DNA from: an uncultured virus (IMG/VR IMGVR_UViG_3300047476_001538)
Lineage: Duplodnaviria; Heunggongvirae; Uroviricota; Caudoviricetes
IMG/VR virus record: IMGVR_UViG_3300047476_001538
Location: 1-64,000 of that record
Length of the DNA: 64,000 bases
Reading direction: 5' to 3' (one strand)
Each line of letters begins with the position of its first letter. Within the stretch, counting starts at the first letter, position 1. Shown here in pieces: positions 1 through 64,000 of this stretch. Below the pieces are notes generated by a model. That model was given only the letters and a program-made list of their open reading frames with translations. It did no database searches and was not told the origin of the DNA. The position numbers were made by a program, and so were the translations under genes.

Positions 1-80
1 AGAAGACCGCTAAAGTTAAAGAATTAACAGTAGTAGAAATCGAAGCGTTATTGGGTTATCCAGTAAAGGTGGTAAAATGA
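1..80 (+). CDS. 3' end of a REDGPA-repeat protein (partial, runs in from upstream)
   Basis: Translates KTAKVKELTVVEIEALLGYPVKVVK*, the conserved C-terminus of the family; ATGA overlap with next gene. Confidence 0.9.
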   Translation, partial: KTAKVKELTVVEIEALLGYPVKVVK

Positions 81-451
81 TTGAATATACAGTAAAAGTT
101 GAAGATAATGGTGATCGTTGTTGGTATCTGAATGGCAAGCTCCATAGAGAGGATGGTCCTGCTATTGAATATGCTGATGGCAGTCGTTATTGGTATCTGA
201 ATGGCAAGAGCCATCGTGAAGATGGCCCTGCTTTTGAACATTCCGATGGTAGGCGTTCTTGGTATTTGAATGGCAAGCGTCATAGGGAAGACGGTCCCGC
301 CATGGAATTTATCAATGGCACTCGTTTTTGGTATCTAAATGGCGAAGAATATACTGAAGAGGACTACATCAAGAAGACTGCTAAAGCAAAAGAACTCACT
401 GTAGCAGAAATTGAATCTTTGTTGGGTTATCAAATAAAGGTGGTAAAATGA
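77..451 (+). CDS. REDGPA (MORN-like beta-hairpin) repeat protein, 3 repeats
   Basis: 23-aa WYLNGKxHREDGPAxExxxGxRx repeats between conserved MIEYTVKV and KELTVAEIExLLGYxVKVVK ends. Confidence 0.9.
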   Translation: MIEYTVKVEDNGDRCWYLNGKLHREDGPAIEYADGSRYWYLNGKSHREDGPAFEHSDGRRSWYLNGKRHREDGPAMEFINGTRFWYLNGEEYTEEDYIKKTAKAKELTVAEIESLLGYQIKVVK

Positions 452-732
452 ATCCTAAAGTTAGAGAATTAGCAGAAAAGGCAGATTTTGTTTTCTGGCA
501 AGACGAAGCATGGAAACCTCAAGATGCCGTTATTGATTGGAGCACACAGTATGATTCAGAATTAGAAAAATTCACTAACCTTGTCATTCAGGAATGTATA
601 GATAAGATTGAAGCCTATAGAATACCTGTAGGAAATAGTCCAGCAGGAGAAATGGCCTGTGAATGGACATACGCTGCCTTAAAAGATATTCGTGATGACA
701 TCAAAGAAACTTTTGGTATTGAAAGTAATTGA
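448..732 (+). CDS. Hypothetical phage protein (paralog of 956-1213)
   Basis: MNxxxxELAxxA...LExFxxLxxxECxD...KxTFGIE shared with 956-1213; ATGA coupling. Confidence 0.8.
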   Translation: MNPKVRELAEKADFVFWQDEAWKPQDAVIDWSTQYDSELEKFTNLVIQECIDKIEAYRIPVGNSPAGEMACEWTYAALKDIRDDIKETFGIESN

Positions 733-746
733 AGGAAGTAAAAATA

Positions 747-959
747 ATGAGATATTTTCAAATTCAATATCCCGACGAAAATGATAATAATATCGTAGAG
801 GTTTTATCGGAAGAAGATATTCGTAGAGATTATTTTCCGTTTTGGTATGAAAAGATGTGTGCTAAATTTGGAAAAGCTCACGTAGACGAGAATTATACTT
901 TTGAAGATTGTTTAGGCGATTGGGAAGTAGTACATTGGGCAATTGAGGTTAAAGAATGA
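747..959 (+). CDS. Hypothetical protein
   Basis: ORF in tightly packed operon; ATG start after AAGGAAG. Confidence 0.7.
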   Translation: MRYFQIQYPDENDNNIVEVLSEEDIRRDYFPFWYEKMCAKFGKAHVDENYTFEDCLGDWEVVHWAIEVKE

Positions 960-1213
960 ACGAAAGAATTAAAGAACTTGCCAAAGAAGCAAATTTAGAT
1001 TATGATACTCATATTCCAAATGCTTGGGCTGGGACTTCTGAAGATTTGGAAAGATTTGCTAAATTGATTGTCAATGAATGTGTTGATCTGATCTTAAAAA
1101 GCGAAGAAGACGTATTTGATGAGGAAGATCCAAACAATCCATACTATCAAGGTATGATTAGAGGAAAGTTGGATGATTGCCACCTATTAAAAGATACTTT
1201 TGGGATTGAATAA
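956..1213 (+). CDS. Hypothetical phage protein (paralog of 448-732)
   Basis: Shared N-, mid- and C-terminal motifs. Confidence 0.8.
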   Translation: MNERIKELAKEANLDYDTHIPNAWAGTSEDLERFAKLIVNECVDLILKSEEDVFDEEDPNNPYYQGMIRGKLDDCHLLKDTFGIE

Positions 1214-1452
1214 TGAAAGAATCAGTTAACGTATCTGCCGCTGATTTTCCTATCAGTGATTTGAATATCTATACAAAAAATTTTCGGATTGTATACGAAC
1301 CAAAACAAGATATTACGCCTTACGAATTATCTCGCTTAATGCAACTGTTTTTTGTAACTACCATTACGTTATATGGATCTCTTAAGGTAGAAGAATTCTT
1401 GCAAGAACACAACTTAGAAAGACATTTTTCCTATCATCCTCTCAACGCTTGA
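1213..1452 (+). CDS. Hypothetical protein
   Basis: TAATG-coupled ORF. Confidence 0.7.
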   Translation: MKESVNVSAADFPISDLNIYTKNFRIVYEPKQDITPYELSRLMQLFFVTTITLYGSLKVEEFLQEHNLERHFSYHPLNA

Positions 1453-1488
1453 CTTTTCTGCCAGATGTAGTAAAATAGTCTTGTGGTT
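1449..1488 (+). promoter_or_regulatory. Repeated early promoter, copy 1
   Basis: TTGACT-N16-TAAAAT followed by conserved AGTCTTGTGGTT; near-identical copies at 3195, 6742, 9285, 9530. Confidence 0.85.
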
Positions 1489-1506
1489 GGAAAAATGGAG
1501 ACTGAA

Positions 1507-1677
1507 ATGAAAATTGTAAAAGAACCTGATGTTTTGTATGTTGTTCTGGAAGAAGATCGTGGAATGGGTGCTTCCGTTCAAGGTGTCTTTTCTGATAAAG
1601 AAAAGGCAGAAAAATTGTGTCTTGAATCTTCAAGATATTTTATTGAGGTTTCATATGTAAACGAAATTGAGGTATAA
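1507..1677 (+). CDS. Small hypothetical protein (paralog of 3255-3434)
   Basis: GGAG RBS; Y(V/I)VL...V(F/Y)SxKxxAE motif shared with 3255-3434. Confidence 0.75.
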   Translation: MKIVKEPDVLYVVLEEDRGMGASVQGVFSDKEKAEKLCLESSRYFIEVSYVNEIEV

Positions 1678-1678
1678 A

Positions 1679-1918
1679 ATGAACAACAAAGAAACCTTTC
1701 AACAAGAATTTAAAGCGTTATTAGAAAAGTATAATGTATCCATTGGTTTCCAAGTTTCGGAGTGTTCTGATACTCATGGTTTATCTGGAGAGAAGATGAT
1801 TGTCTATCACACTATCCCAAACACCCACAAAACCGAAGATTGGATTAAGGTGGATGGTTGGGATATTGGTGCTTCTGATATAGAAATTACCGAAGATGAA
1901 AATTATAACGAAGTTTAA
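1679..1918 (+). CDS. Hypothetical protein
   Basis: GAGG RBS; its 5' end is duplicated at 3436. Confidence 0.75.
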   Translation: MNNKETFQQEFKALLEKYNVSIGFQVSECSDTHGLSGEKMIVYHTIPNTHKTEDWIKVDGWDIGASDIEITEDENYNEV

Positions 1919-2558
1919 AGATTATTACGATTTCTATTCTACAAATTTTGGTGGTCCTGATCCAAAAGTAGTCTATGAGCGCCATCTATTAAACGATCTT
2001 TCTCAAATATATTTTAATGATGATTCTAAGATTAAAAATGATGAAGTTGATCTTGTTCTTAGGCTCGCTAATACTATATATGATTACGATTTCCGTTGGT
2101 TGATTGTTTGCGGGAAGAAATTTCTTCTATTCAGAAAAAGCGAATATCCAAAAACTCAAATATGGACTGCTTATAAAAATTCTACAGAAGTAGAAAAACA
2201 TCTAAATCTTCTCAAAGGAAAACGTAGTAGATGGGAGATTTTTCCTAGGAAAACTCCTGAATACTATATGGGCGAGTTTTCTCAAAAGAATCTTGATTTC
2301 TGCATTAAACACAAATCTCCTGTAGTTGTGATTGGTGGTGATAGATTTACTACAGATTCTCCAATTCTAGGTGATATTATTAACTTTGTATCAATGTATC
2401 CCGCTGAACAAATCTATCAGGATATCTCTTACTTTATGCTAAACCAAATTAATGGTAGCCCCGATATTGATCCGCCAGTAGTGTTGGATGATAAATTTAA
2501 GATTGAATATGCGGGGTTTGATAAGAAATACTCATTCAGACCTGCCATGAGAAAATAG
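1896..2558 (+). CDS. Hypothetical phage protein
   Basis: 220-aa ORF, MKIITKFKDYYD N-terminus and GFDKKxSFR C-terminus. Confidence 0.8.
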   Translation: MKIITKFKDYYDFYSTNFGGPDPKVVYERHLLNDLSQIYFNDDSKIKNDEVDLVLRLANTIYDYDFRWLIVCGKKFLLFRKSEYPKTQIWTAYKNSTEVEKHLNLLKGKRSRWEIFPRKTPEYYMGEFSQKNLDFCIKHKSPVVVIGGDRFTTDSPILGDIINFVSMYPAEQIYQDISYFMLNQINGSPDIDPPVVLDDKFKIEYAGFDKKYSFRPAMRK

Positions 2559-2567
2559 GAAAAGATC

Positions 2568-2774
2568 ATGACTATAAGTTCAGAAAGATACAGGTCAGTT
2601 GTTCAAACAGAAAAGTTTCTGTTAGATTTACTTGATCCAAAAAAGACTCCAAAAGTTCCTAAACACATTAGACAACAAGCAATATCGTGTTTGCGCCATT
2701 ATCCTTGCCAATGGGTAATGGACTTGACCTCAGAAGTTTATCCTGATATGTGGAAGAAAGAATTTAATGACTAA
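2568..2774 (+). CDS. Hypothetical phage protein
   Basis: AGGA RBS; P(K/R)VPxxIRxxAxxxLRHYP motif. Confidence 0.8.
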   Translation: MTISSERYRSVVQTEKFLLDLLDPKKTPKVPKHIRQQAISCLRHYPCQWVMDLTSEVYPDMWKKEFND

Positions 2775-3198
2775 ATCAAAATATCAAAAACCAGCAGAAG
2801 GTATAATGCTAACTCACGATTTCAAGGATGCTAAGTTTTATTCAGTAAATTGTTCGTGTACTAATCCAGATGATAAGATTGACCTTGAAATAGAAGCCGA
2901 CGAGTATGGAGAAATCGTAGTATATTTTCATACCACTGCAAAAACTCATTGGTGGAAAACTTTAGCGAATTGGGAAACTCATAAGATTGACAATCCGTTC
3001 TTATATCTCATTGTAAATTCCGTTCAATCGCTAATCAATGCATTACATCAACGAATTAAACTAACCAAAGAAATTTGGTGGAATGGATACATTTCTCTAC
3101 AAACTACTACCATTCTCACAAAGCAGACTGCATTGAATTTTTCAGAAACACTCAAGGATGCCGTCAAAGAAATAGAAACCCGAAATGATAAACCTTGA
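2767..3198 (+). CDS. Hypothetical protein
   Basis: 143-aa overlapping ORF in operon. Confidence 0.75.
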   Translation: MTKSKYQKPAEGIMLTHDFKDAKFYSVNCSCTNPDDKIDLEIEADEYGEIVVYFHTTAKTHWWKTLANWETHKIDNPFLYLIVNSVQSLINALHQRIKLTKEIWWNGYISLQTTTILTKQTALNFSETLKDAVKEIETRNDKP

Positions 3199-3234
3199 CT
3201 TTTCTGTAAATTGTAGTAAAATAGTCTTGTGGTT
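3195..3234 (+). promoter_or_regulatory. Repeated early promoter, copy 2
   Basis: TTGACT-N16-TAAAAT AGTCTTGTGGTT. Confidence 0.85.
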
Positions 3235-3254
3235 AGAAAAACGCGGAGACAAAG

Positions 3255-3434
3255 ATGAAAGTTTACATCGTGCTCGGATCAACTTATGAATATAACCCTG
3301 ATGCTGCTTCTGATGAAGTTTTGAGAGTCTATTCTTCTAAAAAAGTTGCAGAACAATTTGTTGAGAAATACAAAGAATCGTGGGATGAACTTCAAATACT
3401 TCAATATGAAGTCGAAAAAACTTTTGGAGGATAA
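3255..3434 (+). CDS. Small hypothetical protein, 59 aa (absent from ORF track)
   Basis: GGAG RBS; MKVYIVLGSTYEYNPDAASDEVLRVYSSKKVAEQF..., similar to 1507-1677. Confidence 0.75.
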   Translation: MKVYIVLGSTYEYNPDAASDEVLRVYSSKKVAEQFVEKYKESWDELQILQYEVEKTFGG

Positions 3435-3435
3435 A

Positions 3436-3516
3436 ATGAACAACAAAGAAACCTTTCAACAAGAATTCAAGAAGATGAAATTGGAGAATAGCGTCAACAA
3501 ATCATTTGACAAGTGA
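3436..3516 (+). pseudogene. Truncated copy of the 1679-1918 gene
   Basis: First ~32 nt identical (MNNKETFQQEFK), then diverges and stops after 26 codons. Confidence 0.65.
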
Positions 3517-3559
3517 TTAGTTTTCTATTATACTATCCACTTACATAGGAGCGAACAAA

Positions 3560-3850
3560 ATGGGTACAATAGATTTTGAAACTATCTCAAAAGCAAAGGG
3601 TGCTAAATCGGCTTTCAATAAAGCAGTAAAAGAAGCTCGTAAGATTCACGGGACTGGCGGATATTCGGGCACAATTGCCGAAAAGAGTTCGTTTGTAATG
3701 ATAACAGTTCCAGAAGGGGAAGATCCCCACAAATATGCCAACAAGCTTCTAGATAAGGAAGATTCTCGGATTGAGAATAAATGGGGACCGGCTGGCTGTG
3801 TAAAGGTATCTGACGGCGAATTCTTATTTTTCGGATTTGCTTCTTGTTAA
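3560..3850 (+). CDS. Hypothetical phage protein
   Basis: Own TTGACA/TATACT promoter and AGGAG RBS; GYSGTIAEK and KWGPAGC motifs. Confidence 0.8.
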   Translation: MGTIDFETISKAKGAKSAFNKAVKEARKIHGTGGYSGTIAEKSSFVMITVPEGEDPHKYANKLLDKEDSRIENKWGPAGCVKVSDGEFLFFGFASC

Positions 3851-3929
3851 AACCCTAGATTCTTGATTGACATTGCTAGTCATTGAGTGTACCATACGAC
3901 TTTACTTAACCACAACCGGAGAAAATAAG

Positions 3930-4298
3930 ATGATTATTGTAAAACAAGTTAGTTACGCATTTCTCCAGATTGGTGTATTCAATGATAGAGCACAAACTAT
4001 TCCTACTTGCTCTCAGTTCAGAATGGATTCTTCTAGGTATAACTCTTTCGCAGAATTCATCAAAAAGAATGTACAATATGCGAATCATATCCGTGATACA
4101 TATCACGATAATGCTGGTTCAAAGTCCAAATACAGTATGGGAAATGTTGATTCATTTATAACTTATGATCGTATTCCTATTGTTTTGATTACTCTTCCTA
4201 CGTTTTTACAGTTCCATTTAGTTATTGGAACTGATGTATTGACCGTGGATGCAACCGATCTTGAAGAAATTTCCAGTCAACTGGTGAAATTAAAATGA
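3930..4298 (+). CDS. Hypothetical protein leading the REDGPA array
   Basis: TTGACA/TACCAT promoter, GGAG RBS, ATGA overlap with 4295. Confidence 0.75.
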   Translation: MIIVKQVSYAFLQIGVFNDRAQTIPTCSQFRMDSSRYNSFAEFIKKNVQYANHIRDTYHDNAGSKSKYSMGNVDSFITYDRIPIVLITLPTFLQFHLVIGTDVLTVDATDLEEISSQLVKLK

Positions 4299-4738
4299 TT
4301 GAATATACAGTAAAAGTTGATGACAATGGCACTCGTTATTGCTGGCTGAATGGTAAGCGGCACCGAGAAGATGGACCTGCTATTGAATATGCTGATGGTA
4401 CTCGTTGTTGGTATCTGAATGGCGATCTTCACCGAGAAGATGGTCCTGCTGTTGAATATGCAAATGGTGATCATTGTTGGTATCTGAATGGCGATCTTCA
4501 CCGAGAAGATGGTCCTGCTGTTGAATATGCAAATGGTGATCATTGTTGGTATCTGAATGGCAAGTATCACCGAGAAGATGGTCCTGCTGTTGAACATACC
4601 AATGGTACTCGTTATTGGTTTCTGAACGACGTAGAATATACAGAAGAAGACTTCAACAAGAAGACTGCTAAAGTAAAAGAACTCACAGTAGCAGAGATTG
4701 AATCTTTGTTAGGTCATCCAGTAAAGGTGGTAAAGTGA
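4295..4738 (+). CDS. REDGPA repeat protein, 4 repeats
   Basis: 147 aa; two internal 69-bp units identical. Confidence 0.9.
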   Translation: MIEYTVKVDDNGTRYCWLNGKRHREDGPAIEYADGTRCWYLNGDLHREDGPAVEYANGDHCWYLNGDLHREDGPAVEYANGDHCWYLNGKYHREDGPAVEHTNGTRYWFLNDVEYTEEDFNKKTAKVKELTVAEIESLLGHPVKVVK

Positions 4739-5178
4739 TAGAATACAAAGTAAAAGTTAATGATTATGGCGACCGTTATTGGTACTTGAATGTCAAGCTC
4801 CATCGTGAAGATGGTCCTGCCGTTGAATGTGTAGATGGTACTCGTTTTTGGTATTTGAATGGCAAGTGTCACCGGGAAGACGGTCCTGCTATTGAAAATG
4901 CTGATGGTACTCGTTTTTGGTATTTGAATGGCAAGCGTCATCGGATAGATGGTCCTGCTATTGAACGTTCTGATGGTAGTCGTTGGTGGTATTTGAATGA
5001 CAAACTCCATCGGGAAGATGGCCCTGCTATGGAATGCATTGATGGCACTCGTTGGTGGTTTTTGAATGGTGTAGAATATACTGAAAAAGAATTCAACAAG
5101 AATACCGCTAAAGTAAAAGAATTAACTGTAGCAGAGATTGAATCATTGTTAGGTTATCAAATAAAGGTGGTAAAATGA
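4735..5178 (+). CDS. REDGPA repeat protein, 4 repeats
   Basis: 147 aa, GTGA overlap. Confidence 0.9.
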   Translation: MIEYKVKVNDYGDRYWYLNVKLHREDGPAVECVDGTRFWYLNGKCHREDGPAIENADGTRFWYLNGKRHRIDGPAIERSDGSRWWYLNDKLHREDGPAMECIDGTRWWFLNGVEYTEKEFNKNTAKVKELTVAEIESLLGYQIKVVK

Positions 5179-5549
5179 TAGAATATATAGTAAAAGTTGA
5201 TACCAATGGTGATCGTTTTTGGTATTTGAATGACAAACTCCACAGAGAAGACGGTCCCGCTTGCGAATATGCTGATGGTACTCGTTTTTGGTATTTGAAT
5301 GACAAACGTCATCGGGAAGATGGCCCTGCTATCCAATTAAAAAATGGAACTCTCCAATGGTTTTTGAATGACAATCTTCACCGAGAAGATGGCCCTGCCA
5401 TTGAAGATGCTGATGGGGACCGTGCTTGGTATTTGAACGGTGTAGAATATACCAAAATAGAATTTCTCAAGAAGACCGTTGGAGTAAGAGAACTCACTGA
5501 AGCAGAAATCGAAGAGTTATTAGGGTATCCAGTAAAGGTGGTAAAATGA
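5175..5549 (+). CDS. REDGPA repeat protein, 3 repeats
   Basis: 124 aa, ATGA overlap. Confidence 0.9.
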   Translation: MIEYIVKVDTNGDRFWYLNDKLHREDGPACEYADGTRFWYLNDKRHREDGPAIQLKNGTLQWFLNDNLHREDGPAIEDADGDRAWYLNGVEYTKIEFLKKTVGVRELTEAEIEELLGYPVKVVK

Positions 5550-5851
5550 TAGAATATACAGTAAAAGTCTTTGATAATGGTGATCGTTGGTGGTATCTGA
5601 ATGACAAGCGGCATCGAGAAGATGGTCCCGCTATTGAATATTCAAATGGTAGTCGTTGGTGGTATTTGAATGGCAAACTTCACCGAGAAGATGGTCCTGC
5701 TATGGAATTTACTAATGGTACTCGTCGTTGGTATCTGAACGACGAAGAATATACAGAAGAAGAATTCAACGAGAAGACCGCTAAAGTAAAAGAACTTACT
5801 GTAGCAGAGATCGAAAAATTATTGGGTTATTCGGTAAAGGTGGTAAAATGA
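5546..5851 (+). CDS. REDGPA repeat protein, 2 repeats
   Basis: 101 aa, ATGA overlap. Confidence 0.9.
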   Translation: MIEYTVKVFDNGDRWWYLNDKRHREDGPAIEYSNGSRWWYLNGKLHREDGPAMEFTNGTRRWYLNDEEYTEEEFNEKTAKVKELTVAEIEKLLGYSVKVVK

Positions 5852-6291
5852 TTGAATACACTGTAAAAGTATATGATAATGGCACTCGTGAGTGGTATCT
5901 GAATGGTAAGCGTCACCGAGAAGACGGTCCTGCTATTGAATGTACTAATGGTAGTAGTTGTTGGTATCAGAATGGCAAGCGGCATCGGGAAGATGGCCCC
6001 GCTATTGAATGTGCAAATGGCACTCGTCGTTGGTATCTGAATGGCAAACCTCACCGAGAAGATGGTCCTGCTGTTGAATATGTAAGTGGCACTCTCCATT
6101 GGTATTTGAATGGCAAACCTCACAGAGAAGATGGTCCTGCGTTCGAATTATATGATGGCAGTTGTTATTGGTATTTGAATGGTGAAGAATATACAGAAAA
6201 AGAATTCAACGAGAAGACCGCTAAAGTAAAAGAACTTACTGTAGCAGAGATCGAAAAATTATTGGGTTATTCGGTAAAGGTGGTAAAATGA
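5848..6291 (+). CDS. REDGPA repeat protein, 4 repeats
   Basis: 147 aa; 3' ~90 nt identical to previous gene. Confidence 0.9.
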   Translation: MIEYTVKVYDNGTREWYLNGKRHREDGPAIECTNGSSCWYQNGKRHREDGPAIECANGTRRWYLNGKPHREDGPAVEYVSGTLHWYLNGKPHREDGPAFELYDGSCYWYLNGEEYTEKEFNEKTAKVKELTVAEIEKLLGYSVKVVK

Positions 6292-6734
6292 TTGAATATA
6301 TAGTAAAAGTCGATGATAATGGTTCTAGTTGTTGGTATTTGAATGGTAAGATCCACAGAGAAGATGGTCCTGCTGTTGAATCATATGATGGTAGTCGTTA
6401 TTGGTATCTGAATGACAAACTACACAGAGAAGATGGTCCTGCTGTTGAATTAAATGATGGTAGTAGTTCTTGGTGGTTGAATGGCAAGCGTCACCGAGAA
6501 GACGGTCCTGCTATTGAATATGCAAATGGTGATCGTTATTGGTATTTGAATGACAAGTATCACCGAGAAGACGGTCCTGCTGTTGAATATATGACTGGTA
6601 TGCGTTTTTGGTATCTAAATGGCAAAGAATATACCGAAGAGGACTTCATCAAGAAGACTAAAGCAACAGAATTAACATTAGCAGAAATTGAAGCGTTGCT
6701 GGGTCATCCAGTAAAGGTGGTAAATGGCAAGTGA
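6288..6734 (+). CDS. REDGPA repeat protein, 4 repeats (last in array)
   Basis: 148 aa. Confidence 0.9.
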   Translation: MIEYIVKVDDNGSSCWYLNGKIHREDGPAVESYDGSRYWYLNDKLHREDGPAVELNDGSSSWWLNGKRHREDGPAIEYANGDRYWYLNDKYHREDGPAVEYMTGMRFWYLNGKEYTEEDFIKKTKATELTLAEIEALLGHPVKVVNGK

Positions 6735-6741
6735 AAAACGC

Positions 6742-6781
6742 TTGACTTTTCTGTAAAGTGTAGTAAAATAGTCTTGTGGTT
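6742..6781 (+). promoter_or_regulatory. Repeated early promoter, copy 3
   Basis: TTGACT-N16-TAAAAT AGTCTTGTGGTT. Confidence 0.85.
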
Positions 6782-6800
6782 GAAACTTTAGGAGTAAAAA

Positions 6801-7224
6801 ATGAACTACAAACAAACAAGCATATGATCAAGCGGTAGACGAACTCGGCTTTCAGAACCTTCCCTCTGATCCACCATCGCCAAAGTATATGTACTATGCC
6901 TACAAGAATGGAACTTGTTCTATTTTTGAAACCGAAAAGGCAGCAAAAGAGTTTTCATATATTATAGAAAAGTTTCAGGTCAATAAGGAAGAAGTATCCC
7001 AATACTGGGATACGCATACGAAGATATCCACGTTAGCAGAAAACATCTGGTACAAGGCTCTTGAAGAAAAGTATAAGGATCTTTCTCCAGAAATGTTTGT
7101 TGCTTGTTATGGCGAAGCCTATGATAGAGGTCATTCTGCTGGATGGGATGAGGTTGTTTATTATATGGACGATGTAGTATCGTTTGCTAATACAATCAAG
7201 AACATCGTTGAGAAACAACAATGA
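6801..7224 (+). pseudogene. Hypothetical gene frameshifted at an (ACAA)3 tract (or restarting at 6889)
   Basis: AGGAG-ATG at 6801 stops after 8 codons; deleting one ACAA joins it to the open frame QAYDQAVDELG...MYYAYK ending at 7224. Confidence 0.6.
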
Positions 7225-7403
7225 ACCAAGAACGATTTGAAGAGATTAAACTTCGTGCAGAAGAATTATACAAGAATTATAATGAACGGGTAAGAACTGA
7301 ACCGTCATTTAATGATAATTTTGAAGTATGGATTGCGTCAGTCGCATTTAATGCTGGATATGAAGAATGCAGCAAAGATTTTCGTGAAGATGGATGGAAT
7401 TAA
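7221..7403 (+). CDS. Hypothetical protein (paralog of N-terminus of 7405-7728)
   Basis: Shared EIxxxAxxLxKxY...W...A...AGYxEC. Confidence 0.75.
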   Translation: MNQERFEEIKLRAEELYKNYNERVRTEPSFNDNFEVWIASVAFNAGYEECSKDFREDGWN

Positions 7404-7404
7404 A

Positions 7405-7728
7405 ATGAACGAAAAACTATACTTAGAAATAGTTGAAGAAGCCGACAAGCTCTTCAAAAAATATAGTTCTGGCATAAAAGGACAGCAATTAACTGTTTCT
7501 GACAGTCTGGATTATTGGATGGTCAGGGTTGCTCATAACAAGGGGTTTAAAGCAGGATATCAAGAGTGTCTTGATACTGAAGTTCGGCAACTGCTAAAGG
7601 ATGCTAACATTGTTACTGGCGAGGATGCAGAACGATTGCAACATCGGATGGATAATTCTACACCAATATCCGATGAAGAACGTAAACGAATGAAGGAAAA
7701 TTATGAGCGATTCAACATTAAAAATTGA
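7405..7728 (+). CDS. Hypothetical protein
   Basis: ATG immediately after previous stop. Confidence 0.75.
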   Translation: MNEKLYLEIVEEADKLFKKYSSGIKGQQLTVSDSLDYWMVRVAHNKGFKAGYQECLDTEVRQLLKDANIVTGEDAERLQHRMDNSTPISDEERKRMKENYERFNIKN

Positions 7729-7954
7729 AAAACGATTTCCAGCAAAAGGCGTAAGAGCAACCCTCCATCCATTACTTGATGGCTGTGGTGGTTACTTCAT
7801 TAGAATTTATGATGAAAATTTTGGGATGAAGGACTACGATATTTTCCATTACGATCTTGAGATTACAATTGATGACGATTCTGCGGATTTCATTGAAACA
7901 GAAGACGGTGGAATGTATTTAGATTATTCTTTAGAGGCTATGAGAGGCGAATAA
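7703..7954 (+). CDS. Hypothetical phage protein
   Basis: AAGGA RBS; acidic 83-aa ORF. Confidence 0.75.
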   Translation: MSDSTLKIEKRFPAKGVRATLHPLLDGCGGYFIRIYDENFGMKDYDIFHYDLEITIDDDSADFIETEDGGMYLDYSLEAMRGE

Positions 7955-8397
7955 TGAGCGAACCTAAAAGTTTATATGATGCTAAAAAATTGGAATCATT
8001 CAGTGAAGCATGCCAAAAAGCACAAGATGATTACAAAAAAGAGGTAGATTCTTTTTGGGAGAGTTTGTCTTACGATGACAAACTGAAAGCATTTTCTTAT
8101 GTGATTTCCAAAGTCTATGACGCAGACGTAGTTGACCGAGGAAGTTATCGTTGGTGCTTGTATGACAAGTTTGGATTCCAAGAAGATTCTTATATGATCG
8201 GCATGGACTGTGGCTATATGACATTACACAATATCATATACAGTGGAGTAGATTTTGATAAATTTCAAACTGCCAAAACGGTAAAGATGGGATATCATAC
8301 GCTCGATGTTGATTCCAAAGAGAAATTAAAATTTTTTTTCAACGAAGAAACAAAAGAACTGACTATTAAGACAGTTGATATATTTAAGGAGAATTAA
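7954..8397 (+). CDS. Hypothetical phage protein
   Basis: TAATG coupling; GSYRWxLYDxFGF...GMDCGYMxLHN. Confidence 0.8.
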   Translation: MSEPKSLYDAKKLESFSEACQKAQDDYKKEVDSFWESLSYDDKLKAFSYVISKVYDADVVDRGSYRWCLYDKFGFQEDSYMIGMDCGYMTLHNIIYSGVDFDKFQTAKTVKMGYHTLDVDSKEKLKFFFNEETKELTIKTVDIFKEN

Positions 8398-8398
8398 C

Positions 8399-8596
8399 AT
8401 GGATTCTGACGACAAGGTGCTTGCTGTGATGTTTGGTGGTGCCGCAATATTTGCGATTGCTGCGGTGGTTACGTTTAATATACGATACTCACACGTTGAG
8501 GTAGAGGCAGTAAAAGCTGGATTACAGCAATGCGTAGTTAAGATTGGAGGCATAGAAGAATTTGCTTGGCAAAAGGAATGTAAAGATGAAAATTAA
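8399..8596 (+). CDS. Small membrane protein (paralog of 60299-60502)
   Basis: AGGAG RBS, TM helix, AxKAGLQQC motif. Confidence 0.75.
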   Translation: MDSDDKVLAVMFGGAAIFAIAAVVTFNIRYSHVEVEAVKAGLQQCVVKIGGIEEFAWQKECKDEN

Positions 8597-9113
8597 AAAT
8601 GTAGAAATGAGAACCTTCTTTGAGATCGAAACCGAAGAAGGCGAAATATACAGAAAAGATTCCTTTAAGTATTGGGAAAAGTACGATGGTTCTGAAAGTT
8701 GGAGTCAGTTATATCCATCAGACGAATTGGTTGAAATGGAACGGTTGTTTCAAGAATATTTAAAATCTAAAGAGAATGAACCAATGACATATATTAAACC
8801 TTTACCAGATTCAATGACTGCTCCTTGGAATGGAACTCCCATTACAGATCATACTTTTGCAGGAATTCCACCAACTACATCAAGTAAAACGGCATATATT
8901 CCAACGCCTTTTGATGTTCCTCCAGAATTAAAGGTCGGAGACAAATGGTTTGTTAAACTACAAGGAGCAAGTTGGTTAACAGAACAAAAAATTATTGAAG
9001 TAACAGAAAAAACTGTATTACTACAACAAATGGATGATAGTTTGGCAAGACACGCCCATCTTAGATACAAGAAAACTGATATTGAATTTGTAGAAAAGGT
9101 CAATGATGAATAA
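8586..9113 (+). CDS. Hypothetical protein
   Basis: Long ORF in operon. Confidence 0.75.
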   Translation: MKIKNVEMRTFFEIETEEGEIYRKDSFKYWEKYDGSESWSQLYPSDELVEMERLFQEYLKSKENEPMTYIKPLPDSMTAPWNGTPITDHTFAGIPPTTSSKTAYIPTPFDVPPELKVGDKWFVKLQGASWLTEQKIIEVTEKTVLLQQMDDSLARHAHLRYKKTDIEFVEKVNDE

Positions 9114-9288
9114 AGATACTCCAACATTTTTATTTGGTATGACTTGGGGAATAATATTGTTTGTTCTCTTTCTTAATCTGCCCTTCACAAACAATTCAAA
9201 AGCACGAAAAGCAATCGAAGAATGCGAATCAACGCTTCCAAGAAATCAACATTGCGAAATTACGGCAACCCCGAAAGAAAATCCTTGA
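9103..9288 (+). CDS. Small membrane protein
   Basis: TM helix + ECESTLPRNQHCEITATPKE C-terminus shared with 9345-9533. Confidence 0.75.
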   Translation: MMNKDTPTFLFGMTWGIILFVLFLNLPFTNNSKARKAIEECESTLPRNQHCEITATPKENP

Positions 9289-9569
9289 CTTTTTTGTAGA
9301 GTGTAGTAAAATAGTCTTGTGGTTAGAAAAACGTGGAGACAAAGATGAATGATTTTAGTTTTGTTATTTTCGTCGTAAATATAGTTTTAGCGATTTTGTT
9401 GGGTATAGTGGTTTCTATTGGAATGGTTTCATCTCCTCTCATGGAGTACCATAATGCAATTAAAGAATGCGAATCAACGCTTCCAAGAAATCAACATTGC
9501 GAAATTACGGCAACCCCGAAAGAAAAACCTTGACTTTTCTGTAAATTGTAGTAAAATAGTCTTGTGGTT
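9211..9569 (+). repeat. ~114-bp direct repeat (9211-9324 and 9456-9569) containing a gene 3' end plus early promoter copies 4 and 5
   Basis: Near-identical gaatgcgaatcaacgcttccaagaaatc...ccttgactttt...tagtaaaatagtcttgtggtt. Confidence 0.9.
9345..9533 (+). CDS. Small membrane protein
   Basis: GGAG RBS in a leader nearly identical to that at 3235-3254; TM helix; duplicated C-terminus. Confidence 0.75.
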   Translation: MNDFSFVIFVVNIVLAILLGIVVSIGMVSSPLMEYHNAIKECESTLPRNQHCEITATPKEKP

Positions 9570-9594
9570 GGAACTTTATGGGAGATTTATTGCT

Positions 9595-10485
9595 ATGATG
9601 ATTGAAGAACTACGGGATTATGTTTTATCTAATCCTAACCTAGTAAAGATGAAGCAATCTGCTACTTATCCAGATTTGTATGTGGTTAAGTATGCCAAGA
9701 AGTGTTTCTATGACGGTATCTGGAACGAATACTTAGAAAAGTGCCGTGGGTTGGTCGTAGATAAAGAATTTAATATCGTAGTTCATCCGTTTGATAAAAT
9801 TTACAATTACGGAATTGAACAACAATGTCCTAAGTTTTCTTTAGATGAAACTGTAACTGCTTTTCGTAAGATCAATGGATTTATGGTTTCAATGACTTGG
9901 CATAATGATCGTTTATTGATTTCTACGACTGGTAGTCTTGATAGCCCTTATGTCAAGATGGTTGAAGATATGATTAAGGATGATCGGCATAGGTTTGAGC
10001 ATATTTGTAAATCGTATGATGAAAATACCTTTTTATTTGAATGTTGTCATCCAGATGATCCTCACATCATACCAGAAGAACTTGGATTATATTTGTTGGG
10101 ATGGAGAGAAAAGAATTTAGAATCAAAGTTACGATTTGATCCTGATTTACTATATTCCTATGGTTTGGAATTGAGAACCAATTGGGTTGATGATTATTTC
10201 ACAACTGTATCCGATTTGATAAAATTATCAAAAAATGTAAAGCACGAAGGTTTCATTTTTTATACGGAAGATGGTAGAGCAGCAAAGATCAAGTCTCCAT
10301 ATTATTTGGTGAAGAAGTTTTTGGCACGTTGTAAGAATACCAACAAGATTCTAGCAAAAGATGCCAAGCAACGGTATCCAGAAGAATTTTATGGAATAAT
10401 TGATGCTGTTCGTGCTGACATTGATAATTTTACTTTACTTTCTGAACAGGAACGACTCTGTTATATTAGGAGATTATTATCTTAG
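9595..10485 (+). CDS. RNA ligase, T4 Rnl1-like
   Basis: CRGLV, PFDKIYN, adenylation motif KINGFM, FLFE, EGF, KIKSPYY. Confidence 0.85.
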   Translation: MMIEELRDYVLSNPNLVKMKQSATYPDLYVVKYAKKCFYDGIWNEYLEKCRGLVVDKEFNIVVHPFDKIYNYGIEQQCPKFSLDETVTAFRKINGFMVSMTWHNDRLLISTTGSLDSPYVKMVEDMIKDDRHRFEHICKSYDENTFLFECCHPDDPHIIPEELGLYLLGWREKNLESKLRFDPDLLYSYGLELRTNWVDDYFTTVSDLIKLSKNVKHEGFIFYTEDGRAAKIKSPYYLVKKFLARCKNTNKILAKDAKQRYPEEFYGIIDAVRADIDNFTLLSEQERLCYIRRLLS

Positions 10486-11446
10486 GTTTCCTTTCTTTCC
10501 CTTCTTTTGATGAAATATGAACCCACTCCCAAGTATGTTTCTCTCCTACTTGGGAGAAATATTCTTCGGAGGAAATTCTTTTTTTGATTCCATCTTTGTT
10601 AATACAAACGCAAGTTTTTTCTGATCCAGAAATCAATTTTGTTTCTGGTTTAAATAAAGAAATACGTTTTCTTCCTTCTAAGGAATTCATACTAACCCAT
10701 TCCCTTTCTGACATTTTTTCGTTTTGCGAATAATAAACATCTTTGGGAACTCTTTTATATTCACCGTTTTTATCATAACAAGGTATAGTTTCTTTATTTT
10801 TTTGAAATGGGTTTGTTCCCTCTTTGCTTCTATCGGAAGCAACTGAAGTTCCGTCCGATCTTCTTAATAAGTTGTGTGTTCCTTCCTTTACACGTTTTAT
10901 GCTATATTCTTTACTAATTGATGAACCGTCTGGTTGTTTTAAAAAATTATGAGTTCCGTTTTTTACATTATCAGTTTGTATACTTGTTCCGTCTGGTCTT
11001 TTTAAAAAGTGATGTGTTCCTTCTTTTACGCGCTTCATTGCAGAGTCCAGACCAACAGATGTTCCATCATCGCGTTTATTAAATATACAATATTTTTTAG
11101 ATTCTTCTTTTAATAATTTATACTCTTTTGAACTGAGTTTAAAACCTTCTTTATTAGATATTAATGTCATAGATAAAGTCATTGATCTATTTTTGTACGC
11201 TTTCCATAATAATAAATGGGCGATAAAATGTTCTCTTGGAGTTAATTCGATACAATTCCATTTGTTTTTGTTTAAATTTTTGTATTGAGGGAACATATCT
11301 TTTGCCTTCGGTAAGATATGATGTTTTTCTACAATATTATTAGTTGATCTATTTAACTTAGAAATGATGAATTTCTTGTATCTATTGAGGTAATGTGAAT
11401 TGTTTTTTATAGAATCTAATTGATCTAAATGTATATAAATATCCAT
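10466..11446 (-). CDS. Free-standing HNH homing endonuclease
   Basis: EKHHILPK...N...LTPREHFIAHLLLWK HNH core; KEGTHxFL...DGTS repeats; TATAAATA late promoter at 11541-11548 (minus). Confidence 0.85.
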   Translation of the reverse strand: MDIYIHLDQLDSIKNNSHYLNRYKKFIISKLNRSTNNIVEKHHILPKAKDMFPQYKNLNKNKWNCIELTPREHFIAHLLLWKAYKNRSMTLSMTLISNKEGFKLSSKEYKLLKEESKKYCIFNKRDDGTSVGLDSAMKRVKEGTHHFLKRPDGTSIQTDNVKNGTHNFLKQPDGSSISKEYSIKRVKEGTHNLLRRSDGTSVASDRSKEGTNPFQKNKETIPCYDKNGEYKRVPKDVYYSQNEKMSEREWVSMNSLEGRKRISLFKPETKLISGSEKTCVCINKDGIKKRISSEEYFSQVGEKHTWEWVHISSKEGKERKPKIIIS

Positions 11447-11502
11447 ACTGGCATCCTCCTACGATGTTAGAGTCCTTGGGTTTGTCCAGAACCGCGAAGG
11501 AC
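11447..11502 (-). ncRNA. Conserved structured 5' leader of HNH endonuclease, copy 1
   Basis: GTCCTT-CGC-GGTT-loop-AACC-C-AAGGAC, TCTAAC, CATC-GTAGGAG-GATG, CAGT-ATG; same layout at 15990-16044. Confidence 0.6.
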
Positions 11503-11567
11503 ATTTTTTTGCTTGACTTTTTACCCGGATGGGTATATACTATTTATATAAATTGAAAGAGGATGTA

Positions 11568-11978
11568 ATGTCTAAACTAATTCTAATCAGGGGTTTGCCA
11601 GGGTCGGGAAAATCAACTCTGGCAAAATCTATGCGTATAGATGAAAATTATGTTCATCTTGAAGCAGATATGTATTTCATGAAGAATGGAGAATATGTCT
11701 TCAATCAGAATAAATTGCATTCTGCTCATGAATGGTGTCAAAATAAAACCGATCTTCACCTTAGTAATCATATAAATGTCATAGTTTCTAATACTTTTAC
11801 AACTTTAAATGAACTAAGACCTTACTTTGAAATTGCCAAGATGTATGATATAATTCCTACTGTAATTTATTGTCAAAATCAATTTGAATCTATTCATAAT
11901 GTTCCCGAAGAAACCATTGAAAAGATGAAAAAAAGATTTGTATATGACCTAACCTCTTTATTTGAAGAATTTCGATGA
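11568..11978 (+). CDS. P-loop kinase (AAA_33 / polynucleotide-kinase-like)
   Basis: Walker A RGLPGSGKST, EADMYF, VSNTFT, HNVP. Confidence 0.85.
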   Translation: MSKLILIRGLPGSGKSTLAKSMRIDENYVHLEADMYFMKNGEYVFNQNKLHSAHEWCQNKTDLHLSNHINVIVSNTFTTLNELRPYFEIAKMYDIIPTVIYCQNQFESIHNVPEETIEKMKKRFVYDLTSLFEEFR

Positions 11979-12529
11979 CTACATACGTGACATCAGATTG
12001 TCATTTCGGACATAAGAACATCATTAAGTTTGAACCTGTATCAAGACCATTTTCTTCAATAGAAGAAATGGACGAGGTTCTTATTGAACGATGGAACTCC
12101 AAAGTAAAAGAAAATGACGAAATCTATATTCTAGGAGATTTTTCTTTTCATAAAGTCAACAAGACTGTAGAAATCCTTGGAAGACTATCTGGTAAGAAAT
12201 ATCTGATTGTTGGTAATCATGACAATCATCTAATTAACCACGATTCTTTTAAGGAAATGTTTGTTGGTTATTATGATTTGTTAGATAACAAAATTGCTGG
12301 TAAGCATTATGCTATGTGCCATTATCCGTTATTGAGTTGGAATCGCAGTCATTATGGGTCAGTGAATCTATTTGGACACCTCCATTCAAGTTGGAAGGGT
12401 AATAGACAACAGTTGAACGTCGGAATGGATTGCCATAACCTGTATCCTATTGCTTTTGAAGAAATTGATAGTTTGTTGGCGGCATTGCCAGAAAGAAGTT
12501 CAGAACTACCCGCGGAGGAAAGATTGTGA
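11975..12529 (+). CDS. Calcineurin-like metallophosphoesterase
   Basis: SDCHFGH, LGDF, GNHD, CHYP, GHLH. Confidence 0.9.
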   Translation: MTTYVTSDCHFGHKNIIKFEPVSRPFSSIEEMDEVLIERWNSKVKENDEIYILGDFSFHKVNKTVEILGRLSGKKYLIVGNHDNHLINHDSFKEMFVGYYDLLDNKIAGKHYAMCHYPLLSWNRSHYGSVNLFGHLHSSWKGNRQQLNVGMDCHNLYPIAFEEIDSLLAALPERSSELPAEERL

Positions 12530-12909
12530 GTAAAATTATTGAAAAACTATTATCGCCTATGGCAAAAGAAGTCTGGATTCTGTTGGAAAATCCAGACGAT
12601 TGGATTCTTGATTATGAGAACAAACCTCCATGCGCCATAGCACATAAAGATACTCACATTGGTCTTTGGGTTGCTAATGGAGTTTGGTTCTTAGATGGAT
12701 ATGGTAAGGAATTTTATGAATATGACGAAAGGGGATGGGCCACCGAAATATTATTTTCCTCAAAAGCGCCAAAGATTGGATGTTTTGATAGACATATTCT
12801 ATGGCGAAGAGTTACAAAAGTGCTAAAACATTTATCTCCGAATAAACAAACTCATTTATTAAATGAATTGAGAGGTTATAATGAACGAAATAATCGAACA
12901 AATCAATGA
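12526..12909 (+). CDS. Hypothetical protein
   Basis: GGAGG RBS, GTGA overlap. Confidence 0.7.
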   Translation: MSKIIEKLLSPMAKEVWILLENPDDWILDYENKPPCAIAHKDTHIGLWVANGVWFLDGYGKEFYEYDERGWATEILFSSKAPKIGCFDRHILWRRVTKVLKHLSPNKQTHLLNELRGYNERNNRTNQ

Positions 12910-13270
12910 AATTGATAATGATGGCGGATATGATGGTTACGAAGTTGCAACGAATAAGCAAAAGATATTGCTTGTTATTGCTAATTTTAGCAAGTGTTGT
13001 GAACAATGGGGTTACTTTTGGTGCAATGATAATACGGAAGAATTCGTTGGTTCTGTATTATCTGATGTTAAAGTAGTTGACACTGCTTTAAACGAACAAA
13101 CGTATAAGGATAATAGTGAAGGTGGAGTGTATGAAGGTTGTGTAATGTTTGTTAATTTAGAAACTTCAAAGGGAACATTACAATTCGTTGCTTATAATGA
13201 TCATAATGGATATTATGGACATACGGCAAAGGTAATAGCAGAAAATTTTAATTATGAGGCTTATTTATGA
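12881..13270 (+). CDS. Hypothetical phage protein
   Basis: GAGG RBS; CCE and YNxHNGYYGH motifs. Confidence 0.8.
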   Translation: MNEIIEQINEIDNDGGYDGYEVATNKQKILLVIANFSKCCEQWGYFWCNDNTEEFVGSVLSDVKVVDTALNEQTYKDNSEGGVYEGCVMFVNLETSKGTLQFVAYNDHNGYYGHTAKVIAENFNYEAYL

Positions 13271-13482
13271 ATCCAAATCCAAACTGTGATAAAGAGTGTA
13301 GATTTAGTGTAGGTTATAGTTGTAGAACTGATGTGTATTATCCTCCGGTTTATGATAAACACGGAAATAACATAAATCCGGATAGAAATATTTCTACTTA
13401 TACCATGTCCTGTTCTACTTGCGGAAAATCTTGGAATTGTTCAACGCAGTTAGGCGAAACCACTTTTACAGAAATGAAATGA
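13267..13482 (+). CDS. Small Cys-rich (zinc-ribbon-like) protein
   Basis: CxxxC...CxxC. Confidence 0.7.
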   Translation: MNPNPNCDKECRFSVGYSCRTDVYYPPVYDKHGNNINPDRNISTYTMSCSTCGKSWNCSTQLGETTFTEMK

Positions 13483-13640
13483 AAGAAATAACATATTTAA
13501 TTTATATTATATTCTGGATAATCTTAGTCATTATTTTTATCATTAGCAGCATATTCTCCTCATCGATGGGCATTGAAGGAGCAAAACCTACATACTCAGA
13601 GAAGAAAACTCTTTGTAAAGAAGATGATGTTTCTGCTTGA
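13479..13640 (+). CDS. Small membrane protein
   Basis: ATGA overlap; strongly hydrophobic helix. Confidence 0.55.
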   Translation: MKEITYLIYIIFWIILVIIFIISSIFSSSMGIEGAKPTYSEKKTLCKEDDVSA

Positions 13641-13696
13641 CTTTTCCTATAAGTTCAAGTACAATATATTTTTGATTGATGACCTAAGGTGAAATT

Positions 13697-14716
13697 ATGA
13701 GACAGATGGCAACTATTAGAAGGATCGAAGAGATTCGTCCTATTCCAGACGCAGATAAGATTTGTTCTTATCGTGTGGGAGGTTGGTGGGTAGTAGATTC
13801 TATCGGAAAGTATTCTGTAGATGATCTTGTAGTTTATTGCGAGATTGATAGTTTTATTCCGCATGAGATTGCTCCTTTTCTTTCTAAGGGAAAAGAACCT
13901 AGAGAATATGAAGGCGTTAAAGGCGAAAGATTAAGAACTGTAAAATTGAAGGGGCAAATTTCACAGGGACTTCTACTTCCATTAGAACCTACTTGTTCTA
14001 TGATTGAATCTGAGTTACTTGAAAGTCTGGATGTTTCTAATCATTTAAATATTCAGAAATATGAGCCTCCAATTCCCGCCCAATTAGCAGGATTGATTAA
14101 GGGTAATTTCCCTTCAAGAATTCCTAAAACCGACCAGGAACGAATTCAGAATCTTTCAAAAGAATTTATTCAATGGAAAGAACAAGGATTAACTTTTGAG
14201 ATTACCGAAAAGTGTGATGGGTCTTCAATGACTTGTTATGTCATTGATGATGTATTTGGGGTATGTTCAAGGAATCTCGATCTTAAATTTGATGAAAATA
14301 ATACTTTTTGGAAAGTAGCAATTGCTAATAATTTTGAAGAGAAACTAAAATCCTTCGGTAAAAATATTGCTATTCAAGGGGAACTTATCGGAATGGGTGT
14401 AAATGGTAATATTTACAAAATGAACAATCATAAATTTGTTTTGTTTGATATTTACGATATTGACGAAGGAAGATATTTTAATTCCGAAGAAAGAAATGAG
14501 TTTGCTGCTGATTTTGGCATTGAACACGTTCCCGTAATTCAGTTTAATTCCTTGGTAGAGTTTAATGATATTCAATGTGTGTTGACTTTTGCAGAAGGAA
14601 AGAGTATAATCAATCCTGTTGTAGAAAGAGAAGGTTTGGTATTTAAGTGTGTGGAAAAACCTGATATTTCCTTTAAATCTATATCAAATCGTTTCTTGAT
14701 TAAGAATGGAGATTAA
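13697..14716 (+). CDS. RNA ligase, DRB0094/Rnl5 family
   Basis: N-terminal OB-like domain (IRPIPDAD, GQISQGL), KTDQERIQN, EKCDGSS, QGELIG, EGLVFK, SFKSISN. Confidence 0.9.
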   Translation: MRQMATIRRIEEIRPIPDADKICSYRVGGWWVVDSIGKYSVDDLVVYCEIDSFIPHEIAPFLSKGKEPREYEGVKGERLRTVKLKGQISQGLLLPLEPTCSMIESELLESLDVSNHLNIQKYEPPIPAQLAGLIKGNFPSRIPKTDQERIQNLSKEFIQWKEQGLTFEITEKCDGSSMTCYVIDDVFGVCSRNLDLKFDENNTFWKVAIANNFEEKLKSFGKNIAIQGELIGMGVNGNIYKMNNHKFVLFDIYDIDEGRYFNSEERNEFAADFGIEHVPVIQFNSLVEFNDIQCVLTFAEGKSIINPVVEREGLVFKCVEKPDISFKSISNRFLIKNGD

Positions 14717-14809
14717 ACTGAAGCGTGAACACCACGATTGCATTGTGGCATGCGCTGATGAAGTGATCGCATTTGACCGCAATCAGAAAAAGAAGGAGTT
14801 GGAAGAACC

Positions 14810-15199
14810 ATGGCAGAAGTAACACGTAATAGACTAAGCAACGCGGCCAACCCATTTCAAGGGGACTTCAAGAAAGTCCTTTGTGTTTGTTCGGCGGGAC
14901 TACTCCGCTCACCAACAGCAGCATGGGTATTGTCTCGTGATCCGTGGAACTTCAATACCAGAGCCGTTGGGTGCAATGAGGAATATGCTCTGGTAACATT
15001 GGACGCTGTTCATTTGGCATGGGCCGATGAGGCGGTAGTATTTGACTACGCTCAGAAAAAGTTAGTAGAGAATCTGCTTAACAAGTATGAATGGAAAAGG
15101 CCAGTACATAATCTGAATGTACCAGATGAGTTTAACTATCGTGAGGAAGCGTTGGTGAATCACTTAACAGAAAAATTCACTGAACTTTATCCAACATAG
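14810..15199 (+). CDS. Low-molecular-weight protein tyrosine phosphatase-like
   Basis: VCSAGLLRSPTA (CX5R) P-loop; VPD acid loop. Confidence 0.85.
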   Translation: MAEVTRNRLSNAANPFQGDFKKVLCVCSAGLLRSPTAAWVLSRDPWNFNTRAVGCNEEYALVTLDAVHLAWADEAVVFDYAQKKLVENLLNKYEWKRPVHNLNVPDEFNYREEALVNHLTEKFTELYPT

Positions 15200-15222
15200 C
15201 GATATCAACATAATGAACTACC

Positions 15223-15246
15223 AGAGGGACCATGATGTCCCTCTTT
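15223..15246. terminator. Hairpin terminator between convergent genes
   Basis: AGAGGGAC-catgat-GTCCCTCT. Confidence 0.65.
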
Positions 15247-15272
15247 GCGTATGCATCGGTCGCAAAAACTGA

Positions 15273-15989
15273 TCATTTGCTGGAGTATCTGTTGCCCTTT
15301 GCTATGTTCTCATCGGCCCACAGTGGCTGAAAGTTGGTGTAGTGGTTAAGTGCAATGATCTCTTCTTCTGTTTTACCCCATGACACAGGAGTGATGTGAT
15401 CCAGGTGCCACTCGCTCCTGTTCTCCCATGACATCCCCGCGACAAATTGAGACTCAATGTGTATCTTGAATTCTTCAAGCGAGCATCCCAGAATCTCATG
15501 AGTGCGTGAGTTTTTAGAGAAATTGTTCCCACGAAAGGCCTGGCCGACGAGGCACCTGACCCTTTGCGTCAGAGCATACAACGGATCGCTTACTCGTTTT
15601 TGTCGATAATATTCTTCATTCCGCTTGTCAATCCGCTCTTTGTTGGACAGATAGTATTGTCTGTGGCGTTGTTTTATGCGTTCTTTATTGGTTACGTCGT
15701 ATTCTCTTCTGCGCTCCTTGAGGCGATCTTTGTTGAGTTGGTTGTACTCCTTGTTGTACTCTTTTCTACGCTCTTTGTTGAGTTGGTTGTACTCTTGGAT
15801 ACGCTCTTTGTTGAGTTGGTAATACTCCTTGGCTTGCTCTTTCCTGTGGTCTTTGTTGGCTTGTCTATAAGCCTTGTCGCACGATCTGCACTTGTTTTGC
15901 AATCCGTCCTTGTTTGCCTTGCATGCGCTGAAGTCAGTAGTAGGTTTTGTTATTTTGCAGACACTGCAAATCTTGGTGTAAATAGTCAT
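15273..15989 (-). CDS. HNH (endonuclease VII-like) homing endonuclease with N-terminal zinc finger
   Basis: CxxC...CxxC, charged helical repeats, WHLDHITPVS...NHYTNFQPLWADENIAKGN; visibly more GC-rich than flanks. Confidence 0.85.
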   Translation of the reverse strand: MTIYTKICSVCKITKPTTDFSACKANKDGLQNKCRSCDKAYRQANKDHRKEQAKEYYQLNKERIQEYNQLNKERRKEYNKEYNQLNKDRLKERRREYDVTNKERIKQRHRQYYLSNKERIDKRNEEYYRQKRVSDPLYALTQRVRCLVGQAFRGNNFSKNSRTHEILGCSLEEFKIHIESQFVAGMSWENRSEWHLDHITPVSWGKTEEEIIALNHYTNFQPLWADENIAKGNRYSSK

Positions 15990-16044
15990 GCTGATTGCTC
16001 CCATAAGCGTTAGAGTGAGCAGGAATCCCCATTCCGTGGCTCGC
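15990..16044 (-). ncRNA. Conserved structured 5' leader of HNH endonuclease, copy 2
   Basis: GCGAGC-CAC-GGAAT-GGGG-ATTCC-T-GCTCAC, TCTAAC, GCTT-ATGG-GAGC, CAGC-ATG; ATAAATA just upstream. Confidence 0.6.
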
Positions 16045-16047
16045 ACT

Positions 16048-16098
16048 TATTTATCTTTCTTGTGTATCTGATACAAGGATTTCCTTCGTTGATAAATA
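16048..16098. promoter_or_regulatory. Divergent T4-like late promoters
   Basis: ATAAATA on minus (16048-16054) and plus (16092-16098). Confidence 0.7.
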
Positions 16099-16125
16099 GC
16101 TTATTACCTACGGTTGTCAATCCAT

Positions 16126-19100
16126 ATGAATATACAAGAATTGTCTACGTTTAGCCTTCGTGACTCATTGAAGTTTCACGACGAACTCAATCCTGCTCTA
16201 TGGGACGAACACGAGCAGTTGAAGCCCGAAGTCAGAGAAAAGCTGCTTCAGATTGCAGAGGATTTTCAGGAATACCTTGGAGTCGACAATCTGGATCTTA
16301 AGGATATTACGTTGTCTGGCTCAAATGCCGCCTTCAGCTATAACAAGCACAGTGACATTGATTTACATTTGGTGGTGGATATGCCAGACGATGAGGTATA
16401 TCGTGAGTTATTTGATGCCAAAAAGTATGCCTATAACGATCAACATGATGTAAAAATAAAAGGATCGCCCGTTGAATTGTATGTTCAAGACGCCAACGAA
16501 GAGCATTATTCTCAGGGTATCTATTCTGTGATGAATGACGAATGGATTGATGTTCCAAAAAAACGCTCATTGGACGTTGATGATAGCAGCGTAAAAAACA
16601 AGTTTGAGGACGTTAAACGTCACATAACTGATGCCATCAATTCAGATGACTTTGATACGCTCTCTGGTGTTCACAAGCGTATCAAAGCAATGCGCCAATG
16701 TGGATTGGAAAAGAATGGTGAGTTTAGTATTGAAAATCTGACGTTCAAGATGCTCAGAAACGAGGGATGGATTGAGAAATTGCTCAATGCCAGAAACAAA
16801 GCTAAAGACAAAATGCTCAGTCTTGCTGAAAAGAACAAGAAGAAGCAAAAAAGAATATATGGGTTTAGCACACCAGAATTACTACAATCTGACGTAACCA
16901 ATACTTGGGACGGTGTGTCTGATAGCACTCAAGATTTTTTGAATGAAGACGTAACCAATACTTGGGACGGTGTATCGGATAGTACTCAACAATTTTTGAA
17001 TGAGAAAGATTCTGAATCTCATAAAGAGGTAATCAAGGACTTCATTTTGTTTTGTAAGAAATACCTAAAGATAGCCAAGTTACCGAAAGTAACACTAAAG
17101 AAGGATGCTAAGTGGTCATCTGAACACAAGACGTTTGGTTACTACAATCCAAATGACAATAGCCTGACAATCAATCTGGCTGGCAGAAACATTGTTGATT
17201 CGTTAAGAACCATTGGTCACGAATTAGTGCATTGTAAGCAATTTGAATCAGTAGATATGCCAACCAATTCTGGCGAAACCGGCAGTGCAGCAGAAAATCA
17301 TGCTAACAGTGTTGCTGGCATACTAATGAGAGAATACGGACAACTCCATCCAGAATTATTTCAAATGCCAGTATTAGCAGAAGCATCAGGGTACATTCCA
17401 ACGGCGGCGCAAGCACATGATCCGAGATTTGAAATGGCATTGAGTTGTGATGTTCATCCTGGTACATTGGGCAGAGTGGCTAACGCATTTGATTTGAATA
17501 CTGATTCACAAGGTAAACCACAGATTGCTAATCCTAATGGCCGAGTAGTCAGAGAAAACTGTATTGAAGAGCAAACATTGTTTGAATCGTGGCAAGATTT
17601 CAAGAGTCAAGAAGAATTGATCGAAATCTTCGATAAAGAGGTTGTCTATGATTCCGTCAAGGACATGATTGAAAAATTTCACAATCGTAACAAAGAGTAT
17701 GTTTATTCGCCATTCACTGATGTGGTTCAATCTCCGGCAATGAAGAGTAATGATTTATTTGCAGTACGTGGCAGAAATAAAAAAGACAAATCAATGGAGT
17801 ATCATTTGGTCAGCACTCGCCATGAAAACGGCAAGATAGGTGATAGTTCACAATGGAATAATGAGGCCCTAAAAGATGCTATGAAGTTCGTTATTGAGGA
17901 CGCAACCAACTTTGTCAATAAAGGCTCTCGTATTAAATTAATGACTGATGATGCTGCGTTGTATGATCAGTATCTTAGAATTGCTAATCTGATGACACAA
18001 CGCATCAATAGAGAAAGGCAACATGGCGGAGAATTTCAAGTAATAGAGGCTGGAAAGACTAATTCAATCGATGGTCAATATTTAGATACTATTTTGATCA
18101 GAGGAACACCAACGAAAAAAATGGAGTCGCTTCGGAATGACCAAACCAAAACCAGCTACATCCCCAACGATATCAATAAGCTAACCTTTGAATCGTTTGA
18201 TCACTATCGCCGTTGGTGTCAATCTCCAAAAACCAATAGCAACAGAAATCCAATGTATCATCCTAATAGATACCAAGGTATTTTTATAGACAGTAAAGAT
18301 TTGCGTGAGACAAACGATATATTCACGAAAAGAAAGCAACAAGGAAAGGAATTTTCAAATGAATTCCTATCACTTGATGATCGTGAAAATGTTGCTTTAA
18401 AAGTAGGTAATAAGATTTCTGTATTATCGTGTATCGTTGCACCCACTGATAAAATTAGCAGAATTGAGCTATCCGGTTTCGTTACTCCTAAAGAGATAGC
18501 AAATCTACTGCTATCAACCGATGATAAGATTGATGCCATTGAATTTACCGATGGCACACAATATCCTGAAAAAGCACAAGAAACTATTGTAGATAATATA
18601 AACCTTGTCAATACTGTATTCTTTCCAGACAAACACACAGCAGATTATGCTATGACCGCAACTGAATTACTGTTATGGGGAATGGAAGGAAAAGGGTGGA
18701 AAATTGAGCGATACATGAGTGAATCTGCTGATAATTTGGAAGAATCACTTTGGGAAGAACTTCAGAATCACAAAAGTGGTGATAATGTCAACAACTTCCA
18801 AAAATGGTTTGGCAATAGTAAAGTGGTTGACGACAACGGCAATCCTCTCAGAGTTTATCATGGAACAGCCGGTGATTTCCCGTCTTTTAGTTCAAAATTT
18901 CAGGGTAAAACAACCGGTGCTACTAGCTCCAAATCAGGATTCTTTTTTACATCATCACCAACTACAGCAAAATCTTATGCTGACTATGCAGCATTAAATG
19001 CAAAAGTGCAACAACTATTGGATCAAGCTGATGCTGCTGAAAAGAAAGGTGATTGGGATTTGTATGATGAAAAGATTCAACAGGCCGAAGAACTTGACGC

Positions 19101-22008
19101 CAGTTTTGGTGATCCAAAAAACAGAGCGCAAGGGCAATCTACTATTCCGGTATTCTTATCTATTCAGAACCCAATAATACTTGATGCTCAGGGTGAAAAT
19201 CCATCTGGTATTGGTGGTATTGATCCGTTGATTAAAAAAGCTAAATCAAGAGGACATGATGGCGTGATTATCAAAAATTTTGATGATTCTGCTGGACTTT
19301 TTAATGATGTATCCGATCATTACATTGTATTTAATGCGAATCAGATAAAGTCTGCCATTGGCAACAAAGGCTCTTACAATCCTGATAGCGATGAAATTGT
19401 AAACGAAAATCAGAATAATTTTAAATCATGGTTTTCTGGATCTAAGATAGTTAATCCGGATGGCACACCAAAGATAATGTATCACGGAACACACAAAGAT
19501 TTTTCTTCTTTTGTTAAGACCGCCGGATCAAAAGCAATATTCGTATCAAGTGATCCTAAATTTGCGAAGGATTATGCTATTGGAAGTGGTGGCAATATTC
19601 TTCCTGTGTACATTCGATCAGTAAAGCCATGGGATTATTTGGATGATTCAGATAATCAAGCACTCCAACACTATTTGGGATTATCCGACGAGGATATAAA
19701 ATGGTGGCAGGGATTTGATGAGGGAGAACTTTACATGGCAGCAGTTAGGGGAAAATGGGATGCCATTGAATCAGACGAATTTCAGAAATTTCTCCAATCA
19801 AATGACTATGATGGATTTTATGTTATCGAAAATGACGCTAGAAATTTAGGAGTATTTAATGCAAATCAGATAAAGTCTGCCATTGGCAACAAAGGCTCCT
19901 ACAATCCTGATAGCGATGAAATCGTAGATGAAGCTATCTCCAAAACCGGCGAGTATGGAAAAGTAGTAAAAATAGTCAAGCAATCTATCGTAGGAGCGGT
20001 TCAACAATTCCAGAAAAGATACCCTGAAATCAGAGAAAGTAATATGTCGTTGAAGGAGCATTATTCGGCAATGCAACCATTGCTTGAACGAAGTTTGGGT
20101 GACAATTTCAATATGTACTTCGACACGCCTGTTAGATTTGAAGAACTAAGTCAAGGTCGTGGACAATATAACAATGACGGAACTATCACGCTCAGTAGCG
20201 ATTTTACAAAAACTTTGACTCGGACATTAGTGGATGCATTGTTTGATTGGTCGCCTGAACCAGCCAGCCACGATGAGCGGTTAAACAAATACGTCGATAT
20301 TAGCAAGTTCACCGAATACGAAGAGTTAGCACAAGACCTCTTTCAAACGAGACCTCATGCAATCAATGACCTCGTTGAAACATTTATTCACGAATATGTT
20401 CACGCCGAACAGCACAAAAGAATAGCTCAGAAGAATACTAAAACAGGCAAATTTATGCCCAATCAATACTATTCGTATTTGCAGCGCAATCGGGCTTTAT
20501 TTGCTAAAGCCGTTCAGAACTTAGAAACTGATGAAGATTGGCAAGCGTATCTATCTTCTCCTCAAGAGATAACGGCACACGCGCATGATCTTGCTAATAA
20601 AATAATACAAGGTGCTCTGTTTGGACAACAGATTGATAATATCAGTCCGGAAGAGGCTGATATTTCCATGAAAATACTAAAGTCCACCTTGCAGCAGGCG
20701 GCTAACTACAATGTACTACCCAAATACCAACAATATGATATCTTTGACCGCAACAACAAGCAACATAGAAAAATCGTTAATAGATTCTTGAAGACAGTGT
20801 ATCAAGAAGTAGCTGCCGCTATTCAAACGCTACAAAATAAAGTTCAATCTGGTAATTTATCAGAATCACTTGGTTCACCTTATCCATTGAATCAAGGATT
20901 AAATCTTGATAGTGTTGTATCATATACATGGAAAGATGAAAATAATCTTAAAGGTAGTATCGGATTCATGCGAGGTGGATATGACGAAGATTGGGAAATA
21001 ACATTCAATGTAGGTGGAAAATTTAATATTACCAATAAAGGTGATGCATTCAGAATATTCGCCACGGCTAAGGATGCTGTTAAAAGATTTATGACCACGC
21101 CGCAAGGTAAAGGAGCAGATAGAGTTTACTTCTCTGCCAAAACATCTGAACCAACCAGAGTGAAGCTGTATGATAAGTTAGCTCAAATGATGGTGAAGAA
21201 TGGATTCAAATTGCATCATACTGAAATGGAAGGCAATCAGAAGTATTATTACCTTGATACGCCAAATCAAGGTAAAGAAGTAAAAGAATCACTTGATAAT
21301 ACACTGCTTGAAGTATTAAAGAATCCAGTAGATCACAATTCATTTAGTGATCTATCAGATATGGTCAACTCACAAAATAAAGGAAAAGCGATGAGCGGTC
21401 ATACTAATGTTATGGCGACTCCAGAAATGAGGAAAGAAAATACATACATTATCAGATTCATGGATAATGATCGTAATATTCAATATCATATCTGCACACT
21501 TGGAATGGATGGTGGTCAACGAAAAAAAGCATCAGATGTAGATCCAAAAATAGGATTGGATGCGTTGAATATTATCTTTCATGATGCTAAGTTTTATCTT
21601 GAAAAGAAGATGCCAGTGTTGATCATAGCCCCAGATAATAAACGTAAACACAGTTATCTGAAAATGGCAACATTGTTAAAAAATCAAGTAGACAGTTCAT
21701 TAAACATAGAAGATGTTGGGATGATAACAGGCGTTGATGGAGCAAGAGGACTCGGTTTCAAAATTGTTGAAACTCAGTATAACAAGCTGACTGGAATTGA
21801 TCCATCATTGGCAGAAGCACAAACAGTGGCCAAAATGATGCCAGCGGTCAAGCTGTGGAAGGCACGGGTAAAAATCAAGCAACCAAACTACATCGGATAC
21901 GTAGAAGCTCAAGTGACTGCACCGGATATGCGCACTGCTCGTAATATGCTCAAGGCGCTCTATAATGTTCCGGAGCATGAGGTTGGATCAGTGACGTTGG
22001 TCAAGTGA
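16126..22008 (+). CDS. Large polyvalent protein: Pol-beta nucleotidyltransferase + zincin + 2x ADP-ribosyltransferase-like (ART-PolyVal) + zincin + shared modules
   Basis: LSGSNA...SDIDLH; HELVH; two F.KWF..SK.V...G.P...YHGT...VFNANQIKSAIGN domains; HEYVH; modules shared with 28567, 30265, 47390, 53808. Confidence 0.85.
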   Translation: MNIQELSTFSLRDSLKFHDELNPALWDEHEQLKPEVREKLLQIAEDFQEYLGVDNLDLKDITLSGSNAAFSYNKHSDIDLHLVVDMPDDEVYRELFDAKKYAYNDQHDVKIKGSPVELYVQDANEEHYSQGIYSVMNDEWIDVPKKRSLDVDDSSVKNKFEDVKRHITDAINSDDFDTLSGVHKRIKAMRQCGLEKNGEFSIENLTFKMLRNEGWIEKLLNARNKAKDKMLSLAEKNKKKQKRIYGFSTPELLQSDVTNTWDGVSDSTQDFLNEDVTNTWDGVSDSTQQFLNEKDSESHKEVIKDFILFCKKYLKIAKLPKVTLKKDAKWSSEHKTFGYYNPNDNSLTINLAGRNIVDSLRTIGHELVHCKQFESVDMPTNSGETGSAAENHANSVAGILMREYGQLHPELFQMPVLAEASGYIPTAAQAHDPRFEMALSCDVHPGTLGRVANAFDLNTDSQGKPQIANPNGRVVRENCIEEQTLFESWQDFKSQEELIEIFDKEVVYDSVKDMIEKFHNRNKEYVYSPFTDVVQSPAMKSNDLFAVRGRNKKDKSMEYHLVSTRHENGKIGDSSQWNNEALKDAMKFVIEDATNFVNKGSRIKLMTDDAALYDQYLRIANLMTQRINRERQHGGEFQVIEAGKTNSIDGQYLDTILIRGTPTKKMESLRNDQTKTSYIPNDINKLTFESFDHYRRWCQSPKTNSNRNPMYHPNRYQGIFIDSKDLRETNDIFTKRKQQGKEFSNEFLSLDDRENVALKVGNKISVLSCIVAPTDKISRIELSGFVTPKEIANLLLSTDDKIDAIEFTDGTQYPEKAQETIVDNINLVNTVFFPDKHTADYAMTATELLLWGMEGKGWKIERYMSESADNLEESLWEELQNHKSGDNVNNFQKWFGNSKVVDDNGNPLRVYHGTAGDFPSFSSKFQGKTTGATSSKSGFFFTSSPTTAKSYADYAALNAKVQQLLDQADAAEKKGDWDLYDEKIQQAEELDASFGDPKNRAQGQSTIPVFLSIQNPIILDAQGENPSGIGGIDPLIKKAKSRGHDGVIIKNFDDSAGLFNDVSDHYIVFNANQIKSAIGNKGSYNPDSDEIVNENQNNFKSWFSGSKIVNPDGTPKIMYHGTHKDFSSFVKTAGSKAIFVSSDPKFAKDYAIGSGGNILPVYIRSVKPWDYLDDSDNQALQHYLGLSDEDIKWWQGFDEGELYMAAVRGKWDAIESDEFQKFLQSNDYDGFYVIENDARNLGVFNANQIKSAIGNKGSYNPDSDEIVDEAISKTGEYGKVVKIVKQSIVGAVQQFQKRYPEIRESNMSLKEHYSAMQPLLERSLGDNFNMYFDTPVRFEELSQGRGQYNNDGTITLSSDFTKTLTRTLVDALFDWSPEPASHDERLNKYVDISKFTEYEELAQDLFQTRPHAINDLVETFIHEYVHAEQHKRIAQKNTKTGKFMPNQYYSYLQRNRALFAKAVQNLETDEDWQAYLSSPQEITAHAHDLANKIIQGALFGQQIDNISPEEADISMKILKSTLQQAANYNVLPKYQQYDIFDRNNKQHRKIVNRFLKTVYQEVAAAIQTLQNKVQSGNLSESLGSPYPLNQGLNLDSVVSYTWKDENNLKGSIGFMRGGYDEDWEITFNVGGKFNITNKGDAFRIFATAKDAVKRFMTTPQGKGADRVYFSAKTSEPTRVKLYDKLAQMMVKNGFKLHHTEMEGNQKYYYLDTPNQGKEVKESLDNTLLEVLKNPVDHNSFSDLSDMVNSQNKGKAMSGHTNVMATPEMRKENTYIIRFMDNDRNIQYHICTLGMDGGQRKKASDVDPKIGLDALNIIFHDAKFYLEKKMPVLIIAPDNKRKHSYLKMATLLKNQVDSSLNIEDVGMITGVDGARGLGFKIVETQYNKLTGIDPSLAEAQTVAKMMPAVKLWKARVKIKQPNYIGYVEAQVTAPDMRTARNMLKALYNVPEHEVGSVTLVK
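16891..17004 (+). repeat. 57-bp in-frame tandem duplication
   Basis: DVTNTWDGVSDSTQxFLNE twice. Confidence 0.85.
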
Positions 22009-22034
22009 TAAATATGAGAAATGAGGAGATCATA

Positions 22035-22916
22035 ATGACTAGATCACTGTACGAAGACTTGTTAAAAGGATACAGAGACAATCTGATTCGGCGGCAGGCA
22101 TTGACAGTCACTGAATCAAGTTCACTGAAATATATTCTGAAGATGGCTGGGATCAATCATTTGTTTGAAACGACTTCTGAAGTTGATACATCAAAGTCAG
22201 GGTCAGAAAAAATACTTAACAGAAGATTGGTGGAATCAGAGATCATCGATGAGTTAAGAGGCGTTAAAAAATACCATGATCTAACATCCGATCAATTGAT
22301 GGCACAGATTGCTCAAGATTATAATTTGCAAATTTTAGGTTCTGGATTATTTGGCACAGTTATCCAGACCAAAAACCCCGACACCGTAGTAAAGGTATTT
22401 GAAAGTGATGATGCTTATTTGCGATTTTTAGAAATGGCAAACGCTCATCCTAATGTACATTTCCCAAAAGCCAAAGGATTGCCCAGACTTATGACTGCCT
22501 TTTACAAAAGGCACTCAATCCAGCCGGACAAATTCGTCGTGCTTGAATTAGAAAAACTATATCCATTGGACGATGATATAGCTGATTTTTGTGAATCTCT
22601 GGCATATCAGACGATTGATGAGGAGCCACTGGTCCTACCAGATGGCTCGCAGAACTCAAAACACATGACATATGCACAACTGATTGGAGATTACCCGTGG
22701 ATATCAACATTAAAACGGGCTATGAATATGATCATTGACTGGGACTTAGGAGAAAATGATATGAATGCGGGTAATTTTATGAGGCGGAAATACGGAACGA
22801 TTGTTATTATGGACCCGGTTTATGATCCAAACAGCGTTGCTTGGTCAGTGGCAGCGTTGCCGGCAAACCAACCAAAAAACGTACAGGGACCACATTATAG
22901 AAAAAAATCAATTTAA
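22035..22916 (+). CDS. Protein kinase, T7 gp0.7-like, with N-terminal extension
   Basis: GSGLFGTV Gly-loop, VVKVF, HFPK, DMNAGNFM catalytic loop, IMDPV; ATAAATA promoter and GAGGAG RBS. Confidence 0.75.
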   Translation: MTRSLYEDLLKGYRDNLIRRQALTVTESSSLKYILKMAGINHLFETTSEVDTSKSGSEKILNRRLVESEIIDELRGVKKYHDLTSDQLMAQIAQDYNLQILGSGLFGTVIQTKNPDTVVKVFESDDAYLRFLEMANAHPNVHFPKAKGLPRLMTAFYKRHSIQPDKFVVLELEKLYPLDDDIADFCESLAYQTIDEEPLVLPDGSQNSKHMTYAQLIGDYPWISTLKRAMNMIIDWDLGENDMNAGNFMRRKYGTIVIMDPVYDPNSVAWSVAALPANQPKNVQGPHYRKKSI

Positions 22917-22949
22917 TTGATCTTACTGTAACATCAAGAAACACTTTAA

Positions 22950-22985
22950 AAACAGTTGACATTCTGATTTTTTCTGTATAATGCT
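22950..22985 (+). promoter_or_regulatory. Second repeated sigma70-type promoter, copy 1
   Basis: AAAAACAGTTGACA...TTTCTGTATAAT, also at 24718 and 58913. Confidence 0.75.
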
Positions 22986-23071
22986 TTTCATACAAACCAA
23001 CGAGCAACATCAATCAGTGACGTTGGTCAAGTGATAATTCAGATAAATACTTCATTACTATATGAATTATT

Positions 23072-24751
23072 ATGTCACACTTCTCCAAAATCCTTGAATC
23101 ACTGATGAACAATGATGAAACAACTGCTTATCAGTTGTTTCATGAATTCGTCGTGGAATCCAGTAGAGCAATCTACGAAGAGAATCAACTTGATGAATAC
23201 TTAACACCGGACGAAGAAGCAGAGGTAGCCAAGTGGAAGAAAAGAACACCCCAAGCGACAAAAGCGACCAACCATTTCTTCGGCAGTGATGAGATAGAAG
23301 ATATCTATCGCCCATTGGTAGATTTAGATGGTAAATCCGAAGTCCATGCTGCTATTGAACAAGATATTGGTATTCCTATTTCAAGTGATGATTATAAGAA
23401 AGGAATGGTAAAGGACAAAGATGGCAAGCAAATCCGTATTGGTAGTGCAATAAGTGACCCAAAACTGCGAACTGCGTTTAAGACCGATCCGCTAAGAAAA
23501 GGGCAATCAACAAAAGCGGCATCAAGAAATGTTAGAATTACTCGTAGTCCCACTGGAGTGGCCGGACAAACATCTCATGGGCAATCATGGGAAGGTCATT
23601 CTTGTAAGAATTTCAACGATGGCTCAAATCGGCGCTATCTCTGTCACGAAGTAGAACACGGCACAGTGGTTGCTTATCTTACCGACAAAGAATCAGGAGA
23701 AGAAATAGCAAGAGGGACATTTCAGCCATATACGAACAAAGAAGGCAACTACCTATACAGATTGGACTCGTACTATGGTGAAAATAATGCTCAGTTCAAG
23801 AAATACTTGAAGCAATTGGAAAGAGAACTATCACAACCGCATTCTGGTAGTCTGATGTATGACATACATCCCGATGTATATAATGATAGTAGAGTTAAAA
23901 AATCTCTTCCTTATGGTGCAACTGCCGAGGATTATAAAAACTCCCTTGAACAAGGAGAATTGGAGTTAAATGAAATACCAGAAGAATTACGAACGCCAGC
24001 GATATGCAAAATCGCTGTTAGTCAAGATGGCACGGCATTGAAATATGTGCCAGAAGAATTGCCAGAATACGCAAAACTATGCAAAATCGCTGTTAGTCAC
24101 GACGGCTGGGCATTGAAATATGTGCCAGAAGAATTACCGGAATACTTAAAGATATGCAAAATCGCTGTTAGTCAAGATGCCTGGGCGCTGCAATATGTGC
24201 CAGAATACCCAAAACAAATGAGAACACCAACATTATGCAAAATCGCTGTTAGTCAAGATGGCATGACGTTGGGAGATGTGCCAGCAGAATTGAGAACACC
24301 AACGTTATGCAAAATCGCCGTTAGCCAAAATTGGCGGGCGTTGTATTATGTGCCGGAAGAATTGCCAGAATATGCAGATATATGCAAAATCGCTGTTAGT
24401 CAAAAAGGGTTTGACTTGAGCCGTTTACCAAAAGATTTGAGAACACCAACGCTATGCAAAATCGCTGTTAGTCAAAATGGACTGGCGTTGCGACTCGTGC
24501 CAGAAGAATTGCCAGAATATGCAGATATATGCAAAATCGCTGTTAGTCAAGATGGCAGGGCGTTGGTACAGGTGCCAGAAGAACTAAAAACACCGGAAAT
24601 ATGCAAAATTGCTGTTAGTCAAAATGGTGTGGCGTCGCAATATGTGCCAGAAGAATTACAAAATGAAGTGCTCAGATTTTTGTACAACAAGAAAAACAAC
24701 AAGGATAATTTTTCTAAAAAACAGTTGACATCATCAACATTTTCTGTATAA
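23072..24751 (+). CDS. DUF4116-like repeat protein with head-core-like N-terminus (paralog of 57257-58906)
   Basis: MSHFSKILESLMNNDETTAYQLFHEFVVESSRAIYEE; ~9 CKIAVSQxGxALxxVPxEL repeats; ATAAATA at 23043. Confidence 0.85.
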   Translation: MSHFSKILESLMNNDETTAYQLFHEFVVESSRAIYEENQLDEYLTPDEEAEVAKWKKRTPQATKATNHFFGSDEIEDIYRPLVDLDGKSEVHAAIEQDIGIPISSDDYKKGMVKDKDGKQIRIGSAISDPKLRTAFKTDPLRKGQSTKAASRNVRITRSPTGVAGQTSHGQSWEGHSCKNFNDGSNRRYLCHEVEHGTVVAYLTDKESGEEIARGTFQPYTNKEGNYLYRLDSYYGENNAQFKKYLKQLERELSQPHSGSLMYDIHPDVYNDSRVKKSLPYGATAEDYKNSLEQGELELNEIPEELRTPAICKIAVSQDGTALKYVPEELPEYAKLCKIAVSHDGWALKYVPEELPEYLKICKIAVSQDAWALQYVPEYPKQMRTPTLCKIAVSQDGMTLGDVPAELRTPTLCKIAVSQNWRALYYVPEELPEYADICKIAVSQKGFDLSRLPKDLRTPTLCKIAVSQNGLALRLVPEELPEYADICKIAVSQDGRALVQVPEELKTPEICKIAVSQNGVASQYVPEELQNEVLRFLYNKKNNKDNFSKKQLTSSTFSV

Positions 24752-24755
24752 TACC
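24718..24755 (+). promoter_or_regulatory. Second repeated sigma70-type promoter, copy 2
   Basis: TTGACA-N16-TATAAT. Confidence 0.75.
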
Positions 24756-24787
24756 CTCCATACCAACCAACAACGAGGAAAAATCAG

Positions 24788-25162
24788 ATGGCAATTCAGG
24801 ATAATGTTTGGTTCCACTGCGTAAAATCTAACTGGGTTGAGCGCGATTGGAATAACGAAGATGATGGCAAAAAGCCAATGATATCATTCTTCAGTGATGC
24901 TCATAACAAGGCATTTCACTTTTACTATGATCCAGATTCGTCATCGCTATACGATTTCAATATTGAAATTTTCGGCGACGATGAGGCTGACGATGATTAT
25001 CAATGCTTCAACACCTTGGCAGAAGGAATTGAATTTATGAAGGCACTGAATCTTGAAATTCCGCTTGACGTTGCAAAAAAGTTTGGTTATGATTGCGCCG
25101 TTTATCAGAACTATGTGGATGATCGTGCAGTTGATGCATCGCCCGATAGCCTACGTTTTTAA
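24788..25162 (+). CDS. Hypothetical acidic protein
   Basis: GAGG RBS after promoter. Confidence 0.75.
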   Translation: MAIQDNVWFHCVKSNWVERDWNNEDDGKKPMISFFSDAHNKAFHFYYDPDSSSLYDFNIEIFGDDEADDDYQCFNTLAEGIEFMKALNLEIPLDVAKKFGYDCAVYQNYVDDRAVDASPDSLRF

Positions 25163-25189
25163 TTCACCTGAAACAATTGGAGAAACAAA

Positions 25190-25495
25190 ATGAAAAAGTG
25201 GTACGAAGTTCATAATTATGCACAAGGTGATGAGTACATCACCGAAAATTCCGATATCAATAATACCGATAACGTTTGGACTACGAAGATTCCATGGGAT
25301 TTTAAACCAGCAGATGATTATGAGCCACCCAAGCCCTATCGTTTCTCTACAAAAGTTGAGGCAACACGAATTAAGGATCAGATTAAAGCAGCCAGACTTG
25401 ATGAGTGGAATAGAAACAGCCATATTTACAAGATTTACGGCGATAAGAAACCAAGTTGGAAAGTATATTCTTTTTCCGAACAAACGGGAGAATAA
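25190..25495 (+). CDS. Hypothetical protein
   Basis: GGAG RBS. Confidence 0.75.
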   Translation: MKKWYEVHNYAQGDEYITENSDINNTDNVWTTKIPWDFKPADDYEPPKPYRFSTKVEATRIKDQIKAARLDEWNRNSHIYKIYGDKKPSWKVYSFSEQTGE

Positions 25496-25785
25496 TGATG
25501 AAGCAAGCAATATATGATGAAATGTATGCTCAGTTTCAAGAGGGCAAAATCACCGACAAAGAATGGTATCGGTTCTGCTATGAGATACTTGGAAGAACTA
25601 ACAAATCAAACATCATTGACCAACGCAGGAGAATAATGATGAAGCAAGAAATGTATGATGAAATGTACGCTCAGTTTCAAGAGGGAAAAATCACCGACAA
25701 AGAATGGTATAGGTTCTGCTATGAGGTACTTGATGAAATCATTGAGGAAAACAAAGAAATCATGGTTCGACTTAAAAATCGCTAA
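25495..25785 (+). CDS. Hypothetical protein with in-frame duplicated N-terminus (second start at 25636)
   Basis: GGAGAATAATGATGAAGCAAG...GKITDKEWYRFCYE present twice. Confidence 0.7.
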   Translation: MMKQAIYDEMYAQFQEGKITDKEWYRFCYEILGRTNKSNIIDQRRRIMMKQEMYDEMYAQFQEGKITDKEWYRFCYEVLDEIIEENKEIMVRLKNR

Positions 25786-25799
25786 TCAGGAGAATAATC

Positions 25800-26738
25800 A
25801 TGGGAGGCAATGTTTTCGGTGATAAAACCACCTCAATCAAAAAAGAGTGGATTGAACCCACATTAAAAGCCTATTTTAACGAGCTAGCTGCTATCTTTCC
25901 AAACAAGAAAGATATTCTCAATCTTGAGAATTTTACGCTGCTGGGATCAGCCGGCAAAAAATCAATCAGTGGCGATATTGATTTGGGTATTGATCTATCA
26001 ATGATTCTTGATGAACCAGTATCGGATGAATCTATCATTGAATGGAACATTGATCCTATTGCTGTAGTAAAAGAAACTGAATTACTTCAAAAGAGAGCAA
26101 AAACAGCCACACCAGAGCAATCCAGAAAAAAAGCGTTCTTTAAGCTGATAACCAAGTATATCAATGATCACGCAAATCACATTTATTGCGACGAAAAGAA
26201 AGTATCAGAAGGAAATATATTCAGCTTATTCCCTCAGTACAATGTACATAATGTAGTACAGGATAGCGCCGTTCAAATTGATTGGATGGTTGGCAATCTT
26301 GATTGGTTAAAATTTAGCTATTATTCTACTGTATATCCAGCAGATTCCAACATCAAGGGACTTTGTAGAACACAATTGATTCTCTCTATGTTCCAATCGG
26401 TTGGGCTATCGTTCAATCATGTTAATGGCGTCAAGGATAAAGAAACAGGTGAAATCCTTGCATCAACCTCAAACGATGCTATCAATCTGCTCAATCATAA
26501 ATTAAATCTGAATCTGACCGAAGAAATCACTCAGAACTATTATTCACTCTATGAACAGGTGAACCAGTGCAATCGGCGTGATACTATTCTGAATACATTT
26601 TTACGGATTCTTGATTCAACCAGAGTTGGAGTGCCGGATAATCTGAGAGAAGAATGGCGACAACGAAAAGAATCCTTGAATTTAACAGGAAAATTTTTAC
26701 CAGAAAATGATCCAATGCGTGAATTTTTATCGGAGTAA
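25800..26738 (+). CDS. Nucleotidyltransferase (Pol-beta superfamily)
   Basis: MGGNVF; LGSAGKK...SGDIDL; VQIDWM. Confidence 0.8.
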   Translation: MGGNVFGDKTTSIKKEWIEPTLKAYFNELAAIFPNKKDILNLENFTLLGSAGKKSISGDIDLGIDLSMILDEPVSDESIIEWNIDPIAVVKETELLQKRAKTATPEQSRKKAFFKLITKYINDHANHIYCDEKKVSEGNIFSLFPQYNVHNVVQDSAVQIDWMVGNLDWLKFSYYSTVYPADSNIKGLCRTQLILSMFQSVGLSFNHVNGVKDKETGEILASTSNDAINLLNHKLNLNLTEEITQNYYSLYEQVNQCNRRDTILNTFLRILDSTRVGVPDNLREEWRQRKESLNLTGKFLPENDPMREFLSE

Positions 26739-26743
26739 TTTTA

Positions 26744-27610
26744 ATGTCAGGTGCAACCGGCGCGGAAAGAATCAGAAGTCGTGATGATTATGTTCGCTTT
26801 TTGGAATCATATAGCAATATAATCTCAGCTTTTAATGGATTCAGATCACTTCAATCATCGGGTAGCTATTGCTCCGATTTATCAAAACAATCGTTTGGTG
26901 ATATTGATATTGTGGTTCACTTTGAATCTGAATTATCAAAAAAAGATTTGAAACTACAATTGATTAAATATCTTGAGGGATTGCCATCTGATACTATTGT
27001 TGAGTTTACTTCAGAAAAGTATAAGGGAAAGAGAAGCTATAATTCTGGTGAGATTGTTACTGTGAGGTATCATGATGCTGACTTGGGTTACAGTGTTCAG
27101 ATTGACAACATTATCGCATTGTCGGAAAACGAAGCTGAATTTAAGGTATCGTTCTTGAATATGCCAGCCGCAAAACAAGGATTGATTTTAGGTTTAGTTA
27201 AAACCGCACTGCTAGAAAATGATGCGAAGGGAATCTTTGATATTCTGAATATTCAAATAGAACCATTAAATGATAATCAGGAATATGAATTTAATCTGAG
27301 TTCATCTGAGCTTCAATTAAGGAAGGTAACCTATATTCCTAATACATTCACTCAGAGTGATCGTGAAGTGATTTGGCGCTCTGTTGACTTTGATGATGTT
27401 CTTAGCGTGTTGCCTCAGTATAACTTGAATCAGGGATTTGAAACATTATTAAATGTTGCTAAATACACTATACAGCATCCTCGCAGTTTTAATAGAGTTC
27501 GTGGTGTTTTTTCTTCAATGATAAGTGTAAAATCAGGTGAGAAAAATACTCCTAAAGGAAATGAAAAGCTACATTCACTTATGTTGGTTGAGGAGGCATT
27601 TTTACCATGA
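26744..27610 (+). CDS. Nucleotidyltransferase (Pol-beta superfamily)
   Basis: SGSY...FGDIDIV; VQIDN. Confidence 0.75.
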   Translation: MSGATGAERIRSRDDYVRFLESYSNIISAFNGFRSLQSSGSYCSDLSKQSFGDIDIVVHFESELSKKDLKLQLIKYLEGLPSDTIVEFTSEKYKGKRSYNSGEIVTVRYHDADLGYSVQIDNIIALSENEAEFKVSFLNMPAAKQGLILGLVKTALLENDAKGIFDILNIQIEPLNDNQEYEFNLSSSELQLRKVTYIPNTFTQSDREVIWRSVDFDDVLSVLPQYNLNQGFETLLNVAKYTIQHPRSFNRVRGVFSSMISVKSGEKNTPKGNEKLHSLMLVEEAFLP

Positions 27611-27618
27611 GTTAATCA

Positions 27619-28554
27619 ATGAAAATCAATGATATTATTAAAGAAGACGTATCGCAACAAGAGCTATCACAAATAGAAGTTTTTGCTAATAGATTATGGC
27701 ATAAGTATGGCATAGATATTGCATTTACAAAGCACTTTTTAGATAGAGTAAACGACTCAAGAAATAAAAAACCAATCTCAGCCGCAGAATTAGTTCGCCT
27801 ATTCAAAAAAGAATACGAACGGAATGGCAAGAAAATAGCTTCGTTGGACAATGGCGAACAAGGCGTATTTAAAGACACCTCCACGGATATCAACATTCCA
27901 TTTGCTGTGAGTGATCGGAATAACGATCACGAATTATTTGCAAAAACAATAATGCGAAAAAAGAACTTCGCATCCTCAAGTCCAGTGTTTGCTGTAGAAG
28001 AAGATCCATGTTGGAAAGGCTACAAACAATATGGAACCAAGAAGAAGGGCAAGCGCACGGTTCCAAATTGCGTTCCCGTTAGCGAAGATTATGATGAATA
28101 CAATGATGAAGCTGGAATGGCAGATAATAATCTTGAGACCATCAAGCGGGCCGCAGAAGGGTTAGATGACATTATTGCCGGCGACAAAAATCTACCAGAG
28201 TGGTGTCAAGAAAAAATCGCAGTAGCCAAGTATATTTTAGTATCCGTTTGGGATTATATGCTCAGTGAAGAAAATCAAGAGATTGATGAAGATTGGCAAA
28301 AAACCAACAAAAAAGACAAAACTGATGGCATGAGCAAAAAAGCGGTAAATGCTTACAGAAGAGAAAATCCCGGTTCAAAATTAAAAACAGCGGTGACCAC
28401 GAAGCCGAGCAAACTAAAGAAGGGTAGCAAAGATGCCAATAGAAGAAAAAGTTTTTGTGCTCGCTCAAATGGTCAAAGAAAACAGCATAACATAGATTGT
28501 TCTAAGACGCCGGACAAACCAATTTGTAAGGCGAGGAAACGGTGGAATTGTTAG
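27619..28554 (+). CDS. Multi-module putative virion internal protein
   Basis: MKINDIIKE leader; HFLDRVND module; DPCWKGY...VPNCVP; basic C-terminal RRKSFCAR...RWNC module. Confidence 0.75.
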   Translation: MKINDIIKEDVSQQELSQIEVFANRLWHKYGIDIAFTKHFLDRVNDSRNKKPISAAELVRLFKKEYERNGKKIASLDNGEQGVFKDTSTDINIPFAVSDRNNDHELFAKTIMRKKNFASSSPVFAVEEDPCWKGYKQYGTKKKGKRTVPNCVPVSEDYDEYNDEAGMADNNLETIKRAAEGLDDIIAGDKNLPEWCQEKIAVAKYILVSVWDYMLSEENQEIDEDWQKTNKKDKTDGMSKKAVNAYRRENPGSKLKTAVTTKPSKLKKGSKDANRRKSFCARSNGQRKQHNIDCSKTPDKPICKARKRWNC

Positions 28555-28566
28555 GAATAATATCAA

Positions 28567-29574
28567 ATGAGAGCAAAACAGTTTGTTTTTGAATCCAAGG
28601 AACAAGAGTGGCGATATATCTGGAATCTAAAAGATTCAGAATCCCTGACTACTGAAGAATGGTGCAGAGTAGTTGAACGACATCACTGCGGAACTCTGAT
28701 TGAGAATGACGTGAGTGATAACACGAGAATATTTGAAATGCTCAAAGATTTCGGAGTGGCCAAGCCCGAGGTAGGCGAGCATTATATTCCAGTCACTGTT
28801 ATGGCAGCGTCTAGCTTGATGATTTACGACATTGACGGGCGTTGTCCCCCAGAGAGTAAGCCTCGTCTGTTGGAGTTGGTGAAAATTAAAAACGGCGATT
28901 ATTATTTTGACAACAACGGCAGAATTCAACGTTATCCACAAGAGTGGCAATCTAAGGTAATGGTAGCAGAGACTCTGTGCATTCCAAACCTTGAACAGTA
29001 CAGGGAAATGGTTACCATGCTGCGGTTGGCCACTGACTCGGATAAGTTCAATAACTTATTGACCGAATCCTTGACCAGTCCATATCCTCTGAAACTGGAA
29101 TATGCTGATAGAAGCAAGATTGATTATTCGTTCAGAACTGATTCTGATGCCAAAGGCGATATTGAATTCTGGTCAAAAGGTCAAAATTCAGAATGGGAAA
29201 TGGCCTTTACTATCGACGGCAAGGTTGAACACCAAAATAGAAATACGGGTGAGGTTTTCAGAATATTCGCCACCGCCGCTAAAAGCGTTCAAATGTTCTT
29301 GAATACACCCGAAGGTTATAATATGTCCACTCTGAACATAGAGGCCAGTACTCACGAATTGTCAAGAGTTAAACTCTACGATAGAATGGTTCCTATACTA
29401 TCTAAGCTGGGATTGAAGTTTGCCGGCACGGACAATGTCGGACAATACAAAAACTACCACTTTGTCAATCCTGATAATCCACCTCAAGCAATATCTGAAC
29501 CCAATAAAAACTGGCGAGATAGTGCTGACTGGGAATTTATCGAAAATATCCGATCTGAACGGAGAAAACAATGA
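28567..29574 (+). CDS. Two-module putative virion internal protein
   Basis: MRAKQFVFE leader; C-terminal LTESLTSPYPL...FRIFATA...SRVKLYD module shared with polyvalent protein. Confidence 0.75.
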   Translation: MRAKQFVFESKEQEWRYIWNLKDSESLTTEEWCRVVERHHCGTLIENDVSDNTRIFEMLKDFGVAKPEVGEHYIPVTVMAASSLMIYDIDGRCPPESKPRLLELVKIKNGDYYFDNNGRIQRYPQEWQSKVMVAETLCIPNLEQYREMVTMLRLATDSDKFNNLLTESLTSPYPLKLEYADRSKIDYSFRTDSDAKGDIEFWSKGQNSEWEMAFTIDGKVEHQNRNTGEVFRIFATAAKSVQMFLNTPEGYNMSTLNIEASTHELSRVKLYDRMVPILSKLGLKFAGTDNVGQYKNYHFVNPDNPPQAISEPNKNWRDSADWEFIENIRSERRKQ

Positions 29575-29789
29575 GAGCAAAAGAATTTATTACAGGTTTA
29601 ACAGAAAATGCCAGCGTTGGTGGCACAAGTAGCGGCTCTGTGGCTGCCGTTAGTATGCCATTAGGTGGCACTATTAGCAGAGGCGGATCATTATTGTCAG
29701 GTCAGTCCACCGATGAAGAATTTCCAAATACTCCTGAGCATATTCGCAAAATGGCCAAGCAATGGAAGTCAAGTAACAAGAACAAATAA
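29571..29789 (+). CDS. Small putative internal protein
   Basis: MRAKEFITGLTE leader; ASxGGTSSGSVA. Confidence 0.75.
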   Translation: MRAKEFITGLTENASVGGTSSGSVAAVSMPLGGTISRGGSLLSGQSTDEEFPNTPEHIRKMAKQWKSSNKNK

Positions 29790-29823
29790 TTTTTGCTAAA
29801 TACTCCATTACACAGGATTCATT

Positions 29824-30261
29824 ATGTTAGCAGAACATCTAAAAATACTATTAGCCAGTACATTCTCGTACTATATTAAGGCGAGCTTTTTCCACTGGAA
29901 CTGCTCAGGAATGGCATTTCCAAGTTATCACAAGTTGTTCGGTGATATCTACGAAGGAGCACAAGACACGATTGATACGATTGCCGAAGAGATTCGCACT
30001 CTTAGAAGCCATGCACCAGGATCATTGATTAGATATTCTGAATTGACGGTCATACAGGATCAAATAAAAATACCAAAATTGGAGCTAATGATCTCTGAAT
30101 TATTGGCTGATACTGAGACGATGATTGCTTTGGTTAATGAATGTTTGCAATATGCAAAAGCCGAAGAGAAGGCCGACATAGAAAATTACATGGCTGAGTT
30201 GATTGCTTTTTATAGTAAGTATCGTTGGCAACTTGAAAGCTGCCTTGAAATAGAGGAATAA
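29824..30261 (+). CDS. dps: Dps-like ferritin (DNA starvation/stationary phase protection protein)
   Basis: FHWN, HxLF, DxIAExIR ferroxidase motifs; CTAAATA promoter. Confidence 0.85.
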   Translation: MLAEHLKILLASTFSYYIKASFFHWNCSGMAFPSYHKLFGDIYEGAQDTIDTIAEEIRTLRSHAPGSLIRYSELTVIQDQIKIPKLELMISELLADTETMIALVNECLQYAKAEEKADIENYMAELIAFYSKYRWQLESCLEIEE

Positions 30262-30264
30262 GTC

Positions 30265-31536
30265 ATGTACGATCCACTAATGAATGACATTCTCGCCAAG
30301 CTCAATTCAGTTGAATCTGCTGCTTCAAAAAGAAACAACACACCCAATCAACATTCTGGTAACGAAATGTTGGATATTCTAAAAAGGTTTGATTTGGCAG
30401 AATCCGGTAATAGCAAACTCACGCCTGTCAATGTCAAGCATGGACTGAATAAACAACAAAAAGCAGTTGGACAAGTAGGACCAGAGTTCAAGCCGAAGAC
30501 GACTAAGGTGCTTACTGCGCCAACTGACCCAAAAAATCCGTTCGCTGGTAAGTTAGTCGGCGGAAGTGAATCTCGGCGCAATACCAAGCCAATGATTGAC
30601 GAGGCAGAAGTATCAGAAGATTTATTATCAGATATCAAGAAGAGTCTATCGGATTATATAAAGCAAATTGATAGCATTGAGAAAAAAGACACGGACCTGA
30701 AAAAGAAGGACAACCGAGATACCGACCTAAAAAAGAAAGACAAACGAGACAGAGATTTTATTGTTCGGAAGGTAAAAGAAGACCCCACTCAGGAAAATCC
30801 GATTATTCAACCTAAGCCGGCCTCATTGGTCAATCCAACTGTTGCTGATACCGGTGCCAATCAGACTCCCACCGTAGATACTGATTCTTCAAAAGGTGTT
30901 CAACCAGTTGGCGAGACGCTAAACGATCCTTACAAAGTAGTATTGCGTGAGAACAGTTCTAGGTTTGTGTCATTCGTTGGGCATACCGACACAGGCGCAG
31001 AAATAGATGTTTACTTTACGAAACACGAAGACGATGACGAATATAACACATGGGAAGTGGAATTTGGTGTAAATGGGTCGTTTAACATCACTAACAAGGG
31101 CGACGCCTTTAGAGTGTTTTCCACTGTTTCGTATGCATTACAAACGTTTCTCGGTATGCGTCAAGGTCTAAAGGCAGATCGTATTTATTTTACAGCAAAA
31201 GAACCATCAAGAATCAAGCTATATCAGCGTCTTTCTAAAATGATCGTTGATTACGGGTTCAAGCGTGTACCACTATCTGAGCCGTGGAAGTTTCTATTTG
31301 ATCTTAATGAAGATGGCAGTAGTCAAGATAGATCATTTACCGCTGAATCAATCAAATCTCACGAATGCAACGGCAAGGTATTTGAAATCGTAGAGGGTGA
31401 GCATGGTGGATTTCATATTCGCCACAATAATAAATTATCACCATCTAAATTCAAGACATTTTTAGAGGCTGATACCGCACTTCAATTATTCACGCATCGT
31501 TTATCCACTACCGGTGATTATAGAGAAGAACAATGA
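30265..31536 (+). CDS. Multi-module putative internal protein
   Basis: Contains WEVEF.V.G.FNITNKGDAFRVF...EPSRIKLY module; segments bounded by xxES/xxEA. Confidence 0.75.
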   Translation: MYDPLMNDILAKLNSVESAASKRNNTPNQHSGNEMLDILKRFDLAESGNSKLTPVNVKHGLNKQQKAVGQVGPEFKPKTTKVLTAPTDPKNPFAGKLVGGSESRRNTKPMIDEAEVSEDLLSDIKKSLSDYIKQIDSIEKKDTDLKKKDNRDTDLKKKDKRDRDFIVRKVKEDPTQENPIIQPKPASLVNPTVADTGANQTPTVDTDSSKGVQPVGETLNDPYKVVLRENSSRFVSFVGHTDTGAEIDVYFTKHEDDDEYNTWEVEFGVNGSFNITNKGDAFRVFSTVSYALQTFLGMRQGLKADRIYFTAKEPSRIKLYQRLSKMIVDYGFKRVPLSEPWKFLFDLNEDGSSQDRSFTAESIKSHECNGKVFEIVEGEHGGFHIRHNNKLSPSKFKTFLEADTALQLFTHRLSTTGDYREEQ

Positions 31537-32012
31537 GAGCACATGAGTTCATAACGCCAGAATCAGATAATTTAGTATGGTTCCACATAGAGGGAAAACC
31601 GGCTATTGGTATCATAAAAAAGAAATTCGGCAAGGTAATTCGTGAATGCGGTGGTGTATTAAATGTTCCCGGCAAATACTGGACCCTTATTCAGAATTTA
31701 GCTTATACTGCTGGCGGATTGGCTGAACTCACTGATATGCCAAAGAAATGCGCCAAAAAAACTAAAGTCAAGTATAATGATAATACTGTAAACATAAATA
31801 CTGCTACGAAAACAATCACATTTGAATCATTGGATGATGAGGATGATTTGGAAGAAGAGGAACAAGAAAATGTTCTTACTCCACAATTTGATTTAGCAAC
31901 TGATAAAATCAATGATGCTGGCGCTGGAGTGCAAGCTCATACTCAAATAGATAATTACGTGCAAAGTGCATCTGCTACCCAAAAGCCCATTAAGAATGTA
32001 CCATCACCATAG
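31533..32012 (+). CDS. Putative internal protein
   Basis: MRAHEFITPE leader. Confidence 0.75.
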   Translation: MRAHEFITPESDNLVWFHIEGKPAIGIIKKKFGKVIRECGGVLNVPGKYWTLIQNLAYTAGGLAELTDMPKKCAKKTKVKYNDNTVNINTATKTITFESLDDEDDLEEEEQENVLTPQFDLATDKINDAGAGVQAHTQIDNYVQSASATQKPIKNVPSP

Positions 32013-32014
32013 AA

Positions 32015-32110
32015 CACCAAGGACCGTTAGCCGTTGTGGTTAACATAGGCGTCAGGCTTAGGATTGTGCCTGATATCAGAGAGACTCGCTACCTTTTTCT
32101 GATTTAAAAC
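32015..32110 (+). ncRNA. Candidate structured RNA (three adjacent hairpins)
   Basis: GTTAGCC/GGTTAAC, GTCAGGC/GCCTGAT, ATCAGA/TCTGAT with ACTCGCTACC loop; GC-richer than flanks. Confidence 0.5.
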
Positions 32111-32137
32111 AATTCACTTTTACGGCAGGGAAGAACA

Positions 32138-32245
32138 ATGGACTATGAAAATTTTGTTGGATTTGTGATGACTATCATCGTGGCTCTATACTTCATAGGG
32201 GCAACCACTTCAATTTTACTCAGTGAGTTTGGTGTCTTCCAATGA
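32138..32245 (+). CDS. 35-aa single-TM peptide (absent from ORF track)
   Basis: AGGGAAG RBS; MDYENFVGFVMTIIVALYFIGATTSILLSEFGVFQ. Confidence 0.5.
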   Translation: MDYENFVGFVMTIIVALYFIGATTSILLSEFGVFQ

Positions 32246-32280
32246 TTGTTATATTCACCTAAGCCAATTCACCTTTTTTC

Positions 32281-32322
32281 TTGAATTCTCTCACAGCATC
32301 GTCTATACTAACCCAGACGATG
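32281..32322 (+). promoter_or_regulatory. Sigma70-type promoter with -10 enclosed in an inverted repeat
   Basis: TTGAAT-N17-TATACT; CATCGTCT/AGACGATG. Confidence 0.65.
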
Positions 32323-32371
32323 AGAAATCCTTCACATCAATTTTTAACCACAACTCATATGAGGAGTACAA

Positions 32372-32635
32372 ATGTCCGCAAATAAGGTCTTTAACGCAAG
32401 CGAAAAAGTTAAATTGCAACAAATCATCAACGAAGGCATGAATGTCATGTCGGAAATTGAGGTTCTTAACGAAGGGCTAAAAGATACTATTAAAAACATC
32501 GCAGAAGAAATGGATATTAAGCCAGCGGTATTAAAAAAGGCAATCAAAATTGCTCACAAAGCTGGATTTACTCGCGAATCAGAAAACCACGAACTACTTG
32601 AAACTATTTTAATCACGGTAGGAAAAACTATTTGA
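32372..32635 (+). CDS. Small dsDNA-binding protein / transcription regulator (T4 DsbA-like)
   Basis: GAGGAG RBS; LKDTIKNIAEEMDIKPAVLKKAIKIAHK helical motif; directly before DNA polymerase. Confidence 0.65.
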   Translation: MSANKVFNASEKVKLQQIINEGMNVMSEIEVLNEGLKDTIKNIAEEMDIKPAVLKKAIKIAHKAGFTRESENHELLETILITVGKTI

Positions 32636-32636
32636 T

Positions 32637-35291
32637 ATGTATGTAGATGCTTTTCTAGAAAAAGAAAAGAATACAGTCTACGTTGTTGAACGATCTACTC
32701 ACGGTAAAAGGATATACCGTGAGTATCCGGTAGAGTATGTATTCTATTACCCAAACCAATACGGGAATCATCAGAGTATTTTTGGTACTCCCGTATCAAA
32801 ATTTAAAACAAACAATCATAAAGAGTTCAGAAAAGAACTATCAGTCCATTCTGGTGCAAAATTATTTGAATCAGATATTAACCCGGTATTCCGATGTTTA
32901 GAGAATAATTATCTTGATGCTACACCACCCAAACTTAATGTAGTATTCTTTGACGTGGAAGTGGCGTTTGATCGTGACCGAGGCTATGCGCCAACCGATG
33001 ATCCATTTAATGAAGTAACGGCAATCACTGTTTATCTTGATTGGATGGATCAAATAATCACACTTGCCGTTCCACCAAAAAATCTTACGATAGATACTGC
33101 CACTGATTTAGTGAAGGACTTTAGCAACACCTATCTTTTTGATACAGAAAAACAAATGTTATCTGTATTTTTGGATATGTTGGACGATGCTGATATTATC
33201 ACTGGTTGGAACAGCGGTGGATTTGATATTCCATATCTCGTAAATAGAATCGCCAAAGTATTAACAAGAGACGACAATAGAAAATGGTGCTTATGGGATC
33301 AATCCCCAAAAAGAAGAGTGTATGAGCGATTTGGAAGTGAGATTTTAACTTATGATTTAGTTGGTAGAGTTCATATGGACTACTACGATCTATACCGTAA
33401 ATTCACTTATGAAGAGCGACATAGTTATTCATTGGATGCCATCGGTGAATACGAGTTGGGAGATCGTAAGGTGTCCTACGAGGGTTCACTTGACCAACTT
33501 TATCATCAAGACTTCAAAAAGTTTATTGATTATAATAGACAAGACGTTATGTTAGTATTCAAGCTGGACCAAAAGCTAAAGTTCATGGAACTGGCAAATA
33601 CGCTGGCTCATAAAAACACGGTACTACTACCGACTGCATTGGGTTCGGTTGCCATGATTGAGCAAGCGATTATCAACGAAGCTCATAAACAAGGAGTGGT
33701 AGTACCAGACAAGACAAGATCGGATGGAATAGACACTCAAGCAGCGGGTGCATATGTTGCGGTTCCTGTAAAGGGAATGCATGAATATATCGGTTCTATT
33801 GATATTAACTCACTATATCCTTCTACACTTCGTGCATTGAATATGGGTCAGGAAACTATTGTTGGTCAAATTAGACCAACGATGACCGATGAGCATATTG
33901 CTAATTTAATGAGGGAAGGCAAGAAGGGTGGAGAACTATGGGATGGGCTATTCGCTACATTAGAGTATACCGCTGTTATGGAAATGCGAGATACACCTCT
34001 GATTTTAGATTGGAACGATGGTAAATCAGAAGAATTATCTGCCAGATTAATTTGGAAGTTGATATTTGATAGTGATTTGCCGTGGGGATTATCAGCCAAT
34101 GGTACTATTTTTACATTCCAAAAAGAAGCAATTGTTCCAGGTCTTCTGAAAAAATGGTATTCTCAGAGAAAAGAATTTCAAGCTAAATTGAATAAACTGA
34201 TTGAGAAAGATGCACCAAAAGAAGAAATAGATTATTGGGATAGACAACAGCACTCTATCAAAATTTTCATTAATAGCCTCTACGGCGCAATTCTCAACCA
34301 GCATTGCAAGTTTTTTGATAAAAGAATAGGCCAATCTACCACATTAACAGGTAGATCAATATGTAAGCATATGGCGGCAAAGGTAAATGAACTAATATGC
34401 GAAGAATACAATCATGAAGGCAAGTCAATAATTTATGGTGATACTGACAGTTGTTATTTCTCAGCGTGGCCGATAGTAAGCAAAGACCAAAATGCAAAAT
34501 GGGACAAGGAAATAGCCATTCGTGTATATGATTCAATTGCAGATCAAGTTAATGAATCATTTCCGTCCTTTATGGAACAAGCATTTCATTGTCCACGATC
34601 TTTTGGGGAGATTATCAGGGGTGGTAGAGAAATTGTAGCAAGGCGTGGGATTTTCATAACCAAAAAGCGTTATGCAGTGATGTATTATGACAAGGATGGA
34701 CACCGATATGACAATGATGGCAAAGTAGGTAAACTAAAAGCGATGGGATTAGACTTAAAGCGATCCGATACCCCAAAATTCGTTCAAAAGTTTTTAGTAG
34801 AGATACTTGAAGACGTGCTAAATGGCGGTAACAAAGAAGACGTTATTGAGAAAATTCTTGCATTCAAACTTCAATTTATGGAATTACCATCATGGGAGAA
34901 AGGAACTCCAAAGAGAGTGAATAATCTTACCAAGTTCACTGTAATGTATGATAAAAACGCAAGGTCCAATCTTCCCGGTCACGTAAGGGCGGCAGTCAAT
35001 TGGAATATCTTGCGAGAAATTAACAAAGACAACAAGGTCATGAAAATAAATGATGGTCAAAAAACTATCGTATGCAAGCTAAGAAATAACGCTTTAAATT
35101 GGACATCTATTGCATATCCGATTGACGAACAACATCTACCAAAATGGTTTCTTGAATTGCCGTTTGATGATAATCTGATGATGACCACAATCGTAGATAA
35201 AAAGATTGACAATGTCATTGGAGTATTGGATTGGAATTTAAGAGAATCCACTGAACTAACAAACACTTTTCAAAGCCTATTTGACTTCTGA
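32637..35291 (+). CDS. Family B DNA polymerase (T4 gp43-like)
   Basis: Exo I FDVEV, Exo II GWNSxxFDIPY, Exo III YNRQD; DINSLYPS, KIFINSLYG, YGDTDS, KKRY. Confidence 0.97.
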   Translation: MYVDAFLEKEKNTVYVVERSTHGKRIYREYPVEYVFYYPNQYGNHQSIFGTPVSKFKTNNHKEFRKELSVHSGAKLFESDINPVFRCLENNYLDATPPKLNVVFFDVEVAFDRDRGYAPTDDPFNEVTAITVYLDWMDQIITLAVPPKNLTIDTATDLVKDFSNTYLFDTEKQMLSVFLDMLDDADIITGWNSGGFDIPYLVNRIAKVLTRDDNRKWCLWDQSPKRRVYERFGSEILTYDLVGRVHMDYYDLYRKFTYEERHSYSLDAIGEYELGDRKVSYEGSLDQLYHQDFKKFIDYNRQDVMLVFKLDQKLKFMELANTLAHKNTVLLPTALGSVAMIEQAIINEAHKQGVVVPDKTRSDGIDTQAAGAYVAVPVKGMHEYIGSIDINSLYPSTLRALNMGQETIVGQIRPTMTDEHIANLMREGKKGGELWDGLFATLEYTAVMEMRDTPLILDWNDGKSEELSARLIWKLIFDSDLPWGLSANGTIFTFQKEAIVPGLLKKWYSQRKEFQAKLNKLIEKDAPKEEIDYWDRQQHSIKIFINSLYGAILNQHCKFFDKRIGQSTTLTGRSICKHMAAKVNELICEEYNHEGKSIIYGDTDSCYFSAWPIVSKDQNAKWDKEIAIRVYDSIADQVNESFPSFMEQAFHCPRSFGEIIRGGREIVARRGIFITKKRYAVMYYDKDGHRYDNDGKVGKLKAMGLDLKRSDTPKFVQKFLVEILEDVLNGGNKEDVIEKILAFKLQFMELPSWEKGTPKRVNNLTKFTVMYDKNARSNLPGHVRAAVNWNILREINKDNKVMKINDGQKTIVCKLRNNALNWTSIAYPIDEQHLPKWFLELPFDDNLMMTTIVDKKIDNVIGVLDWNLRESTELTNTFQSLFDF

Positions 35292-35366
35292 TTTAACCTT
35301 TTTCCTTGACACATTTTACCATAAACAGTAAAGTTAAATAGCAATCAACAACAATATGGAGAAATA

Positions 35367-36089
35367 ATGAAAGACTATCTTCACGATTTAGTGAGTCACA
35401 CATTTGATTTAGGTGGTATCGGCTTAATTAAAATAACGGGAACCGATACAGAAACTCTCATCAATGCTGTTGCAGACGATAAATCTGTGGTAGTAGAGGG
35501 AAAGTTTTTAAAGCCATCTGCCGATTTTATTGGCACGTTTGGTATGCCCAATCTTAGCAAGCTAAAGATTCTTCTCAATCTACCTGAGTATAAAGAGAAT
35601 GCCAAGCTAACATTGACTCATAAAGAAGAAAATGTTCCTGATGGCATTGATTTTGAAAATGCCGCAGGGGATTTTCATAATAACTACCGATTTATGGCAC
35701 AAGCGGTAGTTGACGAGGCTTTGCGTGTTCCTCGGTTTAAGGGCGTCAATTGGCACGTTGAATTTCAACCCACCGTAGTTGGTATTCAGCGATTAAAGAT
35801 GCAAGCACAAGCACATAGCGAGGAAACCAGTTTTCAAGCTAAGACTGAAGAGAACGATCTTAAATTCTATTTTGGAGATCATTCTACTCATGCCGGTGAT
35901 TTTACATTCCATCATGGTATATCCGGCAATCTGAAGAAACCTTGGTCATGGCCGATTAAATCAATAATCTCCATTCTTGATCTTACTGGAGATAAGATTT
36001 TTAAAATCAGCGACGATGGCGCGGCAATGATTACGGTTGACACGGGTCTTGCCACCTATAATTACATTTTACCAGCACAAACAAAGTAA
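35367..36089 (+). CDS. DNA polymerase sliding clamp (gp45/PCNA-like)
   Basis: 240 aa, directly after polymerase, ends Y.YILPAQ. Confidence 0.65.
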   Translation: MKDYLHDLVSHTFDLGGIGLIKITGTDTETLINAVADDKSVVVEGKFLKPSADFIGTFGMPNLSKLKILLNLPEYKENAKLTLTHKEENVPDGIDFENAAGDFHNNYRFMAQAVVDEALRVPRFKGVNWHVEFQPTVVGIQRLKMQAQAHSEETSFQAKTEENDLKFYFGDHSTHAGDFTFHHGISGNLKKPWSWPIKSIISILDLTGDKIFKISDDGAAMITVDTGLATYNYILPAQTK

Positions 36090-36097
36090 CTAAGAAA

Positions 36098-36361
36098 ATG
36101 GCTAAAGTAAAAAACCAACCAAACCCAGCAGTAGCAAAGATTTTTGATGATCTTGCTAAATTTTTGAACTTTTGCAGAGATTATGGATATCGGTTTAACG
36201 AATCCGATCTATACAACTTCAAGAGCTACCCTTGGCAACAATATAACAAGTTTATCAATGGAAAGAACGCCAAGGATATGTGGGCAGAAGACATCAGGCG
36301 GTTAGGAGGAAGATTCTCCAAACCAGTATTCACTTCAAGTGATCCAAGCACTACTGCTTAA
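36098..36361 (+). CDS. Hypothetical phage protein
   Basis: IFDDLxxFxxFCRDYGYxFNExDLY motif. Confidence 0.8.
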   Translation: MAKVKNQPNPAVAKIFDDLAKFLNFCRDYGYRFNESDLYNFKSYPWQQYNKFINGKNAKDMWAEDIRRLGGRFSKPVFTSSDPSTTA

Positions 36362-36372
36362 AATCACTACAT

Positions 36373-36407
36373 GACTCTTGGGTAATCTGATTACCCAAGA
36401 GTTTTTC
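36373..36407 (+). terminator. Intrinsic terminator
   Basis: ACTCTTGGGTAAT-ctg-ATTACCCAAGAGT then T-run. Confidence 0.75.
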
Positions 36408-36422
36408 TATAACAAGTATAAT

Positions 36423-36707
36423 ATGACAGAAAAAATATCTTCTCCAAACCACTATCAAGGATTAAATGACCTTGAAGTTATTGATGTTATTGATATATTC
36501 AATCTGAATTTTTCACGCGGGTGTGCTGTTAAATACGTTCTTAGAGCAGGACACAAGTTAGAAGAAGGATATACCAAGGAAGAAAAAGAAATAGAAGATT
36601 TAGAAAAAGCGATTTGGTATATTACGCACGAAGTAAATTTAATAAAGGAAAGGTCGTCCATTGCCGATACAGAAATTCTCACCATACCAACATCTCAGTC
36701 TAAATAG
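36423..36707 (+). CDS. DUF3310 family (T7 gp1.7-like) protein
   Basis: PNHY, E.ID.I, G.A.KY..RAGHK, EDLEKAIWY. Confidence 0.85.
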   Translation: MTEKISSPNHYQGLNDLEVIDVIDIFNLNFSRGCAVKYVLRAGHKLEEGYTKEEKEIEDLEKAIWYITHEVNLIKERSSIADTEILTIPTSQSK

Positions 36708-36733
36708 TTTCGGCATGTAACACAGGTAATTTA

Positions 36734-37558
36734 ATGAAAAATTCAAAAAATCACAAATATAATATTGCTATTCTTCTTCCAACAAGAGGAAGAACTGATG
36801 CTTTAAATCGTAGTATTGTTAGTCTGGTAAATCGGGCATTAGATAAAGATAAAATTCAATTACTATTGGCATTTGACAACGACGATAACATTGGATATGA
36901 TTACTTTGAGAAGGAAATTGTTCCTTATCTTGAATCCAAGGGCGTAGATTATGAAGCATTTGAGTTTGATTCATTGGGATACGAAGGATTGAATCAATAT
37001 TACAACTCTCTTGCGAAGAATGCTGACGCAGATTGGTTCTTCATTTGGAACGATGATGCCATCATGGAATCAACCGGATGGGATAGAACTATCGCCTCTC
37101 ATACTGGAAACTTCAAGCTACTAGCAGTTAGAACTCATCGCGATCATCCTTACAGTATTTTCCCAATTATTCCAACCGAGTGGCACGATGTAATGGGCTA
37201 TCTAAGTCGTCATCAGATGATTGATGCCGAGGTAAGCCATATTGCCTATATGCTGGATATATTTGAACGTATTCCCGTATATGTAACTCATGATCGGTTT
37301 GACTTGACTGGAAATAATTTGGATGAAACCGAAATAAACCGAGTCAGATTTGAGGGTAATCCTGATAACCCATTAGATTACTCTAATATTCATAACATTC
37401 ATGGAAGAGTAAAAGATGCTGAATTTTTATCAAAATATCTTCAGTCTAAAGACATGGATATGTCTTGGTGGGAAAATGTAAAAACAGGTAAACAAGATCC
37501 ATGGGAAAAATTAGCAGCTAATGATCCTAATGGCCAAACAGTGAGAACATCAAAATAA
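36734..37558 (+). CDS. GT-A fold glycosyltransferase (GT2-like)
   Basis: ILLPTRGR, DNDD, WNDD (DxD-like); CTAAATA late promoter at 36700. Confidence 0.85.
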   Translation: MKNSKNHKYNIAILLPTRGRTDALNRSIVSLVNRALDKDKIQLLLAFDNDDNIGYDYFEKEIVPYLESKGVDYEAFEFDSLGYEGLNQYYNSLAKNADADWFFIWNDDAIMESTGWDRTIASHTGNFKLLAVRTHRDHPYSIFPIIPTEWHDVMGYLSRHQMIDAEVSHIAYMLDIFERIPVYVTHDRFDLTGNNLDETEINRVRFEGNPDNPLDYSNIHNIHGRVKDAEFLSKYLQSKDMDMSWWENVKTGKQDPWEKLAANDPNGQTVRTSK

Positions 37559-38787
37559 TGAGTGATATAAACGTAAGTACAAAAATAGATAAGTGTATTA
37601 TTACCGGCGAATCGGTTGTTTCCGTTTTAGATTTGGGACAACACTCTTATGCGGATACATTTATCAATGAAGATCAATTGAATCTATCTGAGCCTGTGTT
37701 TCCGTTGCAAGTAAATTTATGCCCATCTTCTGGTCATTTACAACTCGCTTATGTAAGTCACGCCGAAGAGCGATACAATTTGTATAGCTATAGCTATACG
37801 TCAAGCAATTCTGCATTCTCGCGAAATCATTGGGATAACTATGCTCGCGAGGTTAAGAATAGGTTTAGCCCAACATCATTGGTAGTAGAAGTTGGTAGTA
37901 ACGATGGTTACTTGGTTGGCCAATTTTCTGATAGTTGCAAAAAAGTATTAGGCGTGGATATTTCAGGAACGATGTGTTCAATTGCCGAAGATCGTGGTGT
38001 ACCATCAGTTCAGGGTGCGTTTAATAGCAATTTAGGAAAAGAATTACAAGAACTTCATGGTTATGCTGATGTAGTTATTGCTAACAATGTATTAAATCAT
38101 GCCAATGATCCTGTGGATTTTTCAAAAGGAGCAGCTACCTTAATTGGAATCAACGGAACATTCGTTTTTGAAATGCCCTATTGGGTAAGTATGTTAGAAA
38201 GCGGTCGTTTTGTAGATCAGGTATATCATGAGCATATTAGCTATTTTACAATGAAAAGCATTGTAGCAATGTTAAGTAAGGCAGATTTGGTAGTATCTGA
38301 TGTCGAGGTTGTAGACTATCATGGTGGAAGTATTCGCGTATATGCGCGATATAAAACATCGGCAACTCAGTCTCCATTAGTGGATTCTTATATCAAGCAT
38401 GAAGAAGAAAGTGGATATTTTACCAGTGAGTTTTATGACGCACTTGTTAAAAAGTTTTCACAACAACGCTCAGAATGGTTAGCTAATTTTTACAGAATTA
38501 AAAATGAAAACCCAAATGCCATTATCATTGGAGTCGGTGCTGCCGCTAAGGCAATGACATGGCTGAATTATCATGGAATCAATAAAAATGATCTTTGTTA
38601 CATCACGGATTCCAGTGAATTTAAGCAAGGAAAATATACCGCGCTAAGTAGAATTCCTATAGTGTCCGACAATATATTCGCTGAATATCATGATCCCTAT
38701 GCGCTCGTATTGAGTTGGAACATTGGTGATCGGCTAAAAGAAATCTTACTTAGTATTAACCCAAATATCAAATTTATCTCACAATGA
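37558..38787 (+). CDS. NDP-sugar C-methyltransferase (TcaB9/NovU-like)
   Basis: LDLG, EVGSNDG, YHEHISYF, HGGSIR, GAAAKA, KQG, LSWN. Confidence 0.88.
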   Translation: MSDINVSTKIDKCIITGESVVSVLDLGQHSYADTFINEDQLNLSEPVFPLQVNLCPSSGHLQLAYVSHAEERYNLYSYSYTSSNSAFSRNHWDNYAREVKNRFSPTSLVVEVGSNDGYLVGQFSDSCKKVLGVDISGTMCSIAEDRGVPSVQGAFNSNLGKELQELHGYADVVIANNVLNHANDPVDFSKGAATLIGINGTFVFEMPYWVSMLESGRFVDQVYHEHISYFTMKSIVAMLSKADLVVSDVEVVDYHGGSIRVYARYKTSATQSPLVDSYIKHEEESGYFTSEFYDALVKKFSQQRSEWLANFYRIKNENPNAIIIGVGAAAKAMTWLNYHGINKNDLCYITDSSEFKQGKYTALSRIPIVSDNIFAEYHDPYALVLSWNIGDRLKEILLSINPNIKFISQ

Positions 38788-39194
38788 AACGAATCAATAT
38801 TTATAAACCCATTCCAGATTCTGGATTAGAAGTTCACAATGATGACCGAGGATGGATTGCTGATGTATTTTATGGCACCAGCATCAATCATGTTTGTATT
38901 CTAAAGAACAACCCTAACGCTGTTCGTGGCAATCATTATCATAAAAACACGGTTCAACACACGCTGTTGACCAAAGGAAAAATGCGCTACTGGTGGCAAG
39001 TATCTGATAAAAGCCAAGCCTCTAATTTTATTGACGTTGAGGTTGGTGATCTTATTACTAGTGAACCCAATGAGATTCATACTCTACAGTTTTTAGATGA
39101 AGACTCTGAGTGCGTTGTTTTTACAGAAGGACCTCGCGGTGGTGTAGATTACGAGTCTGACACATATAGAGTGGAGTCTATTATTTCAGAATGA
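38784..39194 (+). CDS. Cupin sugar epimerase/3,4-ketoisomerase (RmlC/WxcM-like)
   Basis: DDRG, RGNHYH, H in second cupin motif. Confidence 0.8.
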   Translation: MKRINIYKPIPDSGLEVHNDDRGWIADVFYGTSINHVCILKNNPNAVRGNHYHKNTVQHTLLTKGKMRYWWQVSDKSQASNFIDVEVGDLITSEPNEIHTLQFLDEDSECVVFTEGPRGGVDYESDTYRVESIISE

Positions 39195-39784
39195 AAGCTT
39201 TAGTATTTGGAGCCTCTGGTGGCATAGGCAATGCAACTGCTGGTCTTCTTAACGACAAGGATCATCAAGTAATCAGATTATCCAGTGTAAATGTTGATTT
39301 TACCGACATCGATAGCTGTGATGTTATATATTATTACTTGAAAAAGAACGACCCAGATGTTATAATCAATTGTGCCGGATATCTGACAGACAATTGTGAA
39401 TCCGGACATAATACGCTCTACATCAACGTAGAATCAAATTGGTCTATCATCAGATATTATATGGATAATCCGCCTATTAAGCCTGTTCATATTGTTTTAG
39501 TGGGCAGTAGTGCGTATAGAGAGGGGAAAAAGCAATACATGATGTATTCAGCGAGTAAAGCTGCCCTTCATAATTTATGGGAAGGTGCCGCTGACTACTT
39601 TAAAAACACCAATGTTACGATAAGCATCATTCATCCCGTGAGAACAAGGTCTAAGATGACAATCAATAGATTTTCACCAGATTTGGATTATTTTGAGCCA
39701 GAAGAAGTGGCAGAAAGAATACTATCAATGATTGATGATAATGAAAGTAAGTGTATTAAAATATCATTCGAGGAAAAACAATGA
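39191..39784 (+). CDS. SDR family oxidoreductase
   Basis: GASGGIG, NCAG, YSASK. Confidence 0.85.
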   Translation: MKALVFGASGGIGNATAGLLNDKDHQVIRLSSVNVDFTDIDSCDVIYYYLKKNDPDVIINCAGYLTDNCESGHNTLYINVESNWSIIRYYMDNPPIKPVHIVLVGSSAYREGKKQYMMYSASKAALHNLWEGAADYFKNTNVTISIIHPVRTRSKMTINRFSPDLDYFEPEEVAERILSMIDDNESKCIKISFEEKQ

Positions 39785-40551
39785 AAAAATTAGGACTATT
39801 GGGTAAGGGAACCGTCGGTTCCGCAGTATATGAGGGACTGAAATCAATCGGACATAATATGTCATATTATGATCCATCCCATCCAGAAACAAAATTTGAA
39901 GACATTCTTGATACTGAGTGTGTATTTATTTGTGTACCAACCGATCAAGCCGACAACGGTGAGTGCGATGTATCCATCGTGAACTCGGTGGTTGCTCAAC
40001 TTAACGAAGTTGGCTACAAAGGACTTGTTGCTATCAAGAGCACGGTTGTTCCGGGAACTTCGGCAAGGTTACAAGAAGAATATCCTTCTTTGCGAATGGC
40101 ATCAGTTCCGGAATTTTTAAGAGCAAAAACAGCATTGGCCGATTTTGTATACAACCATGATGTGTTGGTCATCGGGACATTCAATGAATCAGATGCTAAT
40201 TTGGTTGAAGAAATTCACGGAAGTTTGCCAAAATCAGTGAGCAAGATTTCTCCCACGGAAGCAGAGATCATTAAGTATTTTAACAACGTACATCATTCTG
40301 TATCTATTATCTTCGCAAATATTGCATACGAAGTCTGCAAGCGGCTTGGTGTAAATTACAGCAATGTTTATGAAACTATTATCAAGCGAGAATGCTTCAA
40401 TCCTGCCTATCTGAAGTGTAACGACAATATGCGTGGATTTGGCGGTCATTGTTTGCCCAAGGATACCAGCGCATGGAATAATCTGATTAAAAATCTTGGT
40501 CTTGAATTTGAATTGATTCAAGCTGCTCTTAACGATAATAAGAGGGTATAA
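39781..40551 (+). CDS. UDP-glucose/GDP-mannose dehydrogenase family (C-terminally short)
   Basis: GKGTVG, ICVPT, IKSTVVPGT, PEFL, GFGGHCLPKD. Confidence 0.88.
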   Translation: MKKLGLLGKGTVGSAVYEGLKSIGHNMSYYDPSHPETKFEDILDTECVFICVPTDQADNGECDVSIVNSVVAQLNEVGYKGLVAIKSTVVPGTSARLQEEYPSLRMASVPEFLRAKTALADFVYNHDVLVIGTFNESDANLVEEIHGSLPKSVSKISPTEAEIIKYFNNVHHSVSIIFANIAYEVCKRLGVNYSNVYETIIKRECFNPAYLKCNDNMRGFGGHCLPKDTSAWNNLIKNLGLEFELIQAALNDNKRV

Positions 40552-41456
40552 TGGCAAAAATTCTTGTAACAGGAGCCAGTGGTCTGCTTGGAACAGAGAT
40601 ATGCAAGCAGCTGAAAGATTCAACTAATCATATTGTTACTGCACTTGATAATCATTCTCGTTCTGATTCTATTCCCCCATGTGATCAATGGGTAAGAGCA
40701 GATTTGAGAAATAAGGATACATTAGATCATCTTGGGTTTGATTGGGATTATATCTATCATTACTCTGCTATCAATGGCACCACCAACTTCTACGAACGCC
40801 CAAATGAGGTGTTGACCAATAACTTTATTAGCGATGTATCAGTTTTTGAGTTTGCATCCAAGTGTAAAAATCTAAAAAAGATTATTTACGCAAGCACCAG
40901 TGAAATGGTTAGCGACGAGCCGCTATGTCCAACCCCAGAACTCAGTGATATCACTATAAAAGATATTCATAATGCTCGTTGGAGTTATCGTATCGCTAAA
41001 TTAGCCAGTGAAAACTACTTAGCCAATAGCAAATTACCTTATGTCACTATTCGTTATTTTAATATCTATGGTCCCGGTAGCAAGGCTGGTCATTTTGTTG
41101 CAGACCAGATTGCCAAGATTAAGCGAGGAATCTTTGAAATTGTCGGTGGCGATGAGTCTCGCAGTTTTTGCTATATTGAGGACGCTATTCAAGCAACTAT
41201 CTATTGTGGCGAACATGTCGGCGGCACCGTCATCAATGTTGGCAACGATCAGGAAACGAATATCGGAGAGGCGTGTAAAATTATTGGAACGCTCATGGGT
41301 TATGAAAATGCGCAATGGACCACCATTCCAGGCAGAGATGGCAGCACCAAGCGGCGTTTACCTGATATTAACCGATTACGATCTATTATGCCTTCATATT
41401 CTCCGAGAACCTTTACAGAAGGGATGATTGATATTGTAAGAGAATTGTCACTTTAA
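40551..41456 (+). CDS. NAD-dependent epimerase/decarboxylase (UDP-glucuronate decarboxylase-like)
   Basis: TGASGLLG, ASTSE, RWSYxxAK, RYFNIYGP, RSFCYIED. Confidence 0.85.
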   Translation: MAKILVTGASGLLGTEICKQLKDSTNHIVTALDNHSRSDSIPPCDQWVRADLRNKDTLDHLGFDWDYIYHYSAINGTTNFYERPNEVLTNNFISDVSVFEFASKCKNLKKIIYASTSEMVSDEPLCPTPELSDITIKDIHNARWSYRIAKLASENYLANSKLPYVTIRYFNIYGPGSKAGHFVADQIAKIKRGIFEIVGGDESRSFCYIEDAIQATIYCGEHVGGTVINVGNDQETNIGEACKIIGTLMGYENAQWTTIPGRDGSTKRRLPDINRLRSIMPSYSPRTFTEGMIDIVRELSL

Positions 41457-41459
41457 TCA

Positions 41460-41500
41460 TTGACGAGGTTGAGTGTTTCTGATATAGTTAGACACTCAAC
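41460..41500 (+). promoter_or_regulatory. Sigma70-type promoter with -10 enclosed in an inverted repeat
   Basis: TTGACG-N17-TATAGT; GTTGAGTGT/ACACTCAAC. Confidence 0.65.
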
Positions 41501-41517
41501 ACTATGAGATAACCAGT

Positions 41518-42030
41518 ATGAAAAATGTGTTAATTGATTGGAAAACTATTGAGAATTATACACTTGAAATTGCTCGACAGATTTCAAGTAGTCGTTGGCA
41601 ACCTGACTATGTCGTAGGCGTAACACGTGGTGGATTGATGTCTGCCACGTTGTTGAGCGACTGGTTTAATTGCCCAATGCACACGTTGGAAGTTCATTTT
41701 AAAAGAGGCGAACCCGACGGATGCGAATCCGTGTTGTGGATGGCAGAAGATGCTTTTGGTGAACACGGAGATAAGAAAAACATTCTGGTTATTGATGATA
41801 TAAACAAGGCAGGGAATGTCATCAATTGGATAATAAATGATTGGCAAGATTCTTGCCATCCAACTGATCCTCGCTGGGAAGATGTATGGGGGAATAATGT
41901 ACGATTCTCGGCATTAGTTGACAAGCCTTGCGGAAAAATTCTACATCACGTAGATTATAGCGCAACGTCAATGGACCTTGACGACGAATGTTGGATACAT
42001 ATGCCTTGGCAAAATTGGTGGATGAGGTAA
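41518..42030 (+). CDS. Type I phosphoribosyltransferase (Gpt-like)
   Basis: VGVTRGG, ILVIDDI, WIxMPW. Confidence 0.85.
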   Translation: MKNVLIDWKTIENYTLEIARQISSSRWQPDYVVGVTRGGLMSATLLSDWFNCPMHTLEVHFKRGEPDGCESVLWMAEDAFGEHGDKKNILVIDDINKAGNVINWIINDWQDSCHPTDPRWEDVWGNNVRFSALVDKPCGKILHHVDYSATSMDLDDECWIHMPWQNWWMR

Positions 42031-42035
42031 TTATT

Positions 42036-42461
42036 ATGAGAGCAGGAGATTTTCACAACATGGTTGGTCAACGAAGATACGTCACTCGCCCTAATCGCGA
42101 GTGGGAGTGTTTTAAATCGGCCAACAGTCATTTACACAGAAGCAGGGATGCCTCACTGACAGCAGGATTAACATTCTGCACGTCTGGTTATACTTCTGGT
42201 GGACAACAACCCCTTTATCATACTCCGGTATACGAACTTGGGGTGATAGATAAGTCTACGAATCGGGCTATTCGTTGGTTGCATCCTGATTTTAAAGAGG
42301 ATTTCATCAAGGAATGCGAGAGTAAAGGAATTGATTGGACAAATGCAATTGATGATCTATCATTTGTTACTATTGACGATTATGATGAATCTCGTTCAAA
42401 AGTAAGAGAATTGATATCGGAATTTTACAAATCCCACCCAGGATATGACATATACGATTAG
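42036..42461 (+). CDS. Hypothetical protein (paralog of 52648-53121)
   Basis: Shared AIRWxxPxxKxxFxxECxxKxID. Confidence 0.75.
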   Translation: MRAGDFHNMVGQRRYVTRPNREWECFKSANSHLHRSRDASLTAGLTFCTSGYTSGGQQPLYHTPVYELGVIDKSTNRAIRWLHPDFKEDFIKECESKGIDWTNAIDDLSFVTIDDYDESRSKVRELISEFYKSHPGYDIYD

Positions 42462-42494
42462 GTCTAATTAGATTATCAACAGGGAAATTATTTT

Positions 42495-43604
42495 ATGTAT
42501 TTTTTTACAAGTGAAAGCGTAAGCGAAGGTCATCCGGATAAGGTGGCCGATGCTATTAGTGATGCTATCTTAGATTTGGCATTATCAGTAAAAACAACTG
42601 AAGCAAAACAAGCTACAAGAGTGGCTTGCGAAACCATGGTCACAACCAATAGAGTTATTGTGGCCGGTGAATACAAGGGTGTATTAAATGACACCGATGT
42701 AGAGGCTACCATTAAACAGGTGGTCAAAGATATAGGATATGAACAAGATGGATTTAATTGGAAGACTTTAAAGATTAGTAATTATCTTCATGGTCAAAGT
42801 GCTGATATTGCCTTGGGAACAGATAATCTTGGTGCCGGTGATCAGGGAATTATGTTTGGTTTCGCAAACGATGATACCGAAGAGTATATGCCAGCAGCAA
42901 TTTATTACAGTCACAAGATAGTAAAGCGATTGGCCGAGATTAGAAAAGCAGGTGAGTCTATGCTTGGACCCGATGCAAAGTCTCAGGTCACTATAGAATA
43001 CACTGTTGACAATCGCGTTGATAACATACCAAAAATTGTATGTTCAACCCAACATTCTTCAGATAGCGAAATTAAGCAAGTCAAAGAATTGGTGCTGAAT
43101 ACTATTCATGAAGTTATTCCTAGCCATTTACTCACTAATAACACCGAGTATCTAATCAACCCTACTGGAAGATTTGTAATTGGTGGACCAGATGGAGATT
43201 GTGGTCTTACTGGCAGGAAGATTATCGTTGACACTTATGGTGGATATTCACCACATGGCGGTGGTGCATTCTCTGGCAAGGATCCATCCAAGGTTGATAG
43301 GTCGGCGGCATATATGTCTCGCTATCTTGCTAAAAACATTGTCAGCCATTATGGTGGTAGATCAGCAACCGTTCAGCTATCTTATGCCATTGGCGTAAAA
43401 GAACCTACTTCAATCTTTGTTATGTTGGATGGTAAAGTGAGAGAAGACATTGCATCAAGAATTAAATGTTTGGTAGATTTAACGCCGAAGGGTATCATTG
43501 ACAGGTTTGATCTATTCAGGCCGATTTACAGAAAAACAACCAACTATGGACATTTTGGCAAATCCGACAATGATCTGGCTTGGGAAAACATCAATCTATT
43601 TTAA
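42495..43604 (+). CDS. metK: S-adenosylmethionine synthetase
   Basis: FTSESVSEGHPDK, GAGDQG, GLTGRKIIVDTYGG, GGGAFSGKD. Confidence 0.97.
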   Translation: MYFFTSESVSEGHPDKVADAISDAILDLALSVKTTEAKQATRVACETMVTTNRVIVAGEYKGVLNDTDVEATIKQVVKDIGYEQDGFNWKTLKISNYLHGQSADIALGTDNLGAGDQGIMFGFANDDTEEYMPAAIYYSHKIVKRLAEIRKAGESMLGPDAKSQVTIEYTVDNRVDNIPKIVCSTQHSSDSEIKQVKELVLNTIHEVIPSHLLTNNTEYLINPTGRFVIGGPDGDCGLTGRKIIVDTYGGYSPHGGGAFSGKDPSKVDRSAAYMSRYLAKNIVSHYGGRSATVQLSYAIGVKEPTSIFVMLDGKVREDIASRIKCLVDLTPKGIIDRFDLFRPIYRKTTNYGHFGKSDNDLAWENINLF

Positions 43605-43613
43605 TTAAGTAAA

Positions 43614-43988
43614 ATGAAATGGTTCAGTAATCTTTTCAAAAGAAAGAAAAAACAAGTTAAGAAAAAAGAAGCGTTAAGCGAGATAGAGGTAGCCACTCAA
43701 CGAGGCGAACCTTATGTTGCTATTTTAAGCATGGACATTGATCCAAATAACCCACACGAAGGTTCGTTTGAATTAGAATGGAATGATAAATTTCTCACGA
43801 CCTTGATTCGTCATGGATATCAAAAATCGGAGAATGACACGGATGCTGATATTGTGGATCGGTGGTTTGTTACTTTGTGTAGGCATGTAGTATTAGAGAC
43901 ATTTGAACAATATGAGGCTATGTTGCCTGATGTTCACCGAGTAATTAAACAAAAAAATATTGGGGACGGATTTTCAGAAGCCTCTTGA
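43614..43988 (+). CDS. Conserved hypothetical phage protein
   Basis: GEPYV, G.FELEWNDKF, IVDRWF. Confidence 0.8.
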   Translation: MKWFSNLFKRKKKQVKKKEALSEIEVATQRGEPYVAILSMDIDPNNPHEGSFELEWNDKFLTTLIRHGYQKSENDTDADIVDRWFVTLCRHVVLETFEQYEAMLPDVHRVIKQKNIGDGFSEAS

Positions 43989-44025
43989 CTCATTGACGAC
44001 GATATGATATAATAATCATATCGTC
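43985..44025 (+). promoter_or_regulatory. Sigma70-type promoter with -10 enclosed in an inverted repeat
   Basis: TTGACT-N17-TATAAT; GACGATATGAT/ATCATATCGTC. Confidence 0.7.
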
Positions 44026-44039
44026 ACAGGAGAAATTAA

Positions 44040-45053
44040 ATGCGTTTTTTGTTAGTGGATTTGGCCAATACTTTTTTCAGAAGTAGGCATGCTGCGTTTA
44101 GATCATCATCTATTGATGAAAAAATTGGTATGGCTCTTCATATCACCATATCATCGGTCAATTCATTGGCCAAAAAATTTGATCCAGATCATGTCGTTTT
44201 CGCTCTCGAAGGAAGATCATGGAGAAAGGATTTTTATGAACCTTATAAAAGAAATAGGCAAGTTGCCAGAAATGCTCTCACAACGAAAGAACAAGAAGAA
44301 GAGCAATTATTTTGGGAAATTTACGAAGAACTTGTAAATTATCTTACCACAAAAACAAATTGTAGTGTAATCCGATGTCCTACAGCAGAAGGTGACGATG
44401 TTATTGCCCGATGGATTGCCATGCATCCAAATGATCATCATACTATAATCAGTTCAGATTCGGACTTCGCCCAATTATTATCTGAGAATGTAAATCAATA
44501 TAATGGTATTGCCGATGAATTGATTACCCTTGATGGCATCACAACCATTGATGGCAAACCAATTCTTGATAAGAAAACCAAGGAACCAAAAGCAGCACCG
44601 AATCCAGAATGGTTATTGTTTGAGAAAATCATTCGCGGAGATACATCTGACAATATCTTTTCTGCTTATCCTGGCGTAAGAACAAATGGCTCTAAGAACA
44701 AAGTTGGACTGAGAGAAGCATTTGATGATAGGCATAAAAAAGGATGGGCATGGAATAACCTACAATTGCAACGATGGACTGATCATAATGGCGATGAGCA
44801 CAAAGTGCTTGATGATTACAATAGAAATAAAATCCTCATAGACTTGACATGCCAACCAGAAGATGTTAAACTTCAAATAGACACATCCATCAGAGAAGGC
44901 ATTACTGAGGAATCTGTATCACAAGTAGGGGTAAAATTCCTTAAATTCTGTGGCAAACATTCTTTAATAAAGCTCGGTGATCAGGCGGAATCGGTAGGAA
45001 GATGGATGTCTAAAGTATATTGCGGAGAAGTAAAAAATGACAGTGATTGCTAA
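44040..45053 (+). CDS. rnh: RNase H / 5'-3' exonuclease (T4 rnh, FEN family)
   Basis: SWRK..Y..YK.NR, EGDDVI, SSDSDF.QL, GDTSDNI. Confidence 0.9.
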   Translation: MRFLLVDLANTFFRSRHAAFRSSSIDEKIGMALHITISSVNSLAKKFDPDHVVFALEGRSWRKDFYEPYKRNRQVARNALTTKEQEEEQLFWEIYEELVNYLTTKTNCSVIRCPTAEGDDVIARWIAMHPNDHHTIISSDSDFAQLLSENVNQYNGIADELITLDGITTIDGKPILDKKTKEPKAAPNPEWLLFEKIIRGDTSDNIFSAYPGVRTNGSKNKVGLREAFDDRHKKGWAWNNLQLQRWTDHNGDEHKVLDDYNRNKILIDLTCQPEDVKLQIDTSIREGITEESVSQVGVKFLKFCGKHSLIKLGDQAESVGRWMSKVYCGEVKNDSDC

Positions 45054-45462
45054 ACCGATTGTTGACAAAAAATTCTGGATTCTAACTGAAAACGACGTTA
45101 AGGTTGGAAACGTAGAGGCAGATAACACTGGTTATCAGATTAAAATCAACAATCAGGTAACTCATGTAAAGTCAATAAAAAACATTGAAAAAATCATTGA
45201 TGTAACATTTCAACCAGCTATCGGAGTCAAACACAGAAAGGATACGGTTCATGGGTATCCTGCTGGAAAAAATATTCATAATGCTGTGTGGGATTTGACT
45301 CAAAATCTACCATTGTTTACAAAAACAAAAAGAAGTAAGTGTTGGTTTGCGGCTGGTTGGTACAAAGTAACTCGTGAGGACGCAACATCCAGTATTTACT
45401 GCCCAAAATTGATTATTTTACGAAGATATCCCTACGAGGGACCATTTTATCAGGAGACATAA
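45037..45462 (+). CDS. Conserved hypothetical phage protein
   Basis: LPLFTK...S...AAGWY...CPK...RY.Y.GPF. Confidence 0.8.
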   Translation: MTVIAKPIVDKKFWILTENDVKVGNVEADNTGYQIKINNQVTHVKSIKNIEKIIDVTFQPAIGVKHRKDTVHGYPAGKNIHNAVWDLTQNLPLFTKTKRSKCWFAAGWYKVTREDATSSIYCPKLIILRRYPYEGPFYQET

Positions 45463-45824
45463 TGAGCGTATTTTTAGATCATGAAAAATTCATGACAGCA
45501 TGTGATCAGAGCGTAGGTATTTTAAATGAGGATCAATTCAATCTATATAAGCGATTGATTGATGAAGAGGTAGAAGAACTGAATGAGGCTATTGATGCTA
45601 AAGATCGTGTAGAACAACTTGACGCATTGTTGGATATTTTAGTCGTGTCTATCGGCGCAATACACTCACTCGGTGTAGATAGCGAAGGTGCATGGAACGA
45701 GGTTGTTCGTAGTAACATGAGTAAGATTGATAAAGAATCTGGCAAGGTATTAAAGCGAGATGATGGCAAGGTATTAAAGCCGGCCTCATTTAGTCCACCC
45801 AATCTTGTTCCATTTGTGAAATGA
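45462..45824 (+). CDS. MazG-like / PRA-PH nucleotide pyrophosphohydrolase
   Basis: LIDEEVEEL...EQLDALLD, V..SNMSK, DGKVLKP. Confidence 0.85.
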   Translation: MSVFLDHEKFMTACDQSVGILNEDQFNLYKRLIDEEVEELNEAIDAKDRVEQLDALLDILVVSIGAIHSLGVDSEGAWNEVVRSNMSKIDKESGKVLKRDDGKVLKPASFSPPNLVPFVK

Positions 45825-46051
45825 CCAAGGAATACAAAATAAAATCAGAAGATATCGTTGGCGTTGGACAAGATGATTGCTATCTTGATCCAAGCGATCC
45901 CGCCTATGCGCTATTAGGCAATGATAATCTATTGCACAAGCACAGGGTTGTTGAGGAAGAAAAGAAGATAGAATCATGGGAAGACAAGTATGCTCGAGAG
46001 CATAACATCAAGCCAGGTTCACCGGCATGGTTTGCACTGAGGGGAAAATGA
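45821..46051 (+). CDS. Hypothetical protein
   Basis: IKPGSPAWF motif; ATGA overlap. Confidence 0.75.
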   Translation: MTKEYKIKSEDIVGVGQDDCYLDPSDPAYALLGNDNLLHKHRVVEEEKKIESWEDKYAREHNIKPGSPAWFALRGK

Positions 46052-46275
46052 TTCAAATTCAAAAATTTATCAATAAAATTCGGTCATTTGATGCCAGAGG
46101 TGTTCGTGACTTCACGATGCCACTATCTGATGCGAAAGACTTGCATACAGAAATAACATCACTGTTGCTACAGATGGAAGATATGCGATCAAAACTTATT
46201 GAACAGGTAGAAAGTCAAGAGATCACTAACACCATTATGTCGGGTGGCTCGTTTAAGGAAAGCAATTCAGGATGA
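46048..46275 (+). CDS. Hypothetical protein
   Basis: GAGG RBS, ATGA overlap. Confidence 0.75.
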   Translation: MIQIQKFINKIRSFDARGVRDFTMPLSDAKDLHTEITSLLLQMEDMRSKLIEQVESQEITNTIMSGGSFKESNSG

Positions 46276-46278
46276 AGT

Positions 46279-46560
46279 ATGACAAAACAAACCATTATTT
46301 TAGAGCACGTAGATAAGAAAACATTTAACTCTGATCAAATTGTAACCTCTGATGGTTTGTTTACTATTTGCTATGATGATAAGCCCATAAATTATCGTAA
46401 ATGCAATATACTATCTGATTTAGTGAAAACCCAGTATAAGAATACGACATTTACCAATAAAACAAGGGCTATTACTCAAGCAAAAAAATTGAATAAGTTG
46501 TTTAAGACAAACAAGTTTACAGTAGCGATTCTCACAAAAAGTGACCAAGTCTATCCTTAA
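46279..46560 (+). CDS. Hypothetical protein
   Basis: A.KLN.LFKT..F.V motif. Confidence 0.75.
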   Translation: MTKQTIILEHVDKKTFNSDQIVTSDGLFTICYDDKPINYRKCNILSDLVKTQYKNTTFTNKTRAITQAKKLNKLFKTNKFTVAILTKSDQVYP

Positions 46561-46918
46561 ACAAGCACTCACGGCTCAGATATTAGAGAAAATTACTGAA
46601 TACGACGAGTTAGCCGATAAAACCAGCTTTTATGATATATGGATAAATCCACAAAAACATCGTGGGTTTAGGCTAACGAACACTGGTTATTTTATATTCA
46701 GAGACATAATAAAGGTAAGCGGATTTGAGTTCAAATTAAAAAACACAAAAATAGACACGAGAATGCTTTTTGCGCTTGACAAACATCTAAAAATGCCCTA
46801 TTATATAGAGAGTGATAAAAAGATGCCGTGTAAATTGATTTTATTTGGCAGCGATGAAGCCATGATGATGTCTTTGTATAATGATTTACATGACTTTTTG
46901 GAATCATATAGATTATGA
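46541..46918 (+). CDS. Hypothetical protein
   Basis: G.RLT..G, LD.....PYY motifs. Confidence 0.75.
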   Translation: MTKSILKQALTAQILEKITEYDELADKTSFYDIWINPQKHRGFRLTNTGYFIFRDIIKVSGFEFKLKNTKIDTRMLFALDKHLKMPYYIESDKKMPCKLILFGSDEAMMMSLYNDLHDFLESYRL

Positions 46919-47085
46919 TCGTTTGTAGTTGTCGCGTGATATCTACAACCGATTATGAAAATATCGGTGAGTTAATTGACAGAATCATGTCCGATGATGC
47001 GGATTGTGGTAGCTGTCAAGCCGATATTGAAGCCTTACTCAACTATGTTGAGTTTTTAAAACACAATGAGGAAAATAAAAAATGA
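46915..47085 (+). CDS. BFD-like [2Fe-2S] ferredoxin, 56 aa (absent from ORF track)
   Basis: MIVCSC...CGSC; ATGA overlaps at both ends. Confidence 0.7.
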   Translation: MIVCSCRVISTTDYENIGELIDRIMSDDADCGSCQADIEALLNYVEFLKHNEENKK

Positions 47086-47303
47086 AATTTGTAACTATTA
47101 TTGCAGCAATGCTTCTTACTGTTGGTTGTGCGAGCAAGGGCGATCTAGCTGCGCTGAGTGGTCGTGTAGATGCACTTGAAGGTCAACATAAGGTCATTGA
47201 GTCCGAACACGCTGACGTAAAGGCAAATCAAGAATCATTCAAGGCCGAACTTGATGAGCAGAATGCAAAGCTGGATCGTATCTTTGCAAAAGGTCGCAAG
47301 TAA
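47082..47303 (+). CDS. Lpp/OprI-like coiled-coil lipoprotein
   Basis: Signal peptide with lipobox LTVG-C, heptad coiled coil, C-terminal RK. Confidence 0.75.
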   Translation: MKFVTIIAAMLLTVGCASKGDLAALSGRVDALEGQHKVIESEHADVKANQESFKAELDEQNAKLDRIFAKGRK

Positions 47304-47319
47304 AAGCTAAATAGGATAT

Positions 47320-47375
47320 GAGGACTGCTCCATTGCGATTGCGATGGTGAACAGACTGGCCCAGTAGCAGTCCTC
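47320..47375 (+). ncRNA. Candidate branched structured RNA after late promoter
   Basis: CTAAATA at 47307; GAGGACTGCT/AGCAGTCCTC closing stem, internal CCATTGC-gatt-GCGATGG hairpin. Confidence 0.5.
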
Positions 47376-47389
47376 GTTTTATCGTGAAT

Positions 47390-47977
47390 ATGAAAATTTC
47401 AGAAATTGTTAAACCATTAACTGAGGCGATCAACAATCCTTATCCTATAGTCAAGTTACGACCGACTGCTTGGGAAATTCACATCACTGATGACAAAAGC
47501 GACTCAAATAAAATAACCTATACTATAATAGTTAATGTCGCAGTATCTTCCGTAAAGAACTTTAAGATGCTATCTCTGTTATTCCGAGACACTAATTCCG
47601 GAAATATGAATTTAGTCAATCATTTTAAAGGTGCGGGAGCATCTAGAGTATTAGCCTCAATAAAAGAAATAATTTCAAGATATCGTGGAATTGATTTAAT
47701 GGTGTTTATACCTTCAGACACAAACGTGGAAGTAGAAGGAAAAAAGGCTAGACTATACATGATAGTGTTGAATATGCTGAAAAATTCAGGATTCTTCGCA
47801 GAGATCGGTCAAACCTCAATAAACGAAGTTGATGTATGTTACGCTATTCCGAATGGATCACCAATATGGAAAATGAATCAAAAGCAAATCGATGATTTAA
47901 TTTTTGATTTTGGAATAGCTAAACAACAAGGTTCAGTCATTGGACCAAAACAAGACGCTGATAACATTGAATACTGA
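47390..47977 (+). CDS. Putative internal protein
   Basis: MKISEIVKPLTE leader followed by AINNPYP module start. Confidence 0.75.
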   Translation: MKISEIVKPLTEAINNPYPIVKLRPTAWEIHITDDKSDSNKITYTIIVNVAVSSVKNFKMLSLLFRDTNSGNMNLVNHFKGAGASRVLASIKEIISRYRGIDLMVFIPSDTNVEVEGKKARLYMIVLNMLKNSGFFAEIGQTSINEVDVCYAIPNGSPIWKMNQKQIDDLIFDFGIAKQQGSVIGPKQDADNIEY

Positions 47978-48009
47978 TTGGCTTACTCAGCCAGTGTGCG
48001 AAAACGAAT

Positions 48010-48468
48010 ATGAAAATTTTTGAAATAATATTGGATCAAGTGAGCAACACTGCTCTATTTGAGATGGCTTTTGAAAGAAAAAATGCCATCAATGCTGTAA
48101 GAGGCAAAGCAAAGCCTATAGTAGATCATTTAATTTACTTATTGATTTACAAAAACTCAAAAGCAAGAAATCACTGGAAAAGTGAGTTATCAGCATTTAT
48201 TGATAGCATTGATTATTTGTATTTGAAACCTAGCAAAAGAAAACTGTCAGGAAATGATTATTATAATCTTTTGTTTGAAGAACCGTTGGGCGGAGATATA
48301 ATTCAAACTGAAAAACTAATAAATCAGGCTATTAGAAAAGAAGGCAATCCTGATATAAAAGTAAACCCATATATACTCAAGGAATCCCTTGAAAAAATCA
48401 TACATAAATTAAGTTTTGATTTAGCAAACGATCAATACATATCTATAGATGATTATGAGAATTTTTGA
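48010..48468 (+). CDS. DUF29-like protein, paralog 1
   Basis: MKIFEIILDQVSNTALFE leader; HL..L..Y......HW..E. Confidence 0.7.
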   Translation: MKIFEIILDQVSNTALFEMAFERKNAINAVRGKAKPIVDHLIYLLIYKNSKARNHWKSELSAFIDSIDYLYLKPSKRKLSGNDYYNLLFEEPLGGDIIQTEKLINQAIRKEGNPDIKVNPYILKESLEKIIHKLSFDLANDQYISIDDYENF

Positions 48469-48931
48469 AATAATATTGGATCAAGTGAGCAACACTGCTC
48501 TATTTGAGATGGCATTCAAAAAACGAGAGGTCAGAGACAAGTTTGTCAATCAAAGCTATCAAATCGCAGAACATTTAGTGAAAATCTTAGCATATGATGA
48601 TCCGCAAAATTACAATCATTGGTGCGCCGAGATCAACGCTTTCCTAAAACCTCTTTGGGCTCTTCGTTGGGATGGTAAAAAATTACTGAGTAAAGAAGAG
48701 ATAATGAAATGCTTGTGGAAAAGTTTTTTAGAAAACGGAGAATACGATATTCAAGGAATAATCAAGAGTCTTGATATGATTGATGGTTATGCTGCCCCAA
48801 GAAATATTCGCACCACTTCGCAAATAAACTCTACCTTGATAAACATATACACCAAGTTAAGTGACTTATTATCACGAGGCAAAAGAACGCCAATTCAAAC
48901 TATACTACAAGAATTAGGCGTGAATTTATGA
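48455..48931 (+). CDS. DUF29-like protein, paralog 2
   Basis: Leader DNA nearly identical to paralog 1; HLVKI...NHWCAEI. Confidence 0.7.
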   Translation: MRIFEIILDQVSNTALFEMAFKKREVRDKFVNQSYQIAEHLVKILAYDDPQNYNHWCAEINAFLKPLWALRWDGKKLLSKEEIMKCLWKSFLENGEYDIQGIIKSLDMIDGYAAPRNIRTTSQINSTLINIYTKLSDLLSRGKRTPIQTILQELGVNL

Positions 48932-49413
48932 GAATTTCCGAAGTTATCCTTGACAAATTAAACGAAACTGCTCTATTTGAGATGGCTTTTGATAGGAAAG
49001 AAGCCATAAAAAAGTTTCAGAATCTTGACTACCAGATTCAAAGACATCTTATTAAAATAACAGCGTTCAAAGATGGGTTAAATTACCAACATCATTGTGG
49101 AGAAATCAACGGTTGGTTAGATCATCTAAATGATGTAAAATGGAACAGAACTCAATATCTTAGCAAATATATCATCATGAAATGCTTATGGGAGGGTCCA
49201 TTGGGTCATGGTGCTATTGCTGTTGAAGATGGCGTGAAAACTCTGATCAGAGTACATCGGTACAGTGTGCCGCGAAACGACTTATCCATTCACAGAATAT
49301 ATGAACTGCTATTCAAAATTTACGATGAAATGTCATTTGATTTGAGTAATGGAAACGTAAACAACATTCAGCATTACTTGACAAAAAACGGCTATTACGT
49401 ACAGAATCCCTGA
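48928..49413 (+). CDS. DUF29-like protein, paralog 3
   Basis: MRISEVILDKLNETALFE leader; HLIKI...HHCGEI. Confidence 0.7.
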   Translation: MRISEVILDKLNETALFEMAFDRKEAIKKFQNLDYQIQRHLIKITAFKDGLNYQHHCGEINGWLDHLNDVKWNRTQYLSKYIIMKCLWEGPLGHGAIAVEDGVKTLIRVHRYSVPRNDLSIHRIYELLFKIYDEMSFDLSNGNVNNIQHYLTKNGYYVQNP

Positions 49414-49461
49414 CAAACTTTCACTATCCTTTGGTAAATACAGTATTACTCAGAGGATAAT

Positions 49462-49575
49462 ATGGAAAAAACTGTAACCGTTATTTTAAAAACTACTTTG
49501 TCAATATTTCTTTTATCGCTTGCTTTTTCTGTTGGGTGGTTTCTGAATCAAGTGATGAAAAATATTATTACGTAA
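49462..49575 (+). CDS. 37-aa membrane peptide (absent from ORF track)
   Basis: GTAAATA promoter, GAGG RBS, hydrophobic helix. Confidence 0.5.
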   Translation: MEKTVTVILKTTLSIFLLSLAFSVGWFLNQVMKNIIT

Positions 49576-49621
49576 GCGACGTGTGATAAATAAAAGAGTA
49601 GGAAGGCAACACCCGACTAGC

Positions 49622-49701
49622 CTATCAAAAAGTATACTGTCTACTGGCGTATGAGACAACACTGCTCATAATAAAGGTCCAAACAGTATACTTTTTGATA
49701 G
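49622..49701. repeat. Perfect 19-bp inverted repeat enclosing a 42-nt structured loop
   Basis: CTATCAAAAAGTATACTGT / ACAGTATACTTTTTGATAG; inner TATGAG/CTCATA hairpin. Confidence 0.85.
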
Positions 49702-49727
49702 ACGAGAAAGGATTTGAATTAAACAAT

Positions 49728-50050
49728 GGTTGTATATCTTTCAAAGTGAAGGCATTGCGGACGGCGGTTCGATCCCGCCCATTTCCAAAAATTTCTCTTC
49801 AAGATCATTCGACTGAGTGATCTTGTGGGGAATGACATGGTTTCGACGTGGTGAGATAGTGGAGAAGGCAACCCGAGAGATGTCTGACGTAATCAGCATA
49901 AACATTATAGATGCTAAATCTACAAAAACTTCTGGAACTGTTACTGTATCTGGTAAGGGCATGAAATTTTCTGCTCGCACCGCTGTACGTGGAGTTGCGC
50001 TAGCCTAAGAAACTGGCACCAGCGGAGTTGATCACTCTGTTACAAGAACG
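49728..50050 (+). ncRNA. ssrA: Circularly permuted (two-piece) tmRNA
   Basis: T-arm GGCGG-TTCGATC-CCGCC + CATTTCC-A (ends 49787) precedes GGGAATG-ACATGGTTTCGAC (starts 49828); acceptor stem has G3.U70; tag frame 49913-50008. Confidence 0.9.
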
Positions 50051-50053
50051 ATT

Positions 50054-50083
50054 AAGAAAGCCCCTTTATTGGGGCTTTTCTTT
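50054..50083 (+). terminator. Intrinsic terminator after tmRNA
   Basis: AAAGCCCC-tttatt-GGGGCTTT TCTTT. Confidence 0.85.
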
Positions 50084-50145
50084 GCTTGACATTCAGCAAA
50101 CATTGTGTTATCATATATTTTTTAATTACGCTTTAGGAGGATCAT

Positions 50146-51027
50146 ATGGGATCTTACACTAAGTTGTTGGCTAAACACATCAATCCGCCCCACTGGCTCG
50201 AAGACAATGTGATGTTCGAGGGCCTAACTGGTTCAGTTGCTTATGCTGTATCTAATGATATGTCAGATATGGATATTGTCGGATTTTGTATTCCGCCTAA
50301 AGAAATTGTATTCCCTCATTTAGGCGGAGAGATACCAGGGTTCGGTACACCTAAACCACGCTTTGATGACTTTCAAAAGCATCACATCAAACACGATCAA
50401 CGTGAATATGATATTACCATTTACTCAATTGTAAAGTTTTTTCAATTGGTAATGGAGAACAATCCTAATATGGTTGATGCTTTGTTCTTACCAAGGCGTT
50501 GTGTATTACACAGTACTCAGATTTATGAACATGTTCGGGATCACAGGAGTATGTTCTTGCACAAAGGATCATGGTACAAATTTAGAGGCTATGCTTACAG
50601 CCAATTAAGTAAGATTAGAACTAAAAGCAACGCTTCTAATCCCAAGCGACAGGCTTCTATCGAAAAGTACGGCTACGATGTTAAATTTGCTTATCACATC
50701 GTTAGGTTGATGCTAGAAGTCGAACAAATTTTAGCTGAACACGATCTTGACCTACAACGTAACTCTGATATTCTAAAAACTATTAGAAACGGAGAATGGA
50801 CTTTTGAAAATATTGAATCTTGGTTTGATAACAAAGAAAAGTCACTTGAGATGTTGTATGCTAATTCAACATTGCCCGCTAGACCAAATGAATCTAAAAT
50901 TAAATCACTGCTAATGGAGTGTTTAGAGATGCATTATGGATCACTTGAGACCGTTATTCAAGTGTCTCCGCAAATGTCAAATTTAGTTGATGAATTAAAA
51001 CGATTAACAGAGAAATATAATAGGTAG
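50146..51027 (+). CDS. RlaP-like nucleotidyltransferase (RNA repair Pol-beta family)
   Basis: GSVAYA...SDMD, NNPNM, GYAYSQ, YDVKFAYHIVRL. Confidence 0.85.
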   Translation: MGSYTKLLAKHINPPHWLEDNVMFEGLTGSVAYAVSNDMSDMDIVGFCIPPKEIVFPHLGGEIPGFGTPKPRFDDFQKHHIKHDQREYDITIYSIVKFFQLVMENNPNMVDALFLPRRCVLHSTQIYEHVRDHRSMFLHKGSWYKFRGYAYSQLSKIRTKSNASNPKRQASIEKYGYDVKFAYHIVRLMLEVEQILAEHDLDLQRNSDILKTIRNGEWTFENIESWFDNKEKSLEMLYANSTLPARPNESKIKSLLMECLEMHYGSLETVIQVSPQMSNLVDELKRLTEKYNR

Positions 51028-51033
51028 TGCAAT

Positions 51034-51450
51034 ATGAAACTATTCTTAGATTGCGAATTTAATGAGTTCAAAGGTGAATTGATATCTATGGCTCTGGTGG
51101 CCGAAGATGGTCAAGAGTTCTACGAGGTGTTAGCTTGTCCTTCTCCTGGTCCCTGGGTCAAGGAACACGTTATTCCTATTTTAAATAGAAACCCAGTAAC
51201 TTTTGACATATTCCAATGGTTGTTGCAGGAATTTCTAATGCGATTTGATAGAATTCATATCGTTGCTGATTGGCCAGAAGACATCAAACACTTTTGCGAT
51301 TCACTGATAACTGGACCAGGTGTGCGATTGAATACTCCGCCTCTGACAATGTCAATTCATCGTTTTGATGCTGAATCAACTCTGCCACATAATGCACTAC
51401 ACGATGCCAGAGGCATTATGGAATATTGGTTAAACAACAAGTACAACTAG
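51034..51450 (+). CDS. DEDDh 3'-5' exoribonuclease-like
   Basis: FLDCEF, LISMALV, WV..HVIP, HNAL.DA. Confidence 0.85.
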   Translation: MKLFLDCEFNEFKGELISMALVAEDGQEFYEVLACPSPGPWVKEHVIPILNRNPVTFDIFQWLLQEFLMRFDRIHIVADWPEDIKHFCDSLITGPGVRLNTPPLTMSIHRFDAESTLPHNALHDARGIMEYWLNNKYN

Positions 51451-52016
51451 CGGTAGCCAATCTTCATGAATCTGTCGTAAGGATTGCCCTCAACGTCTTT
51501 TACTTCAAGCTCGCCCACAAATAGTGTCTTAGATAGCGGATACTCATTATTAAAATCAGTTAGTGTTTCTATTCCATTAGACCGTTCTTGATGATTCTTG
51601 CCTTGTAATGCTACAACGGTGCCCGCTGGAATATTCTCAAGCCACTTTGAGCCGAGAATGTCGTTGGTAGATGAATTAATGATAAGAATATTATCGCCTT
51701 GAAATTCAATGTCATTGGCATCTTTGCAAACAGAAACAATATCAGAATAACCTTTTTTCTTGACAAGAGAATCAAAATAAGTTATCTTGCGTTGATTATT
51801 ATCAACACAGATTATTGTATCAAAGGTAATGTCAAACTGATTTATTACAATAGCTGTAGCACCATACCATGAACCAAGTACATAAATATTATCAAACTCA
51901 TTGAGACCCATTGTAACTAGGGTCTGGCTTAGCCACATTTTGGAAATCAATAGATCACGCGATACGGAGCCTTTAGGGGTATCTGGTGATGATTCAATAA
52001 TATCTTTAATTTTCAT
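51447..52016 (-). CDS. SAM-dependent methyltransferase-like protein with internal-protein leader
   Basis: MKIKDIIE leader; SK.WL, VLGSWYG, RFMKIG. Confidence 0.7.
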   Translation of the reverse strand: MKIKDIIESSPDTPKGSVSRDLLISKMWLSQTLVTMGLNEFDNIYVLGSWYGATAIVINQFDITFDTIICVDNNQRKITYFDSLVKKKGYSDIVSVCKDANDIEFQGDNILIINSSTNDILGSKWLENIPAGTVVALQGKNHQERSNGIETLTDFNNEYPLSKTLFVGELEVKDVEGNPYDRFMKIGYR

Positions 52017-52024
52017 GCAAATGA

Positions 52025-52597
52025 TTAGAGAGAAGCTGCCTCTGCTTTGAGTTCATTCAACTGAGCATCATAGGAATCACACCAACGATATACCCAATTC
52101 TTAATCTTAGCAAACACACTTGAGAACATACCTTCTTTGATTGGTTCAATTTTTAGACTGGGTGCTTTTTGTGTGACGGTAACCATTTCCTTCTTTAATC
52201 CTTCGAGAACTGTGATAAGTTCTGGCGTAAGATGATTGGTCAATTTATCAAGAATATCTTTATATTTTGGTGTCACTGTAGGAGCCGGATCCTTGCTCAA
52301 TGTAATGATAAAGCTCACTGTTTCAATCACTCTGGTTCTTATTGCATCTTCAGCATCAAATAGATCAGCCACATCCTCTCTGGATGCTTGTTTTACTTCT
52401 TCTTTTAGTTGCTTTATTTCTGCTTCCAGTTCTTGAATTCGGTTGACACGTTGAGATAACTTAGTAAAAGATTGACTTTTGTAGCTTTTTAGTGAGGCTG
52501 TTACCTTCTTATCATCGCCCGCATATGATACATCTGGGTTATCGGTGATTCTGCCTTCACATAGATTGATTAGTTTTCTAAAATCTGTTGGGTTCAT
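52025..52597 (-). CDS. Coiled-coil putative internal protein
   Basis: MNPTDFRKLINLCE leader; minus-strand CTAAATA at 52624-52630; GAGG RBS. Confidence 0.75.
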   Translation of the reverse strand: MNPTDFRKLINLCEGRITDNPDVSYAGDDKKVTASLKSYKSQSFTKLSQRVNRIQELEAEIKQLKEEVKQASREDVADLFDAEDAIRTRVIETVSFIITLSKDPAPTVTPKYKDILDKLTNHLTPELITVLEGLKKEMVTVTQKAPSLKIEPIKEGMFSSVFAKIKNWVYRWCDSYDAQLNELKAEAASL

Positions 52598-52647
52598 ATT
52601 ATCCTCAATAAATATCGTTTTAGTATTTAGCAGGAATTTTAAAACAC

Positions 52648-53121
52648 ATGATTACTCCATTTAAGCATCCATTAACAAAAGACACACCAACAAGAGAAGA
52701 TTTCTTCAATTTGGTTGACGTTACGTCCGATGACATGAACGAAACTCTTAATCAGATTATGAAATCAAGATCAATAGATCATAGCTGGAAATGCTTTGAC
52801 GGGCCTATTCATGTTTATGCCACAAACAGAAGCACCGATAATTTATTTGTGGGAGCGAGTACAAAAACGATGTTCGTTCCGAATTATGAGGGTTCTCGGT
52901 TATACAATGGCTCTGAATTTGAAATGATTTTAGAAACAGCAGTCATCAATGTTATTTCCGTGAAAGCTATTCGTTGGATCAATCCGTTGTATAAGGATAT
53001 GTTCGTAGAAGAATGTAGAGAAAAGAACATTGATATCAATAAAGCATTTGGTACGTTGACCTATGATACATTTGATCGGTTTAACAGCTTTAAAGAAGCT
53101 GCATTGTTGTTGATGAGGTAA
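52648..53121 (+). CDS. Hypothetical protein (paralog of 42036-42461)
   Basis: AGGA RBS; shared C-terminal motif. Confidence 0.75.
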   Translation: MITPFKHPLTKDTPTREDFFNLVDVTSDDMNETLNQIMKSRSIDHSWKCFDGPIHVYATNRSTDNLFVGASTKTMFVPNYEGSRLYNGSEFEMILETAVINVISVKAIRWINPLYKDMFVEECREKNIDINKAFGTLTYDTFDRFNSFKEAALLLMR

Positions 53122-53125
53122 GGTT

Positions 53126-53821
53126 ATGAATTTTTCCTTCGCATTCGATGTTGACGGCACTTTGACGTTAAGTCGTCAAAAAATTGATTCGGATTTTGCA
53201 GAGTGGTTTCTCAATTGGGTCAAGAAGCATAAGGTATACATTGTTACTGGCAGTGATTATGAAAAAACTGTAGAACAATTGGGACAAGAGATATGTGATT
53301 CGGTGGCTGGTATCTTCAATTGTTCTGGTAATGCTTTTTATATAAAGGGCGAATTACAATCATCCAATGAATTTAAGCTAAACGACAGCCAAATGGAGAT
53401 ATTAAATCGTTATTTGTCTAAGAGTCCATTTCCTCTGAGAACCGGAAATCACTTTGAACAACGACAAGGAATGTGTAATTTTAGCGTGGTTGGAAGAAAT
53501 GCCACCATAGAAGAGCGGCAACAATATTCTGATTATGATGGTCGGGTTGCGGAACGTCAGCGTATTGTTACTCAATTTAAGCATTGTTTTCCTGAGTTGG
53601 ACGCAGTTCTTGGTGGTGATATTAGTATTGATATTTTTCCGAAGGGCAATGATAAGAGTCAAGTTGCTGAAAAATTGAAGCCATTTGTTTATTTTGGTGA
53701 TCGTGTATTTCCGGGTGGAAATGATTACACTATTGCTAAGGAAGCAGAGGCTCATTATAACGTGAAAGATTGGCAAGAAACTCGGAGGATTATAGAATTG
53801 TATTACAATGAGAGCATATGA
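53126..53821 (+). other. HAD-IIB phosphomannomutase-like
   Basis: FDVDGTLT, VTGSD, NFSVVGR, GG.ISIDIFPKG.DK, FGD...GGND. Confidence 0.88.
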
Positions 53822-54341
53822 ATTTCTCAATGAGGTTTTAAATTCCGATGTACCCACAACAACCGATGATGATTTAAGAAAATCAATTATTCAAACGTAT
53901 GGTAAGAATATCATCTCTGGGCATACTTCTGTTTGGCAATCTGAAATAATGAAAAAAACCGGCGTGTGGGTTGTGAAAATAATGGATCGCTCTCGGCAGA
54001 TTCAATATCATATTATGTCAGATGATGTTGAAGCAGGAGATGTAAAAACCGCAGATCAAATTGATTCCAAAATAGGATTAGATTGTATGAACATTATTGC
54101 CAAGGATGCCTTGAGTTCCTTGAAAAACGGATATCCTGTGATTATTCTTGCACCAACCGAAGATAAAATAATGTCATATAGTCAAATGGCAAAAATGCTA
54201 TTGAGGTCAAAGAAAAGCGAGTTTAAACTGACCGAGCCATTTACTACATTGGGACTTGATAATATCCAAAGATGGGGCATTAAGATTTTTGAAAACTATA
54301 TTCCTAAATTGTCTGATGTGAAGTATGCACAGAAAAGATAA
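53808..54341 (+). CDS. Putative internal protein; stand-alone copy of a polyvalent-protein module
   Basis: MRAYEFLNE leader; IQYHI...D.KIGLD..NII..DA...PV.I.AP matches ~21310-21790. Confidence 0.8.
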   Translation: MRAYEFLNEVLNSDVPTTTDDDLRKSIIQTYGKNIISGHTSVWQSEIMKKTGVWVVKIMDRSRQIQYHIMSDDVEAGDVKTADQIDSKIGLDCMNIIAKDALSSLKNGYPVIILAPTEDKIMSYSQMAKMLLRSKKSEFKLTEPFTTLGLDNIQRWGIKIFENYIPKLSDVKYAQKR

Positions 54342-54349
54342 ATACAGTA

Positions 54350-54988
54350 ATGAGAGCGCATGAATTTATAAATGAACGTGAGGAACCCATCAGTATTGGA
54401 CCAAAAGGCAAACAAATGGTCGAATACGATGGTCTTGTATTACAAATAAAAGATGATGGTGTTACCGTTACCGTCCATGCTTATCCATCTATAGATGATG
54501 CTCAAAATTATAAAAACACAATGGCGTATGTAGTATTTGATCGTGATCATAATACCTTAATTGCCGATGATCTTGCAGTATATGATCCATACAAAGGACA
54601 AGGCGTTGCGAAAAAAATGTATGATTATATTAAATCCCTTGGATTTCGCATTTTAGCTAGCGATGATCAAACAGCGGCTGGAAAGCATTTTTGGGAGAAG
54701 AATAAAGGCAACGACGGGATTTGGGAATCAGAAGAAGAAATCATCAACGAGCTAACTTTTTTTGGCAGTCAATGTACTAAGGACTGCTCCGGACATCGCT
54801 CTGGCTACCTTTGGTCTCGTCGCAAAAATGCTCAACAGGTTCCACAATCACATAGTCCATCATTTAATAAAGGTGCTGCGATTGGTATTCAACATATGCG
54901 CCAAGGTAGGAACCCAATCGGGGCAAGCGGTATCCGTGGTCAACGTGGTCGCTACAGAAAATTCATTCCGGGAAAAACAGACGAATAA
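54350..54988 (+). CDS. GNAT acetyltransferase-like + basic C-terminal module
   Basis: MRAHEFINE leader; V...YKGQGVAKKMYD...QT.AG..FW; CTKDCSGHRSGY module; ATAAATA at 54338. Confidence 0.75.
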   Translation: MRAHEFINEREEPISIGPKGKQMVEYDGLVLQIKDDGVTVTVHAYPSIDDAQNYKNTMAYVVFDRDHNTLIADDLAVYDPYKGQGVAKKMYDYIKSLGFRILASDDQTAAGKHFWEKNKGNDGIWESEEEIINELTFFGSQCTKDCSGHRSGYLWSRRKNAQQVPQSHSPSFNKGAAIGIQHMRQGRNPIGASGIRGQRGRYRKFIPGKTDE

Positions 54989-55078
54989 TTGCCGATTGCA
55001 TTAACAGTAAACAATCTATTTTCTCAATTTTCACCCACTGTCATAATATTGTAACACTAATAGTGTTAAATAGTTCTT

Positions 55079-55876
55079 ATGGAAACCAAACACTATAGAA
55101 CTATATTCTTGTCCGACATTCATCTTGGATCAAAAGATTCAAAGGCAGAATTATTGTTGGACTTCTTAAAACACAACACAGCGAACACCTATTATCTTGT
55201 TGGCGATATCATAGACCTATGGAAAGTCAAGCAAAATAAGTGGAAGTGGAAAAAGTCTCATACCGAGGTTGTCAGAAAATTTCTGAAAATCTCAAAACAC
55301 GCCAGAGTAATCTACGTTATCGGAAATCACGATGAAGCAATCAGACCGTTTATAACCCATGGAATCGGTATAGGAAAAATCGAATTCGTCAACAAAATAG
55401 ATTTTATCGGTTCAAACGGAAAACGCTATCTGGTCATTCATGGTGATATGTTTGATGGCATCGGTGACATTGCTCCATGGTTGGGATTTTTAGGAGACAA
55501 GTCGTATGATTTACTGCTTGATCTCAATACAAAATACAACTGGATTCGGCATAAATTTGGCTTTGGCTATTGGTCATTCAGCAAGGTTATAAAGAAAAAG
55601 GTGAAAAATGCTGTTGACTTTATCTTCAAATTTGAGCATAATTTAGTAGATTACTGTAGAAGAAAATTTTACGACGGGGTGGTGGCAGGTCATATTCATC
55701 ATGCTGAAATAAAATCAATTGAAGGGATACATTATCTTAATACGGGCGATTTTGTTGAATCGTGTACAGCTATCGTAGAGCATTTTGATGGCGATTTTGA
55801 GATAATAGTCTGGGAAACAATAAGAGCACCCGAACATGAAATGGATATTGCTTCTGACAGCGATCAACACGTTTAA
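55079..55876 (+). CDS. PlcP / UDP-2,3-diacylglucosamine hydrolase-like metallophosphoesterase
   Basis: LSDIHLG, VGDIID, GNHD, HGD.FD, GHIH, N.GD.VESCTA. Confidence 0.85.
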   Translation: METKHYRTIFLSDIHLGSKDSKAELLLDFLKHNTANTYYLVGDIIDLWKVKQNKWKWKKSHTEVVRKFLKISKHARVIYVIGNHDEAIRPFITHGIGIGKIEFVNKIDFIGSNGKRYLVIHGDMFDGIGDIAPWLGFLGDKSYDLLLDLNTKYNWIRHKFGFGYWSFSKVIKKKVKNAVDFIFKFEHNLVDYCRRKFYDGVVAGHIHHAEIKSIEGIHYLNTGDFVESCTAIVEHFDGDFEIIVWETIRAPEHEMDIASDSDQHV

Positions 55877-56015
55877 CGATAATGATCGTCCGGCACATAT
55901 GACGATTGAATTTCCAAGCTTGGCAGCGTGTCAAGCATCAGCAAACACAATTCAATATGAATTGAATTTCAAAATATACAAAGTGGAACACAAGTGTCAA
56001 GAAAAAAACTCTTAA
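55836..56015 (+). CDS. 59-aa two-Cys protein (absent from ORF track; resembles 59273-59464)
   Basis: MKWILLLT...F.SLAACQ...C. Confidence 0.55.
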   Translation: MKWILLLTAINTFNDNDRPAHMTIEFPSLAACQASANTIQYELNFKIYKVEHKCQEKNS

Positions 56016-57028
56016 TTATAACAGATACGACGAGCAAACAAACCAATGGTGTTGTGAGAACACTATCAAAAACAGTTGATTGTCTTTCAAACGACTTTGA
56101 AATTACGATCATTGATCCAAGTAAATTCAATGGAATATCTCTGCCATTCTATAAAGAAATAGATGTTGCGTTAAACACTTGGAAAATTGGAAAAATGATT
56201 GAATCGGTCAACGCTGATTTCGTTCATATTGCCACGGAAGGACCAGTTGGACTTGCTGGTAAACTATACTGCGATAGTAAAAAGTACCGATACACCACAT
56301 CGTATCATTCAATGTTCCCTGAGTTCATGCGAGATATGTTGAACATACCAGAAAATTTTACTTACTGGTATTTTAGGTGGTTCCATCTAAAGTCACACAA
56401 TGTATTAGTGCCTACTTATAAAATAAAACATTTGCTTGAGGATAAAGGATTTAAGAATCTGGTAGTATGGAAAAGAGGCGTTGATAGAAACGTATTTAAT
56501 TCCTCTTGTAGAAGCAAGCCCATTGATTCTCATCTTAAAGTCATTTTATGTGTGAGTAGGGTTTCAAAAGAAAAAGGACTTGATGATTTTTGTAAAATTC
56601 CTGTAACAGATGGTTATCTAAAAGTGTTGGTTGGTGATGGTCCGTATCTACAAGAATTGATGCACAAATATCATTCAGAAGCGGTAGCATTTGTTGGGAA
56701 AAAGACTGGAAAAGAACTGTCCGAATTGTATGCCAATGCTGATGTTTTTGTATTCCCTTCAAAAAATGATACATTCGGTCTTACGCAATTGGAAGCAATC
56801 GCATCTGGAACACCAGTATTGGCATATAAAAATACTGTATCAGATGAAATTATTGTGTCTGGAAAAAGTGGATACTTGGTTGAAAAATTCGGGATGGCCG
56901 CTATCATGGCTGCGATAGAATTGCCAAGAGAATACGTAGAAGAAGAATCTCACAATTGGACATGGAAAAAGTGTTCGGATATTTTCGCTAATAGCTTAAT
57001 TACCAAAAATGAAAAAAACAATCACTGA
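55994..57028 (+). CDS. GT4 glycosyltransferase (Agt/MgtA-like glycolipid synthase)
   Basis: QTNGVVRTL, HIATEGPVG, RGVD, VGDGP, FPS..DTFGL..LEA.ASG.PV. Confidence 0.88.
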   Translation: MSRKKLLIITDTTSKQTNGVVRTLSKTVDCLSNDFEITIIDPSKFNGISLPFYKEIDVALNTWKIGKMIESVNADFVHIATEGPVGLAGKLYCDSKKYRYTTSYHSMFPEFMRDMLNIPENFTYWYFRWFHLKSHNVLVPTYKIKHLLEDKGFKNLVVWKRGVDRNVFNSSCRSKPIDSHLKVILCVSRVSKEKGLDDFCKIPVTDGYLKVLVGDGPYLQELMHKYHSEAVAFVGKKTGKELSELYANADVFVFPSKNDTFGLTQLEAIASGTPVLAYKNTVSDEIIVSGKSGYLVEKFGMAAIMAAIELPREYVEEESHNWTWKKCSDIFANSLITKNEKNNH

Positions 57029-57206
57029 TATTGCAGCTAAACACTCATGGGCGCTTCAACTGACTCGTCCCTGGGAAATTGAAAGATATGCTCATGCAAA
57101 TTCACCCGTTGCGGATATAAATCGTCGTTCATTGCTTGCCAAAACGAAGGCGGTTGTCGCTTATGATCGGATTATCAATGACTTACCGACCGGAATAAAA
57201 TTTTGA
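57009..57206 (+). CDS. Hypothetical protein
   Basis: Short overlapping ORF. Confidence 0.5.
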   Translation: MKKTITDIAAKHSWALQLTRPWEIERYAHANSPVADINRRSLLAKTKAVVAYDRIINDLPTGIKF

Positions 57207-57256
57207 TTAAAAAGTGTTGATAATAAGATAAATAATTCATTACTATATGAATTATT

Positions 57257-58906
57257 ATGTCACACTTTACTAAAATCCTTGAATCACTTATGAACAATGA
57301 TGAAACAACTGCTTATCGGTTGTTTCATGAGTTCGTTGTTGAATCCAGTCGAGCAATCTACGAAGAAGTGAATCTCACAGAAGCCAGTTATGATGGCATG
57401 ATTGCTTCAATGAAAGCTAAGTATCCCGATTTCCAACAAGAGATTGCTGATCAACTCAAGTGGGCAAAAGCTACGCTCAAGAAGGACGAAAAAATCGTTT
57501 GGTACATGAAGAACGTTGGCAATATGCTCGCTGATCAACAGGCCGGCAAGCAAGTACCTGATATAAAAGAAATTCAGAATGATCTTGGCCACTTCTTTGG
57601 CTTCAATATACCGGCGATTGATCAATATCAATTCGGTAAGAAATCATATGATGAAATCATCAATGATTTACAATCAATAGAACAAGATTGGAGTGAAAAG
57701 CAGTCCAAGCGTAATTTGCCACCCATAGAACCACAAGAAGGCGACTATGAACTGATGAAATTCCCTGATGGGAGTGCTTGGTGGTGGGTCGACAGAGCCT
57801 ATTGCGAGAAAGAAGGCAAACACGGCAAGCATTGCGGGAACGTAACTGGAAAAAGCAAACCAAATCAGCGAATATTGAGTCTTAGGAAGAACGGTCAGGT
57901 ATTACTTACATTCATCCTTGAACCTAACGGCAATTTAGGGGAGATGAAGGCATACAATAACCAGAAACCAAGTGAAAAGCTTCATCCTCAGATCATGAGT
58001 TTATTACTAAGCGACAAGGTAAAAGGCATACAAGGTGGTGGTTACTTAGCCGACAACAACTTCTCGGTATTTGATTTATCTGATGAAAACTTACAAGTAA
58101 TTCAGAATAAAAAACCTAATCTTATAAGCGATCAAATTAAAGTAAGTCCTGGTCAAGCACTACAAGCACCGGCTTGGGTAAGGAAAACATATATGAATGA
58201 GATAAGCAAACTATCAACTGGCTTACAATATCTGATTGACCCAAATACCGGTGAATACACCAATGATCCAGCTGCATGGGATAAAGCAATTCAAGCAGAT
58301 TCAAAATTATCATTGAATGTTCCGAGTAACATGATTGATCGCTACAAAGATGTGATATTGAGTGTTTTGAAAAGAACTCCCAAATTTCTCATATCACGAG
58401 CAAGCAGAGATATACGAAGGAATTTTGAAATATTGAAAGAATTTGTGCAATTGAGTTATAAAAATATAGGGTATGTTCAACCGACTACTCTGGGTTATAC
58501 TAAACTATGCAAACGCGCTGTTAGTAATGAGGGCATGGCGTTGGAATATGTGCCAGAAGAATTGCCAGAATACGCAGAAATATGCAAAATAGCTGTTAGT
58601 CAAGATCCTTGGGCGTTGCGATGGGTGCCAGAAGAATTGCCAGAATACGCAGAAATATGCAAAATAGCTGTTAGCCAAAATGGCAGGGCGTTGCATTATG
58701 TGCCGATAGAATTGAGAACACCAACATTATGCAAAATCGCTGTTAGTAATGAGGGCATGGCGTTGGTAGCAGTGCCAGAAAAATTAAGAACACAGGAAAT
58801 ATACAAAGCCGCTGTTAGCCAAAATGGCAGGGCGTTGGAATATGTGCCACCCGAAATCAAAGACGAAGTGAAAAGAGCAGTAGAACAAGAAAAACAACAA
58901 GGATAA
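57257..58906 (+). CDS. DUF4116-like repeat protein with head-core-like N-terminus (paralog of 23072-24751)
   Basis: Same 37-aa N-terminus, different middle domain (EG....HCGN...SLR...EMK...NQKP), 5 C-terminal repeats; ATAAATA at 57228. Confidence 0.85.
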   Translation: MSHFTKILESLMNNDETTAYRLFHEFVVESSRAIYEEVNLTEASYDGMIASMKAKYPDFQQEIADQLKWAKATLKKDEKIVWYMKNVGNMLADQQAGKQVPDIKEIQNDLGHFFGFNIPAIDQYQFGKKSYDEIINDLQSIEQDWSEKQSKRNLPPIEPQEGDYELMKFPDGSAWWWVDRAYCEKEGKHGKHCGNVTGKSKPNQRILSLRKNGQVLLTFILEPNGNLGEMKAYNNQKPSEKLHPQIMSLLLSDKVKGIQGGGYLADNNFSVFDLSDENLQVIQNKKPNLISDQIKVSPGQALQAPAWVRKTYMNEISKLSTGLQYLIDPNTGEYTNDPAAWDKAIQADSKLSLNVPSNMIDRYKDVILSVLKRTPKFLISRASRDIRRNFEILKEFVQLSYKNIGYVQPTTLGYTKLCKRAVSNEGMALEYVPEELPEYAEICKIAVSQDPWALRWVPEELPEYAEICKIAVSQNGRALHYVPIELRTPTLCKIAVSNEGMALVAVPEKLRTQEIYKAAVSQNGRALEYVPPEIKDEVKRAVEQEKQQG

Positions 58907-58912
58907 TTTTGC

Positions 58913-58950
58913 AAAAACAGTTGACAACCTCAAATCTTTCTGTATAATAC
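58913..58950 (+). promoter_or_regulatory. Second repeated sigma70-type promoter, copy 3
   Basis: TTGACA-N16-TATAAT with the same flanks as 24718. Confidence 0.75.
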
Positions 58951-58982
58951 TCTCCATACCAACCAACAACGAGGAAACGAAA

Positions 58983-59207
58983 ATGAAATGCAAAATTCTT
59001 CTCACCATTGACAACGTTTCATTTTATACCACGGCATCTGCCATCAAGAATGGTGTAGGGCAGTCTCAAACGATCAATGATGCTGCTCGTGCGGTATACA
59101 AGGAACTGATAGGCTACCGAAAGGGAGAATCAAATATTCTCCGCAAAACCATAGGATGCGGTGGCACCGGATATTTTGGGCATAACGCTCAAATTAATTT
59201 GGTCTGA
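58983..59207 (+). CDS. Hypothetical protein
   Basis: GAGG RBS after promoter. Confidence 0.7.
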   Translation: MKCKILLTIDNVSFYTTASAIKNGVGQSQTINDAARAVYKELIGYRKGESNILRKTIGCGGTGYFGHNAQINLV

Positions 59208-59272
59208 CGCTTGACAACCACCAAAAAACACTGTACAATTTACTTTCACTTCAACTCTCAGGAGATAATATC

Positions 59273-59464
59273 ATGACTTGGCTACTTGTTCTGTCTATGT
59301 TTTCCAACCCAGATGGCAACTATGTTCGTGCGTTCAACACCGAAGCTGAATGTACCAAAGAAATGAAGGCATTTATCAAAAAGAATGATGGCAACACCGA
59401 TATTAAATATATCGGTTGCACCTCAACGCAATCAGCAATGGCTTCAATTGGTGACGACGAGTGA
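59273..59464 (+). CDS. Small two-Cys protein
   Basis: TTGACA/TACAAT promoter, AGGAG RBS. Confidence 0.7.
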   Translation: MTWLLVLSMFSNPDGNYVRAFNTEAECTKEMKAFIKKNDGNTDIKYIGCTSTQSAMASIGDDE

Positions 59465-59667
59465 GCCAATCAATATGGATGGTGAACATCGCAGTCGGAT
59501 GTTCACCCGCATTATCAAACGAAGAACTCATCAACCGAATCCAAAGAGCATTAGATTCCGAGTTCAATGATGATTCCTTTGCTGTAGTAAAAAATTCATC
59601 TATCGTTGACGGACCAGAAAAAGTATTTTTAACCATGATTCACAACAAGGAAAACAAAAATGTCTGA
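59461..59667 (+). CDS. Hypothetical protein
   Basis: GTGA overlap. Confidence 0.6.
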   Translation: MSQSIWMVNIAVGCSPALSNEELINRIQRALDSEFNDDSFAVVKNSSIVDGPEKVFLTMIHNKENKNV

Positions 59668-60046
59668 TATTGATTATTCAAAATTCCCAATCATATCCAC
59701 CCACGATTTTGAGTATGTAGAAATTGATGCACTCAAAATCGAGGATGATGTTTATGTCGCAATGCTAAACTTCTTCAAAGAAAACGAGGAAGAAGATAAT
59801 TCGGTACATGGTTTTTCACTTGATACAGCAATTTATGGAGAAACACTAAAAGAAGTGTTTGATAAAATAGGATTCCTATTTGGCTCGGGATTATTTGATA
59901 ATATCAATGTTGGCACTCACGGCAGTCTTTGGGGCGTTGATGGCGAACGAATTGATTCAATTTGCTGGATGCACGAAGGTGGCATAGATGTTGATCACGA
60001 TCATGATGAATCCATTTCAGAAGAAGTGAAGCCCACACTACATTAA
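59660..60046 (+). CDS. Hypothetical acidic protein
   Basis: AAGGA RBS. Confidence 0.7.
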   Translation: MSDIDYSKFPIISTHDFEYVEIDALKIEDDVYVAMLNFFKENEEEDNSVHGFSLDTAIYGETLKEVFDKIGFLFGSGLFDNINVGTHGSLWGVDGERIDSICWMHEGGIDVDHDHDESISEEVKPTLH

Positions 60047-60050
60047 AACG

Positions 60051-60281
60051 ATGAAAATAATTTTAATTCTATTCGCACTTTTGTCCACAAACATTAGCGC
60101 AAATCAACCGGGTGTAATCAACCCACCCAACACGTTTACTGCTCTTGTGCGTTTTAACAATGGCACGACAACGACCTTAACCATTAACGCGATCAATATG
60201 TCAATCGCTCGGGATTTAGCACAAGCACAATGTGGTGGACCCAGTAATTGCACCATAATGGTCGTAAGTTCAAAAAATTAA
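60051..60281 (+). CDS. Small secreted protein
   Basis: Signal peptide MKIILILFALLSTNISA. Confidence 0.65.
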   Translation: MKIILILFALLSTNISANQPGVINPPNTFTALVRFNNGTTTTLTINAINMSIARDLAQAQCGGPSNCTIMVVSSKN

Positions 60282-60298
60282 CCAAAAGGAAACACACA

Positions 60299-60502
60299 AT
60301 GAAAATCAATATGATGATGGTAATCGTAGCAATCGCATTCTTCACTCTGGCGACCTACTTGGGAGCACAAATTTACAATGATCACCAAGCAATCAAGGCT
60401 GGACTACAACAATGTTTGGTTCAAACAAAGAATGGTATCTATCATAAGCTATGGGCTACCACTTGTGACAAATTGATTATTGAGATTGAATCCGACAAGT
60501 GA
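60299..60502 (+). CDS. Small membrane protein (paralog of 8399-8596)
   Basis: TM helix + AIKAGLQQC. Confidence 0.7.
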   Translation: MKINMMMVIVAIAFFTLATYLGAQIYNDHQAIKAGLQQCLVQTKNGIYHKLWATTCDKLIIEIESDK

Positions 60503-61074
60503 AATTAGATCAAGCCATCGGCACATGGGACTATGCGATCACCAATAGTGATTGCCAAAATGTAATTAAATATTTTGAAAAAATGAATTCTATGGGCATG
60601 GCTATTTCTCGCCAAGATGAAGGAGAATCGGCTCTTATCAAAAAAGATAGAGCCGTGTTTCTTAGTCCATCTATGCTCATCAATTCAATTGACGACTCTT
60701 TTTGGACACCGATTCTCTCCAAAGTATGGGAGTGTTATCTTGAATACGTATCGCATTATGAGATACTAAAGAAATATGATTCAAACAGAATCGTATCATT
60801 TAAAATTCAAAAAACAGTAGAAGAAGAAGGATATCATGTTTGGCACTCAGAAAACATGAGTGTAAATTGTAGTCGTAGATTATTAGCATGGGCGGTCTAT
60901 CTGAACACCGTAAATCAAGGTGGCGAAACTGAATTTTTACATCAACGGCTTAGAGTAGAAGCGATAACCGGTCGTGTTGTTATGTGGCCGGCCACGTTTA
61001 CTCATGTTCATAGAGGTAATCCGCCATTGAGTGGTGAAAAATACCTTCTCACAGGATGGATAGAACTTGCTTGA
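60499..61074 (+). CDS. 2OG-Fe(II) oxygenase (prolyl-4-hydroxylase-like)
   Basis: YH.WHSE, YLN....GGETEF, WPA.FTH.HRG.PP...KY. Confidence 0.88.
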   Translation: MKLDQAIGTWDYAITNSDCQNVIKYFEKMNSMGMAISRQDEGESALIKKDRAVFLSPSMLINSIDDSFWTPILSKVWECYLEYVSHYEILKKYDSNRIVSFKIQKTVEEEGYHVWHSENMSVNCSRRLLAWAVYLNTVNQGGETEFLHQRLRVEAITGRVVMWPATFTHVHRGNPPLSGEKYLLTGWIELA

Positions 61075-61128
61075 CATCTTCGTGCTACTAAGATAAAATG
61101 ATTCATTGCCCACACACGGAGACTTAAC

Positions 61129-61311
61129 ATGAAATTTGAAAAGCGCAAGGGTCTTGAAGGTCCGTTTACCTATCCTAATGGCAGAACGCTATATTATGAT
61201 AACAAGGAAGGTCAATATTGGGATCCGTTATCGGATTTTTACATTGATCATGAAGAAATTGCAATGTTACAACAGCAAATATTTGACAAGATTTCTGGTA
61301 GTTTTTCATAA
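61129..61311 (+). CDS. Hypothetical phage protein
   Basis: GLEGPF...GR.LYYD.KEG.YWDP; own promoter and GGAG RBS. Confidence 0.75.
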   Translation: MKFEKRKGLEGPFTYPNGRTLYYDNKEGQYWDPLSDFYIDHEEIAMLQQQIFDKISGSFS

Positions 61312-61323
61312 AGGGTTTACAGT

Positions 61324-61863
61324 ATGAGAGCAAAGGAACTGTTTGAAAAGTTGAATCATTACAACGACGGCACAAGAACTTTGTTTGAAAGCATTGCTGT
61401 ACCAGAAGTCAATCAAGCTCTTATAGATTGGAACAAACATCAACACAACGGAGTGTTGATAGGCGGTTGTGCTCTTAGCTTTTACGTCAGACCAAGGACT
61501 ACAATGGACGTTGATGTTCTTTTTTTAACAGACGATTCGATACCAAAAGAAGTCAGTGGTTTTAAAAGAACAAGACCTTCTGCATTTCAACATAACAAAA
61601 CACATGTTGGGATTGAACTCGTCACTTCACTGTTGATAGGAATATCACAAGAATTAACTCAAAAAGTTTTTGATACTGCGATGATCTCCGACAATGTTAA
61701 AATCGCAAGTCCATCCGCTCTTGTTGCATTGAAGCTACATAGATTTAATCGCCAAGATCAAGCTGACATAGAAGAATTGATGAATCATTATACCATCGAT
61801 TTACAAGATTGGCCACTGTCCGAAAAGGCCAAGGCGCATTACGAAAAAGTACTGACTTGGTAA
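61324..61863 (+). CDS. AbiEii/DUF6036-like nucleotidyltransferase with internal-protein leader
   Basis: MRAKELFE leader; LIGGCA...PRTT.DVD, LKL...R.QD.ADI. Confidence 0.75.
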   Translation: MRAKELFEKLNHYNDGTRTLFESIAVPEVNQALIDWNKHQHNGVLIGGCALSFYVRPRTTMDVDVLFLTDDSIPKEVSGFKRTRPSAFQHNKTHVGIELVTSLLIGISQELTQKVFDTAMISDNVKIASPSALVALKLHRFNRQDQADIEELMNHYTIDLQDWPLSEKAKAHYEKVLTW

Positions 61864-61939
61864 TAAATATCAACAAAATCATAACTAACGAAACAAAAGA
61901 CAAATCGTACATTTATGAAAATTATTCTGAGTTTGTGAA

Positions 61940-62539
61940 ATGAAAATTTCAGAAATAATTACCAATCCGCCCAGAGATGAATATATTGATCAATATCAGT
62001 ATCATTTTTCCGATTGCCCAACCGTTGCTACCATTAAAAATTTACAGCTAAAAAAATGCGAATCACAGGATGAAATTGAATATGGTCTGATTGATTCCAA
62101 GGACCATATAGTAGGCTATTTTTCATTAGATCGGTACGATGACGACATTTGGTCAGTTAATTTAGTTCAATTAGCACAGGCATACAAAGGAATGGGATAT
62201 GGAACATTCTTTTATGATTATGCTATCATGAACGATAAGCTAAAAATTTTATCGGATGCAACAAACACTGAAGGACAATTTGGCTCAAGAGCATTATGGG
62301 AAAGGCTAAAAAATAATCGTCGCTACGAGATAGTAGGATATGATACAAACACTGATTCAGTCATTCCTAATGCCACTTCTGAAATGATTCATAATAATAA
62401 ACCAAATACAAGATGGTTAGCCATTCCTCCATCAGAGACCATAAACGAATCAATTCAACGAATTCAGTCTCACATGAAAAAGAGATATGTGGTGTGGTAT
62501 GGTCCAGGTACCACATCTGAGACCTATTTTAATTACTGA
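61940..62539 (+). CDS. GNAT-fold protein with internal-protein leader
   Basis: MKISEII leader; YKGMGYG..FY, LSD...T.G...LW; ATAAATA at 61863. Confidence 0.65.
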   Translation: MKISEIITNPPRDEYIDQYQYHFSDCPTVATIKNLQLKKCESQDEIEYGLIDSKDHIVGYFSLDRYDDDIWSVNLVQLAQAYKGMGYGTFFYDYAIMNDKLKILSDATNTEGQFGSRALWERLKNNRRYEIVGYDTNTDSVIPNATSEMIHNNKPNTRWLAIPPSETINESIQRIQSHMKKRYVVWYGPGTTSETYFNY

Positions 62540-62610
62540 CGCCCGATAAATATGAGTAATCGAAGAGGAAAAATTATACTGGTTGATTTGTTGATGATAA
62601 ATAATCAATA

Positions 62611-62684
62611 CGGCCTTGACGAGATTCGAACTCGTAACCTTCCCATTAGTCAAGCAGGCGCTCTGTCCATTGAGCTACAAGGCC
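62611..62684 (-). tRNA. Atypical tRNA (Arg-like body, degenerate anticodon arm, nominal GAC)
   Basis: GGCCTTG/CAAGGCC acceptor, GCTC/GAGC D-stem, ACGAG-TTCGAAT-CTCGT T-arm; weak CCTGC/ATGGG stem; no CCA; own TTGACT-N17-TAATAT promoter. Confidence 0.75.
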
Positions 62685-62767
62685 GTGTCTATATTACACG
62701 ATTATCATCAGGCAGTCAAGGTAAATTTTTATGGCAGTCTTCGGCGTAGATAAATAAGATTTATAAT

Positions 62768-62842
62768 GCCTCTATAGTTTAACGGGAAAAACAAGGGATT
62801 TGTAACCCCTAGTTCCCGGGTCAGTTCCGGGTGGGGGCTCCA
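62768..62842 (+). tRNA. tRNA-Thr(TGT), non-canonical T-loop
   Basis: GCCTCTA/TGGGGGC, anticodon loop TT-TGT-AA, CCCGG-GTCAGTT-CCGGG, T-CCA. Confidence 0.85.
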
Positions 62843-62847
62843 TTTAA

Positions 62848-62876
62848 GAAAAAGCGCATTTATTGCGCTTTTTTGT
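62848..62876 (+). terminator. Intrinsic terminator
   Basis: AAAAAGCGCA-ttta-TTGCGCTTTTTT. Confidence 0.8.
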
Positions 62877-62990
62877 TGTCACTTAAAAAGGTGATAAATA
62901 AATGTAGGTAATCAGATACACCACATATCCGAAACCGGTCTGGAGGACAACGGCTGTCCCTACGACATTATTTATTATCTGGAGGAATCA

Positions 62991-63653
62991 ATGGCAATAA
63001 TTGCTCTATATGTAAAAACTCATAGAAAAACAGGATTGAAGTATCTTGGTAAAACAACATCCGCTGATCCTTGTGTGTACAAAGGATCAGGCACTCGTTG
63101 GACTCGTCATCTGAACAAACACGGTGATGATGTTGACACGGAAATAATTCGCTGGTGTACTCCAGATTCTATCAAATATTGGGGTATATACTTCTCCAAT
63201 CTGTGGAATGTTGTAGAAGACGATAACTGGGCTAATCTTAGACCGGAAATAGGCGACGGTGGTTTTGGACCAGAACCAGGAGAGAAAGGAAGAGCCACTC
63301 AAAAAATATTGAGAGAAACCGACTCTGAATGGGTTGAGGAATGTAGTAAAGCAATATCATTGGGTGTGCAAAGATTCTACGAGGAGGGAGGAGTAGGATC
63401 ATTCACTGGCAAAAAGCACGATATCAACTACTACAACAAACTAAAAATAACTCATCAAAATAACAAGCATCAACAAGGAGAAAAAAATTCACAGCATGGT
63501 ACAAGATGGATAAATAATAGTGGATACAACACGAAGTGGAGTATTGACAATTCAATACCACTCGGTTGGATGGCAGGTAGAATAATGAAACTACCATCGT
63601 TGCCAAAAGATGAAAAACAAAAATTATTGAGTCAGTTTATAGTAGATAAATAA
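62991..63653 (+). CDS. GIY-YIG (Seg-like) homing endonuclease within tRNA cluster
   Basis: LYVKTH..TGLKYLGKT, YKGSG..W, WANL..E.GDGG; NUMOD-like GSFTGKKH and GEKNSQ.GT.WI. Confidence 0.85.
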   Translation: MAIIALYVKTHRKTGLKYLGKTTSADPCVYKGSGTRWTRHLNKHGDDVDTEIIRWCTPDSIKYWGIYFSNLWNVVEDDNWANLRPEIGDGGFGPEPGEKGRATQKILRETDSEWVEECSKAISLGVQRFYEEGGVGSFTGKKHDINYYNKLKITHQNNKHQQGEKNSQHGTRWINNSGYNTKWSIDNSIPLGWMAGRIMKLPSLPKDEKQKLLSQFIVDK

Positions 63654-63666
63654 AATAACAGTTTAT

Positions 63667-63750
63667 TCCGAGATGACGAAACGGTAGCCGTAGTTGACTG
63701 TTAATCAACCGCCGAAAGGCTTGCAGGTTCAAGTCCTGCTCTCGGAGCCA
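63667..63750 (+). tRNA. tRNA-Asn(GTT) with long variable arm
   Basis: TCCGAGA/TCTCGGA, GTTGA-CT-GTT-AA-TCAAC, V-arm GCC-GAAA-GGC, GCAGG-TTCAAGT-CCTGC, G-CCA. Confidence 0.88.
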
Positions 63751-63762
63751 CATTAAAAATAC

Positions 63763-63790
63763 AAAGCCTCAACATTGGGGCTTTTATTTT
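63763..63790 (+). terminator. Intrinsic terminator
   Basis: AAAGCCTCAA-ca-TTGGGGCTTTT. Confidence 0.75.
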
Positions 63791-63850
63791 GTCTCCTATA
63801 TTTCATCTATTGACATTTATGCCACGGTATGATATGATGTATCTGTAGTT

Positions 63851-63939
63851 GGGGTGGTGGCGGAATTGGTAGACGCGCTTGATTGCCAATTAAGTGGCTC
63901 TTGTATGTCGTAAAGGTTCGAATCCCTTTCACTCCACCA
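63851..63939 (+). tRNA. Class II-type tRNA with Gly anticodon (GCC) on a Leu/Ala-like body
   Basis: GGGGTGG/TCACTCC, GCG-GAATTGGTAGA-CGC D-arm, CTTGA-TT-GCC-AA-TTAAG, ~17-nt variable region, A-CCA. Confidence 0.85.
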
Positions 63940-64000
63940 ACTACACCTAAATTTCAATGATTGGCATATTTTGATAAATACAAATTACAAGAGCCGCTTG

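Follow-up and report, generated by a model that had tools for sequence, protein, structure and literature searches.

The 64,000-nt window analysed here, part of a 75.8-kb contig from an uncultured freshwater jumbo phage, contains six overlapping genes that probably form a single operon in which an activated branched-chain sugar would be made and then transferred; judging from the sequence, we put the probability of this reading at about 0.6. Most likely, the operon would start from a common sugar nucleotide of the host, turn it into a rare pentose with a methyl branch and attach this to an acceptor. The relevant features are as follows.

36700..36706, + strand: CTAAATA, promoter-like element with a TAAATA core, overlapping the stop codon of the upstream ORF
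36734..37558, + strand: GT-A (GT2-like) glycosyltransferase (phrog_14945, AlphaFold model, Foldseek)
37558..38787, + strand: SAM-dependent NDP-sugar C-methyltransferase, TylC3/TcaB9/MtmC type (PF08421, PF08484, Methyltransf)
38784..39194, + strand: small FdtA/CapF-like cupin, NDP-4-keto-sugar 3,4-ketoisomerase or epimerase (model, Foldseek)
39191..39784, + strand: short classical SDR, 197 aa, presumed keto-sugar reductase (adh_short 1.3e-14; Epimerase 1.6e-09; N-terminal part of RmlD_sub_bind)
39781..40551, + strand: two-domain NDP-sugar 6-dehydrogenase, 256 aa (PF03721 and PF00984, without PF03720)
40551..41456, + strand: extended SDR, ArnA/UXS type, presumed NDP-uronate 4-oxidase/decarboxylase (PF01370 6.6e-38)
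41518..42030, + strand: phosphoribosyltransferase, PRTase (PF00156 4.7e-09; PRK09177 xanthine PRT 34 bits against a cut-off of 138)
41988..42461, + strand: unknown ORF, 157 aa, limited to the near-identical loci L002 and L003
42495..43604, + strand: S-adenosylmethionine synthetase MetK (TIGR01034 434.8 bits, cut-off 309.4; three MetK Pfam domains)
53126..53821, + strand: eukaryotic-type phosphomannomutase, HAD-IIB (PF03332 4e-34)
55079-55876, upstream of the GT4 gene: LpxH-like metallophosphoesterase (weak NF003743 match)
55994..57028, + strand: second, unrelated GT4 (GT-B) glycosyltransferase with a basic pI of 8.66 (PF00534 7.1e-24; PF13439)

A preliminary description of this DNA had reported six translationally coupled genes; they span 36734-41456, and every junction among them is indeed an overlap of 1 or 4 nt. 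The operon, with the PRTase and MetK genes downstream, sits between the genes for a DNA polymerase (32637-35291) and a FEN-like 5'-3' exonuclease (44040-45053). All six genes occur in the same order in 38 of 59 related IMG/VR loci, a set in which many incomplete loci end at a contig edge and some are near-duplicates. A 4-nt overlap between the dehydrogenase and extended SDR genes was seen in the related loci checked by coordinates, and the catalytic motifs of the operon enzymes are invariant across 33-38 distinct orthologs per enzyme. Additionally, one metatranscriptome library holds six contigs of 151-202 nt identical to the operon, two of them crossing gene junctions, which may represent transcripts or DNA carry-over. 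Domain, profile and structure matches uphold the enzyme assignments made earlier, with the qualifications given below.

The glycosyltransferase had no match in a Pfam search, and its earlier designation as a GT-A transferase is borne out by phrog_14945 (annotated as glycosyltransferase in PHROG) and by the GT-A fold of its AlphaFold model (pLDDT 95.4). Its best Foldseek match in the PDB is TarP (2.9e-10), followed by RmlT and TarS, while its closest viral structural matches outside phages, in BFVD, are giant-virus GT2 proteins, led by that of Mimivirus LCMiAC01 (1.3e-15) and followed by CeV and CroV. Relatives in the family match PF00535, and all of 53 sequences share residues R20, D48, D107, D108, D164 and D197. 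The protein is predicted to be soluble, with no transmembrane segment found, and acidic (pI 5.11, net charge -13.6; pI 4.68-5.90 in 46 orthologs). None of its 2732 metagenome relatives is named, no ortholog was found in 79 cellular loci, and in the data searched the enzyme is confined to phage contigs.

The C-methyltransferase matches PDB entries 4rv9 (3.2e-51) and 5t6b and 3ndi (~1e-38 to 1e-40), with TcaB9 entries among the matches. Alignment with 5t6b confirms the degenerate zinc site described previously, in which each CxxC pair retains its first Cys only; 30 of 33 orthologs retain C13, and 7 of 33 retain C55. The motifs Y223-H-E-H226 and ExGSNDG are invariant in 33 distinct orthologs. For the cupin, Pfam matches are weak (PF14667 and Cupin_2, both below cut-off), and its assignment as an epimerase or isomerase is sustained by the model (pLDDT 90.5), whose best matches are NDP-4-keto-sugar 3,4-ketoisomerases and epimerases: FdtA (2pak, 3.2e-07, TM 0.72, rmsd 2.6 over 136 columns), then QdtA, FdtD and CapF in Foldseek, and HCAN_0198 (Z 13.6) and FdtD (Z 13.4) by VIA, with WbcA, StrM, CapF and a Cj 3-epimerase tied within ~1.5 Z. 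All 33 orthologs share cupin residues D20, R22, N50-H51-Y52-H53, E97 and H99. Since a sugar methylated at C3 can no longer be isomerised or epimerised at that carbon, the role of the cupin is less certain, and the methyl group may be placed at a position other than C3. The short SDR keeps S106, Y119 and K123 in all 37 orthologs, and its gene is found together with the methyltransferase gene in 14 of the 79 cellular loci.

The dehydrogenase had been called a UDP-glucose dehydrogenase. Family membership agrees with this, as do the first two domains (N-terminal and central) and the motif around the catalytic Cys (GGHCLPKD, invariant in 36 orthologs), but the C-terminal nucleotide-sugar (UDP)-binding domain is missing. 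The TIGR03026 match (1.6e-40) covers model positions 68-295 of 413, and the alignment with the UDP-glucose dehydrogenase 3vtf (6.8e-27) stops at residue 314 of 444; the second-best solved match is the GDP-mannose 6-dehydrogenase 1mfz (8.8e-22). Among the 120 best database matches, 117 are 256-260 aa long, the other three being shorter fragments (190, 192, 190-class); both domains are present in 119 and PF03720 in none. By these comparisons the 256-aa protein is a conserved short form, a point absent from the preliminary description. To our knowledge, the C-terminal domain binds the nucleotide in all characterised members of the family, so the short form may depart from the usual handling of an NDP-sugar.

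In the extended SDR, the ASTSE and RWSYxxAK motifs noted earlier are corroborated by alignment with E. coli ArnA, where ASTSE and RWSYRIAK fall on T432-S433-E434 and R460-W461-I462-Y463...K467; neither S-(S/T)-S-E nor RWSYRxxK varies among 38 orthologs. Its NF008872 match reaches 6.8e-13, and the ArnA and U4kpxs equivalog scores lie far under cut-off. Solved matches are 6zl6 (2.7e-21), UXS1 (1.5e-16), UDP-apiose/xylose synthase (3.2e-12) and ArnA (3.9e-07), besides GDP-mannose 3,5-epimerase (~1e-11) and GDP-fucose synthase (~1e-6). That 6zl6, which we take to be a UDP-glucuronate 4-epimerase rather than a decarboxylase, ranks ahead of the decarboxylase-type matches runs counter to the main reading. 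A separate 4,6-dehydratase was not found, as stated before; the whole 75.8-kb contig has only two Epimerase-family genes.

The function of the last two enzymes is illuminated by module exchange in related phage loci. Dehydrogenase and extended SDR occur together in 54 of 54 loci, and the one locus with the SDR alone breaks off inside the dehydrogenase gene. In L008, L009, L010 and L012, a GDP-mannose 4,6-dehydratase occupies the slot of this pair (TIGR01472: L008 1.1e-107, 360 bits; L012 2.9e-116, 388 bits, both under the 415-bit cut-off; L009 and L010 assigned through 78-79% identity). Because the dehydratase replaces the pair in the same slot, the pair probably does the same job, namely the supply of a 4-keto sugar. 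A WbuC-type cupin is found in 4/4 dehydratase loci and in 0/54 dehydrogenase loci, which fits a pentose product, as a pentose has no C5 stereocentre. Furthermore, L053 and L054 carry TPP-dependent E1 alpha/beta genes instead of methyltransferase and cupin (PF00676 1.3e-55; PF02779 with PF02780), and according to PMC4425429 E1 pairs of the AviB1/AviB2 type attach two-carbon branches to 4-keto sugars. L055 has only the glycosyltransferase, dehydrogenase and SDR, with no reductase. By keeping the glycosyltransferase while exchanging modules, the clade may make a palette of sugars, as would be expected of surface or DNA decoration in an arms race.

Methyltransferase, cupin and dehydratase genes are also clustered in 49 of the 79 cellular loci, 12 of which add WbuC and a short SDR (e.g. 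Polynucleobacter L067, Pelagibacter L110 and the acI actinobacterium L120). In L067, the single cellular locus scanned for neighbours, the cassette lies among GT2, GT10, DegT, PMT_2 and TylF genes. By gene content, the cassette in its dehydratase version is widespread in cells, and the presumed pentose version is seen on phage contigs only. A comparable GDP route, with a dehydratase, a TylC3-type methylase and an epimerase/reductase, has been proposed in silico for virenose (PMC3539893).

Module swaps and conserved catalytic motifs together back the earlier outline of the pathway, from NDP-hexose through uronate and 4-keto-pentose to a C-methylated, reduced pentose. In step 1 the truncated dehydrogenase, as its family and catalytic Cys suggest by homology, would produce the uronic acid by oxidation of an NDP-hexose from the host, UDP-glucose being the likeliest substrate. 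The ArnA/UXS-like SDR, by its motifs, would then oxidise C4 and decarboxylate to an NDP-4-keto-pentose (step 2). In step 3, in either order, the TylC3/TcaB9-type enzyme would place a SAM methyl on a carbon adjoining the keto group and the cupin could move or invert a centre next to that group; the short SDR would then reduce the keto group (step 4). Finally, the soluble GT-A enzyme would transfer the C-methyl pentose to an acceptor produced inside the infected cell (step 5).

The leading candidate for this acceptor, though at somewhat under even odds, is a glycoconjugate, either the proteins of the virion or some other protein or glycan, for which giant viruses and mycobacteriophages offer precedent. 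A non-DNA acceptor is favoured because the glycosyltransferase is acidic and resembles giant-virus GT2 enzymes, because related loci contain tandem glycosyltransferases (11 of 38 full clusters) or, in some cases, fusions with an FkbM methyltransferase, and because ThyA-family, C5-methylase and TGT/DpdA genes were not found in the five relatives searched (one rated 100% and one 89% complete).

Phage DNA ranks second and is a possible but doubtful acceptor; the branched pentose would be put on a DNA base, and the resulting glycosylated base, a novel one, would protect the genome against nucleases of the host. The operon lies within a replication and nucleotide-metabolism block, between QueD and QueE in 30 of 38 full loci, and FolE-HIT-QueD is immediately upstream in L055. 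The preliminary description had raised the question whether relatives carry 7-deazaguanine genes in this slot: FolE, QueD and QueE are present in them, but they flank the cluster and do not substitute for it. Close relatives differ in sugar type, and KdsA lies in the operon slot of some. The study bioRxiv 10.1101/2023.12.21.572611 describes phage DNA glycans including uronic acids, Kdo and heptose, with sugar-activation genes adjoining, and reports TarP as top PDB match also of proven 5hmC-glycosylating phage GT-A enzymes. However, every known DNA glycosylation requires a hydroxylated base from a ThyA homolog or a 5-methylpyrimidine dioxygenase (PMC13326640), yet PF00303 was found in 0/6 records, two of them rated 100% and 89% complete, PF01702 in 0/6 and PF00145 in 0/5. 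The sole recognisable 2OG oxygenase of the contig is missing from five relatives, and the net charge of -13.6 on the glycosyltransferase also weighs against DNA.

The dehydratase variant implies GDP-sugars and the SDR resembles UDP-uronate enzymes, so the shared methyltransferase, cupin and glycosyltransferase would need to accept both nucleotides. It is unlikely that the operon is instead GDP-linked throughout, with a GDP-mannose 6-dehydrogenase and a GDP-mannuronate decarboxylase yielding a GDP-C-methyl-pentose; we know of no described activity of the latter kind. The interchangeable dehydratase in relatives and cells, the 1mfz match and the phosphomannomutase of the window speak for such a route, and the L008 methyltransferase is not split from the dehydrogenase-type ones in a tree (an open fork, split support 57/88). 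Against this, the solved relatives of the extended SDR (UXS1, UDP-apiose/xylose synthase, ArnA) use UDP-sugars, with GDP-mannose 3,5-epimerase reaching no better than ~1e-11 and GDP-fucose synthase ~1e-6, UDP-glucose dehydrogenases are the best dehydrogenase matches, and the phosphomannomutase is not conserved alongside the cluster.

Improbable, too, is a product other than a pentose, with the SDR acting as uronate 4-epimerase or final reductase, the pair supplying a second transfer with a uronic acid sugar and a host-made 4-keto-6-deoxyhexose serving as the methyltransferase substrate. The 6zl6 match and the paired glycosyltransferases would suit this arrangement, as would L055, where dehydrogenase and SDR alone must yield a transferable sugar. 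Bifunctional UDP-4-keto-pentose/UDP-xylose synthases (NCBIfam NF008872) could nevertheless account for L055, and the SDR differs from 6zl6 in having S-T-S-E at the aligned position of T-S-S, with the Glu invariant in 38 orthologs, and in sharing the ArnA-like insert with RWSY. A 4,6-dehydratase takes the place of the pair in some relatives and the contig has no other 4-keto source, which again points to the pair as keto-sugar supplier.

Least probable is host-envelope remodelling, in which sugar added to host O-antigen, capsule or S-layer precursors would block superinfection or mask receptors: the cellular cassette adjoins surface-glycan genes in L067, TarP, TarS and RmlT (the best solved glycosyltransferase matches) decorate cell-wall polymers, and the window also encodes the GT4, the LpxH-like phosphoesterase and the phosphomannomutase, but the GT-A enzyme lacks a membrane segment and has cellular orthologs in 0/79 loci, and slow envelope turnover would presumably be of little use to a lytic jumbo phage.

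The PRTase, MetK and phosphomannomutase were identified correctly in the preliminary description (PF00156, TIGR01034, PF03332), although calling the pathway complete overstated the case: a nucleotidyltransferase was not found in the contig or four relatives, the phosphomannomutase occurs in one of five records searched, that of the window itself, and without linkage to the cluster in relatives, and the dehydrogenase is truncated. The PRTase is present in 26 of 38 full-cluster loci, in most cases with QueE after it. The proposed supply of SAM by MetK was overstated as well: since MetK accompanies just 9 of 38 full clusters, it would be an optional helper. The contig also has an AhcY gene at another site, in keeping with a SAM-cycle theme, and MetK and AhcY, both optional, may top up this cycle. 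The 157-aa ORF between PRTase and MetK had zero matches in Pfam, NCBIfam and PHROG profiles.

The CTAAATA element had been proposed as a late promoter. The motif is present, but the exact 7-mer shows no enrichment (7 occurrences against 13 expected), and it is the TAAATA core, which resembles the T4 late -10 box TATAAATA, that recurs in orthologs. Among 30 distinct upstream regions of orthologs, 17 have this core 12-45 nt ahead of the glycosyltransferase start, compared with 1.5% of random windows, and the core may act as a promoter. It also precedes 9 of the 94 + strand ORFs of the window, including that of an ART-PolyVal polyvalent protein.

The gene grouping of the operon is real and goes beyond chance. 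All of its gene junctions overlap, by 1 or 4 nt, and homology assigns each of the six proteins to a family and fold, with its catalytic motifs intact. The operon genes, and a PMM gene located elsewhere in the window, are as follows:

36734-37558, + strand: glycosyltransferase (GT), phrog_14945 'glycosyltransferase', with a GT-A fold in the predicted model
37558-38787, + strand: C-methyltransferase of the TylC3/TcaB9/MtmC type, PF08421+PF08484 (4rv9, 3.2e-51)
38784-39194, + strand: cupin, 136 aa, model pLDDT 90.5, closest to NDP-4-keto-sugar 3,4-ketoisomerases
39191-39784, + strand: classical short SDR, 197 aa, with invariant S106, Y119 and K123
39781-40551, + strand: NDP-sugar 6-dehydrogenase, 256 aa, with the NAD and central domains
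40551-41456, + strand: extended ArnA/UXS-like SDR with ASTSE and RWSYRIAK motifs (24% identity to E. coli ArnA, 4e-13)
53126: PMM of the eukaryotic type

Two scans of IMG/VR yielded 59 non-duplicate related loci, most of the incomplete ones being cut at contig ends; some of the 59 represent near-copies of one phage. All six genes were observed in the same order in 38 of the 59 (the full loci), and the dehydrogenase and the ArnA-like SDR occurred together in 54/54 loci. In four phage loci (L008, L009, L010 and L012), this pair is replaced, in the same slot, by a GDP-mannose 4,6-dehydratase. The TIGR01472 matches of L008 (1.1e-107, 360 bits) and L012 (2.9e-116, 388 bits) fall under the 415-bit cut-off, and the L009 and L010 enzymes share 78–79% identity with that of L008. 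The product of a 4,6-dehydratase is an NDP-4-keto sugar, so the pair that it replaces most likely delivers one too. A WbuC-family cupin was present in exactly the four dehydratase loci and in 0/54 dehydrogenase loci. Since this cupin is needed only with a C5 stereocentre, its distribution, together with the swap, favours the pentose proposed in the preliminary description, and C-methyl pentose chemistry is the best-supported reading of the operon.

Two further phage loci (L053 and L054) encode TPP-dependent E1 alpha and beta subunits (PF00676, ~1e-55; PF02779+PF02780) exactly where the window carries the methyltransferase and cupin. E1-type pairs such as AviB1/AviB2 and Pau11/Pau12 are reported to attach two-carbon branches to 4-keto sugars, one of two mechanisms described as known in the available part of PMC4425429. 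This likeness concerns L053 and L054 only and does not extend to the window; for avilamycin and paulomycin, attachment of the branch is believed to follow glycosyl transfer. Another locus, L055, contains the GT, dehydrogenase and SDR alone. The operon is modular and appears in versions for a methyl-branched pentose, a methyl-branched 6-deoxyhexose, a two-carbon-branched pentose and a plain pentose, all serving one conserved phage-only GT, and the family offers a test case for the exchange of a 4-keto-sugar supply module. Separately, a 649-aa B12-binding radical-SAM protein was observed between QueD and the GT in L053 (L053:2528-4477), which may be another sugar-tailoring, perhaps C-methylating, enzyme.

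The dehydrogenase retains PF03721 (1.5e-14) and PF00984 (4.3e-18), and its GGHCLPKD motif with the catalytic Cys is invariant in 36/36 sequences. It lacks the C-terminal nucleotide-sugar-binding domain PF03720: its alignment to 3vtf ends at residue 314 of 444, the full-length family measures ~390-450 aa, and TIGR03026 gave 139 bits against a cut-off of 189.8. Among the best 120 relatives, 117 were 256-260 aa long and three were shorter fragments, with PF03720 in none. The short form is not an assembly accident, since the relatives are equally short on contigs of up to 317 kb. A complex prediction addressing whether the ArnA-like SDR substitutes for the nucleotide-binding domain gave no answer (score 0.00).

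The ArnA-like SDR carries the extended-SDR motifs (GxxGxxG, Thr-Ser-Glu and YxxxK), and all 38 orthologs preserve them, position 116 being S or T. T116-S117-E118 aligns with T432-S433-E434 of ArnA and Y146/K150 with Y463/K467, while the RWSYRIAK stretch is aligned with R460...Y463...K467 of the E. coli enzyme. Its best solved relative is 6zl6 (2.7e-21), presumably a UDP-glucuronate 4-epimerase, followed by UXS1 (1.5e-16), UDP-apiose/xylose synthase (3.2e-12) and ArnA; 6zl6 has T-S-S where the phage SDR has T-S-E. The BLASTP alignment with ArnA ends at ArnA residue 581, and the region of R619, which we take to be the carboxylate-handling Arg, lies outside it. Curated equivalogs scored low (NF008872, 48.4 bits against a cut-off of 294; NF005998, 27.2 against 777), and ESM Atlas placed the protein in generic epimerase/dehydratase clusters that do not discriminate. 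The two operon SDRs are the only Epimerase-family genes in the contig, which bears out the earlier statement that no separate 4,6-dehydratase is encoded.

The pair would convert an NDP-hexose to the uronate and then to an NDP-4-keto-pentose, which would be released. Decarboxylation of the NDP-uronate by the SDR is suggested by its constant pairing with the dehydrogenase and its exchange for a 4,6-dehydratase. Because the relatives of the SDR are UDP-uronate enzymes, UDP-glucose is favoured as the substrate. GDP-mannose is the rival candidate, in agreement with the GDP-specific nature of the exchangeable module and with 1mfz as the second-best match of the dehydrogenase. The two-step logic is shared with Ugd plus the ArnA C-terminal domain, and also with UXS, UDP-apiose/xylose synthase and U4kpxs. 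The SDR and E. coli ArnA have T-S-E, RW-Y-xxx-K and FN-x-x-GP in common. The phage pair differs in its C-terminally truncated dehydrogenase and in a keto-pentose that would be C-methylated rather than aminated or reduced to xylose.

The three-part architecture of the methyltransferase was detected above cut-off throughout (PF08421, 7.1e-12; Methyltransf_23/11/12/25; PF08484, 9.6e-29). The alignment to 5t6b confirmed that one Cys is left in each CxxC pair: C13 and C55 remain, and their partners are replaced by T16 and S58, so the enzyme lacks the four-cysteine zinc site formed by two such pairs. Among 33 distinct orthologs, 30 keep C13 and 7 keep C55, and S/T occupies positions 16 and 58 throughout; as the second site is mostly Asn across this set, the site is degenerate clade-wide. 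The query yhEH aligns with ydEH of 5t6b and yhEH of 4rv9, and Y223, H224, E225 and H226, together with the SAM motif E111-x-G-S-N-D, are invariant in 33/33 orthologs. We take Tyr-x-Glu-His to be the catalytic stretch, with residue roles as for Y222/E224/H225 of TcaB9.

For the cupin, the predicted model was closest to FdtA (TM 0.72, rmsd 2.6, 136 columns), QdtA and FdtD. In the VIA comparison, ketoisomerases scored Z 13.4-13.6 and the epimerases WbcA, StrM, CapF and the Campylobacter (Cj) 3-epimerase 12.1-12.7; the top rows lie within 1.5 Z, so that the two activities are statistically tied. H51-Y-H53 is invariant and corresponds to the paired H49/H51 of FdtA (PDB titles name H49N and H51N mutants). 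The PF14667 score was 27.4 bits, under the cut-off of 28.7, and the ESM Atlas neighbourhood of PF14667/FdtA serves as a lead. The reaction would accordingly be that of a ketoisomerase or an epimerase, and the position of the methyl group is likewise inferred. Once C3 of a sugar is methylated it can no longer be epimerised or isomerised; the cupin would therefore act first, or the methyl group would sit elsewhere, for instance beside a 3-keto group.

Sugars branched by TylC3-type methylases are known from antibiotic pathways and a few bacterial surface glycans. The phage methyltransferase shares the PF08421+Rossmann+PF08484 family with TylC3, TcaB9, MtmC and EryBIII of mycarose, kijanose and related pathways (TcaB9, ~1e-37). 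Its Y-x-E-H stretch aligns with theirs and is invariant among the phage orthologs, and a cupin and a reductase likewise accompany it. The TylC3-type enzymes known so far act on dTDP-2,6-dideoxy or 6-deoxy hexoses in antibiotic clusters of actinomycetes; unlike these, the keto sugar of the phage operon comes from a dehydrogenase and decarboxylase pair and is thus probably a pentose. The operon also differs in its degenerate zinc site and phage carrier, and no comparable pathway encoded by a phage turned up in the literature searched. All of the enzymes fall into known families, and cassettes of the dehydratase version are common in cells; the novelty lies in the occurrence in a phage, in a pentose front end whose dehydrogenase is truncated, in the modular diversification and in the orphan GT. 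The enzymes constitute a natural set for rare activated sugars, among them a C-methyl pentose that may be new, and include a sugar dehydrogenase reduced to two domains.

A methyltransferase profile was used to scan one genome per prokaryotic species, and 80 loci were kept. One of these (L068), a 39-kb contig labelled as a Haliscomenobacter MAG, shows the complete phage arrangement of QueD, GT, operon, QueE and a FEN-like gene, and probably represents phage sequence assigned to the bacterial MAG in error. Excluding it, the methyltransferase, cupin and dehydratase occurred together in 49/79 cellular loci, and the full WbuC-methyltransferase-cupin-short SDR-dehydratase set in phage order in 12 of the 79. 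Carriers of the full set include Polynucleobacter, Pelagibacter, an acI actinobacterium and alphaproteobacterial single-cell genomes, and partial sets were found in many DPANN archaea. The Polynucleobacter methyltransferase and dehydratase are 56% and 80% identical to the phage proteins, respectively; no cellular homolog of the methyltransferase is closer, which gives at most a lead to the host. No ortholog of the GT or of the truncated dehydrogenase was detected in the 79 cellular loci (one 21% match to the latter is an ordinary UGDH), nor any ArnA-like SDR at >=40% identity. In the simplest history, a cellular GDP-6-deoxy-C-methyl-hexose cassette was acquired by phages, and one phage lineage rebuilt its front end to give the pentose version. 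A tree of the methyltransferases allows a single group of dehydratase-type rows, with L008 not separated from the others (split support 57/88).

A GDP route proposed in silico for virenose combines GDP-mannose 4,6-dehydratase, a TylC3-type methylase and an epimerase/reductase, as outlined in the accessible text of PMC3539893. The enzyme logic of this proposed Coxiella LPS pathway matches the dehydratase variant seen in 4 phage and 49/79 cellular loci. The window differs from the published outline in that the dehydratase gives way to the dehydrogenase and decarboxylase, the WbuC cupin is missing, and the small cupin and short SDR stand in place of a GMER-type enzyme.

The GT matched no Pfam family at E<=0.01, its score falling short of PF00535 membership, and a sequence search against PDB returned nothing; more distant members of the GT family do reach PF00535, for example P0286 at 8.5e-15. 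The predicted model (pLDDT 95.4, pTM 0.93) adopts a GT-A Rossmann-like fold; 371 PDB entries match it at E<=0.001, with TarP (2.9e-10), RmlT, TarS and heparosan/chondroitin synthases at the top. D48, D107 and D108 do not vary, and conservation of D50/D51 is at least 90%, as in DxD-type motifs. The GT is orthologous through all module versions (49-72% identity), is duplicated in 11/38 full loci, and in some loci is fused to an FkbM-type methyltransferase. Its only cultured-phage relative, at 26% identity, was found in the Pelagibacter phage HTVC008M (NC_020484.1, 125017-132312), next to a methyltransferase, a Nol-like carbamoyltransferase, an NAD synthetase and a UDP-glucose dehydrogenase; this block looks like a further uncharacterised phage glycan-tailoring cluster.

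As for the acceptor, a virion or other protein or glycan is the leading candidate, with a probability of about 45%. Giant-virus and chlorovirus capsid or fibril glycans are made with virus-encoded sugar pathways. These systems, like the mycobacteriophage capsid and tail-tube glycans, combine a soluble virus GT-A enzyme with nucleotide-sugar tailoring, as does the phage operon. In contrast to them, the operon lies outside any structural gene block and belongs to an uncultured clade. Mycobacteriophage virion glycans are cited in the portion of PMC12619734 that was available.

The preliminary description had also raised phage DNA as a target, which was not established and which we consider a less probable but serious alternative. 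The operon is located between the DNA polymerase and a 5'-3' exonuclease, and a KdsA gene occupies the operon slot of relatives. According to the accessible part of bioRxiv 10.1101/2023.12.21.572611, TarP is also the best PDB match of proven DNA-modifying phage GT-A enzymes, and uronic acids, Kdo and heptose are among the glycans carried by phage DNA. The known phage DNA sugar systems compared, as far as the sources consulted describe them (T4 glucosyl-hmC, 5mYOX/ThyS-linked GT-A/GT-B clusters and RB69/DLP3 arabinosyl-5-hydroxycytosine), share with the operon a TarP-like GT-A enzyme, sugar-activation neighbours, glycan diversity and a position in DNA metabolism; no branched sugar on DNA is reported in the portions of these sources compared.

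Against this alternative, the substrate of known DNA glycosylation is always a hydroxylated base, supplied either by a ThyA homolog or by a 5-methylpyrimidine dioxygenase, as stated in the available parts of PMC13326640 and bioRxiv 10.1101/2023.12.21.572611, and no recognisable partner enzyme for such a base was found in the contig or five relatives. The contig and these relatives, of which one is rated 100% and another 89% complete, lack ThyA-family, C5-methylase and TGT/DpdA genes. PF00303 occurred in 0/6 records, the window's ~21% complete contig among them, and PF00145 in 0/5. The search for PF12851 (Tet_JBP), at 0/5 records, was uninformative as its controls were silent too. A 2OG-Fe(II) oxygenase of the contig is not common to relatives, having no match in five of them in a search run without a positive control. 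Moreover, the GT is a strongly acidic protein with a pI of 5.11 (4.68-5.90 in 46 orthologs) and a net charge of -13.6, BFVD matches it best, outside phages, to Mimivirus-like, CeV and CroV GT2 proteins, and the cellular cassette, in the one Polynucleobacter locus examined, is embedded among GT2, GT10, DegT, PMT_2, nucleotidyltransferase and TylF genes of a surface-glycan cluster.

The host envelope is an improbable acceptor, and the remainder of the odds falls to others. The operon is a useful target for deciding between virion and DNA decoration by exotic glycans in aquatic jumbo phages, and either acceptor bears on phage-host arms races and escape from defences.

On the suggested check for 7-deazaguanine genes in this slot, relatives carry such genes around the operon, which lies between QueD and QueE in 30/38 full loci, a placement that speaks for DNA as the acceptor. 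FolE (PF01227, 8.9e-39), HIT and QueD stand upstream and PRTase and QueE downstream, as seen at L055:7479-13153 and also in L008, L009, L005, L006 and most relatives' loci. QueC (PF06508) was found in 0/5 records and TGT/DpdA in 0/5 relatives, one rated complete in each case. FolE, QueD, QueE and PRTase without QueC or a transglycosylase form a set that, as we understand it, resembles the tubercidin/toyocamycin nucleotide route. Given this framing, the PRTase could make a 7-carboxy-7-deazaguanine nucleotide for the polymerase, and 7-carboxy-7-deazaguanine may enter nucleotides in this way. It is quite unlikely, though, that the branched pentose is placed on a DNA base outside ThyA/TET chemistry, the candidate being a 7-deazaguanine derivative glycosylated by the GT-A enzyme; if true, this would be a new DNA hypermodification class, a glycosylated deazapurine with a C-methyl sugar, and a transglycosylase-independent deazaguanine route. 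A QueF-II-like preQ1 synthase (TIGR03139, 82.8 bits, cut-off 86.9) was observed directly before AhcY in the part of the contig beyond the window (L013:9094-9465 and L013:9469-10758, contig ~72,093-73,757).

Downstream of the operon, the order is PRTase, a 157-aa protein without assignment, and MetK. MetK scored 434.8 bits with TIGR01034 (cut-off 309.4), contains PF00438, PF02772 and PF02773, and accompanies 9/38 full clusters. MetK and AhcY (TIGR00936, 618 bits) together provide the phage with two SAM-cycle steps. The pathway had been called complete, which was not established: no nucleotidyltransferase was found in the contig or four relatives, and the PMM, present in 1/5 records and in the window's contig only, was rejected as a conserved pathway component. 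This PMM opens a second sugar-related group (53126-57028) with two unassigned ORFs, an LpxH-like metallophosphoesterase (55079-55876, TAAATA upstream) and a basic GT4 glycosyltransferase (55994-57028; PF00534, 7.1e-24).

The CTAAATA late promoter ascribed to the operon was partly supported. The word at 36700 overlaps the stop codon of the upstream ORF and is unenriched as an exact word (7 found, 13 expected), as is the T4-type late promoter TATAAATA (3 found, 6.3 expected). The TAAATA core, however, lies 12-45 nt 5' of the GT start in 17/30 distinct orthologous upstream regions, compared with 1.5% of random windows, and precedes 9/94 + strand ORFs of the window. This positional excess makes a phage-specific, T4-late-like promoter plausible, the term 'late' being used by analogy. 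One of the nine ORFs encodes a 1960-aa polyvalent protein (ART-PolyVal, 16126-22008) with an ADP-ribosyltransferase domain (PF18760, 3.5e-39) and weak metallopeptidase and nucleotidyltransferase matches.

The window covers the initial 64 kb of an IMG/VR contig 75,771 bp in length. Its DNA polymerase (32637-35291) shows up to 47.6% identity to jumbo-phage polymerases, with Sinorhizobium phage Phosso at the top, followed by Agrobacterium Atu_ph07 and 350-kb phages of Yersinia, Salmonella and Escherichia. No match to the region was found by Megablast among 50,697 phage records, and the phage is without a sequenced close relative. In two near-identical relatives (L002:2423-7731, L003:273-2627), the polymerase matches the 884-aa protein of the window in pieces (residues 1-531, 521-548, 548-605 and 521-884) split by inserts, which suggests inteins, introns or homing elements missing from the window copy.

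The stretch recurs in freshwater and lake metagenomes of several studies, with at least half of the sampled words in 10 runs, three of which are a possible source of the window contig. A contig of 19,678 nt from an independent run spans 36421-44000 with 240 differences and 2 gaps, and the operon is kept across a widespread clade of freshwater jumbo phages. For contigs from the RNA library of run X20, uncovered operon parts carry no meaning, since contigs do not show absence.

Elsewhere in the contig, seven paralogous ORFs of ~100-148 aa (77-6734) start with MIEYTVKV.DNG.R.WYLNGK.HREDGPA and form a tandem short-repeat family. An RNA-repair set comprises a T4 Rnl1-like RNA ligase (9454-10485, PF09511), a second RNA ligase with a PHA02142 OB domain (13697-14716, PF09414+PF21189) and an RlaP nucleotidyltransferase (50146-51027, PF10127). 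Two paralogous DUF4116-repeat proteins of 549-559 aa (23072-24751 and 57257-58906) both have GATAAATA upstream, and three tandem paralogs of ~155 aa (48010-49413) are characterised by MKIFEIILDQVSNTALFEMAF... Beyond the window, an IS200/IS605-type TnpB (L013:2736-4489, contig ~65,735-67,488; NF040570, 302 bits) is followed by a small Fic/DOC-domain protein.

What the first reader, a model, noticed from the sequence alone, without database searches (positions are those of the whole stretch)
63851..63939. Gly-anticodon tRNA carrying Leu/Ala identity elements: candidate mistranslating tRNA
Seen: anticodon GCC in a clean 7-nt loop, but a Leu-type D-arm (GCGGAATTGGTAGACGC), long variable region, discriminator A73, G2-C71 and a G3.U70 wobble. 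Known: bacterial GlyRS needs U73 and C2-G71; AlaRS reads G3.U70 and A73; LeuRS reads A73 and tertiary shape, and neither depends on the anticodon. Inference: it may insert Ala or Leu at GGC/GGU codons (deliberate mistranslation or codon-biased host sabotage), or need a phage-encoded synthetase. Flanks TGTAGTTGG/CCAACTACA can form an alternative stem that may regulate maturation.
Basis: partly seen in the sequence, partly recalled or inferred. Interest (0 to 1): 0.75.

Follow-up and report, generated by a model that had tools for sequence, protein, structure and literature searches.

The report
Leucine-shaped phage tRNA reading glycine codons
A freshwater phage carries a well-formed, separately promoted tRNA gene that has the body of a leucine tRNA, the acceptor end of an alanine tRNA and a glycine anticodon, so it may put the wrong amino acid at glycine codons, which only a charging experiment can settle.

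Summary
Window 63851-63939 (+) is an 89-nt class II tRNA gene (Rfam 48.6 bits against a cut-off of 29). It has the loop UUGCCAA (anticodon GCC), A73, G1-C72, G2-C71, G3.U70, G4-C69 and an encoded CCA. A near-consensus sigma-70 promoter lies just upstream. Positions 6-29 are identical to E. coli tRNA-Leu, and the closest body found is a phage tRNA-Leu(UAA). An independent freshwater sample holds identical DNA, so this is not a sequencing error.

By published bacterial identity rules it carries every acceptor-stem determinant for AlaRS and the LeuRS set. It lacks three of four GlyRS acceptor determinants. My best reading (0.42) is a GGY decoder charged with Ala and/or Leu. Rivals are a real Gly acceptor, a non-translational or decoy RNA, and a decaying gene.

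Points against: the phage itself uses GGY for 62% of its Gly codons, the T stem has an A.C mismatch, and only about 21% of the phage genome is in hand.

Similar Leu-bodied tRNAs with non-Leu anticodons recur in other phages and in Gemmatimonadota, with strong covariation. The closest known precedent is the nematode nev-tRNAs. Six literature searches found no description for phages or bacteria.

The parts
63763..63784 (+). Intrinsic terminator that closes the upstream tRNA-Asn unit. It shows that the GCC tRNA is a separate transcription unit.
   Evidence: 9-pair stem followed by a T run. A near-identical terminator recurs at contig 64119-64144.
63810..63838 (+). Sigma-70-type promoter TTGACA-17-TATGAT with a TG extension, about 12 nt upstream of the mature 5' end
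   Evidence: 11 of 12 consensus matches, the best of 8 sites in 62400-64000.
63844..63850 (+). 5' leader TGTAGTT, complementary to the 3' trailer
   Evidence: Sequence. It pairs with the trailer in the precursor fold.
63851..63939 (+). 89-nt class II tRNA gene: Leu-type body, Ala-type acceptor top, anticodon GCC, encoded CCA
   Evidence: ARAGORN and Rfam tRNA at 48.6 bits.
63860..63876 (+). D arm GCG/GAATTGGTAGA/CGC (3-bp stem, 11-nt loop), Leu type, with A14, A15 and G18G19
   Evidence: tRNA positions 6-29 are 100% identical to annotated E. coli tRNA-Leu.
63883..63889 (+). Anticodon loop UUGCCAA, anticodon GCC at 63885-63887
   Evidence: The same 7-nt loop occurs in ordinary short tRNA-Gly(GCC)-like genes of four bacterial genomes.
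63895..63911 (+). 17-nt variable region with a weak 3-bp stem (G-C, G.U, C-G) and an 8-nt loop. Its last base is U48, the partner of A15.
   Evidence: ARAGORN drawing.
63912..63928 (+). T arm AAAGG/TTCGAAT/CCCTT with an A51.C63 mismatch and two A-U pairs
   Evidence: (non-canonical pair flagged).
63929..63936 (+). Acceptor 3' strand TCACTCC plus discriminator A73 (63936). U70 is at 63933.
63939..63945 (+). A76 plus trailer ACTACA, complementary to the leader
63667..63750 (+). Neighbouring 84-nt class II tRNA with anticodon GUU, U1-A72 and G73. It serves as an internal comparison: a long-arm tRNA whose acceptor end matches its anticodon.
   Evidence: An orthologue in Brevundimonas phages shows compensatory changes.

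Best explanation
This is a real, separately transcribed phage tRNA gene that descends from a phage tRNA-Leu. It keeps the Leu-type core (D arm, long variable region, A73). Its acceptor stem carries the full bacterial alanine set (G1-C72, G2-C71, G3.U70, G4-C69, A73). Its anticodon loop is the standard loop of tRNA-Gly(GCC).

**Shown:** the gene, its structure, its promoter, its Leu ancestry, and its presence in a second sample.

**Inferred from published identity rules:** in a proteobacterial host it is charged by AlaRS and/or LeuRS, neither of which reads the anticodon, and not by the U73-dependent GlyRS. Any glycine attached would be removed by D-aminoacyl-tRNA deacylase, which acts on G3.U70 tRNAs that lack U73. 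On the ribosome it would then read GGC/GGU and insert Ala or Leu, as a natural missense decoder.

**Speculative benefit:** it may keep ribosomes moving at GGY codons when host tRNA-Gly is disabled by a tRNA-targeting defence or toxin.
For: - **Gene and structure:**
- **Own promoter and flanking terminators:** promoter with 11 of 12 consensus matches.
- **Leu ancestry:** positions 6-29 are identical to E. coli tRNA-Leu. 23 of 40 listed phage hits are annotated tRNA-Leu, and the best full-length hits are Leu(TAG), Leu(CAG) and Leu(GAG). The one viral contig sharing the first 26 nt carries a tRNA-Leu(UAA) with G1.U72 and G3-C70, so the window's C72 and U70 both differ from it in the direction of the Ala set.
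- **Identity rules** (PMC9976931, passages): Ala(Bac) needs A73, G2-C71, G3.U70, G4-C69. [quoted passage not shown] Gly(Bac) needs U73, G1-C72, C2-G71, G3-C70, C35, C36. G3.U70 put into a tRNA-Tyr gives dual Ala/Tyr charging. Bacterial DTD deacylates Gly from tRNA-Ala, and U73 is what protects tRNA-Gly.
- **Internal control:** the neighbouring long-arm tRNA(GUU) has G73, which with the anticodon is the published Asn set. Acceptor ends in this phage can therefore match the anticodon, and here the acceptor end does not match Gly.
- **Host rules:** a beta-proteobacterial-type permuted tmRNA in the same contig suggests a proteobacterial host.
- **Not an error:** identical DNA in an independent sample.
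- **Precedent:** nematode nev-tRNA-Gly, a Leu-derived class II tRNA, is charged only with Leu and decodes GGG as Leu in vitro (PMC3333845, abstract and section 17).
- **The class recurs and is structurally constrained:** 15 Leu-bodied tRNAs with non-Leu anticodons pair in 96.9% of cells, 20 of 24 pairs change on both sides, and 0 of 500 shuffles reach this.
Against: - No charging or decoding data exist. All identity rules come from E. coli and a few other species, and the host is not identified.
- The phage does not avoid the target codons. GGT plus GGC are 770 of 1236 Gly codons, about 3.7% of all codons in 88 ORFs, so missense decoding would damage its own proteins.
- The T stem has an A.C mismatch and two A-U pairs, the variable stem has only 3 bp, and the single-sequence MFE fold is not the cloverleaf (z -1.22). 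The RNA may be a poor substrate for EF-Tu or the ribosome.
- G20, a minor Ala determinant, is absent.
- G3.U70 could be a chance wobble. The stem has a second G.U at 7:66.
- The one RNA library laid covers the neighbouring tRNA-Asn but not this gene.
- Two related contigs sharing the upstream 549-aa gene have no tRNAs within 10 kb, so no close orthologue could be examined for conservation of G3.U70, A73 or GCC.
- About 79% of the phage genome is unseen (CheckV 21), so a phage aaRS cannot be excluded.
Confidence: 0.42

Rival explanations
1. It is a genuine glycine tRNA. C35 and C36 are strong GlyRS determinants, so the host GlyRS, or a GlyRS encoded in the unseen part of the phage, charges it with Gly. 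It supplements GGY decoding on an unusual scaffold, which might also escape toxins or nucleases that recognise the normal tRNA-Gly body. One example is TacT, whose specificity is set by U73 and G71.
For: - The loop UUGCCAA is identical to that of ordinary tRNA-Gly(GCC)-like genes.
- C35, C36 and G1-C72 are present (rules).
- GGT is the phage's commonest Gly codon (467 of 1236), as expected under codon supplementation.
- The neighbouring long-arm tRNA(GUU) shows that class II bodies can carry a cognate class I identity in this phage.
- TacT specificity for U73 and G71 is stated in PMC9976931 (passage).
- 79% of the genome is unseen.
Against: - U73, C2-G71 and G3-C70 are all absent.
- The review states that mutating U73 reduces glycine acceptance in vitro and more severely in vivo.
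- G3.U70 together with A73 makes any Gly-tRNA a DTD substrate.
- Where this phage's Asn tRNA needed G73, it has it. Here the discriminator is not the Gly one.
Confidence: 0.22
2. It is a non-translational tRNA-like RNA. It could be a decoy, sponge or substrate for a tRNA-targeting system, such as anticodon nucleases, AbiEii/MenT-type nucleotidyltransferases that prefer class II tRNAs, or GNAT or Doc toxins. Alternatively it could be a regulator that uses the GCC loop. Weak EF-Tu binding would keep it off the ribosome.
For: - The A51.C63 mismatch and A-U pairs lie in the T-stem region that contacts EF-Tu (sequence; the role of these pairs is recalled, not from a call).
- The gene sits in an accessory island with a DUF6036/AbiEii-like nucleotidyltransferase (61324-61863), a weak GNAT hit (61940-62539), a Doc-family toxin and TnpB.
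- A 2026 preprint reports that AbiEii likely prefers class II tRNAs (10.64898/2026.01.19.700257, passage).
- tRNA-like GCC elements in Lachnospiraceae prophages and Chitinophagaceae keep the D, anticodon, variable and T arms but have mismatched acceptor stems and no CCA. This shows that the GCC-loop/Leu-core combination can persist without a chargeable end.
- Phage tRNAs are reported to counter tRNA-targeting defences (PMC10264068, PMC11464382, PMC11555353: search listing only).
Against: - This copy has a clean 7-bp acceptor stem, A73 and an encoded CCA, that is, a chargeable end.
- The neighbouring enzymes are only weak family hits, and adjacency alone is poor evidence.
- No defence system is known to target tRNA-Gly(GCC) by its loop alone.
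Confidence: 0.2
3. It is a neutral or decaying duplicate of a phage tRNA-Leu that has drifted (anticodon changed, stems weakened). It has no selected function and little activity.
For: - The variable stem is weak, the T stem has an A.C mismatch, and there are three G.U pairs.
- No close orthologue was found in 2.9 million viral contigs apart from the Leu(UAA) relative.
- The other tRNAs in the cluster are also irregular (Val(GAC) with U37 and G73).
- The region is a variable island that is absent from related contigs.
Against: - It has a near-consensus promoter of its own.
- All universal tertiary nucleotides are kept: U8, A14, G18G19, U33, T54-T55-C56, A58.
- CCA is encoded.
- The loop matches the optimal Gly loop at 7 of 7 positions. 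GCC needs at least 2 substitutions from any Leu anticodon, and I count 4 loop changes from the CUCAAAA Leu(CAA) loop seen in L219.
- Identical DNA is present in a second sample, and contigs in two further runs match from about 63852 with different upstream sequence (loose ends, a weak hint only).
- Analogous genes elsewhere show covariation.
Confidence: 0.12

Closest known systems
Nematode nev-tRNAs (Hamashima et al. 2012, PMC3333845; abstract and section 17 read)
   Same: Both are class II tRNAs derived from tRNA-Leu that carry a class I anticodon, including Gly. nev-tRNA-Gly is charged only with Leu and decodes a Gly codon as Leu in vitro. The anticodon varies between species.
   Different: nev-tRNAs are eukaryotic and were defined as nematode-specific; that survey covered 44 eukaryote species plus two further nematode genomes and no bacteria or phages. 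Their Gly anticodon is CCC, not GCC. No G3.U70/Ala set is reported for them. The present gene is phage-encoded with a bacterial promoter.
Bacterial allo-tRNAs (Mukai et al. 2017, PMC5389517; passages read)
   Same: Both are long-arm bacterial or phage tRNAs whose anticodons do not match their acceptor identity. The authors propose them as possible missense or nonsense suppressors or regulatory RNAs.
   Different: Allo-tRNAs have 8/4 or 9/3 acceptor/T geometry and were found in a search for selenocysteine tRNAs (their Ser identity is recalled, not from a call). This gene has the canonical 7/5 geometry, A73 and a Leu-type D arm.
Canonical bacterial tRNA-Leu
   Same: It shares an identical 24-nt stretch (positions 6-29) with E. 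coli tRNA-Leu, as well as A73, a long variable region, A15-U48 and G18G19. Its first 26 nt are shared with a phage tRNA-Leu(UAA).
   Different: The anticodon is GCC, whereas all Leu anticodons have A35. It has G2-C71 and G3.U70 instead of the usual C2-G71, and a weaker variable stem.
Canonical bacterial tRNA-Ala
   Same: G1-C72, G2-C71, G3.U70, G4-C69 and A73 are all present.
   Different: It has a class II body, lacks G20, and has anticodon GCC, which is one base (position 35) from Ala GGC.
Canonical bacterial tRNA-Gly(GCC)
   Same: The 7-nt anticodon loop UUGCCAA is identical, and G1-C72 is present.
   Different: It lacks U73, C2-G71 and G3-C70, and it has a long variable region and a Leu-type D arm.

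Membership tests
tRNA (Rfam RF00005) | Covariance-model score at or above the gathering threshold, with a cloverleaf fold | tested here: met
   48.6 bits against 29. ARAGORN cloverleaf.
Bacterial tRNA-Gly | Discriminator U73 | tested here: not met
   A at 63936. Rule from PMC9976931 Table 1.
Bacterial tRNA-Gly | C2-G71 and G3-C70 | tested here: not met
   G2-C71 and G3.U70.
Bacterial tRNA-Gly | G1-C72, C35 and C36 | tested here: met
Bacterial tRNA-Gly | Class I body (4-5 nt variable loop) | tested here: not met
   17-nt variable region.
Bacterial tRNA-Gly | Charged with glycine | not testable with these tools
   Needs an aminoacylation assay.
Bacterial tRNA-Leu | A73 plus the hinge elements A15-U48, G18G19 and A20a | tested here: met
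   A73 at 63936. The D arm is identical to E. coli tRNA-Leu. U48 is at 63911. Rule from PMC9976931 section 12.
Bacterial tRNA-Leu | Leu anticodon (NAG or YAA, with A35) | tested here: not met
   GCC.
Bacterial tRNA-Leu | Charged with leucine | not testable with these tools
   Needs an aminoacylation assay.
Bacterial tRNA-Ala | G3.U70 with A73, G2-C71 and G4-C69 | tested here: met
   Rule from PMC9976931 Table 1.
Bacterial tRNA-Ala | G20 and an Ala anticodon (NGC) | tested here: not met
   D-loop GAATTGGTAGA has U after G18G19. The anticodon is GCC.
nev-tRNA-like (class II tRNA with a class I anticodon) | 7-bp acceptor, 3-4-bp D stem, 5-bp anticodon and T stems, 7-nt loops, long V arm, and an anticodon that is neither Leu nor Ser (criteria from PMC3333845 section 17) | tested here: met
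   One A.C mismatch in the T stem.
nev-tRNA-like (class II tRNA with a class I anticodon) | Found in nematodes; charged with Leu | tested here: not met
   The taxon criterion fails (phage contig). Charging cannot be tested here.
allo-tRNA | 8/4 or 9/3 acceptor/T-stem geometry | tested here: not met
   7/5 geometry.

The most novel reading that the evidence does not exclude
The gene is one member of an undescribed, widespread prokaryotic counterpart of the nematode nev-tRNAs. These would be Leu-bodied, A73-bearing class II tRNAs in phages and bacteria whose anticodon arm is exchanged among many class I anticodons. In Gemmatimonadota I saw GCC, GUC, CAC, CUC, GCG, GGC, CGC and GAC, with GCC and GUC at the same ruvB-queA locus in close relatives. 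They would act as deliberate missense decoders. In the phage case the tRNA would be a stall-rescue tRNA that inserts Ala or Leu at GGY codons when host tRNA-Gly is disabled.
Probability: 0.22. Interest if true: 0.85.

Novelty: new variant of a known kind. Interest (0 to 1): 0.66.

Why it matters
If the tRNA is charged with Ala or Leu, it would be a natural virus-encoded missense decoder of a sense codon. That would bear on how far phages manipulate translation fidelity, and on whether tRNAs that put in the wrong amino acid can bypass tRNA-targeting defences. It would also offer a natural anticodon-independent tRNA scaffold for code engineering. The wider set of Leu-bodied tRNAs with swapped anticodons in Gemmatimonadota and other phages suggests the phenomenon is not confined to nematodes. 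It also makes the question directly testable with standard charging and reporter assays. If the tRNA is charged with Gly instead, it would show that GlyRS tolerates a class II body without U73, which would itself revise the glycine identity rules.

Tried and rejected
- **Close orthologues were not found.**
  - The IMG/VR pattern scan for a Leu D-loop plus a GCC loop gave 41 loci. Only 3 are tRNA-like and all 3 are of a different lineage.
  - A scan with the first 26 nt gave 1 locus, a tRNA-Leu(UAA).
  - Relatives found through the DNA polymerase (L044, L045) do not reach the tRNA region in the stretch held.
  - Relatives found through the TnpB gene (L047) and the 549-aa gene (L346, L347) have no tRNAs.
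- **Relatives of a virus record** cannot be drawn by the genome search.
- **Single-sequence folding** does not recover the cloverleaf and is not better than shuffles. This is uninformative for tRNAs.
- **RNA evidence.** The one metatranscriptome laid has no contig over 63851-63939. This says nothing either way. In X4 and X5, high summed depth over 63826-63927 and loose ends at 63825/63852 hint at the same tRNA in other contexts, but the contigs could not be read and read laying was capped.
- **aaRS families.** PF00133, PF01411, PF00587 and PF02091 gave 0 matches in the contig, but the contig is only about 21% of the phage.
- **Host naming** was not possible. Only the beta-type permuted tmRNA gives a hint.
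- **D-loop motif specificity.** GGAATTGGTAGAC is not Leu-specific in phages. Among the 82 pattern hits in 80 loci, 9 His and 10 Gln class I tRNAs carry it, and 53 hits had no ARAGORN call, many of which look by eye like intron-split tRNA-Leu genes.
- **Tools and sources unavailable.** Supplementary files of papers were not consulted; the nev-tRNA and allo-tRNA supplements may list cases I could not see.
- **Rejected ideas.** A shifted or enlarged anticodon loop that would read a Leu anticodon does not work, because no alternative 5-bp stem gives a 7-nt loop. Gene conversion from the genome's own tRNA-Gly is also rejected: the anticodon stem of L167 differs from the ordinary tRNA-Gly of the same genome.

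Full report
**What is there**

The window is the first 64 kb of a single 75,771-bp viral contig.
- It has 37.7% G+C.
- CheckV estimates it at about 21% complete.
- It encodes a T4-type family B DNA polymerase. The nearest named relatives are jumbo phages at 42-48% amino-acid identity.

ARAGORN finds four tRNAs and one tmRNA in the whole contig:
- Val(GAC), 62610-62685 (-)
- Thr(UGU), 62768-62842 (+)
- Asn(GUU), 63667-63750 (+)
- Gly(GCC), 63851-63939 (+)

Rfam's tRNA model scores the target at 48.6 bits against a gathering score of 29. The cloverleaf is regular:
- **Acceptor stem:** 7 bp, GGGGUGG/UCACUCC, with G.U pairs at 3:70 and 7:66.
- **D arm:** 3-bp stem with an 11-nt loop.
- **Anticodon arm:** 5-bp stem and the loop UUGCCAA.
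- **Variable region:** 17 nt with only a 3-bp stem.
- **T arm:** one A51.C63 mismatch.
- **3' end:** A73 and an encoded CCA.

No ORF of 60 aa or more overlaps the gene.

**Transcription unit**

A terminator at 63763-63784 closes the tRNA-Asn unit. A TTGACA-17-TATGAT promoter follows at 63810-63838. It matches 11 of 12 consensus positions, has a TG extension, and is the best of 8 sites in the region. The next terminator is nearly identical to the upstream one. It lies about 180 nt beyond the tRNA at contig 64119-64144 and is followed by another TTGACA promoter. The tRNA therefore has its own strong promoter.

The leader TGTAGTT and the trailer (A)ACTACA are complementary, and they pair in the predicted precursor fold. 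Whether this affects maturation is untested.

**Ancestry**

- Positions 6-29 are identical to annotated tRNA-Leu genes, with a match in 5426 of 5426 E. coli genomes.
- BLAST of 111 nt against 50,697 phage records gave 329 records. Only one covers 80% or more of the query, and ARAGORN calls it Leu(UAG).
- Of the 40 rows listed, 23 lie on annotated tRNA-Leu, 2 on Ser, 2 on Gln and none on Gly.
- One viral contig shares the first 26 nt. It carries a tRNA-Leu(UAA) with the acceptor GGGGUGG/UCACCCU, that is G1.U72 and G3-C70.

Relative to that single comparator, the window's C72 and U70 are the two differences in the acceptor 3' strand, and both create Ala determinants. With one comparator this is only suggestive. 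GCC differs from every Leu anticodon (NAG, YAA) by at least two bases.

**Not an artefact**

A 4069-nt contig from a different freshwater sample and study matches 63049-64000 with no differences (run X3). Loose ends in two further runs suggest the same tRNA body behind a different leader. I could not read those contigs, so I count this only as a weak hint.

**Identity rules**

These come from Giegé and Eriani 2023 (PMC9976931). I read Table 1 rows and the Leu, Ala, Gly, Asn, editing and TacT passages.

| Synthetase | Published bacterial determinants | In this tRNA |
|---|---|---|
| AlaRS | A73, G2-C71, G3.U70, G4-C69, G20 | All four acceptor elements present; G20 absent |
[quoted passage not shown] The D arm is letter-for-letter the E. 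coli one, and U48 ends the variable region |
| GlyRS | U73, G1-C72, C2-G71, G3-C70, C35, C36 | G1-C72, C35 and C36 present; U73, C2-G71 and G3-C70 absent |

Three further points from the same review:
- Placing G3.U70 in a tRNA-Tyr gives dual Ala/Tyr charging.
- Bacterial DTD removes Gly from tRNA-Ala through G3.U70. U73 is what protects tRNA-Gly from it.
- The review states that Asn identity is the anticodon plus G73.

A permuted, beta-proteobacterial-type tmRNA sits in the same contig (RF01850 at 102 bits, RF04321 at 110 bits). The promoters are sigma-70-like. Both suggest a proteobacterial host, which makes the E. coli-type rules a reasonable guide. This is an inference.

**Internal control**

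The neighbouring 84-nt class II tRNA(GUU) has U1-A72, C2-G71, C3-G70 and G73. G73 and the anticodon are the published Asn determinants. It is conserved in Brevundimonas jumbo phages at 87% column identity, with compensatory changes in all stems. So this phage lineage can fit a long-arm body with the cognate acceptor end. The GCC tRNA instead carries A73 and the Ala set.

**Counter-evidence**

- The phage uses GGT (467) and GGC (303) for 770 of 1236 Gly codons in 88 ORFs. A missense decoder would hit its own proteins.
- The T-stem mismatch and the weak variable stem may limit activity.
- No aaRS family is found in the contig, but most of the genome is missing.
- Contigs related through the upstream 549-aa gene have no tRNAs within 10 kb. 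The tRNA cluster therefore lies in a variable island, together with:
  - a DUF6036/AbiEii-like nucleotidyltransferase
  - a weak GNAT hit
  - an endonuclease
  - TnpB
  - a Doc-family toxin
- No RNA contig covers the gene. This is uninformative.

**The wider class**

Scans for a Leu-type D loop followed by the loop UUGCCAA found class II tRNA(GCC) genes in three collections:

| Collection | Loci with a class II tRNA(GCC) |
|---|---|
| Viral contigs | 3 of 41 |
| Metagenome contigs | 18 of 30 |
| Genome contigs | 5 of 14 |

Together these give 15 distinct sequences besides the window's. They fall into three groups.

- **Clean acceptor stem with A73:** Gemmatimonadota, one Chitinophagaceae MAG, and one locus next to a terminase-like gene.
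- **Broken acceptor:** Lachnospiraceae prophage and Chitinophagaceae integrase-adjacent elements have mismatched acceptor stems, no CCA, and a terminator directly after.
- **Extra to the normal gene:** ordinary short tRNA-Gly(GCC)-like genes coexist in 4 of the 5 genomes checked.

In Gemmatimonadota I searched 151 genomes. Sixty had a match, 30 loci were fetched, and these held 34 tRNA genes:
- 21 are ordinary class II Leu tRNAs.
- 10 genes in 9 loci are Leu-bodied, carry A73, and have a non-Leu anticodon: GCC, GUC (three), CAC, CUC, GCG, GGC, CGC or GAC.

Of 35 loci tested for synteny, 5 showed the ruvB-queA locus, representing four distinct places. At that locus close relatives carry GCC (three) or GUC (one).

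An alignment of 15 such tRNAs, including the window's, pairs in 96.9% of cells. Twenty of 24 pairs change on both sides, and 0 of 500 shuffles reach these values. Slid controls pair in only 32-45% of cells. These are structurally constrained RNAs, and the anticodon stem is the most variable helix.

A capped viral scan for the D-loop motif with N35 not A returned at least 115 stretches, of which 80 loci were listed, holding 82 pattern hits. Ten of the 82 hits are class II-length tRNAs with class I or unassigned anticodons, including Thr(UGU) and Asp(GUC) with A73 and Asn and His with cognate discriminators. Fifty-three had no ARAGORN call, many of them apparently intron-split Leu genes. Nineteen are class I His or Gln tRNAs that share the motif.

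**Comparison with what is known**

- **Nematode nev-tRNAs** are the nearest precedent. They are Leu-derived class II tRNAs with Gly(CCC) or Ile(UAU) anticodons. They are charged only with Leu and decode GGG as Leu in vitro. That survey covered eukaryotes only (PMC3333845, abstract and section 17).
- **Bacterial allo-tRNAs** also have mismatched anticodons, but 8/4 or 9/3 geometry (PMC5389517 and PMC7609411, passages).
- **Literature searches.** Six full-text searches returned no paper describing 7/5 Leu-bodied tRNAs with class I anticodons in phages or bacteria. This is not proof that none exists, and supplements were closed.

**Verdict**

My probabilities are:

| Reading | Probability |
|---|---|
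| Ala- and/or Leu-charged GGY decoder | 0.42 |
| True Gly acceptor | 0.22 |
| Non-translational or decoy RNA | 0.20 |
| Decaying duplicate | 0.12 |

A charging assay with three synthetases would decide among them.

Noticed in passing
window 63667-63750 (+); L127 6009-6092; L260; L236: An 84-nt class II tRNA has an Asn anticodon (GUU), U1-A72 and G73, so a long variable arm sits on what otherwise reads as a cognate tRNA-Asn. It is conserved in 7 Brevundimonas jumbo phages, with compensatory changes in every stem, and it also occurs in other viral contigs. An RNA-library contig (X13) covers 63538-63749 and ends one base before the tRNA's 3' end.
   Followed up: partly
window 49698-50099 (+): The phage encodes a permuted (two-piece) tmRNA of the beta-proteobacterial type (RF04321 at 110 bits, RF01850 at 102 bits). 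This hints at a betaproteobacterial host in fresh water.
   Followed up: partly
L202, L203, L206, L207, L208, L210, L211, L214, L215 (Gemmatimonadota genomes); L137, L165, L167: This is a family of 85-88-nt Leu-bodied, A73 class II tRNAs with anticodons GCC, GUC, CAC, CUC, GCG, GGC, CGC and GAC. At the ruvB-queA locus close relatives differ (GCC against GUC), while the rest of the tRNA is nearly invariant. Several have C33 instead of U33.
   Followed up: partly
L006, L029, L037, L134, L139, L143, L147, L149, L151, L154, L162 (Butyribacter/gut prophage); L133 = L161 (Chitinophagaceae, next to an integrase): These tRNA-like elements have a Leu-type D arm, a UUGCCAA loop, a long arm and a good T arm. 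Their acceptor stem is mismatched, there is no CCA, and a terminator hairpin follows directly. The 5' strand GAGCGT is shared between the two lineages. They may be a non-chargeable tRNA-like RNA.
   Followed up: partly
window 62610-62685 (-): The tRNA called Val(GAC) is irregular. It has U at position 37, a mismatch at the base of the anticodon stem, and G73 in the Rfam alignment (ARAGORN instead draws an 8-bp acceptor stem), which does not fit Val identity.
   Followed up: no
window 61324-62539 and 62991-63653; contig 65735-67488 and 72468-73757: An accessory island surrounds the tRNAs. It holds a DUF6036/AbiEii-like nucleotidyltransferase, a weak GNAT hit, an HNH/Seg-like endonuclease, a TnpB (IS605 OrfB), a Doc-family toxin and an S-adenosylhomocysteine hydrolase.
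   Followed up: partly
window 63763-63838; contig 64119-64193 and 64608-64762: A repeated cassette of a near-identical terminator (AAGCCTCAACATYGGGGCTTTTATTTTG type) followed by a TTGACA-17-TAYRAT promoter separates small transcription units.
   Followed up: no
window 63998-64000, continuing to contig about 64025: A T-arm-like hairpin (TGGAT-GCGTTCAA-ATCCA) lies in the 180 nt between the tRNA and its terminator. It may be a tRNA remnant. Rfam found nothing there.
   Followed up: partly
L234, L235, L240, L248, L283, L291 and other loci: Many viral tRNA-Leu genes are interrupted within or right after the anticodon loop by insertions of tens to hundreds of bases (likely introns), so ARAGORN does not call them.
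   Followed up: no
L253, L257, L275, L284, L301: A recurrent 92-93-nt class II phage tRNA has U1-A72, G73, an encoded CCA and an irregular anticodon loop that ARAGORN cannot assign.
   Followed up: no
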